Source of the DNA: an uncultured Bdellovibrionales bacterium
Lineage (GTDB): Bacteria; Patescibacteriota; Minisyncoccia; Moranbacterales; UBA9337
Length of the DNA: 64,000 nucleotides
Direction of reading: 5' to 3'
NCBI GenBank assembly: GCA_964605525.1
Contig: CAZSCV010000003.1
Coordinates: 4,227-68,226 of the forward strand
Shown here in pieces: positions 1 through 64,000 of the stretch (within the stretch, counting starts at the first letter, position 1; every line of letters begins with the position of its first letter). Position numbers and translations under genes: made by a program. Under the pieces are notes generated by a model. The model saw only the letters and a list, made by a program, of their open reading frames with translations. It did not search any database and was not told where the DNA came from.

Positions 1-1503
1 TCATTCAAAAAAGAAGGAATTGATTTGGGAGGCATCATTTGGGACATTATGCTGGCAAAATACGTGCTTGAACCGGGAGGCAAGATTGAATTTGAAAGAA
101 TGGTTTTGGAAGAATTGGGAGAAGAAATTCAAAAAGAAGAAAAGAAACAGCTCACATTGGGAATTGAGAGCGATGATGAGATTGTCAAAAAAAATTGTCA
201 GAAAGCGGACTATATTTTCAAGATCAAAAATATTTTGGAAAGAAAAATGAAAGAAGTTTGCGCCACGCAAGACGGAAAATATAACCTGCAGTATGTTTTT
301 GAGAAAGTGGAGATGCCGTTGGTGGAAATTTTAGCCCGGATGGAACTTTCCGGAGTGAAAGTTGATACTTTCATTTTGAAGGGAATTTCGGAAAAAATCG
401 GAGATAGAATTTCCAATCTGGAAAAAAACATATATCAGCTTTCCGGAAAAGAATTTAATATCAATTCTCCTTCCCAGCTTTCAGAAATACTTTTTGAGCA
501 TTTGAAACTTCCGACAGTGGATATTAAGAAAACCAAAACAAAATATTCCACTGCTGCCAGCGAATTGGAAAAACTCAAGGACGAGCATAAAATAATTGCC
601 AAAATTGAAGAATATCGCGAGATTTTCAAACTCAAAACAACTTATTTGGATACTTTGCCGAAAATGGTGGATGGAAATTCACATCTCCATACAACTTATA
701 ATCAAGCGGTGGCGGCGACCGGACGGCTTTCTTCGGAAAATCCGAATCTGCAAAATATTCCGATTCGAACAGATTTGGGAAAATTGATGCGCGTTGCTTT
801 TTCTGCTGAAGACGGATATGTTTTTGTGAGCGCGGATTACTCGCAAATAGATTTGCGGGTGATGGCGCATATGTCAGGCGATAAAAAAATGATTGAGGCT
901 TTTTGGGCGCGCCAAGATATCCACCAGGCAACGGCGGCGGAAATTAACAAGGTATCTCCATCGCAAGTGACAGAAAAGATGCGACGAAATGCCAAAGCGC
1001 TTAATTTCGGAATTATATACGGTATGGGAACTTTTGGATTTTCGCAGTCAGCGGGAATTTCCCGAGAGGAAGCACGAAAATTTATCAGTGCGTATATGGA
1101 AAAATTTTCCGATGTGGCAAAATTCATCAAACAAACAAAGGAGCAAGCCAAGAAGGATGGATTTGTCCAGACGGAAATTGGCCGCCGCCGATACTTGCCG
1201 GAAATAAATTCGCCGAACTTCCAAGTCCAATCCGGCGCGGAACGAATGGCGATCAATATGCCGATCCAAGGCTTGGCGGCGGATATCATGAAACTGGCGA
1301 TGATAGCGGTTTATACTGAATACGGAAACAATCCCGATGTGAAAATGATACTTCAGATTCATGATGAAATTATCTTGGAAGTGCGGCAGGACTTAGCCGA
1401 GGCTGTTTCCAAAAAGATTAAAGAAATTATGGAAGGAGTATACAAACTAAAAGTCCCTTTAGTGGTGGATGTGAAAATCGGGGAAAATTGGGGGGAGCTT
1501 TGA
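1..1503 (+). CDS. polA: DNA polymerase I, polymerase domain; 5' end lies upstream of the window
   Basis: The reading frame is open from base 1. Family A polymerase motifs are present (RRRYLPEINS, QGLAADIMK, HDEIILEV). It ends at TGA 1501-1503. Confidence 0.9.
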   Translation, partial: SFKKEGIDLGGIIWDIMLAKYVLEPGGKIEFERMVLEELGEEIQKEEKKQLTLGIESDDEIVKKNCQKADYIFKIKNILERKMKEVCATQDGKYNLQYVFEKVEMPLVEILARMELSGVKVDTFILKGISEKIGDRISNLEKNIYQLSGKEFNINSPSQLSEILFEHLKLPTVDIKKTKTKYSTAASELEKLKDEHKIIAKIEEYREIFKLKTTYLDTLPKMVDGNSHLHTTYNQAVAATGRLSSENPNLQNIPIRTDLGKLMRVAFSAEDGYVFVSADYSQIDLRVMAHMSGDKKMIEAFWARQDIHQATAAEINKVSPSQVTEKMRRNAKALNFGIIYGMGTFGFSQSAGISREEARKFISAYMEKFSDVAKFIKQTKEQAKKDGFVQTEIGRRRYLPEINSPNFQVQSGAERMAINMPIQGLAADIMKLAMIAVYTEYGNNPDVKMILQIHDEIILEVRQDLAEAVSKKIKEIMEGVYKLKVPLVVDVKIGENWGEL

Positions 1504-1519
1504 GCCATGGAATGCAACT

Positions 1520-2965
1520 GTGAATATGAATTCAAAAAAAACAATTGAGCATCTATTTTATGCGATAATATTTTTGCTTCCCTGGCAAGGGGTTTGGATT
1601 TGGCGCGAGCCTTTTGTGGGCGGTTTCAAGTGGGAATACGGCACCATTGGAATATATGGGATTGATTTTCTTATATTGCTCTTTTTGATATTAAGTTCGG
1701 TGAATTATTTGAGAGTTTTTAATTTCTCCGCCCAAGGCGGACCAGCCCTGGGCTGGCAATTTCTCCGCCCAAGGCGAATCAGCCTCTGGCTGACAAAATT
1801 CAAAATTCAAAATTATAATTACGTCTTACGTCTTACGTCTTACGTCTTAGTCGCTTGGTCTTTTCTCTCCATTATCTGGTCTTCGGATAAAATTTTAGCC
1901 GGTTATTTTTCTTTCAAATTGTTATTGGCTGTTGGCTTGTTTTGGGTGGTGCGGAGGATGAATATAAATTGGAGAAAGTTAGTTTTTGTCTTGATGCTTA
2001 CCGGAGCGTTGCAAGGCGCGCTGGCAACCGGACAGTTTTTGGCGCAAAATGATTTTTCCAGCACGCTTTTGGGAACGAGCCAGCACGTTGTTTCAGCTGG
2101 CGGAACATCGGTGATTGAAACGCCGGGTGGAAGATGGCTCCGGGCATACGGAACGTTTCCGCATCCGAATGTATTGGGAGGATATCTTACTGTGATTCTA
2201 TTACTCATTATTTTTCAAGATACAAGACACCCCGAAAATATTCGCCACAGAGCAGGCAAGACACAAGAAACAAGCAATTTTAAATTTTTAATTTTAAAAT
2301 TAAGAAATTGGAAATTGTTTAGAAATTCGAAATTAGAAATTAGAAATTCAGAATACGTCTTACGTCTTACGTCTTACGTTTTAATCTTTTCCGGACTGGT
2401 TGTTTCTTTTTCCCGCAGTGCTTGGCTGGTTTTCGCTATCGGATTTATTTTGTTGTTTATCTTTAAAAAAGATAAACGAAGAGAATTGGGCAAATTAGTT
2501 TTTGTTTTTTCTGTCATTGCGCTTGTTTGGATCGGTGTTTTCTCTCCTTTGTTTTTTTCCCGCATCGCCGGAGAAGAAAGATTGGAAAAAAAATCTTTCG
2601 ATGACCGGAGCGCGTATGTTTTGCAATCGAAAGAAATCATAAAAGAAAATTTTTGGCTGGGAACGGGAGCTGGAAATTATACGAAAGCAGTGGCGGATAA
2701 AAATCCACAAAAACCAATCTGGCAAATTCAGCCGGTGCATAATGTCTTTCTGCTTGTCTGGTCAGAATTGGGGGCTATTGGCTTGGTTTTGCTTATCGCA
2801 TTCTTATTTTTATGGGCAATTGGGCTATTTTTAACAAATAAATATTTACCACTGCTCATCGTTCCTTGCTTATTGTTTTTTGTTTTCGATCACTGGCTTT
2901 GGACATCACATTTCGGCTTGTTGTTTTTATTTTTAATTTTAGCATTAATACTCAAAAAGAAATGA
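1520..2965 (+). CDS. O-antigen ligase / Wzy_C-family polytopic membrane protein carrying two in-frame repeat insertions
   Basis: It has multiple TM segments and a Wzy_C-like core (SRSAWLVFAIGFILL ... GTGAGNY ... HNVFLLVWSELG). The inserted repeats are translated as SAQGGPALGWQFLRPRRISLWL and, twice, as YVLRLTSYVL. Confidence 0.6.
   Translation: MNMNSKKTIEHLFYAIIFLLPWQGVWIWREPFVGGFKWEYGTIGIYGIDFLILLFLILSSVNYLRVFNFSAQGGPALGWQFLRPRRISLWLTKFKIQNYNYVLRLTSYVLVAWSFLSIIWSSDKILAGYFSFKLLLAVGLFWVVRRMNINWRKLVFVLMLTGALQGALATGQFLAQNDFSSTLLGTSQHVVSAGGTSVIETPGGRWLRAYGTFPHPNVLGGYLTVILLLIIFQDTRHPENIRHRAGKTQETSNFKFLILKLRNWKLFRNSKLEIRNSEYVLRLTSYVLIFSGLVVSFSRSAWLVFAIGFILLFIFKKDKRRELGKLVFVFSVIALVWIGVFSPLFFSRIAGEERLEKKSFDDRSAYVLQSKEIIKENFWLGTGAGNYTKAVADKNPQKPIWQIQPVHNVFLLVWSELGAIGLVLLIAFLFLWAIGLFLTNKYLPLLIVPCLLFFVFDHWLWTSHFGLLFLFLILALILKKK
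1721..1849. repeat. in-frame composite insertion: two palindromic cores, (CAAAATT)3 and (ACGTCTT)4
   Basis: Cores at 1728-1756 and a degenerate one at 1765-1792; the heptamer array is at 1821-1848. Confidence 0.8.
2281..2378. repeat. in-frame AT-rich heptamer repeats (GAAATTn) followed by (ACGTCTT)3
   Basis: It has the same 7-mer array as 1821-1848 and encodes the same YVLRLTSYVL peptide. Confidence 0.75.
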
Positions 2966-3288
2966 AAGAAAAACTATTGAAAATTATTCCTAATTTAATC
3001 CCGATTACTCTAATGGTCGGACTTATTCCAATTATTGCCAATGATTATGTCTTGCTTCTAGCATACGTGTTTGTAATTTCGATCTCCTTTTGGATAAAAT
3101 ATGAAAAACGCGAGTATGTTTATTTTTCTTTTGGGTTGGTGATAATGGTTTTTTCCGAATGGATTTTTGTGAGTACGGGAGTGGAAACTTTCACTCGAAA
3201 TAGTTTACTGGGAGTAATGCCGATTTGGCTGCCGGTTCTTTGGGCATATGCTTTTGTGGCAATGAAAAGAGCAGTTGTGATTTTGTGA
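2962..3288 (+). CDS. small hydrophobic membrane protein
   Basis: Its ATG overlaps the stop codon of the upstream gene (ATGA). Three to four predicted TM helices. Confidence 0.4.
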   Translation: MKEKLLKIIPNLIPITLMVGLIPIIANDYVLLLAYVFVISISFWIKYEKREYVYFSFGLVIMVFSEWIFVSTGVETFTRNSLLGVMPIWLPVLWAYAFVAMKRAVVIL

Positions 3289-3338
3289 GAAATCATTATA
3301 CTGAATGCATAAAATAGTTAAAAGTAGTTCGTAAATGT

Positions 3339-4298
3339 ATGCCGGAATTGCCTGAAGTGCAAACGATTGTTGACGATTTAAACAGGAAGATAAAAGGCGA
3401 CACGATCGTTGGTTTTTGGAGTGATTGGCCGAAAGCCATAAAAGGCGTGAATTTTAAAAAATTCGAAGCGGAAATAAACGGCAAAAAAATTCTCAAAGCC
3501 TGGCGGATTGGAAAGAATATGTTCGTGGATTTGTCCGGAGGAAAAACGATTTATATCCATTTGAAAATGACGGGACACCTGCTTGTGAAGACACGGGAAA
3601 ATTTCCAATTTCCAATTTCTCCGCCCAAGGCGGACCAGCCTTGGGCTGGTAATTTTCAAACAAATCCCAATGACAAAATTTCAAATTTAGAAAAAAATAA
3701 AAATTATTTTGATGACAGGGTTAATCAATATATACATCATATCTGGAAACTAAAATCTGGAAAAACTTTGGAATTTTCGGATATGAGAAAGTTTGCCAAG
3801 ATTGTTTTGGTTGATACGGACAAGGTTATGGAATTGCCGGAAATCAAAAAACTGGGGGTGGACGCGATGAGCGCGGATTTTACTTTGGAAAAATTTGAAG
3901 AAATATTGGAAAAAAGAAAAAACAAGAAAATCGGGCTGGTTTTAATGGAGCAGGAATTGATTGCCGGAATCGGAAATATTTATCGTAGCGAGATTCTTTT
4001 TGACGCAGGAATACATCCTGAACGGTTAGTGAAAGATTTAAAAAAAGCGGAAACAGAAACATTGTACAATTCTATCTTGAAAGTTCTCAAAAAAGCCGTC
4101 AAAATGCGGGGAACTTCCGATAGTGATTATCGCGACACGGACGGCGCGCCGGGAAGCTTCGGAAAGGTTTTGAAAGTTTACCGAAAAAAAGGCGAAAAAT
4201 GCTCGTGTGTGCGAGATGGAAAAAAATGTGGTACAATTATTGAAAGAATAATAATGGGGCAAAGGAGTGTGTTTTTTTGCCAGAAATGCCAGAAATAA
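3339..4298 (+). CDS. mutM: formamidopyrimidine-DNA glycosylase with an in-frame palindromic insertion
   Basis: N-terminal MPELPEV, an H2TH region and a C-terminal zinc finger (CSCVRDGKKC...CQKC). The insert is translated as FQFPISPPKADQPWAGNFQTNPNDKISNLEKNKNYFD. Confidence 0.85.
   Translation: MPELPEVQTIVDDLNRKIKGDTIVGFWSDWPKAIKGVNFKKFEAEINGKKILKAWRIGKNMFVDLSGGKTIYIHLKMTGHLLVKTRENFQFPISPPKADQPWAGNFQTNPNDKISNLEKNKNYFDDRVNQYIHHIWKLKSGKTLEFSDMRKFAKIVLVDTDKVMELPEIKKLGVDAMSADFTLEKFEEILEKRKNKKIGLVLMEQELIAGIGNIYRSEILFDAGIHPERLVKDLKKAETETLYNSILKVLKKAVKMRGTSDSDYRDTDGAPGSFGKVLKVYRKKGEKCSCVRDGKKCGTIIERIIMGQRSVFFCQKCQK
3596..3700. repeat. in-frame palindromic element with (TTCCAAT)n and AAATTTC flanks inside mutM
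   Basis: Core CCGCCCAAGGCGGACCAGCCTTGGGCTGG at about 3621-3649. Confidence 0.8.
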
Positions 4299-4301
4299 AT
4301 T

Positions 4302-5516
4302 TTGAGTGTAAATTTTAATAATAAAAGAAAATCAATGAGTAATAAAAACAAGGCGGTAATTGCGATTGTCGTAATAATCATTGCCGGAATGGCGGTGTAT
4401 TTTTTTGGTAATCGCGATGCAAGAAGAAGCAAGAATGCCAAGCCGATCAGCATTGAAAGTAATAGCGAAGCTTCCAGTCAATCTATTCAAAACACCGGTC
4501 CGGTAAGTCCGATTACGGGATTATCCTGTGACAACTGGAACCGCCGTCCGGTTGCAGTGATGCAGCCTGCCGATATCCAAGCTCGTCCGGCTGCCGGCTT
4601 TTCCGAGGCGGATATGGTCTTTGAGATGCCAGCCTATACATCCAGCAATACAAGATTGATGGGAGTGTATATTTGCAATTTACCCAAAGATATTGGAGCG
4701 ATACGAAGTTCTCGTCATGATTATATCGCCCTTGCGAAAGGATTGGATGCTTACTTTATTCATTGGGGAGGATCGCATTTTGCTTTGGATCTTTTAAAGG
4801 AAAATGTTATTGATCATATGGACTGCCTTGCATATGAAGGATCATATTGCAGCAGATGGGACTGGCAAAATGATCCGGTTATGCGTATGGAAGATTCCGG
4901 GCATGTTACTAGTGAATCTATTGTGAAAGCAATGAAAGATTTGAACATAAGGACCGAGGGAAATTTTGTCGGATATCCTCATCAAGCTGAGGCTCCGGAA
5001 GACCAGCGTCCAAATGGCGGACATTTGAGAGTAGCTTTTGCCGGAATATATGCGGTTGAATATGATTATGATAAAGCAACTAACACATATTTGCGTACCT
5101 GGGGAAATGTCGAGGATACCGATAGAAACAATAAACAAAGATTAGCGCCGAAAAACGTCGCAGTTTTGTTTGCCTCATCAGAACAAATTGTTAATACAAA
5201 AGATTATGCCGGTCTTGGACTGAGAAATCCATGGGAAAATGTGGAAGCGGTTAAAAATACCGGAGATGAGAGTATAAGTGGAAGATACAATAACGTTCAA
5301 ATAGGTGATCCATGGTACGACGAAACTGATTCCGGAGAAGCGCATTATTATTTCAACGGAAAAGAATACTTGGGAACTTGGAAAAAAGACCGATCTAAAA
5401 TCGACAGCAAATTGTTTTTTTATGATCAATCCGGAAAGGAAATTCAATTTGTTCCCGGTCAGGTTTGGGTTGAAATTCTCGAGCCTGGACAAGTATTAAG
5501 ATGGCAACAGTCGTAA
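4302..5516 (+). CDS. DUF3048 (YerB-like) membrane-anchored protein
   Basis: N-terminal TM helix. PVAVMQPADIQARPAAGFSEADMVFEMPAY matches the DUF3048 N-terminal domain. Confidence 0.55.
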   Translation: MSVNFNNKRKSMSNKNKAVIAIVVIIIAGMAVYFFGNRDARRSKNAKPISIESNSEASSQSIQNTGPVSPITGLSCDNWNRRPVAVMQPADIQARPAAGFSEADMVFEMPAYTSSNTRLMGVYICNLPKDIGAIRSSRHDYIALAKGLDAYFIHWGGSHFALDLLKENVIDHMDCLAYEGSYCSRWDWQNDPVMRMEDSGHVTSESIVKAMKDLNIRTEGNFVGYPHQAEAPEDQRPNGGHLRVAFAGIYAVEYDYDKATNTYLRTWGNVEDTDRNNKQRLAPKNVAVLFASSEQIVNTKDYAGLGLRNPWENVEAVKNTGDESISGRYNNVQIGDPWYDETDSGEAHYYFNGKEYLGTWKKDRSKIDSKLFFYDQSGKEIQFVPGQVWVEILEPGQVLRWQQS

Positions 5517-5534
5517 AAACATAATTTTTATTCG

Positions 5535-6488
5535 ATGATTTTGTTTCTTTACGGCAATGATGACTTTCGTTCAAGTGAAAAGTTGGCCGAAATAAAAAAT
5601 GAATTCTTGGAAAAAGACAGCCTCGGCGCGGGCCTGGCTGTTTTTGATTTTGAAGAAGGGGCAAAGGAAAGCGATGTGGCTGATGTGCTTTCATCCGGTG
5701 GACTTTTCAGTTCGAAAAAATTGATAATTGTAAAAAATATCTTGGTTGATGGAAAAACAGATGAGCAGACGAATATATTGGAAATATTGGATAAAAAAGG
5801 CTCTATTGGAAATGATGAAGATTTGGTTCTTGTTTTTTGGGCAAAAGGAATGCCCAGAAAAAACGGAAAACTTTTCAAATTTATTTCTTCAATTGGAAAA
5901 AGTGAGATATTTGAAAAACTTTCAGGAGTTGCTTTGGAAAAATGGATATTTGGGAAAGTGGAAAAAATGGGAGGAAAAATTTCCGCAAAAGCTGTTGGAA
6001 AATTGATAGCATATGCCGGAGATGATCTTTTTCAGATGAATAATGAAATCAAAAAACTGGCGTGCTACAGCCGGGAAATCAATGAAAAAGATGTTGATTT
6101 GCTGGTAAAGGCAAAAACTCAGGCGAATATATTTGAAACCGTAGAAGCGCTCAGTGCGGGAAACAAGAAATTAGCTCTTGATCTCTTACACCAGCAATTG
6201 GAAAAAGGGGACGATCCTTTTTATATTTTTTCTATGTATGTATACCAATTCCGCAATTTGCTAAAAATTGCAGGACTGTATTTTTCGGGACTCAGCAATG
6301 AATATGCGATTGCCAAAGAAACAAAGCTGCATCCTTTTGTCGTGAAAAAAGGATTGGCGCAAGTGAGGACGATGGATATTAAAAAGATAAAAAACATCTA
6401 TCGCAATTTGGCGGAAATTGATTTGAAAGTAAAAACCGGAAAAATGGACATCATCTTGGCGCTGGATAAATTCGTGGTTGAAATATAG
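5535..6488 (+). CDS. holA: DNA polymerase III delta subunit
   Basis: Correct size and an N-terminal MILFLYGNDDF-type delta fold, with LFQMNNEIKKL and C-terminal helical domain motifs. Confidence 0.75.
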   Translation: MILFLYGNDDFRSSEKLAEIKNEFLEKDSLGAGLAVFDFEEGAKESDVADVLSSGGLFSSKKLIIVKNILVDGKTDEQTNILEILDKKGSIGNDEDLVLVFWAKGMPRKNGKLFKFISSIGKSEIFEKLSGVALEKWIFGKVEKMGGKISAKAVGKLIAYAGDDLFQMNNEIKKLACYSREINEKDVDLLVKAKTQANIFETVEALSAGNKKLALDLLHQQLEKGDDPFYIFSMYVYQFRNLLKIAGLYFSGLSNEYAIAKETKLHPFVVKKGLAQVRTMDIKKIKNIYRNLAEIDLKVKTGKMDIILALDKFVVEI

Positions 6489-6545
6489 AAAAATAAATCA
6501 TTTTTCTGCCTACTTTCAGTTTCTTTATTTTAAAAAAGATAATAA

Positions 6546-6579
6546 AAAAACAGACTTTCTTGTGAGGCCTGTTTTTTTA
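6546..6579. terminator. probable bidirectional terminator between holA and rpsT
   Basis: Imperfect hairpin AACAGAC...GCCTGTT followed by T7. Confidence 0.4.
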
Positions 6580-6586
6580 TTTGAAG

Positions 6587-6859
6587 TTATTTTTTTCCAG
6601 CTAACTCTTTGACCGCTTTGTTGAGTCTTGATTTGTATCTGGCGGCTGTGTTTTTGACAAGTGTCTTTTTCTGCACGGCCTTATCAAGGGATTTGATGGA
6701 TTTTTTTAGCCATTCTTGCGCTTTTTCGATATTTTTTTCAGTGATTGCATCGCGGGTTTTCTTGATAGCGCTTCGGAAAACTCCTTTTACTATTTTGTTG
6801 CGGGCGGTTTTTTTGTCCGTCACACGCATATATTTTTTTGCAGATTTTTTGATTGGCAT
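6587..6859 (-). CDS. rpsT: 30S ribosomal protein S20
   Basis: MPIKKSAKKYMRVTDKKTARNK... is a typical S20 sequence; 90 aa and basic. Confidence 0.9.
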   Translation of the reverse strand: MPIKKSAKKYMRVTDKKTARNKIVKGVFRSAIKKTRDAITEKNIEKAQEWLKKSIKSLDKAVQKKTLVKNTAARYKSRLNKAVKELAGKK

Positions 6860-6996
6860 ATATAAAACATTAAAACAAATTAATCATTAAAATATAAAAA
6901 CAATAGAGCGATTTAATTTACTGTTTTTATAACTTAATGCTTTAATGATGTTATCACAGGCTGGATTTTTTAGCAAGAGTGTAGTATTCTTGGGAT

Positions 6997-7566
6997 ATGA
7001 TTGCGAAATTGAGGGGAAAAATTGAATATTTGCGGGGAAATTATGCGGTTGTTGATGTGGGCGGAGTCGGATACAAAGTTTTTGTAACTGATTATGTTTT
7101 CGGCAAGCTGGCATCAATGAAAGAAGTGAATCTGTTTATTCATACGCATGTCCGTGAAGATGAGATGTCATTGTATGGTTTTTTAGTTTTGGATGAATTG
7201 GAGATGTTTGAGCTTTTGATTTCTATTTCCGGAATCGGACCCAAGGCGGCGAAGGGAATTTTGTCTATTGCCGATCCGAAGACTATCCGCACGGCAATTC
7301 TTAATAACGATTCTTCAATTCTCACGAAAGTTTCCGGAGTGGGGAAGAAGACTGCTGAGAGGGTTATTTTGGAACTCAAGAATAAAGTGGCGGATATGCC
7401 GGATGCGGACAAGAAAGAAGTTGTGGCGGACGGCGATACTCTGGAAGCGCTGGTGGCGATGGGATATTCGATTGCGGAAGCGCGCGAGGCTCTCAAATCA
7501 ATCCCGATGGATATTTCTGATGTTGGAGAAAGAATAAAATTTGCCTTAAGAAATATTGGGAGGTAG
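6997..7566 (+). CDS. ruvA: Holliday junction DNA helicase RuvA
   Basis: MIAKLRGKI...VVDVGGVGYKV, HhH motifs (ISGIGPKAAKGIL, VSGVGKKTAERV) and a C-terminal domain. Confidence 0.9.
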   Translation: MIAKLRGKIEYLRGNYAVVDVGGVGYKVFVTDYVFGKLASMKEVNLFIHTHVREDEMSLYGFLVLDELEMFELLISISGIGPKAAKGILSIADPKTIRTAILNNDSSILTKVSGVGKKTAERVILELKNKVADMPDADKKEVVADGDTLEALVAMGYSIAEAREALKSIPMDISDVGERIKFALRNIGR

Positions 7567-7644
7567 TTTTTGTGGGGAATCCAGAAATATAATTTTTTAT
7601 AAAAAATTATATTTCTGGATTTTGGCGCATGAGATGAATTTTTA

Positions 7645-8736
7645 GTGTTTATGGAAGAAATAAAAAATATGGATTTTTTGCAGTCGGAAGATTGGCGAAA
7701 GTTTCAAGAAAGCGTCGGGCGCAGAACTTTCAAAATTTCTTCCGGAGATTTCAATGCCAGCATAATCGAACATAAATTGCCGATAGCCGGCAATTATTTT
7801 TACGCGCCGCGAGGTTTTGTCATTCCCGCGGAGGCGGGAATCCAGGATGCTGGTTGTAAGCTTCTAATCAAAGATATTTTTAATTTGGCAAAAAAAGAAA
7901 AAGTAAATTGGATAAGATTTGATGCGGAAAATAAAGATGTTTTAAAAACAATGGAAGAATGCGGATTAAAAGTTGAAAAGGCGCCGCATGATATGCAACC
8001 GCGGCAGACTCTTGTAATTGATATTTCAAAGCCGGAAGAAAAATTGCTGGAGGAAATGAAAAGCAAGACACGATACAACATAAGATTATCTGAAAAACGC
8101 GGGGTTAGAATTTTCAATTTTCAATTTTTCCGCCCAAGGCGGACCAGCCTTGGGCTGGCAATTTTAAAACAATTTTCAAATTCTAATGATAAAATTTTAA
8201 ATAAAGAAAATAAAGAAAAATTCAATACTTATGCTAATGAGTTTTTGCGGTTAGTGAGGATTACATCGAAACGGCAGGGGATCACTTCTCATCCGGATGA
8301 ATATTATCGAAAAATGCTTGAAATTCCATGCGTGCAATTGTATGTGGCGGAATTTGACGGAAAAGTTGTGGCGGTGGCGGTCGTTTCTTTTTTTGAGGGA
8401 GTGGCGACATATTTGCACGGAGCGTCAGATGACAGATATAAAAACGTAATGGCGCCGTTTGCGCTCCATTGGAAAATAATAAAAGACGCAAGGGAAAAAG
8501 GGTGCAAAAAGTATGATATGGGAGGAGTTAGCGTTAATTTTCAATCTTCAATTTCCAATGTAAAAAAAGAAAAAATTCAAAATTCTTCAGATTGGGCGGG
8601 GATTACACGGTTTAAATTGGGATTTTCTCCAGAAACAAAACCGACTGAATTTGCAGGAAGCTATGACATCATTATTGATCAAAAAAAATATTTCTTATAT
8701 AAATTTTTGCAGTTTATTAAAGGATTGATGAAATAG
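7645..8736 (+). CDS. FemAB-family peptidoglycan interpeptide-bridge aminoacyltransferase with an in-frame palindromic insertion
   Basis: FemAB-like N and C domains (LHWKIIKDAREKGCKKYDMGG). The insert is translated as FNFQFFRPRRTSLGLAILKQFSNSNDKILNKENKEK. Confidence 0.65.
   Translation: MFMEEIKNMDFLQSEDWRKFQESVGRRTFKISSGDFNASIIEHKLPIAGNYFYAPRGFVIPAEAGIQDAGCKLLIKDIFNLAKKEKVNWIRFDAENKDVLKTMEECGLKVEKAPHDMQPRQTLVIDISKPEEKLLEEMKSKTRYNIRLSEKRGVRIFNFQFFRPRRTSLGLAILKQFSNSNDKILNKENKEKFNTYANEFLRLVRITSKRQGITSHPDEYYRKMLEIPCVQLYVAEFDGKVVAVAVVSFFEGVATYLHGASDDRYKNVMAPFALHWKIIKDAREKGCKKYDMGGVSVNFQSSISNVKKEKIQNSSDWAGITRFKLGFSPETKPTEFAGSYDIIIDQKKYFLYKFLQFIKGLMK
8107..8200. repeat. in-frame palindromic element with (TTTTCAA)n flanks inside the femAB-like gene
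   Basis: Core at about 8130-8158. Confidence 0.8.
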
Positions 8737-8824
8737 TTTGCGGACTTGATTTTTCTCAGTATTCTTGTATGATAAGGGTTAAACAAAGATAAGTTCTTTA
8801 TAAATCTACTCAAAGGAGCTGGCT

Positions 8825-9514
8825 ATGCGAAGAAAACCTGAAATTCTCGCGGCCGATCCCGTGAGAGAAAAAAGAAGACATTGGCAGCAAATAAATATTT
8901 CTGCTTTTGCTAAAAAAATGGGCGCACATCTTATTTTGAATGCAGAAAATTGTTGCGATACCTATCATCAAAATTGTTTTCGAAGAAATGGAGATGAATA
9001 TCGCAAGCACCCAAAAAGAGTTTTGCGATCATATATTTTCTATACAATAGTTAAACACAGGATGATTTTCAATAGTCAAATGGACCAGGAGGGTTCAGGG
9101 GTATTATTGCACGATACTATTGAAGATGTCAGTGATAAAATATTGGAAAATATTAGCAGCGCGTATGGAGCAATAACATTGGATTTCGTTAAAGCTCTTA
9201 CCAGAGGGGAGAAGGAATCGATTATTGGTTTCGTAAAAAGAGTTGTTAAGCGGTCAAATACGACACTTGGAAAACTGTGCGATAGCATTGATAATTCCCT
9301 GGGAATGTTGGAAGAATATTATTCCGATGTTCCATCTGAGGATTTAGAAAGATTGAAAACGTATATGTGTAAAAAAATATTCCCATTGATTGTTGTTGTG
9401 TACAATACCGATATGGGAAACTCAAAATATGCAGCGGCCGTTAAAGAGGCGTTGCATGACCTGATCCTTTGTTATCGAGAGGCTCAGGAGGTTATAAAAA
9501 TGGAGAAAAAATAA
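8825..9514 (+). CDS. hypothetical protein
   Basis: ORF only; no recognisable motif. Confidence 0.4.
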   Translation: MRRKPEILAADPVREKRRHWQQINISAFAKKMGAHLILNAENCCDTYHQNCFRRNGDEYRKHPKRVLRSYIFYTIVKHRMIFNSQMDQEGSGVLLHDTIEDVSDKILENISSAYGAITLDFVKALTRGEKESIIGFVKRVVKRSNTTLGKLCDSIDNSLGMLEEYYSDVPSEDLERLKTYMCKKIFPLIVVVYNTDMGNSKYAAAVKEALHDLILCYREAQEVIKMEKK

Positions 9515-9551
9515 AAGGCTTAAGCAGGATGTCTGCTGAGCCTTTTTTTAT
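9514..9551 (+). terminator. intrinsic terminator
   Basis: AAAAGGCTTAAGCAG-GATGT-CTGCTGAGCCTTTTTTT. Confidence 0.65.
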
Positions 9552-9577
9552 TTTTCCTTTAAGGATATAATGTAAAT

Positions 9578-10855
9578 ATGAAAAAATTGATTCCGCAAAA
9601 ATTAAAAAATTATTATCATTTACTTTGGGCCGTGATTGCAAATTTTTGGTATGGTTTTCCGTCGAAAAAAATCAAAGTCATCGGAGTGACCGGAACTAAT
9701 GGAAAAACCACGACTGTGCAGATGATTGCCAGAATTTTGGAAGAAGCGGGATTTCGGGTGGCGGTCGCTTCGACTATTAATTTCAAATTGAACGGCAAAG
9801 AAAAAGTAAATAAAACAAAATTCACTACTTTGTCGGCTTTTGCGGTGCAAAAATTTATTTTGGATGCGGTTTTGGGACAGCATGATTTTGTCGTGCTGGA
9901 AACCTCATCGCATTCTCTGGATCAATACCGGGTGTGGGGAGTGGAATATGACACGGCAGTAATTACCAATGTGACGCGCGAGCATTTGGATTATCACAAA
10001 ACAATGGAACAGTATCGAAAAGCCAAAAAAATATTATTCGAAAAAGCGAAAAATATTGCGGTGAATCTGGATATGGAAAAACCGGAATATTATTTAGATG
10101 CAAGTGCTGAGAAGAAATATGGCTATAGTATTAAAAACCAAGAATCAAGAATTAAGAATCAATATAATTATAAAATCGTAAAAGCAGAGAATATAAAATT
10201 AAACATAAATAGTTCTCAATTCTCAATTCTCAATTCTCAATTTTTATTGAATTTGCCTGGAATGTTTAATATTGAAAACGCTTTGGCGGCAACTTGCGTC
10301 GGGATGATTTATGATATCAAAGAAGATGTTATTGCGCGGGCTTTGGAAGAAATCAAAGGTGTACCGGGAAGGATGGAAAACATATCCAATGATAAGGGTT
10401 TGAATATTATTGTTGATTATGCGGTAACGCCGGACTCATTGGAAAAATTATATGGATTGATTAGAGAGTCTAAGGATGTTAGAGGCGGGAAAATAATTGC
10501 GGTTTTTGGAAGTTGCGGAGAACGCGATCGAGGGAAGCGTCCGATTATGGGAGAAATTGTTTCACGCACCGCTGACTATGTCATTGTGACTAATGAAGAT
10601 CCGTATGGAGAAGATCCATTGCAGATTATGAACGAATTGGAATCAGGAATTAAAAATCATGAATTAGATAAAACTTATTTTAAAATAATAGATCGCCAAG
10701 AAGCGATAAAAAAAGCCTTGCAAATTGCAAAGCCAGGGGATTTTGTGATCGTGACCGGAAAAGGAGCGGAAGAAATGATGGCAGTGAGCGCTACTGAAAT
10801 AATTCCGTGGAATGACAAGAAGATTATCCAAAAAGTGTTGCAAGAATTAAGGTAA
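9578..10855 (+). CDS. Mur ligase family protein (MurE-like, short N-terminus) with an in-frame heptamer-repeat insertion
   Basis: ATP-binding loop GVTGTNGKTTT and Mur ligase middle and C-terminal domains. The insert (AAGAATCA)n/(TTCTCAA)4 is translated as KNQESRIKNQ...NSSQFSILNSQF. Confidence 0.7.
   Translation: MKKLIPQKLKNYYHLLWAVIANFWYGFPSKKIKVIGVTGTNGKTTTVQMIARILEEAGFRVAVASTINFKLNGKEKVNKTKFTTLSAFAVQKFILDAVLGQHDFVVLETSSHSLDQYRVWGVEYDTAVITNVTREHLDYHKTMEQYRKAKKILFEKAKNIAVNLDMEKPEYYLDASAEKKYGYSIKNQESRIKNQYNYKIVKAENIKLNINSSQFSILNSQFLLNLPGMFNIENALAATCVGMIYDIKEDVIARALEEIKGVPGRMENISNDKGLNIIVDYAVTPDSLEKLYGLIRESKDVRGGKIIAVFGSCGERDRGKRPIMGEIVSRTADYVIVTNEDPYGEDPLQIMNELESGIKNHELDKTYFKIIDRQEAIKKALQIAKPGDFVIVTGKGAEEMMAVSATEIIPWNDKKIIQKVLQELR
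10130..10242. repeat. in-frame heptamer/octamer tandem repeats inside the Mur ligase gene
   Basis: (AAGAATCA)-like units then (TTCTCAA)4 at 10212-10239. Confidence 0.7.
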
Positions 10856-11276
10856 GGAAAAATCCTAGAATTGCTCCAGCTACGACTTCTTCCGGTTTGT
10901 GCCCCATTCTTTCTTTGAGGCGTGGATATTCATTTTCCCCGACTCCAATTTTATCCAGAACCATATTAATATAGCGGCTGTGTTCTCCCATATAAACCCG
11001 CAAACGCGTGGCATCGTCAATAATCAAAATCGCCATAATAAAAGCAATGGCAAATGCTCCGGAATATATTCCGGAAAAAAATCCGACAGATGTTACCAAG
11101 GAAACCATTAAAGCGCTATGAACGCTCGGCATATGTCCGTACGTCATTGCGTGTCCCATGGTATATTTAAAATCTTTTCCATGCTTGAAATAGAATATGA
11201 TGAACTTTAAAATTCTGGCGAAAGCTAATACGATCAAAGGAATAATAAACATTGCATAATTCGAAAAAGTATTCAT
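10824..11276 (-). CDS. divergent PAP2 / DUF212 family membrane protein
   Basis: The PSVHSA motif and TM topology are typical of the YuiD/DUF212 acid-phosphatase-related family. Confidence 0.7.
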   Translation of the reverse strand: MNTFSNYAMFIIPLIVLAFARILKFIIFYFKHGKDFKYTMGHAMTYGHMPSVHSALMVSLVTSVGFFSGIYSGAFAIAFIMAILIIDDATRLRVYMGEHSRYINMVLDKIGVGENEYPRLKERMGHKPEEVVAGAILGFFLTLILATLFG

Positions 11277-11403
11277 TTATTTGACGATTAAGTGATTAGC
11301 CTTTAAATTATACCACAAAAATGGAAGAAAATGGAATTTTTCTTTTTCTGCCAGATAGTATATAATTAAAGCGTAATAAATATAATAAATTAAACATAAT
11401 AAT

Positions 11404-11955
11404 ATGGGAATTGGATTGATTTTGTTAATAGTCGCAGTTGTGGTCGTTGTTTGGGTTATTGGTGTGTATAATGGGCTGATCAGGCTTAAAAATAGAGTAG
11501 ACGAAGCTTGGAGTGATATTGATGTCCAACTCAAGAGGCGTTATGATTTGATTCCGAATTTGATCAATACCGTCAAAGGTTATGCATCGCATGAAAAAGA
11601 ACTTTTGGAAAAAGTGACAGAGGCAAGGACGGCAGCCATGGGAGCGCAAACTCCGGCAGAAAAAGAAGGAGCGGAAAATATGCTTTCCGGAACACTCAAA
11701 TCCCTTTTTGCGGTAGCGGAAAATTATCCGGATCTGAAAGCCAATCAGAATTTTTTGGAGTTGCAACGGGAGCTTTCCGATACTGAAAACAAAATCCAAG
11801 CATCTCGAAGATTTTACAACGGCAATGTCCGCGATTTCAATATCAAAATAGAAGTTTTTCCAAGCAGTATCGTTGCTGGAATGTTGCATTTTTCTAAGCG
11901 TGATTTTTTCGAAGCCGAGGAAAGTGAGAAAGAAAATGTTAAGGTTGAGTTTTAA
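11404..11955 (+). CDS. LemA family protein
   Basis: N-terminal TM helix followed by NGLIRLKNRVDEAWSDIDVQLKRRYDLIPNLINTVKGY, the LemA signature. Confidence 0.8.
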   Translation: MGIGLILLIVAVVVVVWVIGVYNGLIRLKNRVDEAWSDIDVQLKRRYDLIPNLINTVKGYASHEKELLEKVTEARTAAMGAQTPAEKEGAENMLSGTLKSLFAVAENYPDLKANQNFLELQRELSDTENKIQASRRFYNGNVRDFNIKIEVFPSSIVAGMLHFSKRDFFEAEESEKENVKVEF

Positions 11956-11984
11956 TTTTTCAATTAATTAAATTTATATTTGCG

Positions 11985-12644
11985 ATGTTTGGACAGGATA
12001 AGGAAAATGATAAAAATTCTTCATTAAAATGCGACAATACGTGTTTTTTGGTTTTTATTATAGGAATAATTTTTGTTTTTTTCGCAATAGTGGTTTTTTC
12101 TTTGTATCAAATTAAGGAGATGCTCGGAATTCATTTGACTGATGATGTTAAGCATCCAACCGGAATTATTGCCCAAGAGCAAGAAATTGGCGGTGATGAG
12201 TTGTGGGAGTGTTTCCATCAGACCGACAAAAAATTCATGGTGTATTATCCTTCAAGTTGGAAACTTTCAAACAGTCCTGATTATTTGGCGGTTATTCGCA
12301 GGATTAGTGAAGTTAAAACAGAAAAGTATATTCAAGGAATAATGACTGTTTCTGTGTCGATTGATGTTGTTGAAAAAGAGAAAGCAATGTCAATGGCGGA
12401 TTTTGCGGATAAAAATAGAAATGATTCTGATCAATATGATGTTTTTCATTCCTCCGATAATGAAGCGGTTGCGGCAGGAGTATCAATTAATCGGAAAATT
12501 CCATTTGAGTCGCATTGTTTTGACATGGGAAGCGAGGCACTATGTCTTCGGGCGGATTATTATGGAAGCGGAAGCGATTTAGAAAAAGACAAAAATATTT
12601 TTTCGGAAATAGTTTCCCGCGTTGAAATAACAAAAGACGAATAA
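11985..12644 (+). CDS. hypothetical membrane-anchored protein
   Basis: N-terminal TM helix. It abuts htpX and is probably co-transcribed with it. Confidence 0.4.
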   Translation: MFGQDKENDKNSSLKCDNTCFLVFIIGIIFVFFAIVVFSLYQIKEMLGIHLTDDVKHPTGIIAQEQEIGGDELWECFHQTDKKFMVYYPSSWKLSNSPDYLAVIRRISEVKTEKYIQGIMTVSVSIDVVEKEKAMSMADFADKNRNDSDQYDVFHSSDNEAVAAGVSINRKIPFESHCFDMGSEALCLRADYYGSGSDLEKDKNIFSEIVSRVEITKDE

Positions 12645-12645
12645 T

Positions 12646-13536
12646 ATGGCGACACTTTATACTCAAGCCGATAGGAATGTTCGATTGACCTGGATATATA
12701 TCTCCGGGTTTTTGGTGTTTGTGATCGGGGTGGGTTATGTTTTCGCCGGGGCGATGGGGAATAGCACGATTTTGTATGGCGCGGTTATTTTTTCGGTAGT
12801 GATGAGTTTCGGATCATATTGGTGGAGCGACAAAATCGTTTTGGCGATGAGCGAGGCAAAGGAATTGACCCATGACAACAATCGGGAGATATACCATCTG
12901 GTGGAAAATCTCTGCATTACCGCCGGCCTTCCTGTTCCCAAGATTTATATCATCCAAGACAGCGCGCCGAACGCTTTCGCGACCGGGCGCGATCCCAAGC
13001 ACGGGGTTATTTGCCTGACGACCGGGATCGTTGAAAAATTGGAAAAGACCGAATTGGAAGGAGTAATCGCGCATGAACTTTCGCATATCGGGAACCGGGA
13101 TATCCTGCTTTCCACGGTGGTCGTGATTTTGGTAGGCTTCGTTACGCTTTTGGCGGATTGGTTCCGGCACTGGGCGTTTTTTGGCAGACGCGGAAGTGAC
13201 CGTGAAGGTGGTGGTCAATTGCAGATCATTTTGATGGTCGCGGCGATCGTGCTTTCGATTTTGGCTCCGATCGCGGCAGTGCTGATGCAATTGGCGATTT
13301 CTCGAAAAAGGGAATTTTTGGCGGATGCCTCCGCGGCCCTTCTGACGCGTTATCCGGACGGATTGGCACGCGCCTTGGAAAAGATTTCCGCCGACAAAGA
13401 GCCGCTGGAAGCCGCCAACCGGGCTACGGCGCATCTATATATCGCCAATCCTTTTAAAGGAAAGAAAGTTTCCAGCTTATTTCAGACCCATCCATCTATA
13501 GAAGATCGAGTAAAAGCGCTTCGCAATATGAAATAA
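12646..13536 (+). CDS. htpX: M48 family zinc protease HtpX
   Basis: HELSHIGNRD (HExxH), four TM segments and the C-terminal PSIEDRVKAL. Confidence 0.85.
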   Translation: MATLYTQADRNVRLTWIYISGFLVFVIGVGYVFAGAMGNSTILYGAVIFSVVMSFGSYWWSDKIVLAMSEAKELTHDNNREIYHLVENLCITAGLPVPKIYIIQDSAPNAFATGRDPKHGVICLTTGIVEKLEKTELEGVIAHELSHIGNRDILLSTVVVILVGFVTLLADWFRHWAFFGRRGSDREGGGQLQIILMVAAIVLSILAPIAAVLMQLAISRKREFLADASAALLTRYPDGLARALEKISADKEPLEAANRATAHLYIANPFKGKKVSSLFQTHPSIEDRVKALRNMK

Positions 13537-13650
13537 ATTGTTTATGCCTGTCCGCCTTTGGAGGAACTCACCCGCCGATTGAAGAAAGAGTGGCAAAGTT
13601 ACGGGGGATGGAATGAAATAATAATTAGTAAATAATAATTAGTAAAAGGT

Positions 13651-14070
13651 ATGGAAGTTTTTCAACCGGAAAAAAAAGAGAGTCTTTTGGATAAGATAAT
13701 AAGAAATATTTTTAGAGATAGAAATACTTTAGAGCAAAGAGTATCGCAGTCAGTTAGTTATATGAATGAAGGCGGTAGTGCTATGTCGGAATGTGAACTT
13801 GCAAGATATATCATCGGAAAAGATAATTCTGCTATGTTGCCTAAAAAAGATTTTGCAATGCTTAAAGACGAAATAGTAAGAATGGTGAAAAAGGCAAAAG
13901 AAGAAATGGCAAAATCATCCAATGAAAAAAGAAGGCTTTCTATTAATGTCGGAAGAGGAGAAAAAATTGTAACAGATAAAATGAAAAAAGAAGCAAGGAT
14001 AAAAGAGGAAGATGTGGAATTGATAGAAACGGGGTTTGATCCGGAAGAAATCCGAAAAGAACTCAAATAA
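13651..14070 (+). CDS. hypothetical protein
   Basis: ORF only; charged, K/E-rich. Confidence 0.4.
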   Translation: MEVFQPEKKESLLDKIIRNIFRDRNTLEQRVSQSVSYMNEGGSAMSECELARYIIGKDNSAMLPKKDFAMLKDEIVRMVKKAKEEMAKSSNEKRRLSINVGRGEKIVTDKMKKEARIKEEDVELIETGFDPEEIRKELK

Positions 14071-14161
14071 AAAATGTATCCTGGTATAAAAAAATCGCAG
14101 TCGCAAGCGCGCTTCAGTGCCGTGCTTTTTAAATTAAGGCACTTGTAAGTCTTTACAAACT

Positions 14162-14197
14162 CACTCACTTTTATGCAATCGCATAAAAGTGAGTGAG
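14162..14197. repeat. near-perfect palindrome (17-bp stem, AATC loop), copy 1, downstream of the PaaX-like gene
   Basis: CTCACTCACTTTTATGC-AATC-GCATAAAAGTGAGTGAG. Confidence 0.8.
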
Positions 14198-14231
14198 ATA
14201 TGGAGCGAGAAATAAAAGCAGGGATGGTAAG

Positions 14232-14882
14232 TTAGAATAATTTAAAGGATTTTTTCAATTCTTCTTCGTGGAGTATTTTTTCAGCGGTTATTATTTCGAT
14301 ATATTTTTGTACATTGTATAATTCCGCGATAAACAAGATTTCATCCTCGCATTCATAAGGGAAAACCCAGGCGCTTTTTTGCAGTTGTCTGAATTTAAGC
14401 TCTTTTATTTTGTTTCTGAGGGCGTTGCGAGCCTGATCGAATATTTTCGGACGAGATGGGATGTCGAAAATCAAAATTCTCCATTTTCCGTCCCAAGTCT
14501 GTGGTTTTTTGATTTTGAGGTTTTGCAAATAGAAATCCTTGCTCCTCCGCTGCCCTTTATTTGTTAGTTTGACTTGAAATTTTCCGTTCTTTTCTTTGAT
14601 TATTTCGACCAGTTTCCGTTGTTTAAGGTTATTTAAGGCGGAAGTCATTTGTTTTTTTGTGTATTTTTTGTCTGATGTTTCTTTTGATTTTGAATATTTC
14701 TCAAAACTTTTCGCCGCGGAAAATATGTTCGGAGCGGCCGCCGCCACTACCAGCATCGGTCCCATAGCTAATGCCGCCAGCAGGAATTTTCCGGCGGTTG
14801 CCGGCAGGGTATCGGAATATAGGAAATTATCCTTGAATTTTTCTTTGAAAGATTTCGTTTTTTTCTTGTTTTTACTTTTCAT
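14232..14882 (-). CDS. PaaX-like winged-helix transcriptional regulator with an N-terminal hydrophobic segment
   Basis: wHTH (MTSALNNLKQRKLVEII) plus a PaaX_C-like WRILIFDIP...LGF..LQKSAWVFP C-terminus. Confidence 0.5.
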   Translation of the reverse strand: MKSKNKKKTKSFKEKFKDNFLYSDTLPATAGKFLLAALAMGPMLVVAAAAPNIFSAAKSFEKYSKSKETSDKKYTKKQMTSALNNLKQRKLVEIIKEKNGKFQVKLTNKGQRRSKDFYLQNLKIKKPQTWDGKWRILIFDIPSRPKIFDQARNALRNKIKELKFRQLQKSAWVFPYECEDEILFIAELYNVQKYIEIITAEKILHEEELKKSFKLF

Positions 14883-14928
14883 TTTTTAGTAACATGGTCA
14901 TTATATCTATTATTGTATTAATTATACA

Positions 14929-14968
14929 ACTCACTCAATTTTATGCAATCGCATAAATTTGAGTGAGT
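14929..14968. repeat. near-perfect palindrome, copy 2, upstream of the PaaX-like gene promoter region
   Basis: ACTCACTCAATTTTATGC-AATC-GCATAAATTTGAGTGAGT, almost identical to the 14162-14197 copy. Confidence 0.8.
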
Positions 14969-15048
14969 GGTAGATGATTGTCGGAAGAGTTTTTCGGGGA
15001 ATAAAAAAGAAGGACAAGCGCGCTGGATTGTCCTTTTACTTGCGACTT

Positions 15049-15300
15049 TTATTTTTTTATAAAATATTGAATAATAGGTAGAATCATGATTATCAAAATA
15101 GATAATATGAATCCTATAAATCCTACTAGGGCTATTGTCCTTGGTATGTAAAATGTGATCATCTTTTTTCTTTTTGGCAATGAATAGAAAAAAGGATTAT
15201 CTCTTTGTCCGCAGAGAAAAGTCCAAATAATTCCTATTTCAAACAAAACAAATGAATAGGTAAAGACTAAACCTAGTATTGTTTCTATTAACATTAACAC
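15049..15300 (-). CDS. small membrane protein
   Basis: 83 aa with two to three TM helices; ORF only. Confidence 0.35.
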   Translation of the reverse strand: MLMLIETILGLVFTYSFVLFEIGIIWTFLCGQRDNPFFYSLPKRKKMITFYIPRTIALVGFIGFILSILIIMILPIIQYFIKK

Positions 15301-15484
15301 GGCAAACCTCCTTTTTCTTCGTAGTTTATTGGGTTGTTAATGAGCTCGTGAAATTTAATTATAATAATTATTGAAATAAAAGTCAATAAAAAGTGAAAAA
15401 TATTATTTATTAAGTTATAAAAGTGCTTTAAATAAAGCAAAATAAAATGTTGACAAGATATCAACAAAATGCTAAAATACGGAT

Positions 15485-16246
15485 ATGATTCAAGAATTAT
15501 TACAACAATTAAAGTGTTCGGAAAAAGAGATAGAGGTATATCTTTATGTTTTAAGGCAAGGGAAAACCACTCCGGCTCGAATTTCTAAGGGAACGGGAAT
15601 AAATCGATCAACCGTTTACGTTGTGTTGGGAAAGCTTAAAAAGAATGGGTTGGTCGTTGAGGATATCAGTTCTAAAATTCTTTTTTATTCTGTTTCATTA
15701 TCGGAGGCAGTAGAGGATATGTTTTATCGCCAGCAAGAGAAGTTGAATAAAAAGAAAAATATTGCAAGAAAACTAGCGGAAGAGCTGGAAAAATTTCCGC
15801 AGAACAAAAACTATTCAGTTCCGAAAATCAGATTTATCGAGGAAGATGATTTGGAAGATTTTTTATATAAAAATCAGAAAAAATGGAAAGACAGTGCAGA
15901 TTTAAAAGATGGTTGTTGCTGGGGTTTTCAAGATCATAGCTTTGCTGAAAATTATCAAAAATGGATTGATTGGGCATGGAAAAATTATAAAATACAAGTA
16001 AATCTTTTTAGTAATGAATCCAATATTGAAAATAAGTTAAACAATAAATTTGACGAATTAAGAAAGATTAAATTTTGGGGAAAAGATTTGGATTTTACTT
16101 CATCAATGTGGATAATGGGGGATTATTTAGTAATGATAATCACTAAGCAAAAGCCATATTATTTGGTTGAAATAAATGATGCAGTACTTGCTTATAATCT
16201 CAGGGAGATTTTTCGAAAAATGTGGAATGAAGATAAAAAATATTAG
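15485..16246 (+). CDS. TrmB-family HTH transcriptional regulator
   Basis: N-terminal LKCSEKEIEVYLYVLRQGKTTPARISKGTGINRSTVYVVLGKL is the TrmB HTH. Confidence 0.6.
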   Translation: MIQELLQQLKCSEKEIEVYLYVLRQGKTTPARISKGTGINRSTVYVVLGKLKKNGLVVEDISSKILFYSVSLSEAVEDMFYRQQEKLNKKKNIARKLAEELEKFPQNKNYSVPKIRFIEEDDLEDFLYKNQKKWKDSADLKDGCCWGFQDHSFAENYQKWIDWAWKNYKIQVNLFSNESNIENKLNNKFDELRKIKFWGKDLDFTSSMWIMGDYLVMIITKQKPYYLVEINDAVLAYNLREIFRKMWNEDKKY

Positions 16247-16257
16247 CAGGATAATGA

Positions 16258-16740
16258 TTGTTTAATAAAAATATGCAATTTCAAATTCCCAAGGATAATG
16301 ACAAATATCAGTGGACGGCGCATTCGGTGATGAAGATGCGGCAGTATGGGCTGAGCGCCCAGCGGGTTTTGCGCGTGGTGCGCGCTCCGCACAGAAAGGA
16401 AGAAGGAATTGTGAAAAAAACCGTTGCCGTAATGCAACCGGTTTCTTTCAAAACCGACAAAGAGGGAAAACGCACTTGGGGAAGTGAGATTTGGGTGATG
16501 TATCAGCTCCGACGTGGCGTCAAAGCAATGACCAATAACCAATTTCTCCGCCCAAGGCGGACCAGTCTTGGGCTGGCAATTTCCAAACAAACTCAAAATT
16601 CCAAATTAAACATTTTCAATTCCGCGAGTCAGAAAATTCGCATTATAAGTGCTTGGAAATATCCCGGAGTGAGTCCGAAAAATAACCCTGTTCCTGAGGA
16701 TATTTTGCGAGAATTGGAGGAGTTGGATGACGTTGTGTAA
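16258..16740 (+). CDS. hypothetical protein with an in-frame palindromic insertion
   Basis: The insert is translated as FLRPRRTSLGLAISKQTQNSKLNIFN. Confidence 0.4.
   Translation: MFNKNMQFQIPKDNDKYQWTAHSVMKMRQYGLSAQRVLRVVRAPHRKEEGIVKKTVAVMQPVSFKTDKEGKRTWGSEIWVMYQLRRGVKAMTNNQFLRPRRTSLGLAISKQTQNSKLNIFNSASQKIRIISAWKYPGVSPKNNPVPEDILRELEELDDVV
16541..16620. repeat. in-frame palindromic element with CAAAATT-type flanks
   Basis: Core CCGCCCAAGGCGGACCAGTCTTGGGCTGG at about 16549-16577. Confidence 0.8.
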
Positions 16741-16802
16741 TTTTTAGTGATATGATAGAATAAAATAAATTTAGTAATCATATTAAAAAATAAAATAAAT
16801 TT

Positions 16803-17246
16803 ATGGAAGAATTAAAAAATGTGAATAGTGAAGAAGGTCAAAAAGTAGAAGAAAAAGAATCCGGCGCTTCCTTGGAATCTGAAAAAAAAGAACAGACTCA
16901 GTCTGAAAATTCTGTCACTGAATCAGCTCCTGAGCCGAAAAAAGCGGAAAGCAAGGATGTTCAAGAAAACAAAATGATTGCATTGCTTAGTTATATCTCG
17001 ATACTTTTCTTGATACCTCTTTTGGCAAAAAAAGACAGTGTTTTCTGCCAATTCCATGCCAAACAAGGATTGGTTTTGTTTCTTGGTGAACTTGTCGGAT
17101 GGTTGCTGTATCCGTTTTTAGGCTTGGGATTTTTGGTTCATTTGGCTGTTTTGGTTCTGGCAATTATGGGAATTATAAATGTTTTAGGTGGCGAAATGAA
17201 AAAACTTCCTTTGGTAGGAGATTTTGCTGATAAGTTTAATCTATAA
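16803..17246 (+). CDS. DUF4870 family membrane protein
   Basis: IALLSYISILFLIPLLAKKDSVFCQFHAKQGLVLF is the DUF4870 signature. N-terminal E/K-rich tail. Confidence 0.6.
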   Translation: MEELKNVNSEEGQKVEEKESGASLESEKKEQTQSENSVTESAPEPKKAESKDVQENKMIALLSYISILFLIPLLAKKDSVFCQFHAKQGLVLFLGELVGWLLYPFLGLGFLVHLAVLVLAIMGIINVLGGEMKKLPLVGDFADKFNL

Positions 17247-17369
17247 TTCAAATCTTTTTGCAATGTTCGTTCAAGGCAGGCCATCTTTCAAAGTTGCCTG
17301 TTTTGATTTATACTGAAGAAAGTAATAGTTTTTTATTTATTAAAATAAAAAGTAAATAATATAAAAAAT

Positions 17370-18824
17370 ATGACAGTTAGAAATATATCTTGTTTTTGTG
17401 AGAAAAAAACAAAAATAGTCGCTACGATTGGACCAGTTTCGGAAAGCAAGGAAATGCTGGAGAAAATGATAAAAACAGGAATGAATGTTGCCAGGCTTAA
17501 TTTTTCTCACGGAGCGCACCAATGGCACAAAAAAACCATTAATAACATCCGTCAGGTTTCAGATAAATTAGGAGCAAATATTGGCATTATGGCTGATCTG
17601 CAAGGTCCTCGCATCAGAATTGCTACGTCTGGCGATGTGATTGCCAGAAAAGGAAAAGAACTTTTGGTAAGTGATGTCCGTTATCGGAAGAGTGTTTCAA
17701 ATATGTCGGCAGATATTTTTTATTTGGATTATCCGGGGATTATTGATTGTATTAAGGAGGGAGATACAATCATGATTGAAGATGGATTGATAAAATTGGA
17801 AGTTTCCAAAAAAAGTTCGAATTTTCTTCGAACAAGAGTTATTGATGGCGGTGTGATTCGCAATCATAAGGGAGTAAATCTTCCGGATTCTGATTTGAAT
17901 ATTGGAGTTGTGACAAAAAAAGATATTGATGATCTCAAGATGGCATTGGAAAATGATGTGGATTTTGTGGCACTTTCTTTTGTTAGTTGTGCAAAAGACA
18001 TTAACGGACTGAGAAAAAGAATGGAGCGTATTTTGGGGAGAAAAAATGACCTGCCTCAGATTGTAGCAAAGATTGAGCGAAAAGAAGCCATTAATAACCT
18101 AGATGAAATAATTGAAAGTACTGATGTAGTGATGGTGGCACGCGGTGATTTGGGAATTGAAATGGATCAAAGCAAAGTAGTGATATGGCAAAAGGAAATA
18201 ATTAAAAAAAGTTTGAAAAAGGCCAAGCCGGTAATAGTTGCCACGCAAATGCTCAATAGTATGATTGAAAATCCACGTCCGACCAGAGCGGAAGTGAGTG
18301 ATGTTTCCAATGCTGTAATTGACCACGCGGATGCCGTTATGCTTAGCGGAGAATCTGCCAATGGAAAATATCCGGTTGAGAGTGTAAAAATGATGGCGGA
18401 AATTATTCGCAATACCGAAGAATCTCCTTTTGATGACGTGTATAAATATATGGATTTGCATATCAGCAGTGAGTATGCGACAGTGGTTCGCAGCGCTTAT
18501 GAAATTGCCAAAAGTTACAATGTAAAGGCGATTGCAATGATAAGCCTTAGTGGATTTACGGCAAGGCTGGTTTCGCATTTCCGCCCTGATCAAAATATTT
18601 TAGTGGTGACTAATAGAAAAAAAACATTCAATCAATTTTCTTTGGTATGGGGAGTATGCGGTTATCTTTTTGAGGATGATAAAAATTTGGAAGATTTGAT
18701 AGTTAAAATGCTTGATCAAACAAAAAAGGACAAGCGCCTGAAAACAGGGGACAGCGTGGTGGTTATTATCGGTCGGGTTTTAAATGGAGAGAAAATGCGT
18801 TTAGTTGGAATTCGCAAAGCTTGA
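17370..18824 (+). CDS. pyk: pyruvate kinase
   Basis: KTKIVATIGP...NVARLNFSHG, MVARGDLGIE and overall 484-aa PK architecture. Confidence 0.9.
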   Translation: MTVRNISCFCEKKTKIVATIGPVSESKEMLEKMIKTGMNVARLNFSHGAHQWHKKTINNIRQVSDKLGANIGIMADLQGPRIRIATSGDVIARKGKELLVSDVRYRKSVSNMSADIFYLDYPGIIDCIKEGDTIMIEDGLIKLEVSKKSSNFLRTRVIDGGVIRNHKGVNLPDSDLNIGVVTKKDIDDLKMALENDVDFVALSFVSCAKDINGLRKRMERILGRKNDLPQIVAKIERKEAINNLDEIIESTDVVMVARGDLGIEMDQSKVVIWQKEIIKKSLKKAKPVIVATQMLNSMIENPRPTRAEVSDVSNAVIDHADAVMLSGESANGKYPVESVKMMAEIIRNTEESPFDDVYKYMDLHISSEYATVVRSAYEIAKSYNVKAIAMISLSGFTARLVSHFRPDQNILVVTNRKKTFNQFSLVWGVCGYLFEDDKNLEDLIVKMLDQTKKDKRLKTGDSVVVIIGRVLNGEKMRLVGIRKA

Positions 18825-18864
18825 CTTTTGGCTCAAAATAAGTATTATTAGTCTGTTGTTGTTT

Positions 18865-18899
18865 GGAGAGTTCGCATAGCGGTCTAGTGCGCACGCTTG
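18865..18899 (+). pseudogene. orphan 5' half of tRNA-Ser(GGA): an exact 35-nt copy ending at anticodon-loop position 34
   Basis: GGAGAGTTCGCATAGCGGTCTAGTGCGCACGCTTG is identical to nt 1-35 of the intact tRNA at 19313. It is followed immediately by the palindromic element variant. Confidence 0.7.
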
Positions 18900-18900
18900 T

Positions 18901-18930
18901 CCGCCCAAGGCGGATGCGCCCTGGGCGCAG
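18901..18930. repeat. intergenic variant of the GC-rich palindromic element
   Basis: CCGCCCAAGGCGGATGCGCCCTGGGCGCAG shares CCGCCCAAGGCGGA with the intragenic copies. Confidence 0.6.
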
Positions 18931-18942
18931 AAAGCTTATATT

Positions 18943-19227
18943 ATGTATTACGTGTATATTCTATATAGTGAAAAACTTAAAAAGAGATATATTGGATATT
19001 GCAGTGATTTAGGGAGGCGAATAAAAGATCACAATGAAAGAAGGGTAGTTTTTACATCAAGAGGTGTTCCGTGGAAAATAATTTATTATGAGGTTTTTGG
19101 AAGTAAGAGTGATGCACAAAGGGAAGAAAAATTTCTAAAAACAGGAAAAGGCAGGGATAGAATTAAATTTTTATTGGAGGATACGATGAAGAAAATAAAT
19201 GGAAGAATTCTAGGATCATCTGAATAA
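18943..19227 (+). CDS. GIY-YIG nuclease family protein (short, stand-alone)
   Basis: N-terminal YVYILYS...YIGYCSDLGRRIKDHN is the GIY-YIG motif. It is a paralog of the 56123-56413 ORF. Confidence 0.8.
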   Translation: MYYVYILYSEKLKKRYIGYCSDLGRRIKDHNERRVVFTSRGVPWKIIYYEVFGSKSDAQREEKFLKTGKGRDRIKFLLEDTMKKINGRILGSSE

Positions 19228-19312
19228 AAATAGTAAGGCATCCGAAGTCCGCTTTGGGTGGAAAAGTTTCCTGTGCATAGAAAATTAAAATTGTAAAATT
19301 ATTTTATATTTT

Positions 19313-19400
19313 GGAGAGTTCGCATAGCGGTCTAGTGCGCACGCTTGGAAAGCGTGTGTGTCGAAAGGCACCGAGGGTTCAAATCCCTCACTCTCCGCCA
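19313..19400 (+). tRNA. tRNA-Ser(GGA), class II with a long variable arm, CCA encoded
   Basis: Acceptor GGAGAGT/ACTCTCC, anticodon stem CACGC/GCGTG with loop TTGGAAA, variable arm GTGTGTCGAAAGGCACC, T-arm GAGGG-TTCAAAT-CCCTC. Confidence 0.85.
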
Positions 19401-19608
19401 ATTAAATAAAAGAAGCGAGTTATGTGAAAATCGTACAATTGAAGTTTGTGGCTATATACTACGGATGTATAAGCACAGAGGCGCTATTGCTGGAAAGGGA
19501 ACAAAAAACCAGAAAGAAAGTGATAAATAAAAATTTTTTAAGGTTCTCAATAAACTAAAGAAATTGAAAGGATAATTTTTTGGATAATTTTTATAAACAA
19601 AATCCAAT

Positions 19609-20289
19609 ATGAAAGAAGGTTATTTTTTGAAACCAATAGAAAAAAATGAGAAAAAAAAAGAGATTTGGAATGATGCTATTATTCAGATTGATAAAATTAC
19701 TGATAGGCTCGGCAAGCCGATAGATGCAGGGATAAAGGATGCAGTTGTTGCTTTTATTGTAAGCGGATTTCCTGTTAATGGATCATGTGAGGGTCATTTA
19801 GAAGAACGTTTTGGTGAAAAAGTAAAACTTAGACCGTACGTTATGATTGGTTTTGATGAGCCCGAACAAAGATTTGTTAATGAATTAGAAATAAAAAAAC
19901 ATATTGCTAAAAAGTATAATATTAAGAAGGTAGGCGCTTTGGAGGAAAATGATATTGCTCAACAGGAGTACTGGCGTTTTCTTTCAGAAAAAGACATTCC
20001 AGAAACTCCTGAATATTCAGAACATGTAAAAAAGAATGAAAGTTTACAGGAAGAACTGAGAAAAATTTTAGAAGTATTTTATCGAAACAGAGAAATTTCA
20101 AGAGATAGGAGGCTTATTATTGAAGAAATTGGTCCAGCTGGTGATTTTAAATTGACCACTTTAATGGAAAATCCCAAAGAAATACAAGAAAATGAAGTGG
20201 AAAAATATAAAAAACAATCAAGAGAAGAACAGAATGAGATGAAAGATTTTACTCTGTTTTTAAAAGAAAGATTTTTCAATAAAGAATAA
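19609..20289 (+). CDS. hypothetical protein
   Basis: ORF only; acidic/basic-rich. Confidence 0.4.
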   Translation: MKEGYFLKPIEKNEKKKEIWNDAIIQIDKITDRLGKPIDAGIKDAVVAFIVSGFPVNGSCEGHLEERFGEKVKLRPYVMIGFDEPEQRFVNELEIKKHIAKKYNIKKVGALEENDIAQQEYWRFLSEKDIPETPEYSEHVKKNESLQEELRKILEVFYRNREISRDRRLIIEEIGPAGDFKLTTLMENPKEIQENEVEKYKKQSREEQNEMKDFTLFLKERFFNKE

Positions 20290-20297
20290 AAATTATT

Positions 20298-21314
20298 ATG
20301 GAAAAAGGACCAAATTTTAAAATTATTGGCAATGCTTCGGAAAGGGAAAAAGAAAAAATGACGAATGAAGTCAGTAATTCTCTTTTTAGGCATCTAGAAT
20401 CAATGCCGGAAGATAAACGCAAGAGATTGGAAAGAGAAGAATATCAGAAGTCTGAGAAAGAAATTGCAGTTACTGGTTTTGCAAATAGAAAAACTAATCA
20501 ACTTATGCAAGAAGTCGGAGTTATGCCTTACGATATTCCCTTGGAAAATTATCATATTGTTCCATCCGAGCTTTATGCTAACGAATTCGGTGGCGGAGTT
20601 GGAATTTCGTATGCAATGCCACAAGCAGCTGCTTTTAACGCCAAATATTGCAGAAATAATATTGTAGGGTTCGGTTTAAGTGTTTTACATGAAACACTTC
20701 ATCTTAAAGGTCGTTTAGTGATTCGAGCATATGAGGAAGAAGATGGGAAAACGGGAAAGAAACTCTATCGTTCGGGCGTAAGTGTTTTGTCGCCTGAATT
20801 CGAAAAAGATCACGAGCATTTTTTGGGATTGCATGAAGGGATTGTTTCAGAGATAGAAAAAAAATCAGCGAAAGATTTGTTTGGTTTGCCGGAACTTGAA
20901 AAAGAAAAAAAATGGATCGAATCTGACAAAGCAAAAGAACTGAAGAAAAAAATTTCCAATGAGGAAGGGATTTCTGAAGATGATATTATGTGGGTCGATA
21001 TGGAGGGCGGTAACAGTTGGGATATTTATTATACTGAACAAAGAAAAGTGATTGATTATTTGTGCAGTGAGATGTGCAAGCAATTTCCGGAAAAATTTCA
21101 TAACAAAGATGGTGCTTTCAAAATTTTTCTGAAAACACATTTTACGGGCAAGCTTATCGAGATTGCAAAGATTATTGAAGAAACATTCGGGGAGGGAAGT
21201 TTTCGTTTACTTGGCAATATGGATAAAAGCAAAGAAAGTGGAATTTTGCATTTGGAAGCCTTAAAAAAGGCGAGGTTGAGGAAATTGAAAGCAGGCAGTC
21301 CTAATTTATTTTAG
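20298..21314 (+). CDS. hypothetical protein (contains a HETLH motif)
   Basis: ORF directly upstream of dnaG. LSVLHETLHLKG could be a metalloprotease-like HExxH, but this is weak. Confidence 0.4.
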   Translation: MEKGPNFKIIGNASEREKEKMTNEVSNSLFRHLESMPEDKRKRLEREEYQKSEKEIAVTGFANRKTNQLMQEVGVMPYDIPLENYHIVPSELYANEFGGGVGISYAMPQAAAFNAKYCRNNIVGFGLSVLHETLHLKGRLVIRAYEEEDGKTGKKLYRSGVSVLSPEFEKDHEHFLGLHEGIVSEIEKKSAKDLFGLPELEKEKKWIESDKAKELKKKISNEEGISEDDIMWVDMEGGNSWDIYYTEQRKVIDYLCSEMCKQFPEKFHNKDGAFKIFLKTHFTGKLIEIAKIIEETFGEGSFRLLGNMDKSKESGILHLEALKKARLRKLKAGSPNLF

Positions 21315-21320
21315 AAAGTT

Positions 21321-23123
21321 ATGAATTCAAATACTGAAGAAATAAAGGCGCGGATTAATATTGTTGATTTTATTGGAGGATATGTCCGCCTGCAAAAAGC
21401 AGGAAGCAGTTGGAAAGCTTGTTGCCCTTTTCATGGTGAAAAAACTCCTTCATTCGTAGTAAACGATGAAAAGCAATTTTGGCATTGTTTCGGATGTGGA
21501 AAAGGAGGGGATATTTTTACTTTTCTAATGGAAATGGAAGGTTTGGAATTTCGCGAAGCCCTCAAAATTTTGGCGGAAAGAGCCGGTGTTGAAATTTCTC
21601 AATATAACGCGCAAGCAGAGAAGACGAAAAATCGGGGAATGGAAATATTGGAACTCTCGGCCAAATTTTATCAAAAACAGCTTTGGGACGGCTTGGGGAA
21701 AGAAAAAATCCTGAATTATTTGTTCGAAAGGGGACTGCAAGAGAAAACAGTTAATGCTTTTCAATTGGGTTACGCGCCCAACGGATGGAGCAATTTAGCA
21801 GATTTTTTATTAGAGCGGGGATTTTCAATGGAAGAAATTTCACGGACAGGAGTAGTAGTAGAGAAGCAAAACAATGGAACTGTCCGTAAGTATTATGATC
21901 GTTTTCGAGATAGGATCGTGTTTCCTATTACTGATTCAATGGGGAGGATTGTGGGCTTTACGGCGCGTGTCGCTCCAGGAGGAGATGAATCGCAGGCCAA
22001 ATACGTAAATACGCCCGAAACTGATTTTTATCATAAAGGACGGATTCTTTACGGGATTGATAAGGCGAAAAATGCCATAAAAAAAGCAGATCAGGTTATC
22101 TTAGTAGAAGGAAATATGGATGTAATCGCGTCTTTCCAGGCTGGAATAGAAAATGTTATCGCAGTTTCCGGAACAGCGCTTACTCAACAGCAAATAGAAA
22201 TAATCAAGCGGTATACCAAGAATTTATGTTTGTTTTTTGACGCTGATTCGGCCGGAAGGCAAGCGGTTTTCAGGAGTTGCGAGATGGCTTTTGCAAATGA
22301 TTTGAATGTTTCTATTATTATTCCCAAAGAAGGAAAGGATGCGGCGGATGTTGTAAAAAAGAGTCCGGAAGAATTGAAAAAACTGGTGAAGGAGGCTGTT
22401 GGAGCTATGGACTATTTTTTGCAAAATCTTTTTTCCCGGTACGATGTGAATAATATAGCAGAGAAGAAAAAAATCGTTGATGAGGCTGTTTCTCTTATTT
22501 CCAATTTTCCAAAAGAAATCGACAAACAGCATTGGGGGAAAATATTGGCTCAGCGGCTAAATATTGATGAAAAAATAATTTATGATGAAATTTCCAGAAA
22601 AACGAGAGGAAAGAGTCAATATCTAAAAAAAGAAGAAGTGGAGATGAATGAAAAAAAACTTCCCTTTCAGGCGAAAAAGAGAAGTGAAATAATCAGCGAG
22701 AAGATTTTATTTTTGTTTTTAAAAAATGATGAAGTTTGGAGAAAGGCCGAAGAAGAATATCACAATGAAATAGAAATATACTTAGGAGAAAATAATTTTC
22801 TTTCTGATGTTTTGATAATTGGAAAAGAAAATGATTTTAAATTTGACAGGTTTGAATTATCCATAAAAAACGAGGAAATGAGGGAATTTTTGCGGAAATT
22901 AAAATTTTCAGGGGAAGCGGAAACTGAAAGTGAAGAAAAAAGCGGAGAGCAAACATTTGAAAGTGATTGGAAATATTTTCAACAACTCATGGAAGAATTG
23001 AGCAGGGAAAAGAAAAAAGAAAAAATTGATCTTCTAGCGAAGAAAATTGCTGCGGCAGAAAAAAATGGCAGTAAGGAAGAAGTAAAAAGATTAACCCGGG
23101 AATTTTCAGATTTGTTTCGATAA
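21321..23123 (+). CDS. dnaG: DNA primase
   Basis: Zinc ribbon CCPFHGEKTPSF...CFGCG and a TOPRIM domain (VILVEGNMDV). Confidence 0.9.
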   Translation: MNSNTEEIKARINIVDFIGGYVRLQKAGSSWKACCPFHGEKTPSFVVNDEKQFWHCFGCGKGGDIFTFLMEMEGLEFREALKILAERAGVEISQYNAQAEKTKNRGMEILELSAKFYQKQLWDGLGKEKILNYLFERGLQEKTVNAFQLGYAPNGWSNLADFLLERGFSMEEISRTGVVVEKQNNGTVRKYYDRFRDRIVFPITDSMGRIVGFTARVAPGGDESQAKYVNTPETDFYHKGRILYGIDKAKNAIKKADQVILVEGNMDVIASFQAGIENVIAVSGTALTQQQIEIIKRYTKNLCLFFDADSAGRQAVFRSCEMAFANDLNVSIIIPKEGKDAADVVKKSPEELKKLVKEAVGAMDYFLQNLFSRYDVNNIAEKKKIVDEAVSLISNFPKEIDKQHWGKILAQRLNIDEKIIYDEISRKTRGKSQYLKKEEVEMNEKKLPFQAKKRSEIISEKILFLFLKNDEVWRKAEEEYHNEIEIYLGENNFLSDVLIIGKENDFKFDRFELSIKNEEMREFLRKLKFSGEAETESEEKSGEQTFESDWKYFQQLMEELSREKKKEKIDLLAKKIAAAEKNGSKEEVKRLTREFSDLFR

Positions 23124-23211
23124 ATGAATTGAAACATTGTTTTTGCCGGAGAAGTAGTATAAAATTAGCAGTATGATAATTTTTAGCTTTTAAGTATATT
23201 TTAAATAAGCC

Positions 23212-24573
23212 ATGAATAAGCCAACGAAGAAAAAAAACAGTGTAAAAAAGAAGAGCGGGAAGGTAATTGTGCAAAAAAAGAAAAAAACAGCAAAAGGAAA
23301 GCCTGCTGTTAAAAGCGCCAAGAAAAAGAGCGTTAAAAAATCTGCTCAAAAAAAGCAAAGCGGAAAAAAGAGTGCAAAAAATACCTCCAAGAGTAATTTT
23401 TCCCGGAAATCATCCGCGGAAAAAAAAGGATCTTCTTCGGTAAAAAAAACCTCCAAACATAGTTCGTCAAAAGAAAAGAACGCGGATCTTTTGGAAGAGC
23501 TTGTATCCAGGGGCAAGCAAAGAGGGTTCATAACAGAGGATGAAATAATTCATATTATTCCAGAAATAGAAAAGGATTTGGATGATTTGGAGAATTTATA
23601 TGAAAAACTGGAAACTAATGGAATCCGTGTGGTTGGTTCAAATGAAATGATTAAGATGGAGGTGGATGCGACAGCGGAAAATTTCGAAAAGGAAAAAGCC
23701 AGAAAAGAAAAGAACAGACAGGCGATAGAAGAAGGAGAAGCGAATTCATCTGATTCTGTGCAAATGTATCTGAAAGAAATTGGAAGAGTTCCTTTGCTCA
23801 AATCCGAGGATGAAATTCGATTGGCGAAATTGAATGAAAAAGGGGATTTGGCTGCAAAAAAACAGCTTACTGAGGCGAATTTGCGCTTGGTTGTAAGTAT
23901 TGCAAAAAAATATGTCGGACGTTCCCATAATCTCGGGCTTTTGGATTTAATTCAAGAGGGAAATATCGGACTTTTTCGCGCGGTGGAAAAATTCGATTAT
24001 CGCAAGGGATATAAATTTTCTACCTATGCAACTTGGTGGATCAGGCAAGCCATTACTCGCGCATTAGCTGACCAATCAAGGACGATTCGTATTCCTGTGC
24101 ATATGGTGGAAACTATCAATAAATATATTCAAATAACTCGTCGTCTTGTTCAGGAGTTGGGACGCGAACCTTTGGCAGAAGAGATTGCTGCGGAAATGGA
24201 AATGGAAGTGGATAAAATCAGACATATTCAAAAAATTTCCCAAGAAACCGTTTCCCTTGAAACATCGGTCGGAGATAGTGATGATGAAAGTGTGCTGGGA
24301 GATTTTATTGAGGATACTGAAACTATTATGCCCCATCAGGCAGCATCAAGAAAATTACTCACAAGCCATGTAATTGAAGTGCTTAGCGAACTTACGCCCA
24401 GGGAGCAGAAAATTCTTAAGATCCGTTTTGGACTGGAAGATGGAGTGACTCATACATTGGAAGAAGTGGGGCAGGAATTTGGAGTAACCCGGGAACGCAT
24501 CCGCCAAATTGAAGCCAAAGCTTTGGAAAAAATTCGAGATCATAAAGGAATAAGCAAATTGAAAGATTACTAG
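23212..24573 (+). CDS. rpoD: RNA polymerase sigma-70 factor RpoD with a lysine-rich N-terminal extension
   Basis: Region 2 ([13 protein letters not shown]), region 3 and region 4 ([23 protein letters not shown]). The first roughly 100 aa are K/S-rich. Confidence 0.9.
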
Positions 24574-24587
24574 AAAACAGTACAAAA

Positions 24588-24628
24588 AAACAGCCTTTTA
24601 AATTAATACGAAGGCTGTTTTTTTTATT
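24588..24628. terminator. bidirectional intrinsic terminator between rpoD and the HMA-like gene
   Basis: AACAGCCTT-13 nt loop-AAGGCTGTT followed by T8. Confidence 0.7.
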
Positions 24629-24634
24629 TCTAAG

Positions 24635-24898
24635 TTATTTCTTTTCGGATGTTTTTCCAATCATGCAAGAAACATAGGATTGCGCTTTTTTAAGCAAGCT
24701 TTTTGCTTGCCGGCTTTCGGCAGCCGGATAACCTATCTTTTCCAACTTATTTTTTGCTTCATTTAAATTTCCTTCAAAGGAAACCTCTTGATTGGCAATG
24801 TCAACATTTACATTGGAAATTCCGGAACTTTCCAGGGATTTTTTTATTTGCGCCGCGCATCCTGAGCATTTTATATTTACAACTTTTATTGTCTGCAT
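24635..24898 (-). CDS. heavy-metal-associated (HMA/CopZ-like) domain protein
   Basis: IKCSGCAAQIKK resembles the MxCxxC metal-binding loop; about 70-aa ferredoxin-like fold. Confidence 0.5.
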   Translation of the reverse strand: MQTIKVVNIKCSGCAAQIKKSLESSGISNVNVDIANQEVSFEGNLNEAKNKLEKIGYPAAESRQAKSLLKKAQSYVSCMIGKTSEKK

Positions 24899-24943
24899 AT
24901 TTTTAAAATTTATTTATTTATCACACATTTTAACATTAATACC

Positions 24944-25645
24944 TTAATTCCAATAATTTATTTTAATGTCGTCCTCATCGATTGTTACGAATGCGGCGGG
25001 AATGTCCGTCCAGCATCCGCAGTTATAATACTTAATATCCCCATCCTCTCTTTGCATCGCTTTGTGAGTGTGTCCGCAAAAGATATAATCGGCGCGGATA
25101 AGTTTCGCGTATAGCAGCGCCCGCGTGGCGACTTTTTCCGAAAGGCGGAGCCAGCCTTTGCTTTTTTCTTTAATATACCGGCTTACTCTGCGGTCTTGGA
25201 AATCTATTATTTGAATAAAATTGTATATTTGATTTGCCACGATGCTGATAACGGCATTGTCCACTAAGAAATTATCAAATTGATGTCCGTGAATAGCGAA
25301 ATATTTTTTACCTTTATGTTTCCAATGATAGGTTTTATGAACCTTTACTCCTGTAAGTACGGTAAATATTTGTGTTAGTCCGCTATCGTGGTTTCCCTCA
25401 ATCCATACTACTTTTTTGCTTTCTGAAATTTTACTAATCAAGGAAAGGAATTCCCAGTCTTGTTTCCTTAAATGGTTAAAATTGAGATTTTCAAAAATAT
25501 CCCCTAATAAAATGAGTCTTTCAAACTCAATGCTTTTTAGTAATTGAGCAGCTTCTTGGCTACGGCTTACTTTTGATCCCAGGTGAAAATCAGAAACCAG
25601 TAATGTGTGGGTTTTTTTCTTTGGAATTTCTTCTTCCGTGTTCAT
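24944..25645 (-). CDS. calcineurin-like metallophosphoesterase
   Basis: DFHLG, LGDIFE, GNHD and GHTH metallophosphatase motifs. Confidence 0.7.
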   Translation of the reverse strand: MNTEEEIPKKKTHTLLVSDFHLGSKVSRSQEAAQLLKSIEFERLILLGDIFENLNFNHLRKQDWEFLSLISKISESKKVVWIEGNHDSGLTQIFTVLTGVKVHKTYHWKHKGKKYFAIHGHQFDNFLVDNAVISIVANQIYNFIQIIDFQDRRVSRYIKEKSKGWLRLSEKVATRALLYAKLIRADYIFCGHTHKAMQREDGDIKYYNCGCWTDIPAAFVTIDEDDIKINYWN

Positions 25646-25703
25646 ATTTTTTTTATTTAGACTTGCTTATTATTCAAATTATACCATTAAACTGAACTTT
25701 CTT

Positions 25704-27065
25704 TTATTGAAACATTAAATTGTATTTTTCTTTTACTTTTTCAAATTCCGGCATTTTATCTGCACTTAGCGGGTCGCCCTTAGGAAGATTCATTGCGAGC
25801 GGATTAATTGGCGTGCCGTTTAATTTTATTCCATAATCAAGATGCGGACCGGTTGACCAGCCGGTAGAGCCGACATAGCCGATTACTTGCCCTTGGGAAA
25901 CTTGCATTCCGGATTTTATCCCTTTGCCAAAAGAGCTGAGATGTCCGTAATGAGTGGTATATCCATTGGAATGGCGAAGGCGGACGATATTTCCCCAACC
26001 GCCTTCCCAGCCAGCGCTTACAATATCCCCGCGGGCGGTAGCTACGACAGGAGTTCCGGTGGGGGCCGCATAATCGATTTGATAGTGGGCACTGACGGTT
26101 TTTGTAATTGGATTGAGGCGGGCTCCGGTATACCCGGATGTTATTTGACGATAACTGAGCGGAGCGCGCAAAAATTGGCGAACTAGAAAATGTCCTTCGC
26201 TGTCATAATGTCCATCCTCATCTCCATTATCGAAATAATAGCCATAATAATCATTCCCGGTATTGGTGAATTTGGCAGCTAAAACTTTTCCATCCGGAGC
26301 TTGTTTTCCATCTCTGGTTCTTTTTTCATAAATAACCGTGAAGCTGTCTCCTTGTCGTATTTCAGTTGTGAAGTCTATATCAAAAGAAAAAATATCCGCA
26401 ATTTCCAAAATTGTAGCTTCGGAAATTCCAGCATTCATCGCATCGATATAAAGAAAGTTATCAATATTAACGCTGATGTTTTCAGTGGAAACTTCATAGG
26501 GAATGGATTCTTTTTTTACGGAAAATTTTTCTCCTTCCCGGTAAATAACGATCATCGTTTCTGTGTCGTGGTCGTATTCCATTCGTACAGCTTTTTCATC
26601 TGCGTCAAAATAAAAGCGGATATCGCGTCCGATTTTCAAATTGGAAAAGTCATAGGTGTCCATTGCTACTGAAAGAATTTTTTCGGTGTCATTGGCATTA
26701 AATTTTCCATGTTCAGAAAATACTTCAGCCGGAATGTCTCCTTCCGAGATGATGTGGCTGTCGACGCGCTGAGATTTTTTTTCCGGCTGGGTATTTTCCT
26801 TGAGAGCAAGTTCCGGCTCTTTTTCAAGGACAATTTCTTTTGAGGATGAAAATTTGTTAAAAATAAAATAAAAAACAAGCGCAATGATTATCAAATAAAT
26901 GATTTTCAATTTGCGTTTTTTCTTTTCTTCCGGTTCTGTTGATTGGTATATGTTTCTGTTGGTGTATATATCCATCAAATAATCAAAATCATAAGGACTT
27001 AATAAGTAAATACGCAGGAAATTGCTTCTATCGTTCATTTTCCCATTTTTTCCCAAAAGTGGCAA
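25704..27065 (-). CDS. M23 family peptidase, membrane-anchored
   Basis: N-terminal TM helix and a C-terminal LytM domain (HYQIDYAAPTGTPV...GNIVRLRHSNGYTTHYGHL). Confidence 0.8.
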   Translation of the reverse strand: MPLLGKNGKMNDRSNFLRIYLLSPYDFDYLMDIYTNRNIYQSTEPEEKKKRKLKIIYLIIIALVFYFIFNKFSSSKEIVLEKEPELALKENTQPEKKSQRVDSHIISEGDIPAEVFSEHGKFNANDTEKILSVAMDTYDFSNLKIGRDIRFYFDADEKAVRMEYDHDTETMIVIYREGEKFSVKKESIPYEVSTENISVNIDNFLYIDAMNAGISEATILEIADIFSFDIDFTTEIRQGDSFTVIYEKRTRDGKQAPDGKVLAAKFTNTGNDYYGYYFDNGDEDGHYDSEGHFLVRQFLRAPLSYRQITSGYTGARLNPITKTVSAHYQIDYAAPTGTPVVATARGDIVSAGWEGGWGNIVRLRHSNGYTTHYGHLSSFGKGIKSGMQVSQGQVIGYVGSTGWSTGPHLDYGIKLNGTPINPLAMNLPKGDPLSADKMPEFEKVKEKYNLMFQ

Positions 27066-27200
27066 TGCTTGCAGAGGTGAATTCGGGAAAGAGAACGCGA
27101 CCTTGACAAAAGAAACAAGGAGTGATATACTTAATTTTTATGTGGATACTTCTTGCGGTATTTCAGCATAAAACATTTAATTTTTTTATGTTGAAATATT

Positions 27201-28406
27201 ATGTACAACAGAACAAACACGCGTCAGCCGCGCGCTAATAACGGCTGGAAAAAAAGGTCTTCTCGGGGCAATTCCCAGTCTGGAAGAAGAAGATTTGCTG
27301 GTAACAAAATTGACATCAGCCGTTTTATTAATAAAGCGGAAAAAGTAGGGACGGAAGAAGTTTTCAAGCCCCGATATTCTTTCACAGAATTGGAAATTTC
27401 CGATGTTTTGAAGCGATCCATTATCGGTCGCGGATATAAAACACCAACTCCTATTCAAGATAAGGCAATACCGGTTGTTTTGTCCGGAAGGGATGTAATT
27501 GGTTTGGCTAATACCGGAACTGGAAAAACGGCTGCTTTTTTAATTCCAATGATTGACAAAATACTGAAAAATCCGGAAGAAAAAGTTCTCATTGTTGTTC
27601 CAACAAGAGAACTGGCGATTCAAATAAAAGAAGAATTTTCTTTATTTGCAAAAGGGATGAATATTCATTCCGTTGTTGTTGTCGGAGGCGCCAGTATTCA
27701 AAGACAAATTATGGAACTGCGATCAAGGCATAATGTGGTAATTGGAACACCGGGAAGATTGAAAGATTTGATTGACCGAAAGGTGCTTAATTTATCTCGA
27801 GTCGGGAATGTAGTTCTTGATGAAGCTGACCGAATGTTGGATATGGGATTTATTAATGACGTGAAATTGCTTTTGTCGCTGGTGGCAAAGAAAAGGCAGA
27901 TAATGCTCTTTTCTGCGACATTTTCAGCGGAAATTGAGAAATTGGTAAAACAATTTTTGGTAAATCCGGAACGTATTTCTATTGTAACCAGAGAAACATC
28001 CAAACAGATTGATCAAAATATCGTCCGCGTTGCAGGAGGAGAAGACAAGGTTGAAGTTTTGTGTGAAATGCTTGTTCAAACTCACTTTGAAAAAGTGCTG
28101 GTATTTACCCGTACAAAGCATGGAGCGGATAAACTTTGCAGTAAGTTGTATCAAAAAGGATTAAAATCTGAAGCGATTCATGGAAACAAACCGCAAAATA
28201 GGCGTCAGCGAGCACTTAAGATGTTTAAAGATAGTATGATCAATATTCTCGTAGCGACTGATGTTGCTGCCAGAGGATTGGACATTCCGAATGTGAGCCA
28301 CGTGATTAATTTTGATGTTCCGGCGACATATGAAGATTATGTGCACCGAATCGGCCGTACAGGAAGAGCCGATCAGAAAGGAATAGCCCTTACTTTTGTT
28401 GATTGA
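27201..28406 (+). CDS. DEAD-box ATP-dependent RNA helicase
   Basis: Q motif, GTGKT, VLDEADRMLDMGF (DEAD), SAT and HRIGRTGR. Confidence 0.9.
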   Translation: MYNRTNTRQPRANNGWKKRSSRGNSQSGRRRFAGNKIDISRFINKAEKVGTEEVFKPRYSFTELEISDVLKRSIIGRGYKTPTPIQDKAIPVVLSGRDVIGLANTGTGKTAAFLIPMIDKILKNPEEKVLIVVPTRELAIQIKEEFSLFAKGMNIHSVVVVGGASIQRQIMELRSRHNVVIGTPGRLKDLIDRKVLNLSRVGNVVLDEADRMLDMGFINDVKLLLSLVAKKRQIMLFSATFSAEIEKLVKQFLVNPERISIVTRETSKQIDQNIVRVAGGEDKVEVLCEMLVQTHFEKVLVFTRTKHGADKLCSKLYQKGLKSEAIHGNKPQNRRQRALKMFKDSMINILVATDVAARGLDIPNVSHVINFDVPATYEDYVHRIGRTGRADQKGIALTFVD

Positions 28407-28413
28407 AAAACAT

Positions 28414-28440
28414 AAAACGCGCCTGAGGGCGCGTTTTATG
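28414..28440 (+). terminator. intrinsic terminator after the helicase gene
   Basis: AAAACGCGCC-TGAG-GGCGCGTTTT. Confidence 0.75.
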
Positions 28441-28534
28441 TTTGCGGGAAAATAAGAATAAAATAGCATTAAACAGCTAGACTTGTTTTGAAGTTTTGTA
28501 TATAATTAAGGAAAAGAAATAAAAGGGAAGTGAT

Positions 28535-28996
28535 ATGGAAGGAAAACCTATCATAATTTTATTTAAAGAAAACGAGCTTAATATCAGCAAGCTCTATGCT
28601 TTTTACGCGCTTAATATTCCGCAAAAAAAAGATTTTTGGGAAAGACTATCAGAAGAAGAAGTGGCGCATGCCGCTTCTATCAGTGGAAATTATGAAAGCG
28701 GAGATAAAGAGGGAGGAATTATCGAAAATAAGTTTTCCCGCGGAGTAATCAGGTATGTTATGGATTTTGTGATTGAACAAATAGAAAAGGCAAAGAATGA
28801 AAAAATATCGCATCAAGACGCGCTGCTTACGGCATTGCGCATCGAACGGTCGATGCTGGAGAAAAAATGCTTCGATATATTTGCGCCGGCATCCGAAACA
28901 CTAAAGAATGTTTTGCGAAAGTTGAATGATGAAACTGAGCAACATGTGGAGATTCTGATAAAAGAATTGAAAAAGAATAAAGTAATTTTCAAGTAA
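28535..28996 (+). CDS. hypothetical protein
   Basis: ORF only. Confidence 0.4.
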   Translation: MEGKPIIILFKENELNISKLYAFYALNIPQKKDFWERLSEEEVAHAASISGNYESGDKEGGIIENKFSRGVIRYVMDFVIEQIEKAKNEKISHQDALLTALRIERSMLEKKCFDIFAPASETLKNVLRKLNDETEQHVEILIKELKKNKVIFK

Positions 28997-29078
28997 GCAG
29001 AATCTTTTTTAGTTGAAATTATTCAAATACTTTTGGCGCATATTTGATTGTGGTATGCGCGTATATTTTAATAGAGTT

Positions 29079-29873
29079 ATGGAAAATATTATTGAGGTTA
29101 AAAATTTGGTAAAAAAGTTTGATGATATAACTGCCGTCGACGGTGTTTCTTTTTCTGTGGCGAGGGGAGAAATTTTTGCGTTTCTTGGTCCAAACGGCGC
29201 TGGAAAAACTACTACGATAAAAATGTTTACAACTCTTCTTCAGCCGACAAGCGGCAGTATATTGATCAATGGATTTGATCCTGTAACTAATCCTGACGAT
29301 GTCCGCCGTTCTTTTGGAATAATTTTCCAGGATCCGAGTCTTGATGATGAACTCACTGCTTTTGAAAATTTGGAATTTCACGGCGTTTTGTATGGCGTTC
29401 CTAAAAAAATCCGCCGGGAAAGAATTGGCGAGTTGCTTAAAATAGTAGACCTTGAAAAAAGGCGGAATGATTTGGTAAAAGAATTTTCCGGAGGAATGAA
29501 ACGTCGACTTGAAATTGCCAGAGGGATTTTGCACCATCCGAAAATAATATTTCTTGACGAACCGACATTGGGTCTTGATCCGCAGACGAGGAATTATTTG
29601 TGGGGATATATCAATGATATGAATAAAAAAGAGGGAATAACGGTTTTTTTCAGCACTCATTATATGGAAGAAGCGGATCGTATGTCGGATCGTATTGCTG
29701 TTATTGATAATGGAAAAATAATCGCAGAAGGAACTGCTTCCGATTTGAAAGAAAAAACGAAAACGGAAACATTGGAGGACGCATTCCTTAGTCTTACCGG
29801 CAAGCAAATTCGCGAGGAGGGTGCTAGTAGTGTTGATAAATTAAGAAATATGAGTCGATTATGGAGAAGATGA
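29079..29873 (+). CDS. ABC transporter ATP-binding protein (ABC-2 type exporter)
   Basis: Walker A GPNGAGKTT, signature SGGMKRRL and Walker B IIFLDEPT. Start moved to MENIIEV. Confidence 0.85.
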   Translation: MENIIEVKNLVKKFDDITAVDGVSFSVARGEIFAFLGPNGAGKTTTIKMFTTLLQPTSGSILINGFDPVTNPDDVRRSFGIIFQDPSLDDELTAFENLEFHGVLYGVPKKIRRERIGELLKIVDLEKRRNDLVKEFSGGMKRRLEIARGILHHPKIIFLDEPTLGLDPQTRNYLWGYINDMNKKEGITVFFSTHYMEEADRMSDRIAVIDNGKIIAEGTASDLKEKTKTETLEDAFLSLTGKQIREEGASSVDKLRNMSRLWRR

Positions 29874-30628
29874 CAAATTATTTGAAAATAATATTTATTC
29901 TTTGGTTAAGACAGATTAAAAGATACTACCGTTCGCGCGCCAGGATGATCGGATCTCTTGCTCAGCCGGTGCTTTTTTTGGTGGCTCTTGGATTTGGGTT
30001 CGGACCGATTTACCAGAAAGCGGGTGGCGGAAATTATATTCAGTTTATCGCTCCCGGAATAATTTCGATGAGTATACTTTTTACGGCGATGTTTTCTGGA
30101 ATTGAAGTGATTTATGACCGGCAATTTGGATTTCTCAAGGAAACATTAGTAGCGCCGGTTCCGCGCTGGACAATAATGTTAGGAAGAACTTTCGGAGGAG
30201 CGACGGTTGCGACCTTGCAGGGACTGGTAGTGTTTTTCATTGCTTTATGGGTCGGTTTTCGTCCGGAAAATATATTTTTGGCTCCATTTGCTCTGATATT
30301 TATGATATTGATCGCTTTTTTCTTTACGGCATTTGGAACGGCGATTGCTTCAAAAATGGAGGATATGCAAGCGTTTCCTATTATTATGAACTTTTTGATT
30401 ATGCCTCTTTTCTTTTTGTCCGGCGCGCTATTTCCTCTTAGCGGACTTCCGAAATCGATACAGTTAATTGCTTATGCTAATCCTCTGTCATACGGAGTGG
30501 ATGGAATCAGAGGGATTCTTTCCGGACAAATGCATTTTACTTTCCATGCCGATTTTTTTATACTGTCAATTCTTACTGTTATTGTTTTGGCTGTCGGCAG
30601 TTATCTTTTTTCCAAGATTGAGGTTTGA
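29861..30628 (+). CDS. ABC-2 family transporter permease
   Basis: Six TM segments. It overlaps the ATPase gene end. Confidence 0.75.
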   Translation: MEKMTNYLKIIFILWLRQIKRYYRSRARMIGSLAQPVLFLVALGFGFGPIYQKAGGGNYIQFIAPGIISMSILFTAMFSGIEVIYDRQFGFLKETLVAPVPRWTIMLGRTFGGATVATLQGLVVFFIALWVGFRPENIFLAPFALIFMILIAFFFTAFGTAIASKMEDMQAFPIIMNFLIMPLFFLSGALFPLSGLPKSIQLIAYANPLSYGVDGIRGILSGQMHFTFHADFFILSILTVIVLAVGSYLFSKIEV

Positions 30629-30694
30629 CGCTTGAATATTTTGTAATTTTTTTATTCTGAAGAAGAAAATATGTAATTGGTGTTTGCTGGATTA

Positions 30695-32146
30695 TTATTT
30701 TTCCAAATCCAAAATTTCGTCAATGCGGACTTGCTCGACGAATTCCGGTACGTGGCTCACTAGAATCATTGCGCCCTTGTAGTCATTCAGGGCTTTGGCA
30801 ATAATGGGCAAATGGCGAAAATTGATGTGATTGGTCGGTTCATCCAAAATGAGCAGTCCCGGATGTTGGAGTGTCAGGCGGGCAAAAGCCACCAATCCTT
30901 TTTGCCCTTCAGAGAGCGATCCGATTTTGGCGCCGATAATTTTTTTATCAATAAGAAATCCAGAGGCGATAGAGCGCATCACTTCCTCGTCTTTTTTCTC
31001 CATTACTTCCAAAAGCGAATCGTGGACAGTATCTTCAAAATTGAGCGTCGAGAAATCTTGGCGGTAATATCCAACTTTGATTCCGTCGGCAATTTTGGCG
31101 TTTTTGGATTTTCCTGATGCTAGTGATTCAAGCAGGGTGCTTTTTCCAATTCCGTTGGGTCCGGCAAGCAATAAATGAGTATTTTTCTTGAGAGAAATTT
31201 CTACCTTTTTTTCTGTCGGTTGGTGGTCCTTGATAACTGTGAGCGAGTTGATGCTAAGAATTTCTCCCAGCAGTTCTTCTTGAGCAGGAATATCAAAGTT
31301 TCTAATTGCTTTGTCCTCGCGGCGCACGTCAACCTTGGATTCTTCCATTTCCGCCGCCTTGTCGCGCATTTTTCGTGCGACCAAGCGCATTTTTCCTCCC
31401 TTGTTGGCGAAAAAGTTAGCCTTTTCTTTGTTGGCGATAATTTCTTTTTCATATTGCGCGTTTTTCATTTTTTCTTTTTCGATTCGGTCCGCGATTTCCG
31501 CCACCACAACATAATAATCTCCGAGATATTGCTCTATTTTGTGCGTAAAAATATCCAAATAAAGCACTCCATCCGTGAAAGAATTCAAAAAGTCCGCATC
31601 ATGAGAAATTACGATGCAAGTTTTTCCATAGTTCATTAAAAACTGGGTGAGGTGGGCGATTCCTGCTTTGTCTAAGTTGTTGGTTGGTTCGTCGAGAATT
31701 AGCAAATCCGGATTTTGGATTAGTGCCGATGCCAAGAGAAGCCGCGCTTGCTGTCCGCCAGAAAAACTTTTGATTATTTTTTCGTGCGGGGCTTTTAAAT
31801 TTACCAATTCAAGTACTTTGTCGATTTTTGGAGCGATGCTGTATATTTTTTCGTCGAAACATTTTTCGAAAAATTCTTTAACGGAAAGCTCCATTTGCTC
31901 GCGTGGGATGACTTGTTTGGCGTAGGCGATTTTGAGGCTTGGATCGACATAAATTGAACCGTCATCTGCTTTGAGCGAGCCGGTAATTAAATTGAGGACG
32001 GTGCTTTTTCCGGCTCCATTTTGCCCCATAATTGTCATTTTTGTTCCGGCGCGAAGCGCAAAAGAAGCCTCATCGAGGATTGGTTTGCCGTGCCCATATT
32101 CAAATGAAACCTTGTTAAAACGTATTGCTACATCGTCTTTTGCCAT
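30695..32146 (-). CDS. ABC-F family ATPase (tandem ABC domains, no TMD)
   Basis: Two Walker A sites (GQNGAGKST, GPNGIGKST), two signatures (SGGQQARL, SEGQKG) and an inter-domain linker. Confidence 0.85.
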   Translation of the reverse strand: MAKDDVAIRFNKVSFEYGHGKPILDEASFALRAGTKMTIMGQNGAGKSTVLNLITGSLKADDGSIYVDPSLKIAYAKQVIPREQMELSVKEFFEKCFDEKIYSIAPKIDKVLELVNLKAPHEKIIKSFSGGQQARLLLASALIQNPDLLILDEPTNNLDKAGIAHLTQFLMNYGKTCIVISHDADFLNSFTDGVLYLDIFTHKIEQYLGDYYVVVAEIADRIEKEKMKNAQYEKEIIANKEKANFFANKGGKMRLVARKMRDKAAEMEESKVDVRREDKAIRNFDIPAQEELLGEILSINSLTVIKDHQPTEKKVEISLKKNTHLLLAGPNGIGKSTLLESLASGKSKNAKIADGIKVGYYRQDFSTLNFEDTVHDSLLEVMEKKDEEVMRSIASGFLIDKKIIGAKIGSLSEGQKGLVAFARLTLQHPGLLILDEPTNHINFRHLPIIAKALNDYKGAMILVSHVPEFVEQVRIDEILDLEK

Positions 32147-32229
32147 ATGTTTGATTTTGAAAATTCAATTTACGCGCTTGAATTTCAATAGTACAGTACT
32201 TTTTGTAATTTGAAAAGTGCCAGGTTTAT

Positions 32230-33198
32230 TTATCCCAAAACTATGTTAAAAAGATAGCCGGTAAAGATGATTCCCGTTGCGACTATGCCGGCGAAAATAA
32301 GAATCAATTTTAATTTCATCACTTTTTTGAGAATCAGAAATTCCGGCAGTGAAAGTCCGGTTACTGCCATCATAAAAGCCAGGCTTGTTCCTATCGCCAC
32401 GCCTTTTTCAGTAAGGACGCCAACTAACGGAATGACTCCGGCGGCGTTGGAATAGAGCGGAACACCAATCAGGACAGCTAGCGGTACGGCGTACCATTTG
32501 TCACTTCCGGCGTATTGCATCAAGAAATCAGTCGGTACATAACCATGAATCCACGCGCCGATGCCAATTCCAATTAAAATATATAGCCAAACTTTTTTAA
32601 TAATTCCAATGGTGTAATTTTTGGCATAATCAATTCTTTGTTTCCAATTCAAAGACGGCAATAAGAGTTTTCCATTTTGATTGTTTTTGCAGATGAACTC
32701 CTCCACCAGATTTTCTACTTTCAAATGAGAAATGATAATCCCAGAAGCAATGGCAATGATTAAACCGCTTGCGACATAAAGAGAGGCGATTTTCCATCCA
32801 AACATTCCAAAAAGTAGGACTAGCGCCACTTCGTTGATCATCGGCGAAGCAACGAGAAATGAAAAAGTTGTCCCGAGCGGAACGCCGGCTTCCAAAAAAC
32901 CCAAAAACAATGGAATCGCACTGCAGGTGCAAAATGGAGTAATGATTCCAAGAAGTGAGGCTAAAACATTTCCGACATATTTTTTCTTATGCGAAAGAAT
33001 GTTTTTGATTTTTTCCGGAGGCAGGAATGACCGGATAATCGACACTGTGAAAATTATCACAATCAAAAGCAAGAGAATTTTTATCGTATCGAAAATAAAA
33101 AAGTTAACTGCTGATGCGAGTAGCGTTTCTTTATCAATGTCGAATATTGAATAAGTGATCCAATCGGCGAAAAGTTGGATTAAGTAAAATGTATTCAT
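32230..33198 (-). CDS. DUF318-type permease
   Basis: Polytopic with CTC/ASP-like motifs, in an operon with the thioredoxin-like protein and ArsR. Confidence 0.65.
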   Translation of the reverse strand: MNTFYLIQLFADWITYSIFDIDKETLLASAVNFFIFDTIKILLLLIVIIFTVSIIRSFLPPEKIKNILSHKKKYVGNVLASLLGIITPFCTCSAIPLFLGFLEAGVPLGTTFSFLVASPMINEVALVLLFGMFGWKIASLYVASGLIIAIASGIIISHLKVENLVEEFICKNNQNGKLLLPSLNWKQRIDYAKNYTIGIIKKVWLYILIGIGIGAWIHGYVPTDFLMQYAGSDKWYAVPLAVLIGVPLYSNAAGVIPLVGVLTEKGVAIGTSLAFMMAVTGLSLPEFLILKKVMKLKLILIFAGIVATGIIFTGYLFNIVLG

Positions 33199-33200
33199 TA

Positions 33201-33434
33201 TTATTTTTGGAGAAAAGCTATTATTTCTTTTACTTCTGCCACTCTTCCAAAAACCTTGATTTCTTCATTGATAAGTAGGGCGGGCGTACTCATAACTCCA
33301 TAACTCATAATATCTTGAATTTCAGTTATTTTTTCAATTTCATTCTGTAAGTTTAATTCTTTCAATGCTTGTTTCGTGTTGGCTTCCAATTTTTGGCAAT
33401 TAGGACAGCCGGTGCCCAAAATTTTAATATTCAT
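33201..33434 (-). CDS. thioredoxin-family redox-active disulfide protein
   Basis: 77 aa with a GCPNC active site. Confidence 0.7.
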   Translation of the reverse strand: MNIKILGTGCPNCQKLEANTKQALKELNLQNEIEKITEIQDIMSYGVMSTPALLINEEIKVFGRVAEVKEIIAFLQK

Positions 33435-33438
33435 TTTT

Positions 33439-33747
33439 TTATTTTATTAGTTGATTAAAAATTTTCTGGTATTTCTTGATGGATTTTTTGTTGAGAGAGT
33501 AGCGGATGAAATTTCCTTCGCGTTTTTCAGAAAGTAAATCAATATTTTTGAGTTGTTTGAGATGGTGCGAAACCAGCTTGTCGGATATTCCAATTTCTGG
33601 AACTATTTCACATACGCATTTGGAGCTTTTTCTCAGAACGCAAAGTATTTTCAATCTGTTTGGATCAGAAATAGCGCGAAGAAAAGCGTATGTTTTACTG
33701 ATATTTTCCGCTTCCGCAGAATTTTTGGCGCAACATTCAAATTTCAT
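33439..33747 (-). CDS. ArsR/SmtB family transcriptional regulator
   Basis: AISDPNRLKILCVL...CVCEIV...LVSHHLKQLK HTH with a metal-sensing Cys pair. Confidence 0.8.
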   Translation of the reverse strand: MKFECCAKNSAEAENISKTYAFLRAISDPNRLKILCVLRKSSKCVCEIVPEIGISDKLVSHHLKQLKNIDLLSEKREGNFIRYSLNKKSIKKYQKIFNQLIK

Positions 33748-33852
33748 AAAATTATACTATTCTAATATATATTAGAATAGTATGCCATTTTATTATGCGT
33801 GTCAAGGCAGTATATTTTATTGATTATTTCCTGTCGGAAAAAAAGCGAGATT

Positions 33853-34653
33853 TTATTCAACACTGATCATAATTTTTTTTCCAGTAGTCACATTTCCTCC
33901 ATTCCAATCGTGAAGTGCATTCATCAATACAGATGCCTTGTATATATAGTCCGCTCCTTTTCTGGTTCCTGGATCATTGGTAATGAAATCTCCTGATTTT
34001 GTGTATCCTTTGACAACGAGCATATGATAGATTGGTCCCGGTTGTTTGAAATTCGGATTACCGAGCTGTTGTCCGGCAAAGGGAAGGATTAATACTTTGT
34101 TTTCCGCCAATGCGTTTTGAATGTCTGTGATAGAAGGATTATTGATGATAGCTATATTTTTTAAGTTAAAATATTCTCGGAGAACCATAGCTGTTTCTTC
34201 GATAGTGGTATCTTGATAAAATCCAAGTTTTTCCATTTCGAATTTTTGGAGTGCTTTTAATTTTTTGTCAGCATCTTCCGGATCGGAAATCGTTTGACTT
34301 TTGGCATAGCTGGCTGCCATTAGCATCGATGCTTCTTCGCAGAATTCTTGGTAGGGCATATTCCAGTTTTGATGTGGCGATTGGGATGTAAAAGGAACTT
34401 TCAAGTTTACGTATTCGGGCAGTGTCTGGATATTTTCCAGAGCAGATTCTGAAGATGATGACGGAGGATTTGTGTTTTCGGAAGATTCTGGAGGGGTGTC
34501 TGCCGTTTGCGTTATTTCGGACACTTCGGAAGAAGGAGGGATGGAAATAACGGAAGAAGTGGAGGGCGGATCGTTTTTGAAATCGAAAAAGAACCATCTC
34601 GCTGAAACGAGTATAAAAATAACGAAAATTATGAATAAATATTTTAATTTCAA
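33853..34653 (-). CDS. secreted C39-like peptidase-domain protein
   Basis: N-terminal TM helix, a P/S-rich linker and a C-terminal C39_2-like domain (NLKVPFTSQSPHQNWNMPYQEFCEEAS...YHMLVVKGY). Confidence 0.5.
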   Translation of the reverse strand: MKLKYLFIIFVIFILVSARWFFFDFKNDPPSTSSVISIPPSSEVSEITQTADTPPESSENTNPPSSSSESALENIQTLPEYVNLKVPFTSQSPHQNWNMPYQEFCEEASMLMAASYAKSQTISDPEDADKKLKALQKFEMEKLGFYQDTTIEETAMVLREYFNLKNIAIINNPSITDIQNALAENKVLILPFAGQQLGNPNFKQPGPIYHMLVVKGYTKSGDFITNDPGTRKGADYIYKASVLMNALHDWNGGNVTTGKKIMISVE

Positions 34654-34792
34654 AATAAGATGGCGCTTTTAATAGGTATACTTTATTCTACCACTATATT
34701 TTTTAACGGAAAACCTGTCGTTTTAATGGCTTGACAGTTTAATAGTTTATTGATAAACTATTTAGGTGTCAACTTTTTAATAATATTTTTTT

Positions 34793-35263
34793 ATGAAAAT
34801 AACTAATTCTTTTTCGCCAGCCGAAGCAATGATTTGCCTGTCACATAGACTTGAATTGATTGCTGATAAATATATTTTTAAGCCGATGGGCTTGTCCTCA
34901 ATTAGTGTAAAAATACTGATGTTGTTGAAAAATGGGAGTCAGATGACTGTAAGTGAGTTGATTAAAAAAACTGGAGCGACAAAGTCGAATATGAGTCAGC
35001 GACTGACTTTTCTGGAAAAGGAACAATATATCACCAGGAATTATGCCAGCGACAGTAATGATAAGCGCAAAGTATTAATTAAGCTCACTTTTTCCGGGAA
35101 GAAAAGAATAATTGATTTGAAAAAAAGATTGGAAAAGGCGCAAATTTCTTTTGAAAAAAAATTTACCGCCAAAGAGGTTTCCCAGCATAAGGATTTTATC
35201 AAAAAAATGAATTTGATTCTTGATAATGAAGAAGATAAATTGGAAAAAATATTTAAGTTTTAA
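34793..35263 (+). CDS. MarR family transcriptional regulator
   Basis: wHTH QMTVSELIKKTGATKSNMSQRLTFLEKEQYI. Confidence 0.75.
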   Translation: MKITNSFSPAEAMICLSHRLELIADKYIFKPMGLSSISVKILMLLKNGSQMTVSELIKKTGATKSNMSQRLTFLEKEQYITRNYASDSNDKRKVLIKLTFSGKKRIIDLKKRLEKAQISFEKKFTAKEVSQHKDFIKKMNLILDNEEDKLEKIFKF

Positions 35264-35271
35264 AAAATTAT

Positions 35272-36381
35272 ATGAATAAGAAAAAAATTATCGTATCTAT
35301 ATTCGTGGTCGCAGTTGCTTTTTCTGCGTCTGCAATTTTATCTGGAAAAAAACCGGCATCATCCCAGGATGCGCCCAGGAAGCCTATTGGTATTTTTGTT
35401 CAGTCAGCTGCCGATAGTAAAATAATCGTGCAAAAAAATCAATTTCCGGCAATGTTTGTGGGAGATCAAGAGATTAAAATTACTGCAAAATCCGCCGGAA
35501 CGGTTGTGAGTGCCACAGGCGATATCGGAAGTAGGGTTGCAGTGGGATCGCTGTTGGCGAGAATTGATGATTCCGGATCATTGGCGGTCGGTGAAAAAGG
35601 TTTTCAAAATATTCAAGTTCAGCAATTGCAACTCGTAGCGGAGCAGGCGAAAAAATCCTATGGTCTTGCAAAAGATGAATATGCCCGCTTGAAGGATTCT
35701 AGCAGTGCAAGCAGTGCAGAAAAAGACAGCGCCAAAACTCAAAGAAATATTGCAAAATTGCAGTATGAAAATGCGATACTCGGTCTTAATGGTTCAATTG
35801 ATAGTCGCTTGATTACAAGTCCGATTTCCGGGGTGATTACGAATAAGGCTGTTTCTGTTGGTGATTCTGTTTCTGTTGGACAGCTCATTGCCGTCGTCAG
35901 TAAATCTTCTAATATTAAAGTTCAATTTTATGTCGATCAGGAGCAACGCACTTTGTTGAATTACGGGCAAGAAGTTGTTGCGCTGGACGATGCCAATAAT
36001 TCAATTCCGTTGATAATTCGAAATATTTCAGTTGTGGCGGACCAATCTACAAAACGCTTTTTAATTGAAGCTTATCCTAAGAATCGTGACGCGAAAGGAT
36101 TGTTTTCTGGAACAATTGCAATCGTTGATATTGAAAATATAATAAAACCAAGCATAGACAGTAATTTTATTTTGCCATTGTCCGTAATTAATGTTGGTCA
36201 AAATGAAGATTATATTTTCACGGTTGAAAATAATATTGTTAAAAAAGTCATTGTGGAGATCGTGAAGGTTAATGGGGAAACTGTAGAAATTTCCGCTCAA
36301 ATTTCTCCGGAAACTATGATTATAACAGATGGCAATAAACTCGTGCAGGAAGGGGAGAGTGTAGAAATAAAAAGGCAATAA
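35272..36381 (+). CDS. RND efflux periplasmic adaptor (membrane fusion protein)
   Basis: N-terminal TM helix with lipoyl and beta-barrel domain motifs (SLLARIDD, ITSPISGVI). Confidence 0.7.
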   Translation: MNKKKIIVSIFVVAVAFSASAILSGKKPASSQDAPRKPIGIFVQSAADSKIIVQKNQFPAMFVGDQEIKITAKSAGTVVSATGDIGSRVAVGSLLARIDDSGSLAVGEKGFQNIQVQQLQLVAEQAKKSYGLAKDEYARLKDSSSASSAEKDSAKTQRNIAKLQYENAILGLNGSIDSRLITSPISGVITNKAVSVGDSVSVGQLIAVVSKSSNIKVQFYVDQEQRTLLNYGQEVVALDDANNSIPLIIRNISVVADQSTKRFLIEAYPKNRDAKGLFSGTIAIVDIENIIKPSIDSNFILPLSVINVGQNEDYIFTVENNIVKKVIVEIVKVNGETVEISAQISPETMIITDGNKLVQEGESVEIKRQ

Positions 36382-36391
36382 TAAATAAATT

Positions 36392-39300
36392 ATGGATAAT
36401 CAGAAAAAAAATAGTTTTCAATCGTCAGATTCTGCGTATTTGGAAAAGTTGGAATTCAGGCCTGAACTCAAAAAAACTTGGCTTAATTTTTTTGTTTCAA
36501 ATTTCCGAGTGGTTATTCTTTTGATAATTTTAATTTCCGGCTGGGGGATGTATTCTTTTTTGCAGTTGCCACGCGAGTCGAATCCGGAAGTGAAAATTGC
36601 TACTGCGATTATTAGTGCGTCATATCCCGGAGTGCCTCCTTCTGATATGGAAGAGCTTGTTACGAAGAAAATAGAAACCGCTATTTCTGGTGTAAGCGGA
36701 ATTAATAAAATCACATCCACTTCAGCAAATTCATCTTCAACCGTAGTGGTTGAATTTGATGCTGATCAAAATATCGACGAAGCAATTAGAAGATTGAGAG
36801 ATAAACTTCCGGCAATTAGAAATGATATTCCTGAGGATGCATCAGATCCGCAAGTAATGGAAATTTCACTGGACGACACCCCGATTGTAACTTTTGCTCT
36901 TGTTGGTCCGTATGATGGATTTACATTAAGAACATATGGAGAAAAAATTCAAGATGAATTGGAAAAAATTCCCGGAATCAGGGAAGTGAACATTTCCGGA
37001 GGAGATCAATCAGAGTTTGAAGTTGCTTATGATCCGCAAAAATTGGCACTTTATAATATTTCTGTTGAGCGGTCAAATCAAGAAATTTCCGCGGCAAATC
37101 ACGCGATTCCTGCTGGAAATTTTGAAGGGTCGGAATTCAATAATCCTGTTCGAGCTGATGGTCGATTTTATACCGCCAAGGATTTGGGTGAAATTCCGAT
37201 TTTTCATACCGAACAAGGAGCGGTGGTTTTCTTGAAAGATATTGCAGATGTTTCTGAGAAATCTATCGAGAAGACTATTTATTCACGTTTTTCTCTTGAT
37301 GGAAAAAAACCTCAAAATGCTATTACGCTGCAAGTTGTTAAGAGAACAGGCGGTTCAATTATTGAAACAGTAGACAGTGCGCAGAAAAAAATAGATCAAA
37401 TGATTAAAACTTTTCCGGCCGGAATTACATATGACGACACAATTAATCAGGCGGAGAATATCGGGAAAGATTTCAATCAACTGACTCACGACTTTTTATT
37501 AACGTTGTCTTTAGTGGTGGGAATTTTGTTTCTTGTTGTGGGATTAAAAGAAGCACTCGTGGCGGGAATTGCAATTCCGTTGGTTTTTTTCGTGACTTTC
37601 GGTGTGATGCAGGCAACGGGAACTTCTCTTAATTTTCTTTCGATTTTTGCATTGCTTCTTTCATTGGGTCTTCTGGTAGACGATGCTATTGTGGTGGTTT
37701 CTGCCACTAAGCAATATATGAAAACCGGAAAATTCACGCCGGAAGAAGCTGTTTTGCTGGTTCTTAATGATTTTAAAGTGGTTTTGGTTTCAACGACACT
37801 TGCCACTGTTTGGGCATTTTTACCTCTTTTAATGGCATCGGGAATAATAGGACAGTTTATCAAATCAATTCCTATTACCGTTTCTGTGACATTAATTTCA
37901 TCCCTTTTGATTGCTCTTGTTGTTAATCATCCTTTGGCGGCAGTACTTGAAAGGGTTAGGATGACAAAGAAATTATTTTGGCTTGTTTTTACTCTTGTTT
38001 TGGGATTGGGATTGTTAATAGTAGCGCGCCATTCGATTGGAGGATATGTATTCGCAGTATTTTTATTTGGTATTATAGTCCGGATGATTTTTTGGTATTT
38101 TAACAAGGGGGAAAATATTTTGCGGAAAAATGCAATTTTAGTTGAAAGAGAATGGGAGGATGATGAAAATATTAAACGGAAATTACTCTCTCAAGGAAAT
38201 CGGGAAGAGGCAACTTTTTTTGGAAAAATTATTCACGGAGTTATTCATTTTGATCGCGTTCTTCCAGTTTATGAAAAATATTTAAGAATGATTACGATGT
38301 CGCGAAAACGTAGGATTATCACCTTGCTTTCAGCAGTTATTCTTTTCCTTTTCGCAATAGCATTGCCAATTACCGGAGTTGTGAAAACTGAATTTTTTCC
38401 TGTATCGGATGGGGATGCTTTGTATTTGAGCATACGCGGACCGGTTGGTTTGAATTTAGATCAAACGGATGCAATTACTCAAGAAGTGGAAAAAAGATTG
38501 TTAAAAACTCCTGATATTGTGAATTTTTCTACAATCGTAGGTAATCCAGGATCAACTTCGAAAATCGGAGAAGGAGGATTGAATAATTCTAATACTGCCT
38601 CGATCACGATTAAACTCACAGATCCGGAAGATCGCAATATTAAGGCATATAATATTGCCGATGAAATTCGTCAATCTCTTGCTGATATTCAAGATGCGAC
38701 AATTACAGTTTCTACTCCTTCCGGCGGTCCTCCTTCCGGTAAAGCTTTTCAGGCACAAATAAGCGGAGAAAATTTGCAGACGCTGGATAAGATAGCTAAT
38801 GATTTAAAGCCACTAGTCGATTCTATTTCAGGAACAGTTAATTCGGATATTTCTCTTAAAGATGCACCGGCAGAATATACATTTATTCTTGATAGTGCAA
38901 AAATGGAATTGTATGATCTTAATACTGGCATTGTCGGATCTACTTTGCGTACGGCGATTTCAGGAACATCTGTGACAACAGTTATTCGTGAAAATAAAGA
39001 TGTAGAAGTGATCGCACGCTTTGCCAAGGATAAAATTCCAACTCTGGATGCTATCAGAAATTTGCAAATTTTGAATGCAAAAAATCAACCAGTTTTCATT
39101 AAGAATGTCGCGACCGTAAAATTAACTCCGTCAGTTGGTTCAATTTCACGCATCAATCAAAAACGGACAGTTTTATTGACGGCGGATGTGAGCGGAACCG
39201 CGAGTTCAACTGAAGTTGTTAAGGAATTTCAAAAAAAGATTGCAGAAGATTATTCGTTGCCGGAAGGATATGAAATAAGTTATGGAGGGGAAAATGAACA

Positions 39301-39802
39301 AAATACGGAATCCGTGCTTTCAATTATTCGCGCTATGGTTATTGCTATGATTTTGATTGTTTCAACGCTTGTGATTCAATTCAATTCATTTAAGAAGGCG
39401 ATTATTGTGCTCGTCACGCTTCCGTTGGCTCTTATTGGTGTTTTCTTTGGTATGGCTCTTTTGAAAGTGAATTTGAGTTTTCCCGGGCTTATTGGAATTC
39501 TTGCACTTTTCGGAATCGTAGTTAAAAATGCCATTATTTTGATTGATAAGATTAATCTTAATATTAAATCGGGAATTCCTTTTGATGAATCTGTCATTGA
39601 TGCGGGAAAATCCAGGCTCGAGGCGATTTTCATTACTTCAATCGTAACTATTGCTGGTATTATTCCAATCACGCTTTCCAATGAAACATGGACGGCTCTC
39701 GGTAGCGCTGTGATTTTCGGACTTTCCATATCATCATTCTTCACGCTGTTTATTGTCCCGACATTATATATGACATTTATCGATAAAAAAGAACGGTTTT
39801 AA
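36392..39802 (+). CDS. RND superfamily efflux pump (AcrB/HAE1-like)
   Basis: 1136 aa, 12-TM topology with two large periplasmic loops and conserved TM4/TM10 regions. Confidence 0.9.
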   Translation: MDNQKKNSFQSSDSAYLEKLEFRPELKKTWLNFFVSNFRVVILLIILISGWGMYSFLQLPRESNPEVKIATAIISASYPGVPPSDMEELVTKKIETAISGVSGINKITSTSANSSSTVVVEFDADQNIDEAIRRLRDKLPAIRNDIPEDASDPQVMEISLDDTPIVTFALVGPYDGFTLRTYGEKIQDELEKIPGIREVNISGGDQSEFEVAYDPQKLALYNISVERSNQEISAANHAIPAGNFEGSEFNNPVRADGRFYTAKDLGEIPIFHTEQGAVVFLKDIADVSEKSIEKTIYSRFSLDGKKPQNAITLQVVKRTGGSIIETVDSAQKKIDQMIKTFPAGITYDDTINQAENIGKDFNQLTHDFLLTLSLVVGILFLVVGLKEALVAGIAIPLVFFVTFGVMQATGTSLNFLSIFALLLSLGLLVDDAIVVVSATKQYMKTGKFTPEEAVLLVLNDFKVVLVSTTLATVWAFLPLLMASGIIGQFIKSIPITVSVTLISSLLIALVVNHPLAAVLERVRMTKKLFWLVFTLVLGLGLLIVARHSIGGYVFAVFLFGIIVRMIFWYFNKGENILRKNAILVEREWEDDENIKRKLLSQGNREEATFFGKIIHGVIHFDRVLPVYEKYLRMITMSRKRRIITLLSAVILFLFAIALPITGVVKTEFFPVSDGDALYLSIRGPVGLNLDQTDAITQEVEKRLLKTPDIVNFSTIVGNPGSTSKIGEGGLNNSNTASITIKLTDPEDRNIKAYNIADEIRQSLADIQDATITVSTPSGGPPSGKAFQAQISGENLQTLDKIANDLKPLVDSISGTVNSDISLKDAPAEYTFILDSAKMELYDLNTGIVGSTLRTAISGTSVTTVIRENKDVEVIARFAKDKIPTLDAIRNLQILNAKNQPVFIKNVATVKLTPSVGSISRINQKRTVLLTADVSGTASSTEVVKEFQKKIAEDYSLPEGYEISYGGENEQNTESVLSIIRAMVIAMILIVSTLVIQFNSFKKAIIVLVTLPLALIGVFFGMALLKVNLSFPGLIGILALFGIVVKNAIILIDKINLNIKSGIPFDESVIDAGKSRLEAIFITSIVTIAGIIPITLSNETWTALGSAVIFGLSISSFFTLFIVPTLYMTFIDKKERF

Positions 39803-39888
39803 TATCCAAACTGGTAGATGTATATCCGCCGAAGTATGCTATAATGGCAACACTCAAATAAAATTGAAATTACAATAAAAAAATAAAA

Positions 39889-42800
39889 ATGATTAAAATT
39901 AAGGATAGATTTTTAATCCTCATATTCCTGATGGTTGCTTGTGGATTAATATTCGGAACGAAAGCGAGTGCTGAAGTTAAAATACTGTCGGACTCACGTC
40001 ATGCCTACACTACTATTGTCAGCACTATAAATATGTTGCTTGGCGTTGGGCATGTTGGTACGGATGTGATAGTTCACAGTACTAATATGGGTACCTTGGG
40101 ACCATTTTCCACATCTTCTTCTATCGCCCTTAATTCATCCACGAATTATTATAATGAATCTGGAAATTTGGTGCCTTCGCAAGCCCCTTATCAACTGTTT
40201 ACAACTTCAGCAACAAACTATATTGGAGACACTGCTTCAGAATATGACTTATCGATTTCTAATGATTTGGCTCATAATTATGCTTATAGTGCGGCACTAC
40301 CGCAAAGTACTTTTCCCCCGATATTTCATATGGCTCCAGGAAGGGAGGGTGGTACTACGGGTTATGGAGTTGAGTGGAGATTGGATTGCACTGTGTTTAG
40401 TTGCAGTTCATTGTCCGGAATAACAGCTGCCAATGCCGGATTAATGGCATCCCTTCGTTATCTTCATCCTACTTGGAATTGGTTTGATGTGAAAGCGGCA
40501 TTGCGTCAGACTGGTACAAACTGGAACACTGGTTATGATCGCAATGCTTTTGGATTCGGACAAATTGATTATCACGAAGCTGATATTTTGGAAGATGATC
40601 AAATATTTTTGCAACCTCCGGTAGCAAAAATAGATACTGTATATACACAGTCTATAAGATTTCAGCTTTATCCTTTCAAACAAACACGCAGAGTCAAAGA
40701 TGTATTATTTCAATTTTCTTCAGCTCCGTCTTTTTATGGAGATGAATTGACGCTTGCTGAGTTAGAGATGTTGGGTGGCACTAAAATTACGGAATATTCT
40801 GGCGATGTTTCCCGAATGATTCAACCTTTGGATATTGCAGTAGTGAATGCTTATTTTGTTTGGTTGACGGCTGATAATATTGATGATGATTTGGCGAATT
40901 TTTCTCGCATTGATACTTATGGAATTTTAGGACCTTTGAGTCAATCTTCGGTGCGGATTGGAGGTGCATTTTCGGAAATTTCGGATGCAAACAGTGTAAC
41001 TGATGTTTTGGTGGACGAACAAAATGGAAAAATATATACCGTTGAGCGAACAGTAGATGGTAATGGTAGTATCGTTCGTATGGATGAAGGAGTGGATGGT
41101 TCTGTGTTTGGTGCCAATCCTTCAGATTTTTCGCAAATCGTATTAAGAACTCCTTCTCAAGCGGTACTGGATAGCATTAATAATAAGGTATATATTACCG
41201 ATTCTGGTAATAGTCGAATTGTTAGTGTGAATAGTGGTACGGGTGGCACGGTTTTTGGTGAAAATTGGGAATCTTTCGGTTCGGAGGGTTCTGGAGATGG
41301 TCAAGTTAGTTATCCTTTCGGAATTTCCGTAGACGGTGCTAATAATCGGTTATATGTTGCGGATGTTAATAATAGCCGAATTGTCAGTATGGATAGCGGT
41401 ACGGGTGGCACGGTTTTTGGTGAAAACTGGGAATCTTTTGGCTCAGAGGGTTCTGGAATTAATCAATTCTTGTATGCTTCTGGAATTTTTGTTGATAGTG
41501 CTAATAGTAAGGTTTATGTGAGTGATTATGGTAATAATCGCATTGTCAGTGTGGATAGTGGAGAAGGTGCTACTACATTAGGAGGAAACTGGAATGAATT
41601 TGGTACATATGGTTCAGGGGTTGGACAATTTGATATTCCAGATGGAATATATGTAGATACTTTCAATAATAAGATATATGTTTCTGATTTTTTTAATACT
41701 CGCATTGTTAGTATGGATAGTGGCGGCGGTGGCACTACGATGGGGAGTAATTGGAAGGAATTTGGTGATTCCGGCGTAGGAGCGGGTCAATTTTTGGCAC
41801 CTAGCGGTATTTTTTCTGATAGGGTTAATAATAAATTGTATATTGTTGATTCTTCATCTAACCGTGTGGTAAAAATTGACAGTGGTGAAGGGGGCACTGT
41901 CTTGGGTGGTAATTGGCAAGTTTTTGGAAGTTCAGGATCGGGAAGTGAACAGTTCAACAGTCCATTTTATATTTTCGGTGATAATGTCAATAATAGAATT
42001 TATGTCGGTGATTCAGGTAATGATCGTATTGTTGGAATAGATTCCGGAGAGGGTGGTACTGTGCTGGGAGAAAATTACGCATCAATTCCAATTGCGCCAT
42101 TTGGAGTGTCTAATCAAGTCGCATTGGACAATGAAAATAATAAATTGTATGTGGCTGATAGCGGAAATGATAATATTATGAAGATAGATAGTGGAGGAGG
42201 AGAAACTACCTTGGGCAATGTATTGGAGACATTCGGTGAGCATGGTTCACCAGAAGAAGGATTGTTTTTAGAACCTGATGGTATCGTGGCAGATAGTGTT
42301 AGTAATCGGTTATATGTTGCTGATTCCGGACATGATCGTATTATCAGTATGGATAGCGGAGAAAGCGGGACCGTTCTTGGAGAGAATTTGCAATTATTTG
42401 GCGTGCTTGGATCGGGAGTAGGACAATTTAATAATCCTACTGGAATTGCTGTGGATAATTCGAACGATAAAATATATATAGTCGATAATAGTAACCATCG
42501 CATCGTCAGTATGGATAATGGAGAAAATGGAACTGTTTTAGGTGAAAATTGGCAATCTTTCGGATCACTTGGATCAGGATCTGATCAATTTCGATTTCCG
42601 GAAGACATATTCTTTAGCGATGACAAACTATATGTAGCCGATACTGATAATAATCGCATCGTTATCATTGATAGTGGCAGTGATTTCACGAGTTTCGGTG
42701 CTAATTTCAATTCTTTTGGTGTATATGGTGATGGAAGTAGTGAAGGACAATTTAATAATCCGACTAGCGTTTCTGTGGATGCGCAAAAAAAAATTATCTA

Positions 42801-44997
42801 TGTTGTTGATTCAGGTAATGGACGTATTGTGCAGATTATTCCTCCAATTATGATTATTGGTCAGAGCCAGAATGATTATACATTGCAAAACCAGGTTATC
42901 GATTGTTCGGCGGATGAGGAAGTGGGAGTTTATGTTCAGTCGGGATTAGAAGGGACGAATTTTAATAATGTGACTTTTCTTAATTGCGGTATTAGCGCTA
43001 TATTACTCAGAAGTGAACTTTCTCAATCTAATAATTTATTGTTTGTCAATAATGCAAGTGCGGTTCAAGATGAGGTTGGTGGGTATACTTGCACCAATTG
43101 TTTTGATGACTCGGAGGATGGCGAATCTAATGTTCTTGCTTCAGGACAGCCTGATTGGAATTCTCCAGCCATAGACACTGGTATTACTGTTGTAGGAAGG
43201 GATGTTGATTATGCCGGAAATTCTATTTATGGCACTCCCGATATCGGAGCCTATGAATACCAACCGCCATATGAAATGGGAACGGACGAAGTGGATATTT
43301 CCGCCAATGTTCGGATTTATGGGGATGGGAAATTTCGAAACACTGAAACGGCCAGTGGAATTACGGCTAGCCTTTCTATTATTCCGCAGGGAAGCGGGAC
43401 AGAGAAATGGCTGGATATTACCAAGGCTGATGACGAAGAAGCGATTATTTGGGAAGCTAACCGCAAAAAATGGAAAGAATCTTCCACTACTCTCGGAGAA
43501 AATAGTACACTTCATACAATTGAAGATTTAACTGCGGGAAAATCATACACTCTTGCTATTGATGGTTCGTTAGTAAGCGAAGATCCGATGACTGGAAATA
43601 TTACCAGCTCTGATTGTATTGATAGTGCCTGCGTTGCTGATGATACTGGAGAAATCACCTTTAATTATATAGGAGGTTATTCCGATCACACATTTGAATT
43701 GACAGATAATGTTGCTCCAGTGATTACTGTTACTTCTCCCGTATCAGGAAGCGCTGTTTCGGCTGATGATACTATAACTTTCACCGATTCCGAAACCACT
43801 GATCCGGAGTGTTCCATAGACAATTCCAATTGGGTCAATTGCGTTAGTACTGTAACCAGTTTTTCCGACCTCACCAACTGGGATGACATCGCAGAAAGTG
43901 ATACCTTCACTTTGTATATGCGAGATACGGATGCTTCCAGTAATACCGGAACAACAAATGTTTCCAATCTCACCAAAGCCGACACCCAAGCCCCGGTGCG
44001 CTCGGAAGGTTTGCCTAGCAGTGAATTATCTTCCGGCACAACTTCCACAACATTAAGCCTCACTACCAGCGAAACAGCCACTTGTAAATATTCCAACACC
44101 CCCGGTACCGCTTATGCCGATATGACCGAATTATTTACAACGGAAGATGGCATTATTCATACCAAAGATATTTCCAATCTTTCCGATGGTAGTTCATACA
44201 GCTATTATGTGAGATGTCAGGATTTATCCGAAAATGCTAACGACACCGATTATCTTATTAGTTTTTCAGTAGCCAGTCCGCAAGATGTCGAAGAAGATAC
44301 TGATGAAGAAAAGGATCTTGATATTCATGGTGTTAAGGCGGAATCTACGGAAAATTCTATTACAATAACCTGGAAAACCGACCATAACACCAAATCAAGT
44401 ATTCGATATGGAGTAGATAGGAATCTCAAGGAAAAGAAAAAGGACAATAGTAAAGAGAAAAAACATAAAATCGTTATTGATGGATTGCAGTCAAATGTAA
44501 AATATTATTTCCGCATAAAAGCCACGGATAGCAACGACAATGAAGATTCAAGTAAAATTCATTCAATAATGACTAAAGCTACTCAAATTTCAATTACAAA
44601 TCAAAGTCAGGATGAAAATACAAGCCAGTCTTCAGCAGAGAACACGAATGAGTCAGTATATTCCGATAATTCAACTCCCAATATCTGCTCATACACAATC
44701 CAATCCGGCGACACTCTTTGGTCAATTGCCAAACAAGTCTATGGCGATGCTACTCAATACCAAAAAATCATTGAGAAAAACCAAGACAAATATCCCGATA
44801 TTGAAACAAAATTATCCATTGGGCAGGAATTATCTTTCGGTTGCGAAAACGATGATTCGAAAAATGACATAGAAAAGAATCTGGAATTAAGTGTGCCTAA
44901 TAACAATATTGAACCGCAACCCCAAATTAAAACAGAACCTAAGAATAATTCTTCTGAAAAAGTATTCAAGTGGTGGAATCCGTTTAGCTGGTTTTGA
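39889..44997 (+). CDS. giant secreted surface protein: N-terminal subtilase-like remnant, about 12 NHL repeats, Ig/FN3-like region and a C-terminal LysM domain
   Basis: Signal peptide. The repeated unit is N.(K/R)(I/L)YV(A/S)DSGN.RIV..DSG.GGT..G; a FN3-like block (ITITWKTD...YYFRIKATD); LysM (YTIQSGDTLWSIAKQVYGD...). Confidence 0.8.
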   Translation: MIKIKDRFLILIFLMVACGLIFGTKASAEVKILSDSRHAYTTIVSTINMLLGVGHVGTDVIVHSTNMGTLGPFSTSSSIALNSSTNYYNESGNLVPSQAPYQLFTTSATNYIGDTASEYDLSISNDLAHNYAYSAALPQSTFPPIFHMAPGREGGTTGYGVEWRLDCTVFSCSSLSGITAANAGLMASLRYLHPTWNWFDVKAALRQTGTNWNTGYDRNAFGFGQIDYHEADILEDDQIFLQPPVAKIDTVYTQSIRFQLYPFKQTRRVKDVLFQFSSAPSFYGDELTLAELEMLGGTKITEYSGDVSRMIQPLDIAVVNAYFVWLTADNIDDDLANFSRIDTYGILGPLSQSSVRIGGAFSEISDANSVTDVLVDEQNGKIYTVERTVDGNGSIVRMDEGVDGSVFGANPSDFSQIVLRTPSQAVLDSINNKVYITDSGNSRIVSVNSGTGGTVFGENWESFGSEGSGDGQVSYPFGISVDGANNRLYVADVNNSRIVSMDSGTGGTVFGENWESFGSEGSGINQFLYASGIFVDSANSKVYVSDYGNNRIVSVDSGEGATTLGGNWNEFGTYGSGVGQFDIPDGIYVDTFNNKIYVSDFFNTRIVSMDSGGGGTTMGSNWKEFGDSGVGAGQFLAPSGIFSDRVNNKLYIVDSSSNRVVKIDSGEGGTVLGGNWQVFGSSGSGSEQFNSPFYIFGDNVNNRIYVGDSGNDRIVGIDSGEGGTVLGENYASIPIAPFGVSNQVALDNENNKLYVADSGNDNIMKIDSGGGETTLGNVLETFGEHGSPEEGLFLEPDGIVADSVSNRLYVADSGHDRIISMDSGESGTVLGENLQLFGVLGSGVGQFNNPTGIAVDNSNDKIYIVDNSNHRIVSMDNGENGTVLGENWQSFGSLGSGSDQFRFPEDIFFSDDKLYVADTDNNRIVIIDSGSDFTSFGANFNSFGVYGDGSSEGQFNNPTSVSVDAQKKIIYVVDSGNGRIVQIIPPIMIIGQSQNDYTLQNQVIDCSADEEVGVYVQSGLEGTNFNNVTFLNCGISAILLRSELSQSNNLLFVNNASAVQDEVGGYTCTNCFDDSEDGESNVLASGQPDWNSPAIDTGITVVGRDVDYAGNSIYGTPDIGAYEYQPPYEMGTDEVDISANVRIYGDGKFRNTETASGITASLSIIPQGSGTEKWLDITKADDEEAIIWEANRKKWKESSTTLGENSTLHTIEDLTAGKSYTLAIDGSLVSEDPMTGNITSSDCIDSACVADDTGEITFNYIGGYSDHTFELTDNVAPVITVTSPVSGSAVSADDTITFTDSETTDPECSIDNSNWVNCVSTVTSFSDLTNWDDIAESDTFTLYMRDTDASSNTGTTNVSNLTKADTQAPVRSEGLPSSELSSGTTSTTLSLTTSETATCKYSNTPGTAYADMTELFTTEDGIIHTKDISNLSDGSSYSYYVRCQDLSENANDTDYLISFSVASPQDVEEDTDEEKDLDIHGVKAESTENSITITWKTDHNTKSSIRYGVDRNLKEKKKDNSKEKKHKIVIDGLQSNVKYYFRIKATDSNDNEDSSKIHSIMTKATQISITNQSQDENTSQSSAENTNESVYSDNSTPNICSYTIQSGDTLWSIAKQVYGDATQYQKIIEKNQDKYPDIETKLSIGQELSFGCENDDSKNDIEKNLELSVPNNNIEPQPQIKTEPKNNSSEKVFKWWNPFSWF

Positions 44998-45064
44998 TTT
45001 TTCTGATTTTTTTTAAATTAGAAAAATCTATGCAATGGAGTGATAATGTGATATACTGCACAAT

Positions 45065-45334
45065 ATGGAAACAGTGATGAAAGCAGACATTTTCTTTTTT
45101 ATTTCTTCTGTCGCGTCAATAATTTTGGCAGTGTTGTTTTCTGTTTTCTTGTTTTATCTCATTAAGGCGGGCAAGAATTTTTATTTGATTTCGGAAAAAT
45201 TACTGATTCATTTCAAAGCATCGGAAGAATTTGTCGCTGAAGTAAAAGAAAGGCTTGAGGCGAATCTGATTTTCCGCTTGTTTTTTCCTCCGGCACGGAA
45301 AAGGAGTTCTGGTAAGAAAAAAGAGGAAAAATAA
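45065..45334 (+). CDS. hypothetical small membrane protein
   Basis: ORF with one TM helix. Confidence 0.3.
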   Translation: METVMKADIFFFISSVASIILAVLFSVFLFYLIKAGKNFYLISEKLLIHFKASEEFVAEVKERLEANLIFRLFFPPARKRSSGKKKEEK

Positions 45335-45368
45335 AATAACAAAATAATAATTTTTTAAAATAAAAAAT

Positions 45369-45773
45369 ATGCAAAAGAAAAAGAGTGATTTGAAAGTGGC
45401 AGGATTGGCAGTGATTGGCGCAAGTTTGGCCGCTATCGCGGCGACAGCCTATTTCCTTTTTGGGCCAAAAGGAAAAAAACACAGACAACAAGCGAAATCA
45501 TGGGCTATCAAAATGAAAGGGGAGGTTATTGAGAAATTTGAAAAGGCGCGCGAAATTACCGAACCGGTTTATCAAGAGATTATTGATACCGTGGCAAGTG
45601 AATACAAAAAAGGAAAAAAAGCGAGTCAGCCGGAAATTGAAGCGTTGGCAGTTGATCTTAAAAAACACTGGAAGTCGATGAGCAAGTTGGCATCTTCCGC
45701 TAAGCAGAAAATATCCAAAGATGCTTCACGAGTGGCCAAAACAATCAAGAAAACAGTCAACAAGGAAAAATAA
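45369..45773 (+). CDS. hypothetical membrane-anchored protein
   Basis: N-terminal TM helix followed by a K/E-rich helical segment. Confidence 0.4.
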   Translation: MQKKKSDLKVAGLAVIGASLAAIAATAYFLFGPKGKKHRQQAKSWAIKMKGEVIEKFEKAREITEPVYQEIIDTVASEYKKGKKASQPEIEALAVDLKKHWKSMSKLASSAKQKISKDASRVAKTIKKTVNKEK

Positions 45774-45796
45774 TTCAAAAGGCAATAGATAAAAAT

Positions 45797-46024
45797 ATGT
45801 ATAATTTTAATCCGCTTATTCATTTGTTTGCTCCGGTTTTTCCACTGCTTTTATTGTGGAGCATTTTTTGGAAAGGCTTGGCGCTTTGGCATTCAGGAAG
45901 AAGAGGGCAGGAGTGGTGGTTCGCGATTCTTCTGGTTGTAAATACGATTGGAATCTTGGAAATCATCTATCTTTTCTCTATCATCAAACTGAAACCGGCA
46001 GAGCTTTTCAGTAAGAAAATATAA
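45797..46024 (+). CDS. hypothetical small membrane protein
   Basis: Two TM helices. Confidence 0.3.
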   Translation: MYNFNPLIHLFAPVFPLLLLWSIFWKGLALWHSGRRGQEWWFAILLVVNTIGILEIIYLFSIIKLKPAELFSKKI

Positions 46025-46138
46025 AAAAAACAATTTCACGGGCAAAAAAATACGCAAAATTTGCGTATTTTTTGTTGCTTTGAAGTCTGAAAAAAACAGA
46101 AAACCCACCAGAATGGAGGGTTCTCCATTGGCGGGCTG

Positions 46139-46612
46139 TTATTTAATGGGATACAAAAGATTATCTTTTGGTGTGCCAATATAGACATGATGATTGGGAA
46201 CATCTTTATTAACGAGTGCTCCTGCACCAATGATGGCTCCTTTGCCAATCTTTATGCCTGGCATAATAATGCTACCGGCTCCGATCCATGCTCCGTCTTC
46301 GATAATAATTCTTTTGAAGACGTCTTTATGGCTTATGCCATTATCTTTTGAAAAATCATGGGTAACGCCCGGGATGCAGCAGTTCATGGCAATTTGAACA
46401 TCGCTCCCGATGATGGCATTTTCAATATAGGTGCCAGCGTTGATGTCGCTACCTTCACCAATTACAGATTTTTTTATTGAGATTCTCTCAAGAATCAGGC
46501 AGTTATCCCCGATGACAGAGTCATGAATCGTACAAAACTCACAAACGCGAGTGCCACTACCTATTTTTGAATTTAAAATTCGAGCCGTTTCATCTATTAG
46601 TTTTTTGCTCAT
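46139..46612 (-). CDS. hexapeptide-repeat (LbH) acyl/acetyltransferase
   Basis: Successive [LIV]G.....[IV] hexapeptide repeats throughout. Confidence 0.7.
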   Translation of the reverse strand: MSKKLIDETARILNSKIGSGTRVCEFCTIHDSVIGDNCLILERISIKKSVIGEGSDINAGTYIENAIIGSDVQIAMNCCIPGVTHDFSKDNGISHKDVFKRIIIEDGAWIGAGSIIMPGIKIGKGAIIGAGALVNKDVPNHHVYIGTPKDNLLYPIK

Positions 46613-46812
46613 AAGATATCTCCTTTTCTCTTAGGATTAGTGATAAAAAGTGATAGTTGATAAATATTCTTTTGTTAAAAAACTGATTAGGTAGTATATA
46701 AAAATATCAGACCTGTGTCAATTTTTTCTAGTCTCGATTTTTCTAAATCACTAATATCGGAATTTAAGAGAATTTTTTGCTTTTTGGAATAAATTCAAAT
46801 TTTGTGTTTTTT

Positions 46813-47115
46813 TTAATTCCATATCAAAAGAAATTCGCATCCTTCGGAACCTGCCTTGAGAAAATGCTTGGAACCTTTTTCATTTATAAGCAGATCTCCT
46901 TTTTGATACGTTTGATTTTCATCAGACATACTTCCTTTTAAAATATAGTTATATCTTGTGTCTGTGTGATTATGCAATGGAATTTTCTTATTCGGCTTAA
47001 TTTTTAAAATGGAAAAATTCAATCCATTTTTATTCGTAACACATTGTTTTTCAAAAACATCTTTCTGTATTTCTTCCCATTTAATGGTTGTTGTTTTTAC
47101 ATATTTGTCACTCAT
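46813..47115 (-). CDS. cupin domain protein
   Basis: PLHNHTD...H cupin motifs 1 and 2. Confidence 0.5.
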   Translation of the reverse strand: MSDKYVKTTTIKWEEIQKDVFEKQCVTNKNGLNFSILKIKPNKKIPLHNHTDTRYNYILKGSMSDENQTYQKGDLLINEKGSKHFLKAGSEGCEFLLIWN

Positions 47116-47238
47116 TTTTTTGTAAATTTATTTATTACTCGCTTACCATACTACGATTTAATCATAAAAACAAGACTAGAAATAAAAGGGGTCAAAATAA
47201 AAGGGGTCAAGCACCTTTTTTGTTAAATAGATCGCAAG

Positions 47239-47799
47239 TTAAAATATAAATGGAATCAGCGTCTTAACCTTATTTTTATATTCAAGATAGTCTGGAAAGT
47301 AGTTTATTAATATCCTTTCTTCTTTCTGAGCTTTATAATAAGCACCGAAGAAAAATGCAATGAAGAATATTAGCCAGCCTAATGTATCAACATACAAAAC
47401 AATTCCCAAGACCATTAAAATCAAACCGCTATAGATCGGATGGCGAACATAGGCGTATGGCCCGCTAGTGATAAGTTTATGATTTTCTTTTATAACAATA
47501 TTTGCGCTCCAATTTTTACCTAGATTTATACGAGCCCAAAGCATTACAAGCAAACCCGCGAATGTGACAACGTCAGCGACAATATAAGTTGTCCCCGTTT
47601 TTGACCACAAACTAATTGTCAAAAAATCAATATTTTTTTGTAGATAAATAAATAAAACTATAGTCGCATAGAAAATAATGCGCAAAATCCATCCTCCGGA
47701 TTTCCTGGCCACTCGCTTTGCAGAAAAAGCAGTTGCTACCCAAATGATAGCCATAACCAAAAAGCAAGTGATAATAAACAATGAATAAAAATTTATCAT
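47239..47799 (-). CDS. isoprenylcysteine carboxyl methyltransferase (ICMT/PEMT) family membrane protein
   Basis: LITSGPYAYVRHPIYSGLIL signature with multiple TM helices. Confidence 0.7.
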   Translation of the reverse strand: MINFYSLFIITCFLVMAIIWVATAFSAKRVARKSGGWILRIIFYATIVLFIYLQKNIDFLTISLWSKTGTTYIVADVVTFAGLLVMLWARINLGKNWSANIVIKENHKLITSGPYAYVRHPIYSGLILMVLGIVLYVDTLGWLIFFIAFFFGAYYKAQKEERILINYFPDYLEYKNKVKTLIPFIF

Positions 47800-47880
47800 A
47801 TGTTGATTATATCACAAGTTGAATTCTGTTAAGGTGCTAAATAAAAACTTATGTAGTATTAAAACCTAATTTTCTCTGCG

Positions 47881-47912
47881 TAATTTACAAAAGCCGCCCT
47901 CATTAATGAGGG
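47881..47912. terminator. bidirectional hairpin terminator
   Basis: AAAGCCGCCCTCA-TTAA-TGAGGGCGGCTTT. Confidence 0.7.
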
Positions 47913-47936
47913 CGGCTTTGTTATTTTAAGTCAGTC

Positions 47937-48317
47937 CTATCCCTCTACTTCAACCTGAAAACCGCCGTAAGCCATCCGTTTCATATTAAAAGGCGCGGAC
48001 ATATCTTTGTTTTCTTCCATCTTCTTGCTCATTTCTTCCATCACTTTAGCATTGACCTCATTTCGATGTTTTTTGGATTTAAAGACTATGAAAGAAAACC
48101 AAATCGTATCCTCACTCGTTGCCTCAGTCATTTCAGGAAATGCACGTGCTTTTTCACCACCCATTTCTTGTGCAGCAAGGTCATCACCTTTGCATTCATA
48201 GTATTCAAGCGCGCCATACTTTATCCACATATCGCGACCGTCTTGGGCCATTTTCTTGTATTCCTCAACTTTGTCTTTTGGAACTACAAGCACAAATCCG
48301 TCTACATATTTTTCCAT
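47937..48317 (-). CDS. DUF1428 family protein
   Basis: MEKYVDGFVLVVPKDKVEEYKKMA...WFSFIVFKSKKHRNEVN matches the YbaA/DUF1428 pattern. Confidence 0.6.
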   Translation of the reverse strand: MEKYVDGFVLVVPKDKVEEYKKMAQDGRDMWIKYGALEYYECKGDDLAAQEMGGEKARAFPEMTEATSEDTIWFSFIVFKSKKHRNEVNAKVMEEMSKKMEENKDMSAPFNMKRMAYGGFQVEVEG

Positions 48318-48599
48318 AATTTATTCACCACCTTTCTAGTATCTATTTTCGCTATTATTATACTATTTACCAAAATCAATCGCAATGCATATTTATTTGA
48401 AATAGTAGTGAAACAAATTAGACCTAGTCGAAGATAGATATTGATTTTTATTATGATAAGTTTTATTTAGATCAAACAAGGCAATTAAAGATTATCCTCG
48501 ATTGCTTTTATCACTTGTTGGATAATTTATCAAATATTGCAATAATTATAAAACGAGAATAGTATTTATATAAATATTAAATATAAAAATCCAATACTT

Positions 48600-49673
48600 A
48601 TGGGCAAGAATAATACTGTTAAAAAACGTATCGCCGTGATTTTTGGCGGGCGATCGGGCGAACATGAGGTGTCCTTGAAATCAGCTCATCAGGTAATAAA
48701 TGCTCTTGATAAGAATAAATACGAAATTATTCCTGTGGCGATAACCAAAGTCGGTTATTGGCTGGTCGGGGAAGGGGAAAAGGGACGGAAATATTTGGAG
48801 GATAATTTAGAAAAGGCTGATCATGAGGGTGGAGTAGAGAGTGGCGACATATCGGAATGTTGTAGTAAATTTCCGGAAAAATTCCCATCGGTTGATTTAG
48901 TATTGCCAATTATGCATGGCACATTCGGAGAAGATGGAAAATTGCAAGGAATGCTTGAGATGTTGGGACTGCCATATGTTTTTTCCGGAGTTTTGGCGAG
49001 CTCCCTGGCGATGAATAAAAGGAAAACTAAAATTATTGCAAAAGCTTCTGGTCTTAAAATCGCGAAAGACGTCATAGTTATTAGGGGTAAAAAATTTAAT
49101 GCGGAGAAAATCATTGCCAAATTAAATTTTCCAATTGTCATCAAGCCGAGTGAGTTAGGTTCATCGGTCGGAACTAGTTTGGCTAACTCCAAAGAAGAAT
49201 TGGAAAATGGAATTGAAGAAGCTTTTAAATATGGAGATGAAATTCTGCTCGAACAGTTCATAAAAGGACGCGAACTGACAGTGGCGGTGATGGGAGATAA
49301 ATCTCCAAAAGCTCTTCCTGTCATTGAAATTATTCCGAAAATTTCTGGCTGGTTTGATTATCGCGCTAAATATGAAGCAGGCGGTTCGCAGGAAGTTTGT
49401 CCGGCTGAAATTTCAGAAGAAATTCGAAAAAAAGTTCAACGCTATGCTGTCAAAGTTTTCAAAGCGGTGGGATGCCTTGATCTTGCCCGGGCAGATTTTA
49501 TTTGGAGCGTCGAAGATGGCAAATTATATTTTCTCGAAATCAATACTATCCCCGGCATGACCGCCACAAGCCTCGCCCCGCAAGCAGCAGCCGCCGCCGG
49601 AATGGAGTTTTCGGTTTTTTTGGACAAATTAATTGAGGGAGCAATAAAAAGAAACAAAAAAATACAGGGCTAA
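48600..49673 (+). CDS. ddl: D-alanine--D-alanine ligase
   Basis: KKRIAVIFGGRSGEHEVSLKSA with ATP-grasp motifs (PNSLGLM... on the opposite strand aside) and C-terminal EINTIPGMT. Confidence 0.9.
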   Translation: MGKNNTVKKRIAVIFGGRSGEHEVSLKSAHQVINALDKNKYEIIPVAITKVGYWLVGEGEKGRKYLEDNLEKADHEGGVESGDISECCSKFPEKFPSVDLVLPIMHGTFGEDGKLQGMLEMLGLPYVFSGVLASSLAMNKRKTKIIAKASGLKIAKDVIVIRGKKFNAEKIIAKLNFPIVIKPSELGSSVGTSLANSKEELENGIEEAFKYGDEILLEQFIKGRELTVAVMGDKSPKALPVIEIIPKISGWFDYRAKYEAGGSQEVCPAEISEEIRKKVQRYAVKVFKAVGCLDLARADFIWSVEDGKLYFLEINTIPGMTATSLAPQAAAAAGMEFSVFLDKLIEGAIKRNKKIQG

Positions 49674-49941
49674 CCCTGTATTTTTTAAAATGCTCCGAAG
49701 CCTGGAAGAAGTCAGAACCTATTTCAAAAAACAAGAAGTGAACAATTGCCACAGTGACGGATTGGGTTAATTAACCTCGAGCAGCCTAATTGCCACTTGT
49801 TTGGCCGTGTGTCGAATGATTGAAGAGTGATGGCGGAATTGCCCAGTATTGAAGAATTTGTAGAACCTTACGCAAAATTTAAGAGCCCTGCCAGTCGTTC
49901 GACCAGCAGGGCTCATAATACGTTCATGTACTTTTTTCAGG

Positions 49942-50661
49942 TTACTGTTCCATGGTGGCACACAGGCGCGCCCAGTTTTTCTTCACCTCGAGTTCGAGAC
50001 GACCTGCTTCGATGTCAGCGACAACTGCGGGGTCATCCTGCTCGTATTCCAGATACGCTTCACGAATGGAGGCGATGACGGGCAGACCCTTGTAAGTCGT
50101 GTCGTAAATCGGAGATCGGTTGAATGCTCCGACGAGGAGCACGATGTTTACCCCGGTCACAGCGATTTCCGCCAGGGTATTATCGGTATTCTGGAAGTTG
50201 TTGTAAACGTCTTCCGCGATCGCGACACGTTCGCCCTGTTCAAAATCGAACTGCGAGAGGTCCCAACTGTATTCTTGTTTCTTGCCAACCTCGGTCGGTT
50301 TCGGTTTCTTGTCCGCATATGCGAACCGCTTACCAGCAACGAGCGCAAGCATCTGACCGAATGTCCGACCACCTTGCGGGATTCCGCAGATAGTATCGAA
50401 CGAGTCGAGTAAGTCCTGATCGCAGAGTTTCTGATATGCCGCCTCGGCAAACGCCTCAACAGCTTTCGGATGGACTTCAATCCTCCGAAAGTTGAAGTAG
50501 ATGTCTCCGACGAGGTTTCGTCCCTTGGCGTCTTTTCCCGCATAGACGACCAAAGGTCCCTTACGTTGAGAGCCGACTTTCGGACAAACATATACAGCGC
50601 CGCAGCGCTTTCCAAGCTCCAGAAGGTCTTCTCCTGGATACGGAACAATAAAATTCGACAT
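49942..50661 (-). CDS. orotate-phosphoribosyltransferase-like protein with a degenerate PRPP loop, in a GC-rich island
   Basis: Type I PRTase architecture (GIPQGGRTFGQMLAL ... GERVAIAEDVYNNFQNT in place of VxxDVxTTGGS). Local GC is about 50% against about 33% in the flanks. Confidence 0.5.
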   Translation of the reverse strand: MSNFIVPYPGEDLLELGKRCGAVYVCPKVGSQRKGPLVVYAGKDAKGRNLVGDIYFNFRRIEVHPKAVEAFAEAAYQKLCDQDLLDSFDTICGIPQGGRTFGQMLALVAGKRFAYADKKPKPTEVGKKQEYSWDLSQFDFEQGERVAIAEDVYNNFQNTDNTLAEIAVTGVNIVLLVGAFNRSPIYDTTYKGLPVIASIREAYLEYEQDDPAVVADIEAGRLELEVKKNWARLCATMEQ

Positions 50662-50870
50662 TTTCTTCCTCCTTTTCGGTTATACTTCACTCAAAAAAAC
50701 TTCACCCCTTGCCAATAATCCTCCTTTCGAGAAATTTGATAACTAACTTATATATAAATTTTTATTCTTTTTTCAAGGTTCAAAAACTGCCTAAAAAAGC
50801 AGTTCCTTATAATAACAGGTATTCATATTTATGCAATATAAGGGGGCTTTAAATTCTTGAATTTATTTTT

Positions 50871-50927
50871 AAAGCAAAATTTTCGAACCGATATAATAGC
50901 GCAAAAGAGCCTTAGTAAGGCTCTTTT
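50871..50927. repeat. diverged copy a of the same repeat, beside the PRTase-like GC island
   Basis: TTCGAACCGATATAATAGCGCAAAAGAGCCTTAGTAAGGCTCTTTTGGAATG. Confidence 0.6.
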
Positions 50928-50984
50928 GGAATGATGCCATGAAGTCCGGAGGCAGGCAGGGTCACTTTGGGAAAATAAATAGTC

Positions 50985-51371
50985 CTAATCTAGTTGGTTT
51001 ATCTGTATTAGATTTCCACAGGTGTCATTAAACACCGCAATCGTTGATCCCGTCACTTTTGTTGGCTCCATGGTAAAGGATACGCCCAATTCCTTCAATT
51101 TTTCATATTCTTTTTGGATATCATCGACAAAAAATGCCGTAGCTGGTATGTTTTGTTCAAAAATAGCTTTCTGATATATTTTGGCGGCAGGATTTTCGTT
51201 GGGTTCGAGAAGAAGCTCGGTCCCATCCGGCTGTTCGGGAGAAACAACGGTTAGCCACCTATATTCTCCAGCAGACACGTCATTTTTTTTCACAAAACCT
51301 AAAACTTCCGTATAGAACTCCAGCGCTTTTGTCTGGTTGTCTACAAACACGCTGGTCACTTTGATTTTCAT
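50985..51371 (-). CDS. VOC (glyoxalase/bleomycin-resistance) family protein
   Basis: KALEFYTEVLGF at the N-terminus and a paired beta-alpha-beta-beta-beta module. Confidence 0.75.
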   Translation of the reverse strand: MKIKVTSVFVDNQTKALEFYTEVLGFVKKNDVSAGEYRWLTVVSPEQPDGTELLLEPNENPAAKIYQKAIFEQNIPATAFFVDDIQKEYEKLKELGVSFTMEPTKVTGSTIAVFNDTCGNLIQINQLD

Positions 51372-51401
51372 AAGATTAATGCGTTATTTGAATTATTTTA
51401 T

Positions 51402-51674
51402 TTATTCCCCATCATAGGCTTTTTGCAATTCCACCATGTTTATTTTCTTCATTTTAAGCACGGCTCCCATGACTCTTTCAGTTTTGTCTTGATCTCGAAG
51501 CATTTTTTCGATAGTATCCGGAACAATTTGCCAAGAAAGACCGAAGCGATCTTCTAAATTTATTACAAAAACCCACACGAATAATTGCATATTTTTAGGT
51601 ATCCTTAATCCTGATAAGGAAACATTAATGGAAAAACCGAAAAAGACCACGGGTATTGCCAATGATATTTGCAA
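51402..51674 (-). pseudogene. 3' remnant of a PhnB-like VOC family gene
   Basis: Only the C-terminal roughly 50 aa (DRFGLSWQIVPD...AVLKMKKINMVELQKAYDG) match the PhnB family C-terminus. The N-terminal part of the ORF is unrelated. Confidence 0.4.
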
Positions 51675-51876
51675 GGATTTAAAAAGTGGATTGGCTCAAA
51701 AGCCGATATAATGCTTTGTCTTTATTATGTGGAGGTTGGCATGAAATACACCTATACTTACGGCGATATCAATGAACCTTTTTGTGCCCGCATGAATAAA
51801 GGGGGTCAGGTACCTTTTTTGTTTTAGTGCATAGCAAGGATGATCCCCAACTAATCTTATCAACGAACTCCGCAAA

Positions 51877-52689
51877 TCATTTACTGCTAAAATTTGTCAG
51901 AATAACGACTTCTTTCTCATGGATATGTCCATCTTTTTCGTGTCTTTTGACAAAAAACTTCCTTGCACTTTCTTTGATTTCATCCGACATATCATGCAGA
52001 TGCCGCATGCCTATCCACTCCAAGACCAGATTGCCGTTTTTATTAAGGATATTGCCTCTTGTCAAAACACCGGAAAATATCGTATCAAATTTTTTGACTT
52101 TGATCCTATGTGCGCTAAGCCCGCTCAGTAACGAATCAATTTCATTCCTTGATGACCCATATTGATCGTCGGTTATTTTTTTAAGCCCGCCCAAAAAAGA
52201 ATTTGCGTCATTCACCACGAAAACTGCGACTCCATCCCTTTTAAGCATTTTTCTTATCTTATCCAGATATGAGTTATTTCTAAAGGTATAGATACTATGG
52301 ATAAGAAAAATGATGTCATATTTGCTCTGGGTGGAAAATTTTTCGAAAGTACTCTTTTTTGTGACAATGGGATACTTTTTCTTGGCCGATTCCCCAATGC
52401 AGTTTTTTATAAATTCTTCTGAAGGCTCCACCAGATCAGCTTCGGCAATTATTTCTTTTTGTTTGAATAAATCAAGAAGATGCCTAAGTCGCTTGCCATC
52501 ACCGCCACCGACATCCAATATCTTTAGTTCTTTTTTATTTCTAATTTCAGGATAGACAATATCAAAAACACTAAGAATCAATGAATCTTTTTTGCCATAA
52601 AGTATGTTTTTGAATTCGTTGTATTTACGGGCTCCTTCCGAGGAATTCAAATAATCCAAGTACTGTTTCTTTACATCTTTCATAAACAA
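51877..52689 (-). CDS. class I SAM-dependent methyltransferase
   Basis: Motif I LDVGGGDGKRL plus motif II/III spacing. Confidence 0.7.
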   Translation of the reverse strand: MFMKDVKKQYLDYLNSSEGARKYNEFKNILYGKKDSLILSVFDIVYPEIRNKKELKILDVGGGDGKRLRHLLDLFKQKEIIAEADLVEPSEEFIKNCIGESAKKKYPIVTKKSTFEKFSTQSKYDIIFLIHSIYTFRNNSYLDKIRKMLKRDGVAVFVVNDANSFLGGLKKITDDQYGSSRNEIDSLLSGLSAHRIKVKKFDTIFSGVLTRGNILNKNGNLVLEWIGMRHLHDMSDEIKESARKFFVKRHEKDGHIHEKEVVILTNFSSK

Positions 52690-52717
52690 AGTCTAATACT
52701 TTATTGTGCCCTTGTCT

Positions 52718-52786
52718 AATGTTTGAGCCTGTTTTATAGCAAAAAAGAGCCTTCCTTTGGCTCTTTTGAGATTTGCTCCGCGAGCT
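52718..52786. repeat. copy b of a roughly 65-bp hairpin-containing direct repeat, 5' of the pyrF-like gene
   Basis: AATGTTTGAGCCTGTTTTATAGCAAAAAAGAGCCTTCCTTTGGCTCTTTTGAGATTTGCTCCGC. Confidence 0.75.
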
Positions 52787-52945
52787 CAAATCTATTCGAA
52801 CCTATTCCAATAGTTAAGCACGCCTGGATTAGAAAATATTCGAACTTTACAGATTAAGTCTCATATACTTGCTTTTTATGTCTAAACCTGTACAATCTAT
52901 GCAGGTAGAAATGGGAGTTAGGCATGGGGCTTAACTCTTCAGTTA

Positions 52946-53698
52946 TTGCACAATCTCAATCAGGGAGGCATTATGGACTCAGGGAGAACGATTTGGGCAG
53001 CATTGGACACAGACAAGAGAAAGGCTCTACAGATCGCAAAAACCATTGCTTCACATCCGGCAATTTTCGGCTTCAAAGTCAACCGTTTGATCGATCAGGA
53101 GGTTTTCCGTAAAGACGGCGAACCGGCCTTGTTCGAAGAGCTGGCACAGCATGGTCTTCCGATCTGGGTTGATCTGAAACTGTTCGACATCCCCAGGACT
53201 GTCGTCGAAAGGCTCATGCCGTATATCCAATCAGGATACGTTCAGTTCATCACTGTTATGGCCAAGGGCGAGGTCGACATGATGGCTGACGGTGTTGCTG
53301 CGATGGGCGACAAAGGAAACATCATCGCCGTCACCGAACTGACATCATTTTCCGAAGAACAAGTTCACCTCGGGAGTGGTCATCCCTCAAAGGCATCCGT
53401 AATCAATCTGGCTCGCATCTCTGTACTGGCTGGAGTACGTTATATGGTCTGTTCCTCTCAGGAACTGGGGGTGTTGAAAAGTCGGAGGGAATTGGTTTCC
53501 CTTCGCAAGTTCGTTCCGGGGATAACTCCCGACTGGAAAAAGGGAGAAAACCAGCCGGGTCAGAAACGAGTCGGTAGTCCTGCCTTTGCTCTCAGCGGAG
53601 GTGCAGACAAAATCGTCATCGGCGGAGCGATCGTCAACGATGCTGATCCCCTGGGAGCAGTCGAAAAGACGGCTCAGGAAATTGAAGCCATCGACTGA
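52946..53698 (+). CDS. orotidine-5'-phosphate decarboxylase family protein (PyrF-like), GC-rich
   Basis: ALDTD, FKVN, VDLKLFDIPRTV (DxKxxDIP) and C-terminal GADKIVIGGAIVNDADP. The true start may be M at 52973. Confidence 0.65.
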   Translation: MHNLNQGGIMDSGRTIWAALDTDKRKALQIAKTIASHPAIFGFKVNRLIDQEVFRKDGEPALFEELAQHGLPIWVDLKLFDIPRTVVERLMPYIQSGYVQFITVMAKGEVDMMADGVAAMGDKGNIIAVTELTSFSEEQVHLGSGHPSKASVINLARISVLAGVRYMVCSSQELGVLKSRRELVSLRKFVPGITPDWKKGENQPGQKRVGSPAFALSGGADKIVIGGAIVNDADPLGAVEKTAQEIEAID

Positions 53699-53725
53699 AA
53701 TCACAATCACTATTTGTCATCAAGA

Positions 53726-53767
53726 AGCCGAAAGTTCGCAGTGCGAACCGTAGGCTTTTTTATTTTT
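53726..53767 (+). terminator. intrinsic terminator after the pyrF-like gene
   Basis: AAGCC..GTTCGCAGTGCGAAC..GGCTT followed by T6. Confidence 0.65.
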
Positions 53768-53792
53768 TGTAAAATAAAAGAGTTAATGCAAT

Positions 53793-53861
53793 CAATGTTC
53801 GAACCTGTTTTATAGCACAAAAAGAGCCTTCATTTGGCTCTTTTGAGATTTGCTCTGCTGA
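53793..53861. repeat. copy c of the roughly 65-bp direct repeat, 3' of the pyrF-like gene
   Basis: AATGTTCGAACCTGTTTTATAGCACAAAAAGAGCCTTCATTTGGCTCTTTTGAGATTTGCTCTGC. Confidence 0.75.
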
Positions 53862-54003
53862 ATTGTTGTATTCAGAACTGAAATCGCTCAAATTAGCCGG
53901 GGATTTGAACTTGTTTTTGAAAACTTTTGCACTCCAATAAAAAAAACGACCCGCTCTATATAAGCAACGGGTCGCACATCTTGAATCTACTTGCTGAACA
54001 CTG

Positions 54004-54528
54004 TCAGCTCAGGAAGTCCACGCCAGCCTTCCTCTCTTCATCGTTTTCGTAAGCGTTGTGGGCCAGTCCGACGATAACATCGGCTATCATACCGGAAATC
54101 ATCTTGTCGAACCAGGGTTGAACGCCGGAACATGTCACGACGATACCCCGCCTTTTGACGCCGCCCCAGTAAGGTGTGTCATCTGAGAACAGCAGATGCG
54201 GAATAGGCATTGTGCGGTCATCGTTCCTGTCGGTCCAAAGCTGAAGCGCCTTGCACCGAGCAATGTTATCATAGGGATGTTCCCAACCCTCTTCTTTGCC
54301 GAGACTGTGCTCATAAAGAGACACAGCCTGAAGCGGATAGTTGGGCCAGTCAGGATAGTCGGCCTCGCGGTCGTCCTTCATGCCGGGCACCAGTATGACA
54401 ATGTGGCACTGCACCCGCTTGAGTAAGGGACGAAGTAGCGACGAATCTCCCATGACTGCGCCAAGAACTGCCTCGACTGCTTTACGTGCATCTTCCTCGG
54501 TGAGATACTTTGGTGTAATCAACTTCAT
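54004..54528 (-). CDS. hypothetical protein (GC-rich island, no recognisable family)
   Basis: 174-aa ORF at about 52% GC with strong codon periodicity. Confidence 0.45.
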   Translation of the reverse strand: MKLITPKYLTEEDARKAVEAVLGAVMGDSSLLRPLLKRVQCHIVILVPGMKDDREADYPDWPNYPLQAVSLYEHSLGKEEGWEHPYDNIARCKALQLWTDRNDDRTMPIPHLLFSDDTPYWGGVKRRGIVVTCSGVQPWFDKMISGMIADVIVGLAHNAYENDEERKAGVDFLS

Positions 54529-54546
54529 GTGTTCCTCCTTTGTCGG

Positions 54547-55908
54547 TTATTTCATTGCTTCGAGGATGCTTTCCTCGGTTTCTTTCTTTTCGGCTTGATG
54601 AACTGCATCCTCAGCATCTCTCTTTTCCCTTTCTGCAATCAGTTCGCGAACTTTTTCTACGAGTTCCTGGTCATCCGCGAACTCCTCAAGCATCTGGCCT
54701 GCCGCACGCCTCGTCTCCGCATCGTATACATGGAATCTTCCATATTCTTCCACATTTTTGATGACGGCGTATCTGGCGATTTTGTGCCGAAGCTCTTTAA
54801 AGGAGTCTGCGGACAAAAGCTCGAAGAAGTTGATAACATTGAAGGCATCGATCAGATGTTTGTTTGACTGAAGATTATCCACGAGGAACTGCACCTGCTC
54901 AATGAAGAACTTCTTGGAGTAGTGTAGGCCGTAGAACTGCATCTGAATGAAACTGGAATAGCAGCGCAGAGCGTCTTCATGCTCTTCTCTGGGCTTTGCT
55001 TTTCCTTCGATCTCGGCACGCACTATATCTCGCATCTTCCCGTCGGCCAACCTTTTCCATTTCTCATTGATGTCGTCGGAGTACATGAGGTTCCGGAAAG
55101 GATTGTATCCTGAAGCAAAATCCATATTCCAGAACGTTGAGATGTCATTAAGGGAATACAGCGGAAATATTTTTTCTGCCTGCTCAGCAGGAAGCTTTGC
55201 AAGCAGTTTCAGGATGCAGTGGTTGTAGAAGTGCAGCGCATCATGATATTTGTCGGGTATCGACATGTACACCATAATACCACCGCCACCTTCGGCAACA
55301 TTCCTCGGCCGATCGCAATGCATCGGACTCAGCGCAGTTACAAACTGTGTGATAAGCTCCGATACGTAACTCAGTAGATCGGGAGTCAGCTTGTCGAGGA
55401 TGTCTGACCTGTGATAAAACTTGCCAATATCTCCTTTCCAGTAAAGCGGGTTCACTGCAGCCGAAGGCACCATTAGCAGAAACAGTGCCCGCTTCTTGAA
55501 ACTATCGTTCACCTGCTGGGAAAGAAGATCGAGCAAGTCCCTTACTTCTCTGGACTTGAAGTCGACCCATTTTTTCCATTTCATATCTTCTTCCGTGGGA
55601 AACCACTTGCTTCTAAGTCTCTTGAGTAAAAACATCAGTCTTTCCATGATTTCTTCCTCCTGTGCTGTTTGCTCGTCAGACGGCTTCCAATGCCGTCCTT
55701 TTTTGGCTCTCCATCCCTGTCTCTTTTCCCGAAGCTCGTAAAGAAAGACGACTTCTCCAGGTTCCGGGTGCCCATGCTCCTGCCACACATTACGCTCCAA
55801 AGAGAACGTAACCGAGCCAGTGAACACCTGTGTGGTCGCAATGGCATACGGCCCGTGCGGTCCCACTGGAACAACTTTTTCAACTATGGCTTTTATGCCT
55901 TTTTCCAC
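54547..55908 (-). CDS. hypothetical 453-aa protein (GC-rich island, no recognisable family)
   Basis: Long ORF at about 50% GC. An N-terminal small beta-rich segment (VVPVGPHGPYAIATTQVFTGSVTF) is followed by a helical domain. Confidence 0.5.
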   Translation of the reverse strand: MEKGIKAIVEKVVPVGPHGPYAIATTQVFTGSVTFSLERNVWQEHGHPEPGEVVFLYELREKRQGWRAKKGRHWKPSDEQTAQEEEIMERLMFLLKRLRSKWFPTEEDMKWKKWVDFKSREVRDLLDLLSQQVNDSFKKRALFLLMVPSAAVNPLYWKGDIGKFYHRSDILDKLTPDLLSYVSELITQFVTALSPMHCDRPRNVAEGGGGIMVYMSIPDKYHDALHFYNHCILKLLAKLPAEQAEKIFPLYSLNDISTFWNMDFASGYNPFRNLMYSDDINEKWKRLADGKMRDIVRAEIEGKAKPREEHEDALRCYSSFIQMQFYGLHYSKKFFIEQVQFLVDNLQSNKHLIDAFNVINFFELLSADSFKELRHKIARYAVIKNVEEYGRFHVYDAETRRAAGQMLEEFADDQELVEKVRELIAEREKRDAEDAVHQAEKKETEESILEAMK

Positions 55909-56059
55909 GCTTTTCTCACCTCCTTTCGCATTGAGTTTTTAAAGGTCAACTGACGATAAATAATAATATGAACTAGTGCAAAAGTCAAGGGGCTGTAGAG
56001 TTACCCGAATTCAAACCCCAAAGCCCCTTTTTCCGGTGAGTGTGAATATTTGTGTTAAA

Positions 56060-56092
56060 AACAATTAAAAAACCCTCCAAACAGAGAGGGTC
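56060..56092 (-). terminator. intrinsic terminator downstream of the minus-strand GIY-YIG gene
   Basis: The reverse strand reads GACCCTCTCTGTTTGGAGGGT followed by T6. Confidence 0.6.
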
Positions 56093-56122
56093 ATTTTACC
56101 AAAGAATTTCTGATCATTTGTT

Positions 56123-56413
56123 TCAAACTGCTTTTTCCTTTGCTGGTTTTGAAGTATTTTCTTTAAAATAATGTCGCAGTTGTTTTTTGAGATATGTTCG
56201 ACCGGAACCACCCTTGAGAAATTTTTCTCGTCCGACCGCATCAGCTTTATTGAGATATGCTTCGTAATAAATTAATTTCCAATTTTTCTTCAAAGAAGTT
56301 GTTCTGCATCCATATCCTCTTTGATGATCATTAACTCTGGTTTTCAAATCATTAGTATATCCAATATACCAAGAATTATCATTTTGACACTCTAATAAAT
56401 AGGCGTAATACAT
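56123..56413 (-). CDS. GIY-YIG nuclease family protein (short, stand-alone)
   Basis: MYYAYLLECQ...WYIGYTNDLKTRVNDHQ. It is a paralog of 18943-19227. Confidence 0.8.
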   Translation of the reverse strand: MYYAYLLECQNDNSWYIGYTNDLKTRVNDHQRGYGCRTTSLKKNWKLIYYEAYLNKADAVGREKFLKGGSGRTYLKKQLRHYFKENTSKPAKEKAV

Positions 56414-56566
56414 GATTTTAAATTAGTGAATTATGTTTTAATTATACAGTAAAAAAAGACCTGTCGCGCCACGAAAAATGGCTTCGCCATCTCGTGGCCA
56501 CGAAAAACTTACAAAAAAGGTGGAGTTATATAGTTTTGTAAAATATGGCGGCGCCACGAGATGAAA

Positions 56567-56598
56567 AAAAGACTATCCCGTCAGGGTAGTCTTTTTTG
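56567..56598 (-). terminator. hairpin terminator immediately 3' of the split tRNA
   Basis: AAAGACTA-TCCCGTCAGGG-TAGTCTTTTTT. Confidence 0.6.
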
Positions 56599-56648
56599 AG
56601 TTTTTCGTGGCTCCGACGGTAGGATTCGAACCTACGACCAAGTGATTA

Positions 56649-57211
56649 CACTCTTGGCAAGTGGACTATATCATTCTCTCATAATTTTATAACAATGAGA
56701 GATTGGGCGCTTTTTGGAAGATTATTGTTGGGACTCACTTCCTAGTCTCTACACCTTTCCCGAGAATTAAAACCCGTCGGGACTTGGCTCGGTATTAGAG
56801 TGGCTCTCCTTCACCGAATTCACCCAATTTTTCGATCAGAGTCACCTCTGAAAGCTGCCTAGCATGGACTTCTATGTGACAATTACTGCATAATAAAATG
56901 CATTTGTCTAACTCAGATTTTACTCGATCCCATGACCGAGTATATCCTTTCTCTGAGACACCGAAATCTTTTGCTGCAGGTTCCAAATGATGAAAAGCAA
57001 GAGCGTTTTCACATTTGTTGTATCCGCATATTTGACAAGCACCTCCTTTATATTGGAGAGATTTCTTCTTGATATCCTTTCTTCTTTTATCAACAAAAAA
57101 TTTGCTTTTGCATTGCGGACTACAGAACCTGCGCCGTGGTTTTACATTTTTTGTACAAATTTTCCAAGCACATTTCATATGCTATATTATACAAAAATAT
57201 AAGCCAAATTG
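56649..57211 (-). mobile_element. candidate self-splicing (group I-like) intron or invasive insertion in tRNA-Asn, carrying an HNH endonuclease ORF
   Basis: The 5' exon ends in U and the insertion ends in G. TTGGC near the 5' end is complementary to GCCAA near the 3' end. There is an internal 8-bp hairpin (TCTCTCAT...ATGAGAGA) and a same-strand ORF. Confidence 0.45.
56795..57178 (-). CDS. HNH endonuclease
   Basis: CxxC...CQICGYNKC...AFHHLEP...CSNCH gives the HNH zinc-finger nuclease motifs; 127 aa. Confidence 0.8.
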   Translation of the reverse strand: MKCAWKICTKNVKPRRRFCSPQCKSKFFVDKRRKDIKKKSLQYKGGACQICGYNKCENALAFHHLEPAAKDFGVSEKGYTRSWDRVKSELDKCILLCSNCHIEVHARQLSEVTLIEKLGEFGEGEPL

Positions 57212-57526
57212 ACAGTCACCTGCGCTACCACTGCGCCACGTCGGAATATATTCTATTTTTAAACGACACAATCCCATTATATAGAAAAAGAAAAATAAAT
57301 CAAGGGTTTGTATTGGAAAAGCGTATCGTGGATAATTCTTGATATTTTTTGAAACAAAATAAATATCCAAGCAGTAATAATAAAAAGCAATGGATTAATG
57401 GGTGATGTTTTGCAAATAATTTGTTTTTTATATATAAAATCTTAACTTTCGGCTGTAATTCAGCCGACGGAAAATAAGCAATCTGACAAATTTCAATATA
57501 TTTTAATCATTAATTCACACAAAAAT

Positions 57527-57928
57527 ATGAAAAACAGAGTAGTGCATTTTGAAATTCAGGCCGACAACGTGGAGCGCGCCAAGAATTTCTATGAAAAAGC
57601 TTTCGGATGGAAAATTGAAAAATATGAAAGCAAAGAGAAGATGGAAATGCCGATGGATTATTGGATGGTTATGACGGGCGAAAAAGGAACACCTGGAATT
57701 GACGGAGGAATGTACCAGCGTCCGAAAGATGACAAGATTTATACCTATGATTGCACGATTGAAGTTGAAGACATCGACAAGGCGGTGGAGGCGGTCAAAT
57801 CCGGCGGAGGAACGATTACTCGTGAGAAAAGCGAGCTCGCCGGAGTGGGCTGGTTTGCCAGCGCCAAAGATCCGGAAGGCAACCGTTTTGCCTTGATGCA
57901 ACCGGTTGGATGGAAGATGGAAGGATAG
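57527..57928 (+). CDS. VOC (glyoxalase) family protein
   Basis: VVHFEIQADNVERAKNFYEKAFGW with a paired module. Confidence 0.75.
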   Translation: MKNRVVHFEIQADNVERAKNFYEKAFGWKIEKYESKEKMEMPMDYWMVMTGEKGTPGIDGGMYQRPKDDKIYTYDCTIEVEDIDKAVEAVKSGGGTITREKSELAGVGWFASAKDPEGNRFALMQPVGWKMEG

Positions 57929-57973
57929 TTTATTGAAGATGTTGAGCAGGATATAAAACAAAAAGACGACTTA

Positions 57974-58618
57974 CTACGAGTTGTTCTTTTTGTTTCTTCG
58001 GTGGAAAATTATTATCGGAACTATTATAATCATTCCGATAATGAAAGCGAAAATCTGAAAACGGATAGGGACGGCGCCTAGATATGCCAGTGCAGCGGTA
58101 GCGGGGATGACTCCGAGAAATGTGGTGGCAAGATATATTTTCCAATGAATATCAGTAAAGAGTCCCAAAGCGTAGCTGAGAATGTCAACCGGAGTCACAA
58201 TACGCAAAAAAATCAAATACCAAAAAAGATTTTTTTCCGGAATATATTTGTAATGTTCTTTGACTTTATCCAGGGAAATAAATTTTTTCACGATGTCTGC
58301 TCCATATTTTCTGGCAATCCAAAACGCTAGCATTGATCCGAGCGTCCAGCCGAAAACGCTAATGATGATAGTCCAGAATATTCCCCACAAACTCACCGAA
58401 AGGGGAATGAGCGGAATGCTAGTAAATGGAGCAATGACAATTGCCAGGACAATGGCAAGAATATAGAAAAAAATTCCCAGCAGGTCATAGCCCATTATCA
58501 GTTCGCGGATGGCTTCGGTATATTGCTGGGTCAAAAAAGCGGACAACACAAAAATTCCGGCGATAATGAGAAGAGGGAAAAGTTCTTTTATTAAATTTTT
58601 TCCAGGCATATTTTTCAT
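57974..58618 (-). CDS. TVP38/TMEM64 (DedA-related) family membrane protein
   Basis: PFTSIPLIPLS...GWTLGSMLAFWIARKYG is the SNARE-associated-domain signature. Confidence 0.75.
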   Translation of the reverse strand: MKNMPGKNLIKELFPLLIIAGIFVLSAFLTQQYTEAIRELIMGYDLLGIFFYILAIVLAIVIAPFTSIPLIPLSVSLWGIFWTIIISVFGWTLGSMLAFWIARKYGADIVKKFISLDKVKEHYKYIPEKNLFWYLIFLRIVTPVDILSYALGLFTDIHWKIYLATTFLGVIPATAALAYLGAVPIRFQIFAFIIGMIIIVPIIIFHRRNKKNNS

Positions 58619-58711
58619 GGCTTCAGAATAGCATCATTGAGAGTTTGAGGAAAGCCACCCCGATGAAATATTTGTCACAATTATTCGTACTACAAAACAT
58701 TAAGGGCGCGG

Positions 58712-58990
58712 TTGTCTAATTATTTAATTTGTTTAAAATGTATGTGGAGTTATTATCACATGGGAGGTTTGGGGTTCGGGTTGGGCTGGATTTTTCAATT
58801 GGTTTTTTGGGTGCTGGTAATTTGGTTGATTCTGGTTTTGGTAAATCATTTTTCCAAAAAATCAGGAAGTCGTTGTTGTGGAATGGGAGAAAGCAAAGAG
58901 AACGAAGCGCTTCAAATTTTGAAAAACCGTTATGCCAAAGGAGAAATCAAAAAAGAAGAATTTGAACAGATGAAAAAAGACTTGCAATAG
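58712..58990 (+). CDS. SHOCT-domain small membrane protein
   Basis: TM helix plus C-terminal LQILKNRYAKGEIKKEEFEQMKKDL. Confidence 0.5.
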   Translation: MSNYLICLKCMWSYYHMGGLGFGLGWIFQLVFWVLVIWLILVLVNHFSKKSGSRCCGMGESKENEALQILKNRYAKGEIKKEEFEQMKKDLQ

Positions 58991-59079
58991 TTTTTTTGAA
59001 AAAGCTTTCGCTTGTGTTAAACTGTTCATATAATCGATTTTTTTAGATAAAGTTTGCAATAAAAATTAAGCTAAAAAAT

Positions 59080-59583
59080 ATGTCAAAAACACAAGAAAAT
59101 TTGAGAGCGGCATTTGCTGGTGAGTCTCAGGCTAATCGAAAATATTTGGCTTTTGCCAAGGTGGCGGAAAAAGAAGGAAAAGCGAATTTGGCAAAATTGT
59201 TTCGGGCGGTAGCGGAAGGGGAAACGGTTCATGCTCTCAATCATTTGAATGTTTTGGGCGATGTAAAAGATAGCGCGCAAAACTTGAAAGCGGCAATTGC
59301 CGGAGAGACATATGAAATTGAGGAAATGTACCCCGAGTTTATTTCTGAAGCTGTGGAAGAAGAAAATGCTTTGGCAGAAATGAGTTTTGATAAGGCTAAT
59401 GAGGTGGAGAAGAAGCATCAAGAAATATATTCGCAGGCATTGGAAAAAATTGAAGCCGGAGCGGATATTGATGAAAAGAAATACTTTGTTTGCGGAGTTT
59501 GCGGATATCTATCAGAAAACGAAGCGCCGGAAGTTTGTTCTGTTTGCAATGCGCCAAAAGAGAGGTTTTCCGAAATTGTCTGA
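59080..59583 (+). CDS. rubrerythrin
   Basis: Ferritin-like diiron E..H motifs and a C-terminal rubredoxin-like CGVCGY...CSVC. Confidence 0.85.
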   Translation: MSKTQENLRAAFAGESQANRKYLAFAKVAEKEGKANLAKLFRAVAEGETVHALNHLNVLGDVKDSAQNLKAAIAGETYEIEEMYPEFISEAVEEENALAEMSFDKANEVEKKHQEIYSQALEKIEAGADIDEKKYFVCGVCGYLSENEAPEVCSVCNAPKERFSEIV

Positions 59584-59681
59584 AGCGAAAATGAAAAACA
59601 GCATAATATTAAAAAATGCTGTTTTTTTATTTTTTAGCGCGTGGTATACTGGGAGTATAAAAAGAGAAATTTAAAATAAAA

Positions 59682-60086
59682 ATGAACACAAAAAAAGGTT
59701 TGGTTTTTTTCATGGAAGATGATGGAGTGATTCGAAAAAAATATACGGAGTTTCTGGAGAAGAACGGATTTGTTGTCAAGGAATCTTGCAATGGAAAAGA
59801 AGGATGTTGTTGCTTGAAAGCGGCGCAAAAATCCACTGTTTTTCCGGAAGTTATCATAATGGATTTAATAATGCCAAAAATGGATGCTATTGATGTTTTG
59901 GAAAGAATAAAAAAACATGAAGGGTGCAATAAAATTCCAGTGATTGTTATGAGTGAATCTGAAAGCCGGGAAGATAGAATGCAAATTTTGAGTATGGGAG
60001 CTGATGAATTTTTGTTAAAATCGGAACTCACGCCGGAAATATTGATGGACGCGATAAAGAAAGTCACCACCTCCGTCGTAGAATAA
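59682..60086 (+). CDS. response regulator receiver (CheY-like, single domain)
   Basis: IMDLIMPKMDAIDVL phospho-Asp region, conserved T/K and 134 aa. Confidence 0.7.
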   Translation: MNTKKGLVFFMEDDGVIRKKYTEFLEKNGFVVKESCNGKEGCCCLKAAQKSTVFPEVIIMDLIMPKMDAIDVLERIKKHEGCNKIPVIVMSESESREDRMQILSMGADEFLLKSELTPEILMDAIKKVTTSVVE

Positions 60087-60100
60087 AGCAGGCGAATAAT

Positions 60101-60841
60101 ATGAAAAAAATATTGGCAATAATTATCTTTTTTATTTTCTTGATCGGAGTGAATTCTTGGGTTTGGTCGAATTTGAAAAAAAATGAAATCAAATCCGCAA
60201 ATAGTAATATTGTTTCTATTTCAGATATTCAATCAAATACAAGTAATGGCAATAACAATGTTGATGACGCTACTGATACGTCACAGGAAGGCGATCCGCT
60301 TGTTGATTGGGCGCCTGCCGATAGTCAGAATTCGGATTACAATCCGCCTCTTTTGCATATCGATATTTCCAAGAAACCTTTCGGAATTTTGATAAGCCCG
60401 GAAAATTCTCCGGTTTCTCCTGAAAAATTTTCCGGGTATCACACTGGAACTGATTTTGAAATCGCTGCGGAAGATTTGGATAAGGACGTTTCCGTTTTTG
60501 CGGTTTGTTCCGGGGATGTGGAAAGCGTGAAAATAATCAGCGGGTACGGCGGGGTGATGGTGCAAAAATGCACTTTGAATAATGAGGATATCAGAGTGCT
60601 TTACGGGCATATTAATATTGATAAGATTTCCATCAAAGAGGGCGAATACTTGCCAAGCGGCAAAGAATTTGCTATTCTAGCAGACAATGTGAGCGAGCTT
60701 TCCGGAGGAGAAAGGAAGCATTTGCATTTGGGAATTTGGAAAGGAACAAAGATTGACGTGCGAGGATATGTGCAAGATGAAAGTGAACTTTCCGAGTGGA
60801 TTGATTTCGGTTTGATTGTGGATTTGAATAATATTGAGTGA
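60101..60841 (+). CDS. M23 family peptidase, membrane-anchored
   Basis: N-terminal TM helix with YHTGTDF and HLHLG zinc-ligand motifs. Confidence 0.65.
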   Translation: MKKILAIIIFFIFLIGVNSWVWSNLKKNEIKSANSNIVSISDIQSNTSNGNNNVDDATDTSQEGDPLVDWAPADSQNSDYNPPLLHIDISKKPFGILISPENSPVSPEKFSGYHTGTDFEIAAEDLDKDVSVFAVCSGDVESVKIISGYGGVMVQKCTLNNEDIRVLYGHINIDKISIKEGEYLPSGKEFAILADNVSELSGGERKHLHLGIWKGTKIDVRGYVQDESELSEWIDFGLIVDLNNIE

Positions 60842-60944
60842 TGTTTGCTTTCCTGATGATTCAAGAAAAATATTTTACTATATTTTTTTTCTTGAATTTT
60901 AATTGTTTGTATATTAATAATAAATTTGTAAATTTTGTAAGTCT

Positions 60945-61916
60945 ATGTTGATTGATGATGTGACAATTGAAACGGAAGCGGGAAATGGAGGCGATGGATC
61001 CGTTGCTTTTAATAAGAACATGCTCAGTCTTGGTCCGACCGGAGGAGATGGCGGAAAAGGAGGGGATGTTTTTTTGGAGGGTGTGGCGAATATCGGAGCG
61101 CTGAAAGTTTATCGGAATCAAAAGGTATTTCATGCTGAGGATGGAAAAAGAGGAGGGCAACAGAGAAAGATTGGAAGAAACGGAGAGAATTTATATTTGA
61201 AAGTTCCGGTAGGCACGGTGATTCATTTTGCCAATGGAACGATCCGGGATGTTTTTTATGTCGGAGAAAAAGTTTTGGTGGCAAAAGGAGGAGAAGGCGG
61301 AAGGGGAAATTTTTCTTTTCGTTCATCAAGAAATACCAGTCCAAAAGAATCTACTCCGGGAACGAAGGGTAAGAAAAATAAATTGCGCTTGGAGCTAAAA
61401 TTGATTGCTGATGTGGGATTTGTCGGACTTCCAAATGCCGGAAAATCGAGCCTTATCAATGAACTCACTAATGCGAACAGTCGAGTGGGGAATTATAATT
61501 TTACCACTTTGGAACCGAGCTTGGGAGCATATTATGATTTGATTTTGGCGGATATTCCGGGACTTATTGAAGGGGCATCAGAAGGAAAAGGCTTGGGACA
61601 CAAATTCCTCCGCCATATTGAACGCACAAGAATTATTTTTCATTTTGTTTCCTGCGAGTCTGATGATGTGGCAAGGGATTATGAAACAATCAGAAAAGAA
61701 TTGGAAGCGCATAATCCAGAACTCATTGAAAAAGATGAATATTTATTTCTCAGCAAGAGTGATTTGCTCCCGGAAAAAGAGTTGGCAAAAAAGATGAAAG
61801 TTTTGCAAAAAATAAACCCGGAAGCGATTGCCATTTCCATTATCGATGAAAACAGTTTGCAAAAAGTGAAAAATATTTTAGCGCAGGTCGCCGAGAAAAG
61901 GAAAATGGTAGAATAA
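60945..61916 (+). CDS. obg: GTPase Obg
   Basis: Glycine-rich Obg fold (GGDGGKGGDV) with G1 GLPNAGKSSL and G3 DIPG motifs. Confidence 0.9.
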   Translation: MLIDDVTIETEAGNGGDGSVAFNKNMLSLGPTGGDGGKGGDVFLEGVANIGALKVYRNQKVFHAEDGKRGGQQRKIGRNGENLYLKVPVGTVIHFANGTIRDVFYVGEKVLVAKGGEGGRGNFSFRSSRNTSPKESTPGTKGKKNKLRLELKLIADVGFVGLPNAGKSSLINELTNANSRVGNYNFTTLEPSLGAYYDLILADIPGLIEGASEGKGLGHKFLRHIERTRIIFHFVSCESDDVARDYETIRKELEAHNPELIEKDEYLFLSKSDLLPEKELAKKMKVLQKINPEAIAISIIDENSLQKVKNILAQVAEKRKMVE

Positions 61917-62051
61917 AAGCATATATTTTTTTAGGTAATATTTAAATTGACCAAGTGTATCCTGGTCAATTTTTTGAATGAATGTAAATTGTCTTGCATG
62001 AAAATAAAGAGGTGATATAATAAAGATGCTATATCACTAAAATAAAAAAAT

Positions 62052-62861
62052 ATGAAAAATAATATTTTCGAAGAAATAAAGAAGGTTAATGAAAATGGAG
62101 TTGAATATTGGGAGGGCAGAGAGTTAATGCCCTTACTTGGTTATAATAGATGGGAAAATTTTGAAAAAGTTATTAAAAAGGCAATTGTGGCTTGCGAAGG
62201 ATCCGGACAAGAAAAAGATGACCATTTTCGTGATGCTACGAAAATGGTTGAAATTGGCTCAAGTACTGTCCGGCAGGTGAGAGATTGGAAGTTGGATCGT
62301 TACGCATGTTACCTGATTGCGCAAAATGGAGATTCGAAAAAACAGGAAATTGCTTTAGCGCAAACATATTTCGCAATTCAGACCAGAAAACAAGAAGAGT
62401 TTGATCAGCTATTGGAGGATAAAAAGAGATTGGATTTGCGGGGTGAAATTAAAAAGCATAATGTATCATTGGCAGAAGCGGCAGGAAATGCTGGCGTGGT
62501 TAACTATGGAAAGTTTCAAAATTTCGGATATAAGGGTTTGTATGGCGGGTTGGATGCAAATGATATTCATAAAAAGAAAAAATTGAAAAAAACACAAAAA
62601 ATTCTTGACCATATGGGAAGTGAGGAACTGGCAGCGAATTTGTTCCGCGCCACTCAAGCGGATGCGAAATTGCGAAGGGATAAAATAAAAGGCGAAGAAC
62701 GTGCGAATGTGACCCATTTCGCAGTTGGACAAAAGGTACGAAAGACAATTGAAGATCTTGGTGGAACAATGCCAGAAGAATTGCCAAGTACCGACGGAAT
62801 TTGCAACTCAAAAAAGAGGATTGGGAATGATGAGAAGAAAAATAAAATTTTAGAAAAATAA
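62052..62861 (+). CDS. dinD: DNA damage-inducible protein D (DinD-like)
   Basis: YWEGRELMPLLGYNRWENFEKVIKKAIVACEGSGQ parallels the E. coli DinD N-terminal region. Confidence 0.65.
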   Translation: MKNNIFEEIKKVNENGVEYWEGRELMPLLGYNRWENFEKVIKKAIVACEGSGQEKDDHFRDATKMVEIGSSTVRQVRDWKLDRYACYLIAQNGDSKKQEIALAQTYFAIQTRKQEEFDQLLEDKKRLDLRGEIKKHNVSLAEAAGNAGVVNYGKFQNFGYKGLYGGLDANDIHKKKKLKKTQKILDHMGSEELAANLFRATQADAKLRRDKIKGEERANVTHFAVGQKVRKTIEDLGGTMPEELPSTDGICNSKKRIGNDEKKNKILEK

Positions 62862-62870
62862 TTTTTTTTC

Positions 62871-62942
62871 ACATCCTGTGATGTCCGTCACAGGATGTGT
62901 TGGACTGAAATTGAAAAAGGTACCTTTGGAGGTACCTTTTTT
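62871..62942 (+). terminator. tandem pair of perfect hairpins after dinD
   Basis: ACATCCTGTGA-TGTCCG-TCACAGGATGT then AAAAAGGTACC-TTTGGA-GGTACCTTTTTT. Confidence 0.7.
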
Positions 62943-63003
62943 GTTTGTGAACATACCTTTGAACATAGCATAGTATGTTCATCAGGATCGAACGGGTTGA
63001 TAT

Positions 63004-63357
63004 TTATTTCACTTTTCGAAAGACAACTTTGTAAACCGGTTCATATTCGTTTTCATATTCGTCGGTGATGGAGATGGGTTTTCCTTCGGCAACACTGGCG
63101 ATGGCGATGTCGCTAATCATTTCATTGAGTTTGTCAATTTCAAGCTTGAGATCTTCCATTCTTTGCCAGCGCATACCCATCTTTTGTTGAACAATCGCTT
63201 CAAGTTGTTTTTTCTTTTCACGAAGCTCCGTAGCCTTGTCGACAATCACTTCATAATCATCGGCTTGAGCGAGCATATCCTTGTATTCTTCGCGGATGTC
63301 TTTTTGTTCCTTTTTTATTTCTTTCACCTTGTTGAATATTTCTTGGATGTCTTGCAT
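63004..63357 (-). CDS. hypothetical coiled-coil protein
   Basis: ORF only; heptad-rich. Confidence 0.4.
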   Translation of the reverse strand: MQDIQEIFNKVKEIKKEQKDIREEYKDMLAQADDYEVIVDKATELREKKKQLEAIVQQKMGMRWQRMEDLKLEIDKLNEMISDIAIASVAEGKPISITDEYENEYEPVYKVVFRKVK

Positions 63358-63502
63358 AATGTTTATTTTTTTAATTATTTTTTTTATGAAACAACAAAAT
63401 CAATTGTAGCACAAGAAAACAAAAACTGAAAATTTGCTACAAGAGAGTAAAGAAGATATGATTAAACAAGTGCCAATTTGAATATAAGAAGTTGCCAAAT
63501 TT

Positions 63503-63970
63503 ATGCAAAAAATCACAATTCTTGCCGTGGGAAAAATAAAAGAAAAATATTTTAAGGAGGCTTGCCAGGAATATCTCAAAAGGATTGGTCCGTATGCTCG
63601 AGTTGAAATGGAAGAAATTGGCACAGAGTCTTTTTTTGGCGATGGCGACAAGGAAAAAGCTAAGGAAAAAGAGGGCGGAAGGATTTTGAAATTTTTAGAC
63701 AGGAATGATGATTGTCAGATTTTTCTTTTGGAGGAAAATGGAAATGAGATGGACTCGGTTTCTTTTTCAAGAAAAATGGAAAAAATTCAAAATCCTATTA
63801 TTTTCGTGATTGCCGGAGCGCTCGGGTTTTCTGATGAAGTGAAGAAAAGAGGATTTGGAAAACTTTCTCTCTCACAAATGACATTTCCGCATGAATTGGC
63901 GAGGCTTGTTTTGTTGGAACAAGTATATCGCGCCACCACAATTTGCAAAGGAAAAAAGTACCATTATTAG
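63503..63970 (+). CDS. rlmH: 23S rRNA (pseudouridine1915-N3)-methyltransferase RlmH
   Basis: SPOUT fold with MQKITILAVGKIKEKYFKEACQEYLKRIGPY and a C-terminal GGALGFS-like motif. Confidence 0.85.
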   Translation: MQKITILAVGKIKEKYFKEACQEYLKRIGPYARVEMEEIGTESFFGDGDKEKAKEKEGGRILKFLDRNDDCQIFLLEENGNEMDSVSFSRKMEKIQNPIIFVIAGALGFSDEVKKRGFGKLSLSQMTFPHELARLVLLEQVYRATTICKGKKYHY

Positions 63971-64000
63971 TGTTGAATATGGTATAATTCAATTATTAAA

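Follow-up and report, generated by a model that had tools for sequence, protein, structure and literature searches.

Paired 38-bp palindromes, putative cognate operators, bracket mini-PaaX genes in Moranbacteria and relatives

The mini-PaaX locus and its palindromes

The window, that is, the whole 64-kb stretch of DNA analysed, which comes from an uncultured Moranbacteria (CPR) bacterium, carries a minus-strand gene for a 216-aa protein, hereafter mini-PaaX, which lies between two near-perfect palindromes designated UP (upstream of the gene) and DN (downstream). This pair had been noticed in an earlier inspection of the DNA (the sequence-only reading); it is borne out here, and the coordinates then given are correct within 2 nt. 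The features of the locus are the following:

14160-14197, strandless: DN palindrome copy with perfect 17-bp arms, CTCACTCACTTTTATGC-AATC-GCATAAAAGTGAGTGAG, read on the gene strand as CTCACTCACTTTTATGCGA|TTGCATAAAAGTGAGTGAG; promoter-less putative second operator, 34 nt past the stop codon
14232-14882, minus strand: mini-PaaX gene, 216 aa (ORF; Pfam PaaX_M match)
14262-14501, minus strand, codons 128-207: Cas2-like (PaaX_M) domain, presumed dimerisation module (Pfam; AF2 pLDDT ~90)
14565-14723, minus strand, codons ~54-106: probable winged helix-turn-helix, with the recognition helix at residues ~76-90 and the beta-hairpin wing at 92-106 (AF2 secondary structure, weak Pfam wHTH matches, Foldseek)
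14730-14786, minus strand, codons 33-51: hydrophobic transmembrane-grade segment FLLAALAMGPMLVVAAAAP (Kyte-Doolittle)
14909-14948, minus strand: candidate promoter over the UP operator; either TTGAGT (14938-14933), an 18-nt spacer and AATAAT (14914-14909), from a consensus scan (option 1), or TTGCAT (14948-14943), a 16-nt spacer and TATAAT (14926-14921) (option 2)
14930-14967, strandless: UP palindrome copy, proposed autoregulatory operator, read on the gene strand as CTCACTCAAATTTATGCGA|TTGCATAAAATTGAGTGAG
15000-15035, minus strand: terminator-like hairpin of the upstream 83-aa ORF, AAGGACAA...TTGTCCTT followed by a T-run; context, outside the bracketed unit

On the gene strand, each 38-bp palindrome consists of two 19-nt half-sites around the centre TGCGA|TTGCA, with a symmetry of 18/19 and 17/19. 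The UP copy, which ends 47 nt before the start codon, has a single arm mismatch and a compensated C-G to A-T change. Both copies fold as very stable hairpins on either strand (-25 to -28 kcal/mol, z about -8). The search for additional copies that had been proposed was run across the 64-kb window and returned only the bracketing pair; a looser pattern restricted to the outer arms found the same two, and no shuffle of the window sequence gave any match.

The Pfam model PaaX_M (PF20803, Cas2-like) matches residues 128-207 with an E of 5.9e-19 and 68.4 bits, the cut-off being 24 bits. A Cas2-type Asp, located where beta-1 ends, is kept in the motif WRILIFDIP and is invariant in the relatives; the invariant positions are W130, D131, W134, R135, F139, D140 and P142. 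The WDGKW motif of this domain also occurs in the Cas2-like domain of E. coli PaaX. The top Foldseek matches of the protein model are Cas2, VapD and PaaX, and the comparison with E. coli PaaX (8a39) aligned 150 columns with an E of 8e-3 and a TM of 0.32. As to the remainder of PaaX, Pfam finds no PaaX_C effector domain in mini-PaaX, which stops 9 residues past the Cas2-like domain, and the score with TIGR02277, the PaaX equivalog model, is 19.3 bits against a cut-off of 264.55. The earlier label "PaaX-like" hence suits the central domain but not the whole protein. Mini-PaaX shares with Cas2 and VapD the ferredoxin-like C-terminal fold and the conserved Asp at the end of beta-1; it differs from them in that no Cas1 is found among the called neighbours and no CRISPR-like array in the window, and in that the domain is fused behind an N-terminal region of ~125 aa that includes the probable DNA-binding domain, unlike the stand-alone nuclease of ~90 aa.

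For this N-terminal region, AF2 predicts three helices followed by a beta hairpin, with helices at residues 54-68 and 76-88 and strands at 92-98 and 101-106, at moderate confidence (pLDDT ~60-74); Pfam gives weak wHTH matches (E 0.009-0.06) and no match to the PaaX N-terminal domain. The unusual hydrophobic N-terminal stretch reported in the sequence-only reading is confirmed: the 19-residue Kyte-Doolittle mean is 2.06 at residues 33-51, and the segment is kept in all 32 relatives, with means of 1.4-2.45. In mini-PaaX and its relatives, K/R residues are commoner on the C-terminal side of the segment, and G41 and P51 are near-invariant. AF2 models it as a helix, with low confidence; the hydrophobicity suggests that it sits in the membrane. 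Such a transmembrane-grade segment fits poorly with a classical soluble repressor. Mini-PaaX is a truncated PaaX relative in which a hydrophobic N-terminal segment precedes a probable winged helix and the Cas2-like PaaX_M domain comes last. Identical or near-identical proteins are present in Moranbacteria MAGs; the family comprises 3836 clusters at 50% identity when an E<=1e-3 is accepted, and its size is estimated at about 2,300-3,800 sequence clusters.

The sequence-only reading had also seen, in weaker motifs further out, a hint of terminal inverted structure. These motifs exist, but the 10-mer CAAGCGCGCT, located at 14104-14113 and 15015-15024, is a direct and not an inverted repeat. Its 15015 copy forms the inner stem and loop of the hairpin at 15000-15035, which also holds the previously reported motif GACAAGCGCGCTGG and is separated from the UP operator by a gap of ~35 nt; the hairpin is kept, with a better stem, in the orthologous loci L077 and L079, from which the 14104 copy is missing. 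A 23-nt inverted pair (14085-14107 / 15039-15061) together with the 10-mer suggested an insertion into a split terminator, a target-site duplication or terminal inverted repeats. This was rejected, as the 15010-15035 hairpin is intact and is kept in L077 and L079 without the second copy, as the junction would cut its stem, and as the 10-mer repeat of the window does not exceed the cross-locus control; the outer motifs are not element ends.

Gene pairing and site architecture across the family

For comparison we used a set of 75 mini-PaaX family loci from Moranbacteria and relatives. UP sites are present in 59 of the 75 loci and DN sites in 61, the latter with a median distance of 54 nt from the stop codon to the site centre. 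Both palindromes are found in 55 loci under a strict centre criterion, and about 62 are bracketed once the variant centres CCAT|ATGG and GCAC|GTGC are counted; at four loci, a repeat tool found the bracketing pair again independently. Sites number 2.33 per kb within the gene flanks versus 0.027 per kb elsewhere (~330 kb), an 85-fold enrichment, and shuffled sequence contains no sites. The palindrome is accordingly not a ubiquitous terminator family without link to the gene, a concern that had been raised with the original observation. Of nine distal sites, eight resemble the local operator (identity 0.79-1.00), and solo copies of the palindrome of the window lineage are present at other loci. 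We found no account of this self-bracketing layout in the searchable literature, including that on PaaX together with Cas2, Patescibacteria or the Candidate Phyla Radiation (CPR).

The palindromes are specific to each locus. Identity between UP and DN copies within the 38 bp is 0.83, compared with 0.52 between loci, and falls to background in the flanks (0.30-0.33); as identity is confined to the 38 bp, the duplicated unit is exactly the palindrome. Paralogues of one genome differ in their palindrome, with 2-4 self-bracketed units per genome, and share a mean of 3.1 of the 7 outer-box positions. Asymmetric middle positions are shared by the UP and DN copies of a locus, sometimes in flipped orientation. 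Since a symmetric dimer would not select for such shared asymmetry, common descent or gene conversion may contribute to the likeness of the two copies. No helical phasing was found in the UP-DN spacing, which is uninformative for loops of ~750 bp.

A 7-N22-7 architecture was drawn from more than 130 sites. It consists of 7-bp outer boxes at positions ±12 to ±18 and a constrained centre, TGCA(T/A)|(A/T)TGCA, which is near-invariant across paralogues; on the right-hand side the outer box resembles TTGA(C/G)T. Symmetry and UP/DN conservation reach ~0.9-1.0 at ±1-4 and ±12-18, drop to 0.54-0.81 at ±5-11 and are at background by ±20. Arm mismatches are mainly of the transversion type, with no G·T (G·U) excess. 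The constrained positions look like the footprint of a protein. In many of the sites the 38-bp palindrome has no or almost no mismatch, and such length and exactness are unusual for an operator.

Across the family, recognition-helix motifs track the types of outer box. The association between helix and outer box persists in a partial Mantel test in which the Cas2-like domain is controlled for (r=0.33, p~0.0005). Between orthologous lineages, the arm CTCACTCA changes to ATTACTCA in most half-sites of both the bracketing and the solo sites of those genomes; two arms are mixed.

Promoter signals and the operator interpretation

A -10-like hexamer is found at +19 to +37 from the site centre in 66% of UP sites versus 25% of DN sites, and family-wide the hexamers peak at +23 and +33, in UP sites only. 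In keeping with this, TGTATAAT, which directly follows the UP palindrome of the window, is kept in the orthologues L077, L079 and L003. The UP copy would thus overlap a promoter and the DN copy generally would not, promoter activity being predicted from these hexamers. That DN is the operator of the downstream gene was rejected as a general rule: convergent and co-directional genes are about equally frequent downstream, and the scarcity of -10-like boxes at DN sites is independent of their orientation. L077 is an exception, in which a duplicated promoter lies behind the DN copy and this explanation does apply.

Taken with the pairing and the footprint-like constraint, these data lead us to regard the two palindromes as probable cognate operators of the mini-PaaX protein encoded between them, with UP serving autorepression and DN acting as an auxiliary site (loop or roadblock). 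The suggestion of an autoregulatory operator on both sides of the gene, one of two readings offered originally, is well supported comparatively by the family-wide layout, by the locus-specific palindromes and by the co-variation of UP and DN; a span like that of the PaaX operator, the constrained boxes and the position of UP over the promoter are further grounds for it. The sites, their pairing with the gene throughout the family, their footprint-like conservation and the promoter association of UP are observed; mini-PaaX as the binding protein, repression upon binding and the role of DN are predictions from sequence comparison. A symmetric oligomer, at least a dimer, would read each 38-bp site through the two 7-bp outer boxes (here ACTCA...TGAGT within CTCACTCA/TGAGTGAG) and the centre TGCA(T/A)|(A/T)TGCA. 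As UP lies across the -35 region of the predicted mini-PaaX promoter, its occupancy would repress transcription (negative autoregulation). The DN site, promoter-less and placed in 3′ untranslated or intergenic DNA ~50 nt past the stop codon, would be an auxiliary operator. It could cooperate with UP through a loop of ~755 bp enclosing the whole gene, or alternatively act when bound as a roadblock or insulator that shields the self-contained unit from neighbouring transcription. As operator sequences are paralogue-specific, each paralogue would have evolved its own operator, giving orthogonal self-bracketed units within a genome, with a few extra cognate sites near other genes. Within the 64-kb window mini-PaaX would regulate itself alone, which is odd for a regulator.

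The closest known system is PaaX of E. coli and Pseudomonas, with operators at Pa, Pz, Px and pac. In both proteins a homologous Cas2-like central domain, which in PaaX is the dimerisation module (PMC9493321), follows a winged helix, a probable one in mini-PaaX. The E. coli PaaX operator is TGATTC-N27-GAATCA, a 6-N27-6 arrangement (PMC9493321), and the long span over which mini-PaaX is predicted to bind would resemble this geometry: sites of both proteins are very long palindromes whose specificity resides in short outer inverted repeats ~30 bp apart (PMC9493321). PaaX is autoregulated through an operator over its promoter (PMC9493321), as is predicted for mini-PaaX. Mini-PaaX differs from PaaX in lacking PaaX_C, in scoring 19 bits where the equivalog cut-off is 264, in the absence of paa genes from the neighbours called both in the window and at related loci, in its hydrophobic N-terminal segment and in the presence of 2-4 orthogonal paralogues per genome. 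Its sites differ in their extra conserved centre box, in a spacer of 22 instead of 27 bp and in the second site downstream of the gene. Mini-PaaX also resembles the membrane-integrated one-component regulators ToxR and CadC, as its probable DNA-binding domain is accompanied by one transmembrane-grade segment; the order is reversed, however, with the hydrophobic segment at the N-terminal end, ~30 residues into the protein, and no sensor domain.

In phage lambda, where OL and OR flank cI-rexAB, and at lac (O2), gal (OI) and deo, which have auxiliary downstream operators, operators cooperate via DNA looping, which sharpens autoregulation. The likeness to these systems lies in a repressor gene, or its promoter, that has own operators on either side. 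Each of the two lambda operators controls promoters, and CI octamers are needed for looping, whereas the DN site of mini-PaaX is promoter-less and the putative loop would enclose a single gene of 0.65 kb.

Regulators of CPR/Patescibacteria are almost wholly uncharacterised and genetics is out of reach in these organisms; from sequence alone, the family yields dozens of predicted protein-operator pairs, whose specificity can be read by setting the recognition helix against the outer box. These pairs are a possible source of orthogonal repressor/operator parts. The wiring rule, a regulator gene enclosed by its own sites, is unusual. If the operator interpretation holds, the PaaX fold would serve not only in a ligand-controlled catabolic repressor but also in a self-contained module that has no effector and may be tethered to the membrane, and it raises the question of whether a promoter-less operator just past the stop codon is a loop partner, a roadblock, an insulator or a cassette boundary.

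Alternative explanations of the bracketing palindromes

The palindromes might instead serve as ends of a small cassette (palindrome-gene-palindrome) that is mobile or duplicative, moved by the action of the encoded Cas2-like protein on hairpin or cruciform ends, or through recombination by the host or breaks at long palindromes; in that case their operator-like conservation would stem from recognition of the ends. This was the second reading offered originally, and we consider it unlikely. One recent duplication speaks for it: contigs L015 and L016 of one MAG have in common a 784-bp segment with 97% identity and unrelated flanks, whose left end lies 13 nt outside the UP palindrome and whose right end lies 3 nt outside the DN palindrome. 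In L016 the gene is a pseudogene adjoining a DGR-like reverse transcriptase, and no target-site duplication accompanies the pair. In L023 and L028 the unit is 83% identical, with its exact start at the UP palindrome and flanks in which no homology is detectable, and there are long direct repeats on both sides of the unit in L039 (94 nt), L017 (51 nt) and L010 (30-55 nt). Such repeats, however, were found at only 3 of 49 loci, 50-250 nt away from the palindromes on their outer side, a position more in line with acquisition of the Campbell type than with transposition by specific ends. The solo palindromes of the window lineage at other loci and the invariant Cas2-type Asp are also in line with movement. 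L045/L052 was rejected as a further cassette pair because its flanks are syntenic (72-74% identity).

Against movement stands the stability of gene contexts. The identical protein has a single context in 24 contigs, and likewise one context in 21 contigs bar a rearrangement (P0081) whose breakpoint, 290 nt off the palindrome, is hence unrelated to it; the TrmB...HtpX neighbourhood is unchanged in orthologues of the window gene at 97%, 86% and 76% identity. The comparison for presence or absence of the whole unit, which had been suggested as a check, was run with a divided outcome. The block is missing in relatives whose HtpX is 85-88% identical, but the empty syntenic sites carry no solo palindrome. 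Except for L015/L016, every unit is single-copy with its own palindrome, and identical multicopy sets are not seen. Models for transposases, recombinases and defence systems gave no match, and the outer 10-mer, with one copy inside a conserved terminator, offers no cassette ends. Like the modules of RAYT (REP), IS200/IS605 (ends) and pdif (Xer), mini-PaaX is flanked by lineage-specific hairpin palindromes with occasional solo copies; unlike them, it has no HUH or tyrosine-recombinase domain, its contexts are stable in most lineages and its palindromes have not multiplied (2 in 64 kb; at a distance from the gene, ~0.03 per kb). A bolder version, which we regard as highly improbable, would make the units a novel kind of autonomous selfish module, in which a winged-helix/Cas2-like protein anchored in the membrane would recognise, and perhaps nick or synapse, its own two palindromes, so that the 0.8-kb block, tightly self-repressed, is duplicated or moved as in L015/L016. 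If true, this would be a minimal mobile element without a known transposase or recombinase fold.

If the palindromes are operators, another protein could bind them, for example the TrmB-family regulator frequently encoded nearby or a shared protein of the host that reads the conserved TGCAT|ATGCA centre, with the mini-PaaX gene as its target. A TrmB-family gene does lie within 3 kb in 24 of the 75 loci, the window included, and the centre box is near-invariant across paralogues though their proteins differ. Two thirds of the loci, however, have no TrmB nearby while sites are present in ~80%, and the sites are positioned relative to the ends of the mini-PaaX gene. At L077 the TrmB neighbour has been swapped for a paralogue with 25% identity and the palindromes are unchanged. 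These facts, and the co-variation of the outer boxes with the recognition helix of mini-PaaX, make a different factor quite unlikely, and mini-PaaX remains the favoured binder of its two operators.

Very unlikely is a role of the palindromes as hairpins in the RNA transcribed from the gene itself, stabilising its 5′ end and terminating or stabilising its 3′ end without a sequence-specific protein partner: the very stable folding of both copies on either strand and the position of DN close behind the stop codon would suit such a role, but a structural hairpin needs no sharing of sequence between UP and DN, pairing of the "stem" is loose in the middle of the arm and strict at two boxes, and mismatches are mainly not wobble-compatible. 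The UP copy also overlaps the likely promoter rather than following it, and the terminator-like hairpin of the preceding ORF is only ~35 nt upstream. In favour of an RNA role, DN is slightly more palindromic than UP (16.15 versus 15.49 of 19, p=0.04), and a G·T excess on its sense strand is weak and non-significant (p=0.06). Traits of intrinsic terminators are absent from the palindromes, which have A+T-rich arms and no T-run (U-tract) consensus after DN sites; a strict terminator scan of 13900-15500 returned no terminator-like site, leaving unflagged even the hairpin at 15000-15035, and an RNA family search of the window found only a tRNA. Terminator-like hairpins occur 3′ of the gene in ~18 loci, of which 2 have no DN and a few a weak one; as these hairpins lie mostly past the DN site (behind it in ~15 loci), DN is not simply the terminator. 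Since a separate canonical terminator is missing within 330 nt at most loci, the hairpin of the DN operator could additionally work at the RNA level. A T-rich tail follows 39% of DN sites versus 27% of UP sites.

Palindrome pairs around mini-PaaX genes

In the window, two 38-bp palindromes enclose the mini-PaaX gene much as the sequence-only reading had proposed, with coordinates shifted by 1–2 nt. The features are as follows:

14160–14197: DN palindrome (the copy downstream of the gene), 38 bp, 34 nt past the stop codon, with perfect 17-bp arms around AATC
14232–14882, minus strand: mini-PaaX ORF, 651 bp
14930–14967: UP palindrome (the upstream copy), 38 bp, 47 nt ahead of the start codon, with a single arm mismatch and a compensated change at one pair
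15485–16246, plus strand: TrmB-family regulator gene

Read on the gene strand, both palindromes consist of two 19-nt half-sites around TGCGA|TTGCA. Shuffled versions of the window contained no palindrome match, and relaxed searches of the 64 kb, using the core only or the outer arms only, yielded no convincing copy beyond these two.

For comparison, 74 loci were fetched from species-representative genomes and the mini-PaaX gene was located in each; counts are given over 75 loci. In the majority of them, an UP and a DN copy of a 36–40-bp palindrome lie around the gene. The palindrome sequence varies among loci, yet the two sides of one locus agree. Under a strict centre rule (GCAN|NTGC with at most one mismatch, at least 12 of 19 positions symmetric), both sites were found in 55/75 loci, the UP site alone in 4, the DN site alone in 6 and neither in 10, several of the latter having variant centres such as CCAT|ATGG. 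A repeat-finding tool gave independent confirmation at four loci, two of them with 100% identical copies of 37–40 nt. UP-versus-DN identity is 0.83 inside the 38 bp, compared with 0.52 between different loci, and falls to background (0.30–0.33) immediately outside; conservation is therefore confined to the palindrome and does not reflect a duplicated segment. The median spacing is 67 nt from UP centre to ATG, 54 nt from stop codon to DN centre and 755 nt from centre to centre, the 770 nt of the window being typical of the family. The palindrome bracket is a rule of the family.

The 320-nt flanks of mini-PaaX genes carry 2.33 sites per kb, versus 0.027 per kb in the other ~330 kb of fetched DNA; the same search found zero sites in shuffled sequence, and 8 of 9 distal sites match the local operator. 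Because the sites are thus concentrated beside mini-PaaX genes and distal ones mostly match the local operator, a ubiquitous terminator family with no link to the gene can be dismissed.

The mini-PaaX protein and its site

The 216-aa product matches Pfam PaaX_M, the Cas2-like central domain of PaaX (5.9e-19, residues 128–207), and the domain-model search found it to lack PaaX_C; its score is 19 bits versus a PaaX equivalog cut-off of 264 bits. An AlphaFold model obtained with a 32-sequence alignment has a mean pLDDT of 69 and is reliable in the C-terminal domain (~90); residues 54–106 are modelled with moderate confidence as three helices plus a beta-hairpin wing. When this model was submitted to Foldseek, Cas2 and VapD structures came out on top, and E. 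coli PaaX (8a39) was aligned over 150 columns. Residues 33–51 (FLLAALAMGPMLVVAAAAP) form a transmembrane-grade hydrophobic segment, richer in Lys/Arg on its C-terminal side. The earlier remark on an unusual hydrophobic N-terminal stretch was borne out, and the feature is family-wide, the segment being present in 32/32 relatives examined. It suggests membrane tethering of mini-PaaX; speculatively, a tethered protein could make use of gene-adjacent operators for its capture in cis.

Identical or near-identical proteins come from metagenome-assembled genomes (MAGs) of Candidatus Moranbacteria/Moraniibacteriota. When 1.84 billion cluster representatives were searched with a profile, 3836 clusters passed E ≤ 1e-3 and 2263 passed E ≤ 1e-10; single genomes carry 2–4 paralogues. 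Mini-PaaX matched none of the defence-system models searched, no CRISPR array was found in the window, and in the searchable literature no paper linked PaaX-like proteins to CPR bacteria or to Cas2.

Alignment of ~130 sites by their centre gave the consensus a..tt..TCAAaTTttTGCAT|ATGCA..AAtTTGA. Mirror symmetry and UP/DN conservation reach ~0.9–1.0 at positions ±1–4 and ±12–18, amount to 0.54–0.81 at ±5–11 and are at background at ±20. Where mirror positions disagree, the pairs are in the main wobble-incompatible (G·T 35+48, A·C 49+36, other 174+111). Conservation in two parts with sharp limits, as here, is typical of a protein footprint on duplex DNA and not of a base-paired stem. The architecture (7-bp outer boxes 22 bp apart, 36–38 bp in all) closely parallels the E. 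coli PaaX operator, TGATTC(N27)GAATCA (PMC9493321).

Operator type tracks the recognition-helix motif: TTAGTCAA occurs with A(V/I/Y)YNLKK, ACTCA/AATCA/TCTCA with NNLKQRK, xTACTTTT...GCAA|TTGC with (E/A)YLKKKQ, and ATATGCTAA with A(N/H)LKRQK. Outer-box distance correlates with recognition-helix distance when divergence of the Cas2-like domain is controlled for (partial Mantel r = 0.33, p ~ 0.0005); the reverse test gave a weaker partial correlation (0.21). Same-genome paralogues have a mean of 3.1/7 outer-box positions in common. Between the window lineage and that of its 86%-identical orthologue, the arm sequence CTCACTCA gives way to ATTACTCA in the majority of half-sites, bracketing as well as solo, of the genomes concerned, and two arms are of mixed type.

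Probable promoter overlap and proposed roles of the two copies

A consensus scan of the window minus strand identified TTGAGT-18-AATAAT, its -35 lying within the right arm of the UP palindrome. The adjoining TGTATAAT, directly after that palindrome, is kept in the orthologues L077, L079 and L003 (97, 86 and 76% identical, respectively), and sequence farther away diverges. Across the family, only UP sites show peaks of -10-like hexamers, at +23 and +33 relative to the centre; 66% of UP versus 25% of DN sites have such a hexamer at +19 to +37. Downstream neighbours are convergent and co-directional about equally, and their orientation does not affect the DN hexamers (7/29 and 6/24, respectively). 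The 83-aa ORF upstream has a terminator-like hairpin that stops ~35 nt short of the UP palindrome, leaving no space for a promoter ahead of the palindrome. Considering the -35/-10 placement, the UP-biased hexamers and this hairpin, the UP copy probably overlaps the core promoter and the DN copy is probably a promoter-less second site.

The DN copy was rejected as a terminator: it lacks a U-tract, the terminator scan flagged no site, and at the ~18 loci with a terminator-like hairpin past the gene the hairpin is mostly beyond the DN site (two of these loci have no DN site and a few only a weak one). A separate canonical terminator is missing at most loci, and symmetry is slightly higher at DN than at UP sites (p = 0.04); the DN copy may have an additional RNA-level role. 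UP–DN spacing showed no helical phasing, an uninformative outcome, as none is expected for loops this long.

The best-supported model from these comparisons is that of a truncated, effector-less PaaX relative binding its own long palindromic operator. Mini-PaaX, devoid of the effector domain, would bind both copies; the UP copy, overlapping the promoter, would mediate autorepression, and the DN copy would be an auxiliary operator enclosing the gene as a loop, roadblock or insulator. The proposal of an autoregulatory operator on both sides is thus favoured by the family-wide bracket, the protein–site coupling and the promoter overlap of the UP copy.

Locus conservation, mobility and outer motifs

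Presence/absence comparison showed the gene still between a TrmB-family gene and HtpX, with both palindromes, in L077, L079 and L003. Three Moranbacteria loci syntenic to window 11404–18824 (L092, L094, L096) have the order LemA-HtpX-p160-...-pyruvate kinase, without the p139/mini-PaaX/p83/TrmB block (p denoting neighbour ORFs) and without any palindrome in the syntenic region. Their HtpX is 85–88% identical. Given its absence there, the block is lineage-specific and in a variable region. In L077, a third cognate palindrome (centre 8373) adjoins the TrmB gene (8408–9154), whose product is only 25% identical to that of its positional counterpart in the window, as if one gene had replaced another in the variable region between HtpX and pyruvate kinase. 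After the L077 DN palindrome, nucleotides 10712–10870 carry a near-copy of the UP promoter (TTATATAATCAATGCAATAATGAATATAATGACCATG) followed by a 24-codon fragment of the p160 5′ end, duplicated from beside the third palindrome.

TrmB-family genes recur beside mini-PaaX genes in 24/75 loci, in varying position and orientation (in L098, at 1833–2687 and 3752–4501); in protein group P0024, the mini-PaaX gene lies between two of them in 24/24 contigs. A metagenome scan with the lineage palindrome found solo copies at other loci, among them sites ahead of a flavoprotein gene and of a 391-aa gene, in the RNase HII–rpmF interval and between convergent genes. Locus L084 has two palindromes of different specificity classes (centres 6102 and 7987), each between convergent genes in terminator-like positions, distant from any mini-PaaX gene within 14.5 kb of sequence.

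The palindrome–gene–palindrome unit had also been proposed to be a mobile cassette, which we consider improbable. Two contigs of one MAG (L015, L016) have 784 bp in common at 97% identity amid unrelated flanks; this segment starts 13 nt to the left of the UP palindrome and ends 3 nt to the right of the DN palindrome, the L016 copy being a pseudogene beside a DGR-like reverse transcriptase; L023 and L028 have the unit in common at 83% identity with unalignable flanks. Long direct repeats lie 50–250 nt outside the palindromes at 3/49 loci (L039, 94 nt; L017, 51 nt; L010, 2809–2844/3744–3779, the 3′ end of the upstream AP-endonuclease-like gene) and suggest block acquisition by single-crossover integration. 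Active mobility, however, is opposed by stable contexts: the identical protein keeps a single context across 24 contigs, and likewise across 21, save for a rearrangement 290 nt off the palindrome. Moreover, units are single-copy, no target duplications were seen and a recombinase fold is absent. We read the unit as a compact self-contained module, apparently duplicated or acquired as a block on occasion, and not as an active transposon; breakage or recombination provoked by the palindromes may help this.

The reverse transcriptase of L016 (YADD motif, 372 aa) and an Avd-like four-helix-bundle ORF occupy 1414–2908, directly upstream of the pseudogenised unit, and the former ORF runs into the UP palindrome. 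L087 and L089 also carry a conserved stretch (~3620–3800), G+C-rich and structured-looking, ahead of the UP operator. It lies just within the breakpoint of a strain-specific rearrangement and might represent a small RNA.

Weaker outer motifs had hinted at terminal inverted structure. CAAGCGCGCT occurs exactly twice in the window (14104 and 15015), and there is an inverted 23-nt pair (14085–14107/15039–15061). The outer motifs were discarded as element ends: the 15015 copy makes up the inner stem and the loop of a hairpin (15010–15035) intact and conserved in L077 and L079, the 14104 copy is missing from both, and the repeat is not in excess of a cross-locus control.

Elsewhere in the window, a 162-nt tandem repeat (41178–41558; 2.3 copies, 75% matches) lies within a 1702-aa ORF (39889–44997), and a small GIY-YIG-like ORF (94 aa, 18943–19227) is directly upstream of the only tRNA gene of the window (19313–19397).

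Follow-up and report, generated by a model that had tools for sequence, protein, structure and literature searches.

A modular surface-type protein in a small-genome bacterium

The window, which is the whole stretch of 64,000 nucleotides that was analyzed, carries on its forward strand a gene (positions 39889..44997) encoding 1702 amino acids followed by a TGA stop. The coordinates and length are exactly those of the original prediction, and all features of the gene described below lie on the same strand. The gene product is deposited as TSD02104.1 ("hypothetical protein Athens071425_123"), and two further assemblies, one deposited at NCBI (GCA_007376775.1) and one a k119 assembly from ENA, contain the gene with byte-identical DNA. 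The source organism, Parcubacteria group bacterium Athens0714_25, is a small-genome CPR bacterium, in agreement with the organism part of the earlier proposal that the protein belongs to a small-genome symbiont.

The protein begins with a predicted signal peptide (aa 1 to 28; 39889..39972), which consists of a basic n-region (MIKIKDR), a hydrophobic core, and a cleavage-type site between KASA and E. Residues 1 to 20 are the sole segment of the whole protein with a Kyte-Doolittle score of >1.6 and are followed by the K-A-S-A/E site, and residues 5 to 22 form a helix in the AF2 model. In homologs, the AxA site is aligned at the same place, directly ahead of the first beta-strand. The signal peptide proposed initially is thus supported both by the only strongly hydrophobic segment and by the aligned AxA site.

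The largest feature is an array of 12 NHL units of ~54 aa each (aa 381 to 988; 41029..42852), identified by Pfam, by unit anchors, and by matches to solved NHL domains. The match to PF01436 is strong (E = 2.7e−37, 125 bits versus a cutoff of 20), the propeller models SGL, TEN_NHL, and DUF5128 also match the region, and the solved six-bladed NHL domains that match it include those of TRIM71 (E = 1e−29), Thin, Pizza6/PknD, and NHLRC2. Twelve "[KR]hYhxD" unit anchors recur between aa 381 and 969 with a period of 162 nt (54 aa), and together with the Pfam match they substantiate the expected number of about 12 repeats. Because the count of 12 is conserved in P0114, the only relative with the NHL version of the architecture (49% identity, without LysM), the units probably form two six-bladed propellers. 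The array resembles the six-bladed NHL domains of TRIM71/Brat-type proteins, the PknD sensor, and NHLRC2 in its repeat signature and in its matches to solved structures, but it differs from them in having a 54-aa unit with an extra "DSGxGGTxLGxNW" loop and in placing twelve tandem units in an extracellular bacterial protein.

Two DNA segments of roughly 80 bp within the array had been described as >90% identical and as evidence of recent unit duplication with a potential for size variation. Such identity holds for a homogenized tract of 60 nt in NHL unit 2 (41236..41295) and its partner in unit 3 (41398..41457), which are identical at 56 of 60 positions (93%), with a longest exact run of 29 nt and four differences, all of them synonymous. 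Over 80 nt, however, the identity is only 85%, and the offset is 162 nt instead of 160 nt. The block stands far above the background of 60-nt windows across all unit pairs, in which the next best pair is 77% identical and the median is 67%. Whole repeat units are 77 to 78% identical at the DNA level, and between units 2 and 3 there are 17 codons with nonsynonymous and 9 with synonymous differences, which argues against a recent duplication of the unit; the homogenization of just 60 nt fits short-tract conversion. The suggested size variation did not find support either: P0114, the only relative with the full architecture, likewise has 12 units, and the number of units therefore looks constrained.

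The array is followed by a remnant of a right-handed beta-helix with a putative "choice-of-anchor Q"-type cap (aa 989 to 1135; 42853..43293), which contains "...GTPDIGAYEYQPPY". In related proteins, homology to this region is seen where the full Beta_helix regions end; AF2 models it with low confidence. Its match to the NCBIfam model choice_anch_Q (NF041518; aa 1091 to 1125) falls just below the cutoff (24.1 versus 25 bits), and its "GTPDIGAYEY" motif is kept in the relatives, where it stands behind full beta-helices.

Further toward the C terminus lie three beta-sandwich (Ig-like) domains (aa 1162 to 1272, 1279 to 1363, and 1386 to 1461; 43372..44271; AF2 pLDDT of ~80 to 97) and an FN3 domain (aa 1479 to 1561; 44323..44571; AF2 pLDDT of ~90). 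The Ig-like region is 69% identical to P0081, and the stalk model matched tandem Ig/FN3 ectodomains in Foldseek (E = 4e−11). The FN3 domain is recognized by Pfam fn3 (aa 1482 to 1556; E = 3.6e−8, 34 bits versus a cutoff of 25) and is overlapped by a match to Pur_ac_phosph_N (E = 1.3e−9). It is followed by an S/T/N/Q-rich linker (aa 1567 to 1597; 44587..44679) that is disordered as judged from its composition and the AF2 model. Serine and threonine together make up 31% of aa 1251 to 1480 and 36% of the linker (aa 1566 to 1598). The anticipated S/T-rich, Ig/FN3-like region was therefore recovered, as four beta-sandwiches of Ig/FN3 type.

A LysM domain and an aromatic octapeptide at the C terminus

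The LysM domain (aa 1601 to 1649; 44689..44835) is recognized by both Pfam and AF2. The Pfam match covers aa 1602 to 1648 with 29.6 bits (cutoff, 20.9) and rises to 34.3 bits (E = 2.3e−8) when the tail is searched in isolation; the predicted fold is beta-alpha-alpha-beta (pLDDT of ~88), and, among solved structures, the LysM domain of Escherichia coli Kbp matches best (E = 1.6e−5). Hence, the LysM domain of the original prediction is real, but its placement at the extreme C terminus is not accurate, as 53 residues predicted to be disordered come after it. LysM domains could also bind a host wall or chitin-like glycans instead of the cell's own wall. Like LysM surface proteins such as E. coli Kbp/YgaU, the protein has a single LysM domain with the "YTIQSGDTLWSIAKQVYGD" signature; it differs from them by the disordered linker and the conserved aromatic octapeptide behind the domain. 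To our knowledge, no other LysM protein carries such an octapeptide after its LysM domain.

The linker (aa 1655 to 1694; 44851..44970) is rich in acidic residues, N, P, and Q and is disordered in the AF2 model, and the octapeptide WWNPFSWF (aa 1695 to 1702; 44971..44994), which was recognized by its conservation at chain ends, closes the protein. WWNPFSWF occurs once in the window and is found without any change at the C terminus of P0083, P0087, and L118, among others. Among the matches listed, it occupies the chain termini of numerous unrelated secreted proteins encoded on low-GC metagenome contigs, and exact look-ups identified the tag-bearing metagenome proteins as called genes. The entire FN3-LysM-linker-WWNPFSWF cassette is found behind unrelated heads, namely, a beta-helix (P0083) and a metallophosphatase with LamG (L118). 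No match to LPXTG, PEP-CTERM, GlyGly-CTERM, T9SS CTD, or other sorting models was found in Pfam and NCBIfam, and the Kyte-Doolittle profile contains no C-terminal hydrophobic segment or transmembrane (TM) helix with a basic tail. Because WWNPFSWF recurs at the chain ends of unrelated secreted proteins, it may represent an undescribed terminal anchor.

We also considered that a C-terminal TM anchor had been lost, as a TM helix comes after "PWWEW" in the related protein P0115. This possibility was rejected: the TGA codon is followed by more in-frame stops, and no frame encodes a hydrophobic segment.

A divergent subtilisin-like domain at the N terminus

Residues 29 to 240 (39973..40608) are assigned to a divergent, minimal subtilisin-fold domain on the basis of AF2, Foldseek, a family profile, and hhalign. 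The AF2 model of this head (pLDDT of 87.7, pTM of 0.85) has the predicted alpha/beta fold of subtilisins, and its top Foldseek matches in the PDB are all subtilisins (E = 6e−5, probability of 1.0, TM score of ~0.5 on the target). An alignment of the head family comprises 53 diverse sequences that are 22 to 61% identical to this protein. When compared with PDB sequences, the family profile matched only subtilases and aligned S176 on the Ser box. An hhalign comparison with BPN′ (approximate sequence) likewise placed S176 on S221 and aligned only the Ser-box half, in which the Ser box and the next helices are recognizable ("SGITAANAGLMASLRYLHPTWNW" versus a 23-residue BPN′ segment). PF00082 is matched by 21 of 39 family members (E < 0.01), over profile positions 240 to 288 only (the last 49 positions). 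This protein itself does not match PF00082 even at E ≤ 10, either in full or in isolated parts, and stays below the gathering threshold; a search of its N-terminal 380 aa alone against Pfam and PDB sequences returned nothing relevant. The S8 link of the head is thus visible only through the family profile and the structure model.

In subtilisin, D32 comes after strand 1, H64 opens the next helix, and S221 opens a helix. The AF2 model of the head has the same order: D35 (39991 to 39993) comes after strand 1, H38 (40000 to 40002) begins the next helix, and S176 (40414 to 40416) opens the helix of aa 175 to 192 within a GTSxAxPxxxG-type Ser box. We consider these three residues a candidate triad, in which the equivalences of His and Asp are drawn from the order of secondary structure elements, without residue-level alignment. 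Position 176 is Ser in 52 of the 53 family members, and position 38 is His in 49 of them. Position 35 is Asp in this protein and Asn in 39 of the 53, including CPR relatives that are 57% identical; the closest full-length relatives, P0114 and P0115, also have Asp35. The head shares with S8 proteases (PF00082) the fold, the Ser box, and a candidate His that opens the helix behind strand 1. In contrast to them, it has no N-terminal helices and no strand 2, only two residues separate D35 from H38 where subtilisin has an Asp-to-His segment of ~30 residues, the acid residue is D or N across the family, and this protein remains under every Pfam threshold. No oxyanion-hole Asn was identified by conservation either after strand 128 to 131 or at aa 130 to 136 (Asn130 is present in only 21 of 53 members), and this protein has no propeptide.

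The head is always joined, within its family, to a beta-sandwich domain (aa 241 to 355; 40609..40953) with "YPFKQTRRVK...FSRIDTY" motifs. The head family is rare and uncharacterized, with ~200 clusters among 1.84 billion representatives, and standalone members of 350 aa occur in Geobacter and Desulfuromonadales.

The original prediction had described a subtilase-like tail without clear Asp or His boxes and had suggested a degenerate S8 domain repurposed for binding. The relationship to subtilases is borne out, in the form of a real subtilisin-fold domain, but candidate Asp and His residues do exist. The near-invariance of Ser176 and His38, together with an Asp at the Asp-equivalent position, does not support a degenerate, noncatalytic head, and a loss of catalysis is arguably the less likely reading. 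Given that Ser176, His38, and Asp35 are kept at the triad positions, we favor the prediction that the head is a working but atypical serine hydrolase. The Asn at the Asp position in most relatives and the lack of a conserved oxyanion Asn count against an active head.

Related proteins exchange central and anchoring modules

Relatives in CPR bacteria share the head but have swapped other modules, with a beta-helix in place of the NHL array and with either PG_binding_1 or a TM helix in place of LysM. Among them are proteins of Yonathbacteria, Nomurabacteria, and Minisyncoccota MAGs, which share a head that is 46 to 57% identical (aa 1 to 368), carry the same cap and beta-sandwich module behind their central region, and end in a peptidoglycan-binding module; they differ in having a full beta-helix instead of 12 NHL units and PG_binding_1 instead of FN3, LysM, and the tag. 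The CPR relatives are annotated only as hypothetical or as "right-handed parallel beta-helix repeat-containing protein." Among proteins with this head, the C-terminal module is PG_binding_1 (L004, L006, L007, and many of the P01xx proteins), a TM helix (P0115), or LysM (the protein studied here). The variety of anchors behind the same head indicates that the C terminus has repeatedly served as a wall or membrane anchor.

The overall design is reminiscent of the cell-envelope subtilases of Gram-positive bacteria, such as lactocepin PrtP and the streptococcal C5a peptidase ScpA, which have a signal peptide, an N-terminal subtilisin-fold head, FN3/Ig-like spacers, and a C-terminal wall anchor and, by the same logic, hold a protease off the cell surface. 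The head described here is, however, far more divergent, with a short Asp-His segment and without a Pfam S8 match, and neither a propeptide, a PA domain, nor LPXTG was found in this protein by Pfam, NCBIfam, and alignment. Moreover, twelve NHL blades lie between head and stalk, and a noncovalent LysM domain with an aromatic tag takes the place of LPXTG and sortase. The resemblance is one of design, not of membership.

Proposed function of the protein

We propose, with moderate confidence for the reading as a whole, that the protein is tethered to the cell wall by a stalk that displays the propellers and a working, atypical hydrolase head. After Sec export of this modular cell-surface protein, its C-terminal end would be held at the envelope by noncovalent binding of LysM to peptidoglycan, and WWNPFSWF might conceivably provide further anchoring by contact with the membrane interface. 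The flexible stalk, made of one FN3 domain, three Ig-like domains, and the beta-helix remnant, would project the working end outward. There, the twelve NHL blades, probably arranged in two propellers, would provide a platform for binding ligands or substrates, and the minimal subtilisin-fold head with its own beta-sandwich would cap the propellers. While the propellers bind, the head may act on surrounding proteins or on those that a partner cell exposes on its surface.

A role as a giant adhesin or host attachment factor, as first proposed, is plausible given the architecture, as proteins typically use NHL propellers and Ig/FN3 stalks for binding and as spacers. In its strict form, the head would be a dead pseudoprotease used for binding or capping, and the protein would only attach to a host or partner. 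The missing Asp-His loop, the lack of a propeptide and of a Pfam S8 match, the frequent Asn in place of the catalytic Asp (39 of 53), and the lack of a conserved oxyanion Asn all speak for such a protein. Yet the near-invariance of Ser176 and His38 extends to family members that are only 22 to 33% identical, which would be difficult to account for if they played no part in an active site, and Asp35 is present in this protein, P0114, and P0115; we hence regard a purely adhesive protein as somewhat unlikely.

Less probable still is that the protein is secreted free and uses LysM, and perhaps the tag, to dock on a bacterial host, at whose peptidoglycan or membrane the head and propellers would then be active. 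LysM recognizes peptidoglycan whatever its source, secreted enzymes that act on walls are commonly targeted by LysM and PG_binding_1 (as also stated in PMC10936435), and the protein has no covalent sorting signal. However, the TM helix at the C terminus of the head-bearing P0115 can anchor only to the producer, which speaks for self-anchoring through the C-terminal position, and the length of the stalk is best understood if it sets the protein off from the surface of the cell that makes it.

An N-terminal lipoprotein, in which an acylated Cys18 would keep the head close to the membrane while LysM extends into the wall, seems very unlikely. Although "LMVAC" matches a generic PROSITE-type lipobox pattern, which we take to apply to FLMVAC18, the Cys is conserved in no close homolog, whereas the AxA site before the first beta-strand is conserved. 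Finally, while short-read assemblers can be misled by internal repeats, a misassembled repeat region or a decaying pseudogene can practically be dismissed, since the DNA is the same in three assemblies, the longest exact repeat is just 29 nt, the frame is open without interruption over 5.1 kb up to a true stop backed by further in-frame stops, and the head, the stalk domains, and LysM have confident predicted folds.

Compared with the wall-tethered hydrolase that we favor, two more specific proposals go further. Most parts of the protein are ordinary; the head family and the WWNPFSWF tag are undescribed. WWNPF[S/T]WF may be a position-independent chain-end anchor in secreted proteins of CPR-like low-GC bacteria, acting as a Trp-rich peptide that binds the membrane interface or the envelope; it makes up either the first residues after signal peptide cleavage or the last residues of a protein, and here it would act in combination with LysM. 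The head may define a new minimal subtilisin-fold hydrolase clade, in which a spacing of three residues ([D/N]-x-x-H) between acid and His would replace the usual ~30 and which would work with neither a propeptide nor a canonical oxyanion Asn. That both proposals are correct is possible but doubtful.

CPR bacteria rely on other cells, and nearly all of their interface molecules are annotated as "hypothetical." This locus offers a concrete and testable design of a wall-tethered stalk and a conserved protease-like head with exchangeable middle and anchor modules. If the head is active, a stripped-down subtilase clade has been overlooked by current domain libraries; if WWNPFSWF is an anchor, it is a new and very short surface retention signal that could help to predict which proteins are displayed by low-GC bacteria that have not been cultivated. 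Should both ideas be wrong, the protein is one more large multidomain surface protein.

Genomic context

No conserved neighbors were found at 16 Desulfuromonadales/Geobacter-type loci of the standalone head family or next to the genes of the CPR relatives, so genomic context offers no clue to function, and scans for promoters and terminators around the gene gave matches at chance level only. Literature searches yielded nothing specific on LysM or NHL proteins of Parcubacteria, on the Athens0714_25 MAG, or on WWNPF. In Paceibacteria that parasitize methanogens, extracellular proteins with peptidoglycan-binding domains are reported to be highly expressed (PMC10936435). MarR-HlyD-AcrB genes, with which the gene may be cotranscribed, lie upstream of it, in an arrangement that is not conserved. 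A D-Ala-D-Ala ligase is encoded 3.6 kb downstream of the gene, which indicates that the organism makes peptidoglycan.

Domain architecture of the 1702-aa protein

The open reading frame at 39889-44997 (+), whose coordinates we reproduced exactly, encodes a protein of 1702 aa deposited as TSD02104.1 ("hypothetical protein Athens071425_123"). Because its source MAG is Parcubacteria group bacterium Athens0714_25, the original prediction of a small-genome symbiont was right. By hydropathy, residues 1 to 20 form the only strongly hydrophobic stretch and precede KASA-E, which points most simply to an N-terminal Sec signal peptide.

The expected NHL repeats were recovered by Pfam (PF01436, E = 2.7e−37), with propeller matches to SGL, TEN_NHL, and DUF5128 in support. 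Twelve anchors lie between aa 381 and 969 at a period of 162 nt (54 aa), and the 12 units (aa 381-988) share the signature "[KR]hYhxD..N.RIh.hDSG.GGT.LG.NW..FGS.GSG.GQF". Solved six-bladed NHL domains match the array (TRIM71, E = 1e−29; Thin; the PknD-derived Pizza6 designs; NHLRC2), which would most naturally form two six-bladed propellers.

Residues 989-1135 are probably the last part of a right-handed beta-helix together with a "choice-of-anchor Q"-type cap (24.1 bits versus a cutoff of 25). In a second AlphaFold model, covering aa 1086-1702, three beta-sandwich domains (aa 1162-1272, 1279-1363, and 1386-1461; pLDDT ~80-97) are followed by an FN3 domain (aa 1479-1561; pLDDT ~90), a disordered S/T/N/Q linker (aa 1567-1597; low confidence), a beta-alpha-alpha-beta LysM domain (aa 1601-1649; pLDDT ~88), and a disordered tail (aa 1655-1702; low confidence). 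In a Foldseek search, the beta-sandwich region resembled tandem Ig/FN3 ectodomains, including those of PTP-delta, contactin, titin, and fibronectin (E = 4e−11). Pfam likewise located the anticipated fn3 region at aa 1482-1556 and LysM at aa 1602-1648, the latter scoring 34.3 bits in the isolated tail against a cutoff of 20.9. The NHL, FN3, and LysM parts are typical of their families.

A rare head family related to subtilisins

Searched alone, aa 1-380 had no match in Pfam or PDB sequences and retrieved 78 homologs. An exhaustive search of the head-family profile against 1.84 billion representative proteins returned 204 sequences at E ≤ 1e−3 and 88 at E ≤ 1e−30; the family is rare and unnamed. 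Among PDB sequences the profile matched subtilases only (E = 0.03-0.09), each match aligning "TPSGVTAQLAG...HPxWNW" of the head family to the catalytic-serine box, and 21 of 39 members individually matched Pfam Peptidase_S8 over its last 49 profile positions only. With hhalign, S176 fell on Ser221 of subtilisin BPN'. A confident AlphaFold model of the head built from the family alignment (pLDDT 87.7, pTM 0.85) has only subtilisins as its closest solved structures (E = 6e−5, probability 1.0, TM ~0.5 relative to 270-aa targets), and its secondary-structure elements follow the order seen in subtilisin, except that the two N-terminal helices and strand 2 are absent. Because the profile, Pfam, hhalign, and AlphaFold/structure-search lines agree, the head is clearly subtilisin-derived, in keeping with the subtilase-like N terminus first proposed.

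In subtilisin topology, Asp32, His64, and Ser221 occupy places equivalent to D35, H38, and S176 of the head. In the model, D35 ends strand 30-34, the next helix begins at residue 37 and contains H38, and S176 opens helix 175-192; the Asp-to-His segment, ~30 residues long in subtilisin, is thus two residues here. Across 53 diverse family members, position 176 is Ser in 52 and position 38 is His in 49, while position 35 is Asn in 39, Asp in 8 (including the 1702-aa protein and its relatives P0114 and P0115), and Glu in 2; a conserved oxyanion-hole Asn was not found among them. Throughout the family, the head domain is paired with a beta-sandwich (aa 241-355 here). Standalone versions of ~350 aa, made up of head, beta-sandwich, and signal peptide, are present in Geobacter, Desulfuromonadales, and a Thermodesulfobacteriota genome (L003, L008-L024). 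Almost all carry Asn where subtilisin has the catalytic Asp, and no conserved gene neighbors of these versions were found.

Modular design and proposed role

The 1702-aa protein is a mosaic. Its aa 1-368 share 57% identity with the head of a Yonathbacteria protein of 1208 aa, and aa 1092-1484 share 69% with P0081, which has a beta-helix but no such head. Some 35 full-length proteins (1000-1400 aa) of Yonathbacteria, Nomurabacteria, Minisyncoccota, and other Patescibacteria carry the head, followed by an Ig-like domain, a full Beta_helix, and the same cap and beta-sandwich module; most end in a PG_binding_1 domain. P0115 consists of a head, degenerate propeller repeats, a stalk, and a C-terminal TM helix. 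Across relatives, the head is thus constant and N-terminal, the middle (beta-helix or NHL) swappable, and the C terminus repeatedly a predicted envelope anchor (PG_binding_1, LysM, or TM helix). Because of this family pattern, our main argument on orientation, the anchor would be proximal and the head distal.

We somewhat favor a model in which the protein is exported by Sec and tethered to the producer's own envelope by LysM, perhaps with its C-terminal tag, so that a stalk would project outward and present two NHL propellers and an atypical, probably active subtilisin-like head to partner cells or substrates. The strongest competing reading, possible yet distinctly less probable, is the original prediction that the protein serves only as an adhesin, its protease head being catalytically dead. 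That Ser and His hardly vary speaks for catalytic activity; the changing D/N position and the lack of a conserved oxyanion Asn speak against a classical mechanism. A released effector targeting the host wall is a third possibility, though an unlikely one. An N-terminal lipoprotein anchor via Cys18, as the lipobox-like LMVAC18 of the signal peptide (aa 14-18, in the region 39889-39945) might suggest, is highly improbable because the Cys is not kept in homologs, and the likeness is probably coincidental.

The design of head, FN3-type spacer, and wall anchor is shared with Gram-positive cell-envelope subtilases, but the 1702-aa protein lacks a canonical S8 score, propeptide, PA domain, and LPXTG. 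Kuroda et al. (PMC10936435) reported strong expression of extracellular proteins carrying peptidoglycan-binding domains in Paceibacteria that parasitise methanogens, which fits the class of the 1702-aa protein, whether or not theirs are members of its family. What appears to be new is the rare minimal subtilisin-like head family with its [D/N]-x-x-H arrangement, the modular design across the lineage with interchangeable anchors, and the chain-end tag WWNPFSWF.

A short homogenised tract in the NHL array

The predicted near-identical DNA repeat is real but less similar than the >90% over ~80 bp first claimed, with 85% identity over those 80 nt at the correct offset. Over their whole length, NHL units 2 and 3 share 77-78% identity (mean of pairs, 57%; next-best pair, 65%), and the sole block above 90% is 41236-41295 versus 41398-41457 (56/60 identical; longest exact run, 29 nt), where all four differences are synonymous. 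Other unit pairs reach at most 77% in every 60-nt window. Because units 2 and 3 differ at 17 nonsynonymous codons outside this tract, we reject recent unit duplication; the tract is best read as short-tract gene conversion. Gene DNA is identical in an NCBI assembly and an independent ENA assembly, and we therefore dismissed an assembly artefact as the source of the repeats; an artefact explanation for the gene is likewise excluded.

P0114 (1581 aa; 49% identity over 86% of the query) is the only relative sharing the overall architecture. Because it likewise has 12 NHL units, two of them read by eye from the sequence, unit number appears to be conserved; free expansion or contraction is presumably forbidden by propeller closure. 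At its JGI source it carries the automatic label "DNA-binding beta-propeller fold protein YncE," which misdescribes a secreted NHL protein.

The WWNPFSWF end tag

The final eight residues (aa 1695-1702; 44971-44994), WWNPFSWF, are exactly kept at the C termini of P0083 (beta-helix head, then FN3-LysM-linker-tag), P0087 (tag without LysM), and a 1355-aa protein in locus L118 (metallophosphatase and LamG head, then FN3-LysM-linker-tag). No known sorting-domain model matches the 1702-aa protein, and no relevant mention of the motif turned up in the searched literature. Scanning a metagenome collection with a back-translated pattern gave at least 120 matches, a sample and not a census; by our own estimate, chance would give only a handful.

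A stop codon directly follows the motif in at least 12 matches (mean locus GC 0.39 for the LysM type and 0.32 for 65-80-aa lipoprotein-like proteins) and lies within 6 residues in at least 6 (0.39). Among the matches listed, the motif stands 0-1 residue past an AxA signal-peptidase-type site in ~38 (0.36), a group containing trypsin-like peptidases and lectin-like proteins, and after an RHS-core junction in 5 (0.40); it is internal in ~28 of a "VRVKYVKE" family (0.57) and 6 of a "GLPT" family (0.65), and ~25 further listed matches fall outside all these contexts. On low-GC metagenome contigs, many secreted proteins with no relation to one another carry WWNPF[S/T]WF at a chain terminus (among L025-L144). 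The terminal classes are on low-GC contigs, like the window (0.38), and the two internal families are on high-GC contigs; the internal families look unrelated to the terminal tag. A high-GC family (L025, L028, L032, and ~25 further loci; GC 0.53-0.64) carries WWNPFTWF internally ("VRVKYVKERVWWNPFTWFGSRADSGRCGPFQDRLRW") and is probably unrelated to it.

Because the Wimley-White interfacial values of WWNPFSWF add up to about −6.8 kcal/mol and the octapeptide adjoins a hydrophobic helix in several contexts, our working idea, and only an idea, is that the tag may be a membrane-interface anchor. The tiny lipoprotein-like proteins (~65-80 aa, "...GCSTYNS..."; L027, L038, L045, L051, L076, and L117) combine a lipobox, an acidic S/D-rich linker, and a C-terminal SSWWNPFSWF, and look like two anchors and a tether. 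In L035, L066, L068, L126, and L142, the motif comes right after the RHS-core "DPxG" junction, where the C-terminal toxin region starts, and in all of these except L066 a TM-like segment follows.

Genomic neighborhood

Upstream (34793-39802, +) lie genes for a MarR/ArsR-type regulator, an HlyD-type membrane-fusion protein, and a 1136-aa AcrB-type RND transporter, the last ending 86 nt before the 1702-aa gene on the same strand. No terminator was predicted between these two genes, promoter and terminator scans around the 1702-aa gene gave chance-level results only, and this neighborhood is not common to relatives. Downstream of the gene, 48600-49673 encodes D-Ala-D-Ala ligase, and the organism therefore makes peptidoglycan. 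An RND efflux set is curious in a CPR cell, presumably single-membrane. Just upstream of the regulator, on the opposite strand, is a Peptidase_C39_2-like protein (33853-34653, −; E = 8.6e−9). A local GC peak (54004-55908, −; 0.49 versus a window mean of 0.38) contains two ORFs (453 and 174 aa) for which Pfam gave no family at E ≤ 1e−5; the region may be foreign or may be a non-coding feature.

Follow-up and report, generated by a model that had tools for sequence, protein, structure and literature searches.

Orotate phosphoribosyltransferase (OPRTase; PyrE, EC 2.4.2.10), including its Thermus-type clade (TIGR01367; PDB 4paw), is built on the type I phosphoribosyltransferase (PRT) scaffold. This scaffold is shared by a 239-aa protein encoded in the window, the 64-kb stretch of DNA analysed here, and OPRTases are its closest sequence relatives at every level. 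Bacterial type 1 OMP decarboxylases (PyrF; PF00215; PRK00230; PDB 3tr2 and 1eix) also have a counterpart in the window, a protein of TIM-barrel length with a full-length Pfam match. In the bifunctional OMPDC-OPRTases (PRK05500; Leishmania UMP synthase, PDB 3qw4), the two activities are joined in the order OMPDC(N)-PRT(C). The same order is found in the fused relatives of the 239-aa protein, although these score only 18-30 bits against PRK05500 (cut-off 656), whereas in the window the two genes are separate, 2.3 kb apart and on opposite strands. The features of the region are listed in Table 1.

Table 1. Features of the pyrE-like/pyrF region, in window coordinates.
Feature	Position	Strand	Basis or composition
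Terminator-like hairpin, 14 bp then T-run, immediately past the PRT-like gene's stop codon	49883..49914	-	
239-aa type I PRT-like protein, proposed divergent OPRTase (PyrE equivalent)	49942..50661	-	GC 0.525, GC3 0.58
Direct repeat copy 1, between PRT-like gene and low-GC block	50878..50928	+	contains hairpin
Low-GC block between pyrE-like and pyrF genes	50985..52689	-	Pfam matches; GC3 0.38-0.42
Glyoxalase/VOC protein	50985-51371	-	Pfam
Small ORF in low-GC block	51402-51590/51674	-	
SAM-dependent methyltransferase	51877-52683/52689	-	Pfam
Direct repeat copy 2, upstream of pyrF	52717..52780	+	about 65 nt including hairpin
OMP decarboxylase PyrF	52973..53698 (alternative start 52946)	+	Pfam, NCBIfam and solved OMPDC matches; GC3 0.55
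Direct repeat copy 3, downstream of pyrF	53794..53857	+	
174-aa protein, GlcG/DUF336 (HbpS/EfgA/PduO-C) fold, conserved Parcubacteria family	54004..54528	-	GC3 0.61
453-aa protein, Parcubacteria-specific family	54547..55908	-	GC3 0.55
Sigma-70-like promoter match TTGACT-17-TATTAT, upstream of 453-aa gene	55960..55988	-	consensus match only

Windowed GC rises from ~0.33-0.40 to 0.50-0.535 in island 1 (49.8-50.6 kb) and reaches 0.45-0.545 in island 2 (52.8-55.9 kb). Between the islands and past 56 kb it is 0.35-0.39, and 1-kb bins elsewhere in the window range from 0.30 to 0.43. The GC3 values of the four island genes (Table 1) compare with a median of 0.37 (sd 0.08) for the reference set, the 48 ORFs in the window with 150 aa or more. 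Their GC1 is 0.56-0.62 against a window median of 0.47, and their GC2 is 0.32-0.41 against 0.33. Five ORFs lie more than 2 sd above the GC3 median and four of these are the island genes; by our own arithmetic, the chance that at least four of the top five ORFs would fall within one block of five consecutive ORFs is ~5e-3. The jump in GC reported in the initial annotation was therefore borne out, and codon usage deviates as well. The four ORFs it listed were all found, and the low-GC genes that it placed between the islands were confirmed as those of the glyoxalase, the small ORF and the SAM methyltransferase. It was wrong, however, in calling the 174-aa and 453-aa ORFs convergent: these are co-directional, and the convergent pair is pyrF and the 174-aa gene. 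Two independent ENA assemblies show the same arrangement, and the NCBI MAG encodes matching proteins, so an assembly artefact was dismissed.

The 239-aa protein falls under the cut-offs of the curated models, with E=0.006 for Pfam Pribosyltran and 24.7 bits for its best NCBIfam match, pyrE_Therm (cut-off 150). It belongs to a large OPRTase-like family without a curated model, for which an exhaustive profile search returned 362 representatives at 50% identity. At about 240-260 aa, the members exceed canonical OPRTases in length and carry extensions at both the N- and the C-terminus. They score 22-67 bits against the curated pyrE model (cut-off 150), and the best NCBIfam match of those tested was always pyrE_Therm. 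Among solved structures, the family profile matched OPRTases best (4paw, E=5e-11; the OPRT domain of Leishmania UMP synthase, 3qw4, E=2e-7; human OPRT, 2wns, E=3e-7), and it matched APRT, XPRT and PurR at weaker E-values. The PRPP-loop variant AEDVYNNFQNT, described initially as degenerate, was verified in the translation. It is not the product of degeneration but a conserved signature of a large family found in pyr operons, since EDVxNNFSTT stands family-wide where the canonical PRPP loop would be. The LNRS motif is conserved throughout. The Arg of its NRS part, the E-D acidic pair and the loop length all align with OPRTase residues. In contrast, where canonical enzymes have the 5-phosphate loop T-[TS]-G-x-[TS], the family has N-N-F-S-T-T and the window protein N-N-F-Q-N-T.

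Gene neighbourhoods and fusions bear directly on the function of this protein. PRT homologs (78-87% identity) directly adjoin an OMP decarboxylase gene in three different genomes, in the orders pyrF-PRT-pyrD-dihydroorotase next to pur genes (L019-21), pyrD-dihydroorotase-PRT-pyrF (L022) and PRT-pyrF alone (L029-32). The dihydroorotase in these clusters was identified by its match to PDB 6cty (E=1e-41). No other pyrE candidate was found within 8 kb on either side of the pyrD-pyrC-pyrF clusters that hold PRT homologs. At least eight family representatives are fusions: each of the eight long ones tested has the order OMPdecase(N)-PRT(C), with differing OMPDC subtypes, and one fusion gene is followed by pyrD. 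The adjacency and the fusions show that the pairing of pyrE-like and pyrF-like genes, which had been singled out as conspicuous, is meaningful. Because its homologs adjoin pyrF, sometimes together with pyrD and pyrC, or are fused to OMPDC, the 239-aa protein is most likely the PyrE of this lineage, with OPRTase activity predicted from its relatives and their gene context.

Another possible explanation is that the protein fills a different PRT-fold role in pyrimidine metabolism, as a PyrR/PurR-like regulator or as an enzyme with a different base or a non-PRPP donor. The family-wide loss of the canonical loop, the scores under the curated pyrE thresholds and the weaker profile matches to APRT, XPRT and PurR are consistent with such a role. 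So is the unusually high median identity of the Parcubacteria subfamily (80%), a level not typical of an ordinary metabolic enzyme. We consider this explanation unlikely, since the PRT domain has been fused independently to two OMPDC subtypes and, within pyrD-pyrC-pyrF clusters without a rival pyrE, would account for the missing OPRTase step. The consistent ranking of OPRTases as best matches, the aligned residues and the lack of a DNA- or RNA-binding domain also argue against it.

PyrF has two possible starts, an ATG preceded by GGAGG (241 aa) and a TTG (250 aa). It scores 93.1 bits against Pfam OMPdecase (cut-off 27) and matches solved OMPDCs at E=4e-17; its score of 123.6 bits against NCBIfam PRK00230 is under the equivalog cut-off of 193. 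The catalytic Asp and Lys, the DxKxxD motif and the Q and R of the QKR loop of type 1 PyrF are all conserved (D12, K35, D67-x-K69-x-x-D72, Q197 and R199), and the protein is a predicted, catalytically equipped OMP decarboxylase. It differs from the type 1 enzymes in a 3-residue insertion ahead of the Q loop and in the phosphate-gripper Arg, which is Gly here (IGGAI where the canonical sequence is IGRPI).

Since PRT and pyrF genes are adjacent in relatives, the 1.8-kb low-GC block is proposed to be an insertion that split the pyrE-like/pyrF pair. A direct repeat of ~51-65 nt occurs in three copies in the window (0.01 expected). Local copies bound the block, and copies 2 and 3 flank pyrF in direct orientation; copy 1 holds a perfect hairpin (AAAAGAGCC-N7-GGCTCTTTT). 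A pair that is adjacent or fused in relatives would thus have been split and turned divergent by a repeat-flanked block. In the window, the pyrE-like and pyrF genes are divergently oriented on either side of the glyoxalase/methyltransferase block. The PRT-like gene looks monocistronic because of the terminator-like hairpin directly after its stop codon. The island borders show neither an integrase nor a tRNA nor any further mobility gene.

The other two island genes are read in the same direction, 18 nt apart, and therefore form an operon, with the 174-aa gene second. The 174-aa protein is a putative small-ligand-binding protein of the GlcG/DUF336 ('haem-degrading') fold, as compared with ORFY (2a2l), EfgA (6bws), NahX (9jth), HbpS (3fpv) and the PduO C-terminal domain (5cx7). 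Unlike these, it has no sequence-level Pfam or NCBIfam match and is about 30-40 residues longer, at 14-19% identity. The 453-aa protein begins with a cold-shock/S1-like OB fold (about residues 1-75), continues as a C-terminal alpha-helical solenoid and probably binds nucleic acid, a prediction based on OB-fold proteins such as the Unr CSD (4qqb), CRHSP-24 (3aqq), Lin28 (3trz) and CspB (9xw3). In contrast to those proteins, it has no Pfam CSD or S1 match, its OB domain is fused to a ~360-residue solenoid without a specific structural relative, and about a third of its family lacks the OB domain.

The initial annotation had read the altered PRPP loop and the two unknown neighbours as pointers to one noncanonical nucleotide-modifying or defence-type module. 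The four genes do lie close together, have an atypical composition in common and adjoin small GIY-YIG and HNH-like genes, and PRT-fold effectors are known in some defence systems. However, PADLOC and PHROG gave no match for the four island proteins, and the viral contigs of IMG/VR yielded no relatives. The two unknown proteins are widespread conserved Parcubacteria hypotheticals (310 and 72 clusters). When the neighbourhoods of 453-aa homologs were examined, none of the 16 loci held any of the other three genes. The 174-aa homologs occur in housekeeping contexts, for instance between uvrA and uvrB, and PRT homologs lie within pyr and pur biosynthetic operons. The absence of conserved co-occurrence has already largely refuted a single module with an anti-phage or nucleotide-modifying function, and we regard it as highly improbable. 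Two of six 174-aa contexts do include pyrF. In two contexts the pyrF genes that adjoin the 174-aa gene are not orthologous, and the adjacency hints at a possible link that our preferred explanation does not cover. Nothing ties the operon functionally to the pyr genes, and neither of its genes is consistently linked to them. The four genes are therefore not a single module, and atypical composition is the only thing that the pyr pair and the operon share.

In other AT-rich Parcubacteria, too, the same families stand out as single genes of unusually high GC. GC3 is 0.46-0.65 in the pur and pyr genes of L019 (flanks 0.24-0.30) and 0.38-0.44 in the pyr genes of L022, where most flanking genes are at 0.25-0.33 and one (S1) is also at 0.38. 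Most 453-aa homologs are richer in GC than their flanks (0.51 vs 0.37 in L008), and one 174-aa homolog has a GC3 of 0.68 vs 0.25-0.42 (L037). An 87%-identical 174-aa gene in a Parcubacterium of ~49% GC (L027) is no outlier there. Substitution patterns were also compared. The PRT genes of four lineages share 0.50-0.55 identity at 4-fold sites, and of their six pairwise dS values five are about 1.0-1.7 and one is 3.1. In the same genome pairs, the adjacent genes pyrF, pyrD, pyrC and Ddl (28-51% amino-acid identity) have a dS that is 2.2-5.0 or not computable, which is saturated or nearly so. Since the PRT gene is conserved and unsaturated while its neighbours are saturated or close to it, these data point to gene-by-gene transfer among Parcubacteria without proving it.

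These patterns could also arise if all four genes were native and kept by strong selection on expression, codons or the nucleotide sequence, or by compositional lag in AT-drifting genomes. Almost all of the loci studied, which include hosts of differing GC, show these families with a higher GC3 than the host, exactly as a gene-intrinsic cause predicts. The low dN/dS of the PRT gene (0.05-0.11), the islands' lack of flanking mobility genes and a weak synteny, with Ddl near the PRT gene in both the window and L029, fit as well. On the other hand, GC1 and GC2 are raised besides GC3, beyond what codon selection alone would give, and no GC3 enrichment is seen in genes of the same sequences that should be well expressed (in the window, RpoD 0.35 and pyruvate kinase 0.34; in L026, ATP synthase alpha and beta 0.30). 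At the 4-fold sites of the PRT gene, a within-gene control for codon bias gives an expected identity of just 0.28-0.32, against the 0.50-0.55 observed. The PRT genes of the window and L029 share 87% identity, as opposed to 36-41% for Ddl in these two loci. In addition, an OMPDC-PRT fusion of the wider family in a low-GC genome (L034) is not a composition outlier. Vertical inheritance without transfer is thus a possible but doubtful account.

We somewhat favor the explanation that the islands hold a pyrE-like/pyrF pair and an unrelated two-gene operon, with each gene acquired from GC-richer Parcubacteria. Separate acquisition from donors of ~50% GC is the most likely cause of the composition. 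Transfer is not a parsimonious account of the PRT gene, which would have to be replaced in situ beside pyrF genes that are not orthologous. Also counted against transfer were the borders free of mobility genes and the low identity (28-35%) of the window pyrF to those pyrF genes that adjoin PRT or 174-aa homologs elsewhere. The sub-threshold Pfam and NCBIfam scores of the 239-aa protein and its missing canonical loop were counted against the explanation as a whole, as were the absent gripper Arg and sub-equivalog scores of PyrF.

The proposal of a horizontally acquired orotate-to-UMP module thus remains the best-fitting reading for the pyr pair, given its pairing and composition, and it does not extend to the 174-aa and 453-aa genes. 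The pair would convert orotate to OMP and OMP to UMP, the last two steps of UMP synthesis. Neither pyrC nor pyrD was found within the 64-kb window, so the organism may run only these two steps as a form of orotate salvage. Overall, the islands look metabolic in nature, a module that bears traces of genes having been exchanged among relatives, and not like a defence system.

The 64-kb window belongs to the chromosome of a candidate-phyla-radiation (CPR) bacterium. Proteins of 'Parcubacteria group bacterium Athens0714_25' match its 453-, 239- and 174-aa products at 100% identity, and the surroundings are housekeeping genes, including those for Ddl, RpoD, DnaG, pyruvate kinase, a DEAD helicase and ABC transporters. 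The gene order recurs in two independent ENA assemblies, which rules out an assembly chimera. The initial annotation had described a jump in GC content in two islands with low-GC genes between them, and this was confirmed by windowed GC and codon-position GC. The two patches reach 0.50-0.535 at 49.8-50.6 kb and 0.45-0.545 at 52.8-55.9 kb, compared to a background of 0.30-0.43. GC3 was 0.58 for the 239-aa orotate phosphoribosyltransferase (OPRTase)-like gene (PRT), 0.55 for pyrF, 0.61 for the 174-aa gene and 0.55 for the 453-aa gene, against a median of 0.37 (sd 0.08; 48 ORFs). GC1 and GC2 were raised too in these four genes, and the third codon position shifted most, so amino-acid composition alone was rejected as the cause. 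The four-gene region shares its atypical composition with classical genomic islands. The glyoxalase, small ORF and SAM methyltransferase genes between the patches are host-like in composition. The 174-aa and 453-aa ORFs had been called convergent; they are in fact co-directional with an 18-nt gap and therefore form an operon, and the convergent pair is pyrF and the 174-aa gene.

Three further GC3-rich ORFs were seen in the window outside both islands: an M48 (HtpX-like) peptidase gene (GC3 0.58), a gene for a 155-aa protein without a Pfam match (0.51) and a glyoxalase/bleomycin-resistance-fold gene (0.53). Therefore, compositional outliers extend beyond the two islands. The window also encodes a 1702-aa protein with weak NHL, fn3, SGL and LysM matches, which probably represents one of the giant surface proteins that CPR genomes typically encode. 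Coordinates of all features are collected in the table.

Features of the window discussed in the text, in window positions
Feature	Position	Strand	Remark
M48 (HtpX-like) peptidase gene	12646-13536	+	
155-aa protein gene	16273-16740	+	
Second GIY-YIG gene	about 18943-19227	+	stand-alone
tRNA-Ser	19313-19400		
1702-aa protein gene	39889-44997	+	
PRT gene (239 aa)	49942-50661	-	proposed PyrE equivalent
Direct repeat, copy 1	50878-50928		contains hairpin
Low-GC block	50985-52689	-	glyoxalase, small ORF, SAM methyltransferase
Direct repeat, copy 2	52717-52780		contains hairpin
pyrF	52973-53698	+	250 aa if read from TTG at 52946
Direct repeat, copy 3	53794-53857		contains hairpin
174-aa protein gene	54004-54528	-	
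453-aa protein gene	54547-55908	-	
First GIY-YIG gene	56123-56413	-	stand-alone
Nested inverted repeats	56488-56616		
HNH/zinc-ribbon-like gene	56795-57178		
Glyoxalase/bleomycin-resistance-fold gene	57527-57928	+	

General models did not recognize PRT at their cut-offs. It scored 16.4 bits against Pfam PF00156 (cut-off 26.3; E=0.006), 24.7 bits against TIGR01367 (pyrE_Therm; cut-off 150) and 17.4 bits against TIGR00336 (cut-off 106.8). The best PDB match of the single sequence was human OPRTase at E=0.13. A profile of the PRT family, by comparison, matched the solved OPRTases 4paw (E=4.9e-11), the OPRT domain of Leishmania UMP synthase (2.4e-7) and human OPRTase (3.4e-7). Nothing among solved structures in the PDB was nearer to the family than canonical OPRTase at E=5e-11, and literature searches found no paper on it in Parcubacteria or Patescibacteria. 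PRT homologs formed 311 clusters, of which the best 120 were all 76-90% identical; this subfamily, whose median pairwise identity is 0.80, comes from Paceibacterota, Moranbacteria, Zambryskibacteria and Minisyncoccia. An exhaustive profile search placed this hyperconserved Parcubacteria group as one branch within a far larger family of proteins of about 240-260 aa. At 50% identity, the search gave 362 representatives of the family, and E<=1e-10 was reached by 302.

The canonical PRPP motif (four hydrophobic residues, two acidic, two of any kind, then T-[TS]-G-x-[TS]) does not occur in PRT. The hydrophobic run and the E-D pair are kept ('VAIAEDV'), and the phosphate loop reads Y-N-N-F-Q-N-T. 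This loop had been taken as degenerate, but it is a conserved mark of the family: the wider family typically shows 'EDVxNNFSTT', and the subfamily has an unvarying 'EDV[FY]NNFQNT', in which N154, N155, F156, N158 and T159 are invariant. It has the same length as the 'EDVVTSGSS' loop of human OPRTase, again with the acidic pair, and a conserved 'LNRS' of PRT aligns with 'LANRG' of 4paw.

In three genomes, PRT homologs have pyrimidine genes as neighbors. The order is pyrF, PRT, pyrD and dihydroorotase in a Moranbacteria genome (L019), where purB, purC/E and purH adjoin, and pyrD, dihydroorotase, PRT and pyrF in a Paceibacterota genome (L022); in a third genome (L029), PRT is followed by pyrF with no further pyr gene. 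The dihydroorotases in the first two are the 354- and 377-aa products of genes beside PRT (L019 9921-10985 and L022 6683-7816), which had no significant Pfam match. They were considered as a short form of the 453-aa family, and this was rejected since they are class II dihydroorotases (E=1e-41 to PDB 6cty) with the motifs HxHLRDG and GTDSAPH. Thus, pyrC was overlooked in these CPR genomes by Pfam-based annotation. All eight long representatives of the wider family that were tested proved to be fusions of an N-terminal OMP decarboxylase (OMPDC) with a C-terminal PRT. Two different OMPDC subtypes are involved, which makes repeated origin of the fusion probable, and pyrD follows one of the fusions (L034). 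Gene context, fusions and profile matches together lead us to read PRT as the PyrE equivalent of these organisms, with a predicted OPRTase activity. The OPRTase-like family to which it belongs is uncharacterised and has a remodelled 5-phosphate loop, and PRT is best described as a putative new variant within the OPRTase kind.

PyrF matched Pfam PF00215 over its full length (93.1 bits, cut-off 27; profile positions 5-220 of 221) and is closest to bacterial type 1 enzymes (E=4e-17 to 3tr2). It fell below the NCBIfam equivalog cut-offs, with 123.6 vs 193 for PRK00230 and 84.1 vs 92.3 for TIGR01740. The catalytic residues D12, K35, D67, K69 and D72 are invariant in the PyrF alignment, 'VDLKLFDIPRT' aligns with 'LDLKFYDIPQT' of 3tr2, and the Q/R of the phosphate loop is also conserved. 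The phosphodianion-gripper Arg is missing, with a Gly ('IGGAI') at the position where four comparison PyrFs carry it ('IGRPI' or 'VGRPI'). This Arg is likewise absent from the L034 fusion ('MGAQI'), so the change is also seen where function is evident. Translation of pyrF probably starts at the ATG at 52973, which has GGAGG ahead of it. PyrF is a PF00215 member that carries one atypical substitution. The pyrE-like/pyrF pair would function as in the canonical final two steps of UMP synthesis and as in known OMPDC-OPRT bifunctional enzymes.

PRT and pyrF are adjacent and co-directional in relatives, but divergent and 2.3 kb apart in the window. Three copies of a direct repeat of 51-65 nt, all that the 64-kb window has and compared to 0.01 expected by chance, bracket the low-GC block and pyrF. 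Each contains a perfect, terminator-like 9-bp hairpin, AAAAGAGCC-N7-GGCTCTTTT. Among the other fetched loci, the repeat was absent except in same-species contigs. Recombination between copies, leading to a rearrangement or an insertion, would fit this layout. The copies could also be reused terminator or promoter modules, i.e. regulatory sequence; the PRT gene has a strong terminator of its own behind it. The Pfam search found no integrase or transposase domain at the islands, and an Rfam scan of the window found a tRNA alone, 30 kb off.

Other small elements were observed in the window. Nested inverted repeats with arms of 25-30 nt, plus a 14-bp AT-rich terminator-like hairpin, lie between a GIY-YIG gene and an HNH/zinc-ribbon-like gene of 127 aa that adjoins it. 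A second stand-alone GIY-YIG gene is located just upstream of tRNA-Ser, the sole tRNA of the window; the two GIY-YIG proteins (96 and 94 aa) are ~45% identical. These small GIY-YIG and HNH-like genes may be selfish nuclease genes.

The 174-aa and 453-aa proteins had been described as being of no recognisable family, and neither had a match in PADLOC, PHROGs, Pfam or NCBIfam (for the 174-aa protein, none in the last two at E<=0.1). Their folds could nevertheless be recognised. The structure model of the 453-aa protein (pLDDT 85.8) has two parts: a predicted five-stranded OB barrel at the N-terminus, which superposes on CSD/S1 domains, and a C-terminal alpha-solenoid with only loose HEAT/ARM-like matches. 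A BFVD fold search with this protein returned cold-shock domains only, and its profile gave nothing useful against PDB sequences. The 174-aa protein has the GlcG/DUF336 (PF03928-type) alpha/beta fold, and a PDB-sequence profile search returned no GlcG/DUF336 member. Homologs of the 453-aa protein formed 72 clusters, the majority unnamed metagenome sequences and the taxonomically named ones all from Parcubacteria-group lineages; about one third lack the N-terminal domain. Both proteins are common Parcubacteria hypotheticals.

The OB/cold-shock-like domain of the 453-aa protein, ~90 residues, was also seen at 57-64% identity in otherwise unrelated proteins of 330-505 aa (P0066-P0072), for which Pfam scans were empty. 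Its recurrence points to a mobile domain. The closest non-self homolog of the whole protein (L003, CAZAFB010000004.1; 85% identity, dS about 0.8) is from a MAG labelled 'uncultured Bdellovibrionales'; either there is a mistake in binning or taxonomy, or the gene was transferred across phyla.

The four GC-rich genes are not one system. The 16 loci with a 453-aa homolog, one of them at 85% identity, carried no PRT, pyrF or 174-aa homolog within 10 kb, nor any other of the ten local proteins searched for by tblastn, and the four genes did not co-occur in any of the homolog contexts (16 + 6 + 4). A single four-gene module was therefore rejected. Homologs of the 174-aa protein occur in six distinct contexts, with pyrF as a neighbor in two (the window and L027/L028). 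The other four have the gene between uvrA and uvrB, by itself, behind an HD-domain gene and behind a helicase gene. In L027 and L028 (7284-8525 and 787-2028), from a Parcubacterium of ~49% GC, the 174-aa homolog is 87% identical and lies 10 nt downstream of a pyrF whose product is only ~35% identical to window PyrF. The gene for this GlcG-fold protein thus adjoins non-orthologous pyrF genes in two lineages, an adjacency that no explanation here accounts for.

A defence or phage origin was also rejected. Neither PADLOC nor PHROG matched any of the four, no relatives turned up when IMG/VR was scanned with the PRT and 174-aa profiles, and the BFVD result for the 453-aa protein was confined to cold-shock domains. 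The sole PADLOC match in the region was the low-GC methyltransferase to mad2, through a generic methyltransferase domain. Of the two possibilities raised in the initial annotation, the noncanonical nucleotide-modifying or defence-type module found no support in these databases or in the homolog contexts. A horizontally acquired orotate-to-UMP module was largely supported for the pyrE-like and pyrF genes, and the remaining two genes are not part of it.

GC-richness relative to the flanks recurs in other genomes. In L019, pur and pyr genes have GC3 of 0.46-0.65 vs 0.24-0.30 in the flanks; in L022, pyr genes have 0.38-0.44 vs 0.25-0.33 for most flanks, with the flank gene S1 also at 0.38. In most loci, the 453-aa homologs exceed their flanks in GC (0.51 vs 0.37 in L008), and the 174-aa homolog of L037 has GC3 of 0.68 vs 0.25-0.42. 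In L027, with ~49% GC, the 174-aa gene and pyrF are not outliers, and GC-rich lineages like this one are plausible donors. A competing explanation is that gene-intrinsic constraint or expression-linked codon usage lies behind the GC-richness. This is disfavoured, since GC1 and GC2 are raised as well and GC3 is ordinary in the RpoD, pyruvate kinase and ATP synthase genes.

Synonymous sites were compared between the window and other lineages. Fourfold-degenerate sites of PRT were 50-55% identical, with 28-32% expected from a within-gene codon-bias control; this permutation control rules out codon bias as the cause. In a control housekeeping pair with 63% amino-acid identity, such sites were at chance (0.26 vs 0.24). 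By the Nei-Gojobori method, PRT had dS of 1.0-1.7 in five of six pairs and 3.1 in the sixth, with dN of 0.10-0.15. In the same genome pairs, adjacent pyrF, pyrD and pyrC as well as Ddl were saturated or nearly so (dS 2.2-5.0 or not computable; dN 0.5-0.9). Compared to L029, PRT was 87% identical at the protein level and Ddl 36-41%. The simplest reading is that the four GC-rich genes, PRT particularly, share far more recent ancestors than their host genomes, which would imply gene-by-gene transfer among Parcubacteria from GC-richer relatives.

A bolder proposal, which we consider improbable, is that the 'NNFSTT/NNFQNT' family is a mechanistically distinct OPRTase class, whose loop would bind the donor differently or use a non-PRPP donor, and that its Parcubacteria subfamily and the 174- and 453-aa families belong to a pool of single genes exchanged among distantly related, naturally competent Parcubacteria. 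If so, such a pool would leave recurrent one-gene GC-rich islands, and nucleotide-auxotrophic symbionts would gain orotate-to-UMP capacity.

Parcubacteria have been described as generally lacking de novo nucleotide biosynthesis, and a nucleotide-skew analysis found no recently acquired, compositionally detectable genes in them (Nelson & Stegen 2015; PMC4508563). The present findings do not add a new kind of system; they refine pathway annotation and raise a tractable evolutionary question. The points of interest are the remodelled-loop OPRTase-like family, the exceptional conservation of its subfamily with unsaturated synonymous sites, and the one-gene GC-rich islands recurring in several lineage-specific families. 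Pfam-A and NCBIfam models miss PRT at their cut-offs; therefore, model-based annotation could under-call the pyrimidine capacity of CPR bacteria, and at 50% identity the family concerned counts no fewer than 300 representatives, in addition to the PyrF fusions. Recurrent one-gene compositional outliers together with the unsaturated synonymous sites of PRT provide a concrete, testable signal of CPR gene flow. At least the final two steps of UMP synthesis would be encoded in some Parcubacteria, with a predicted OPRTase-like enzyme that has a variant PRPP loop.
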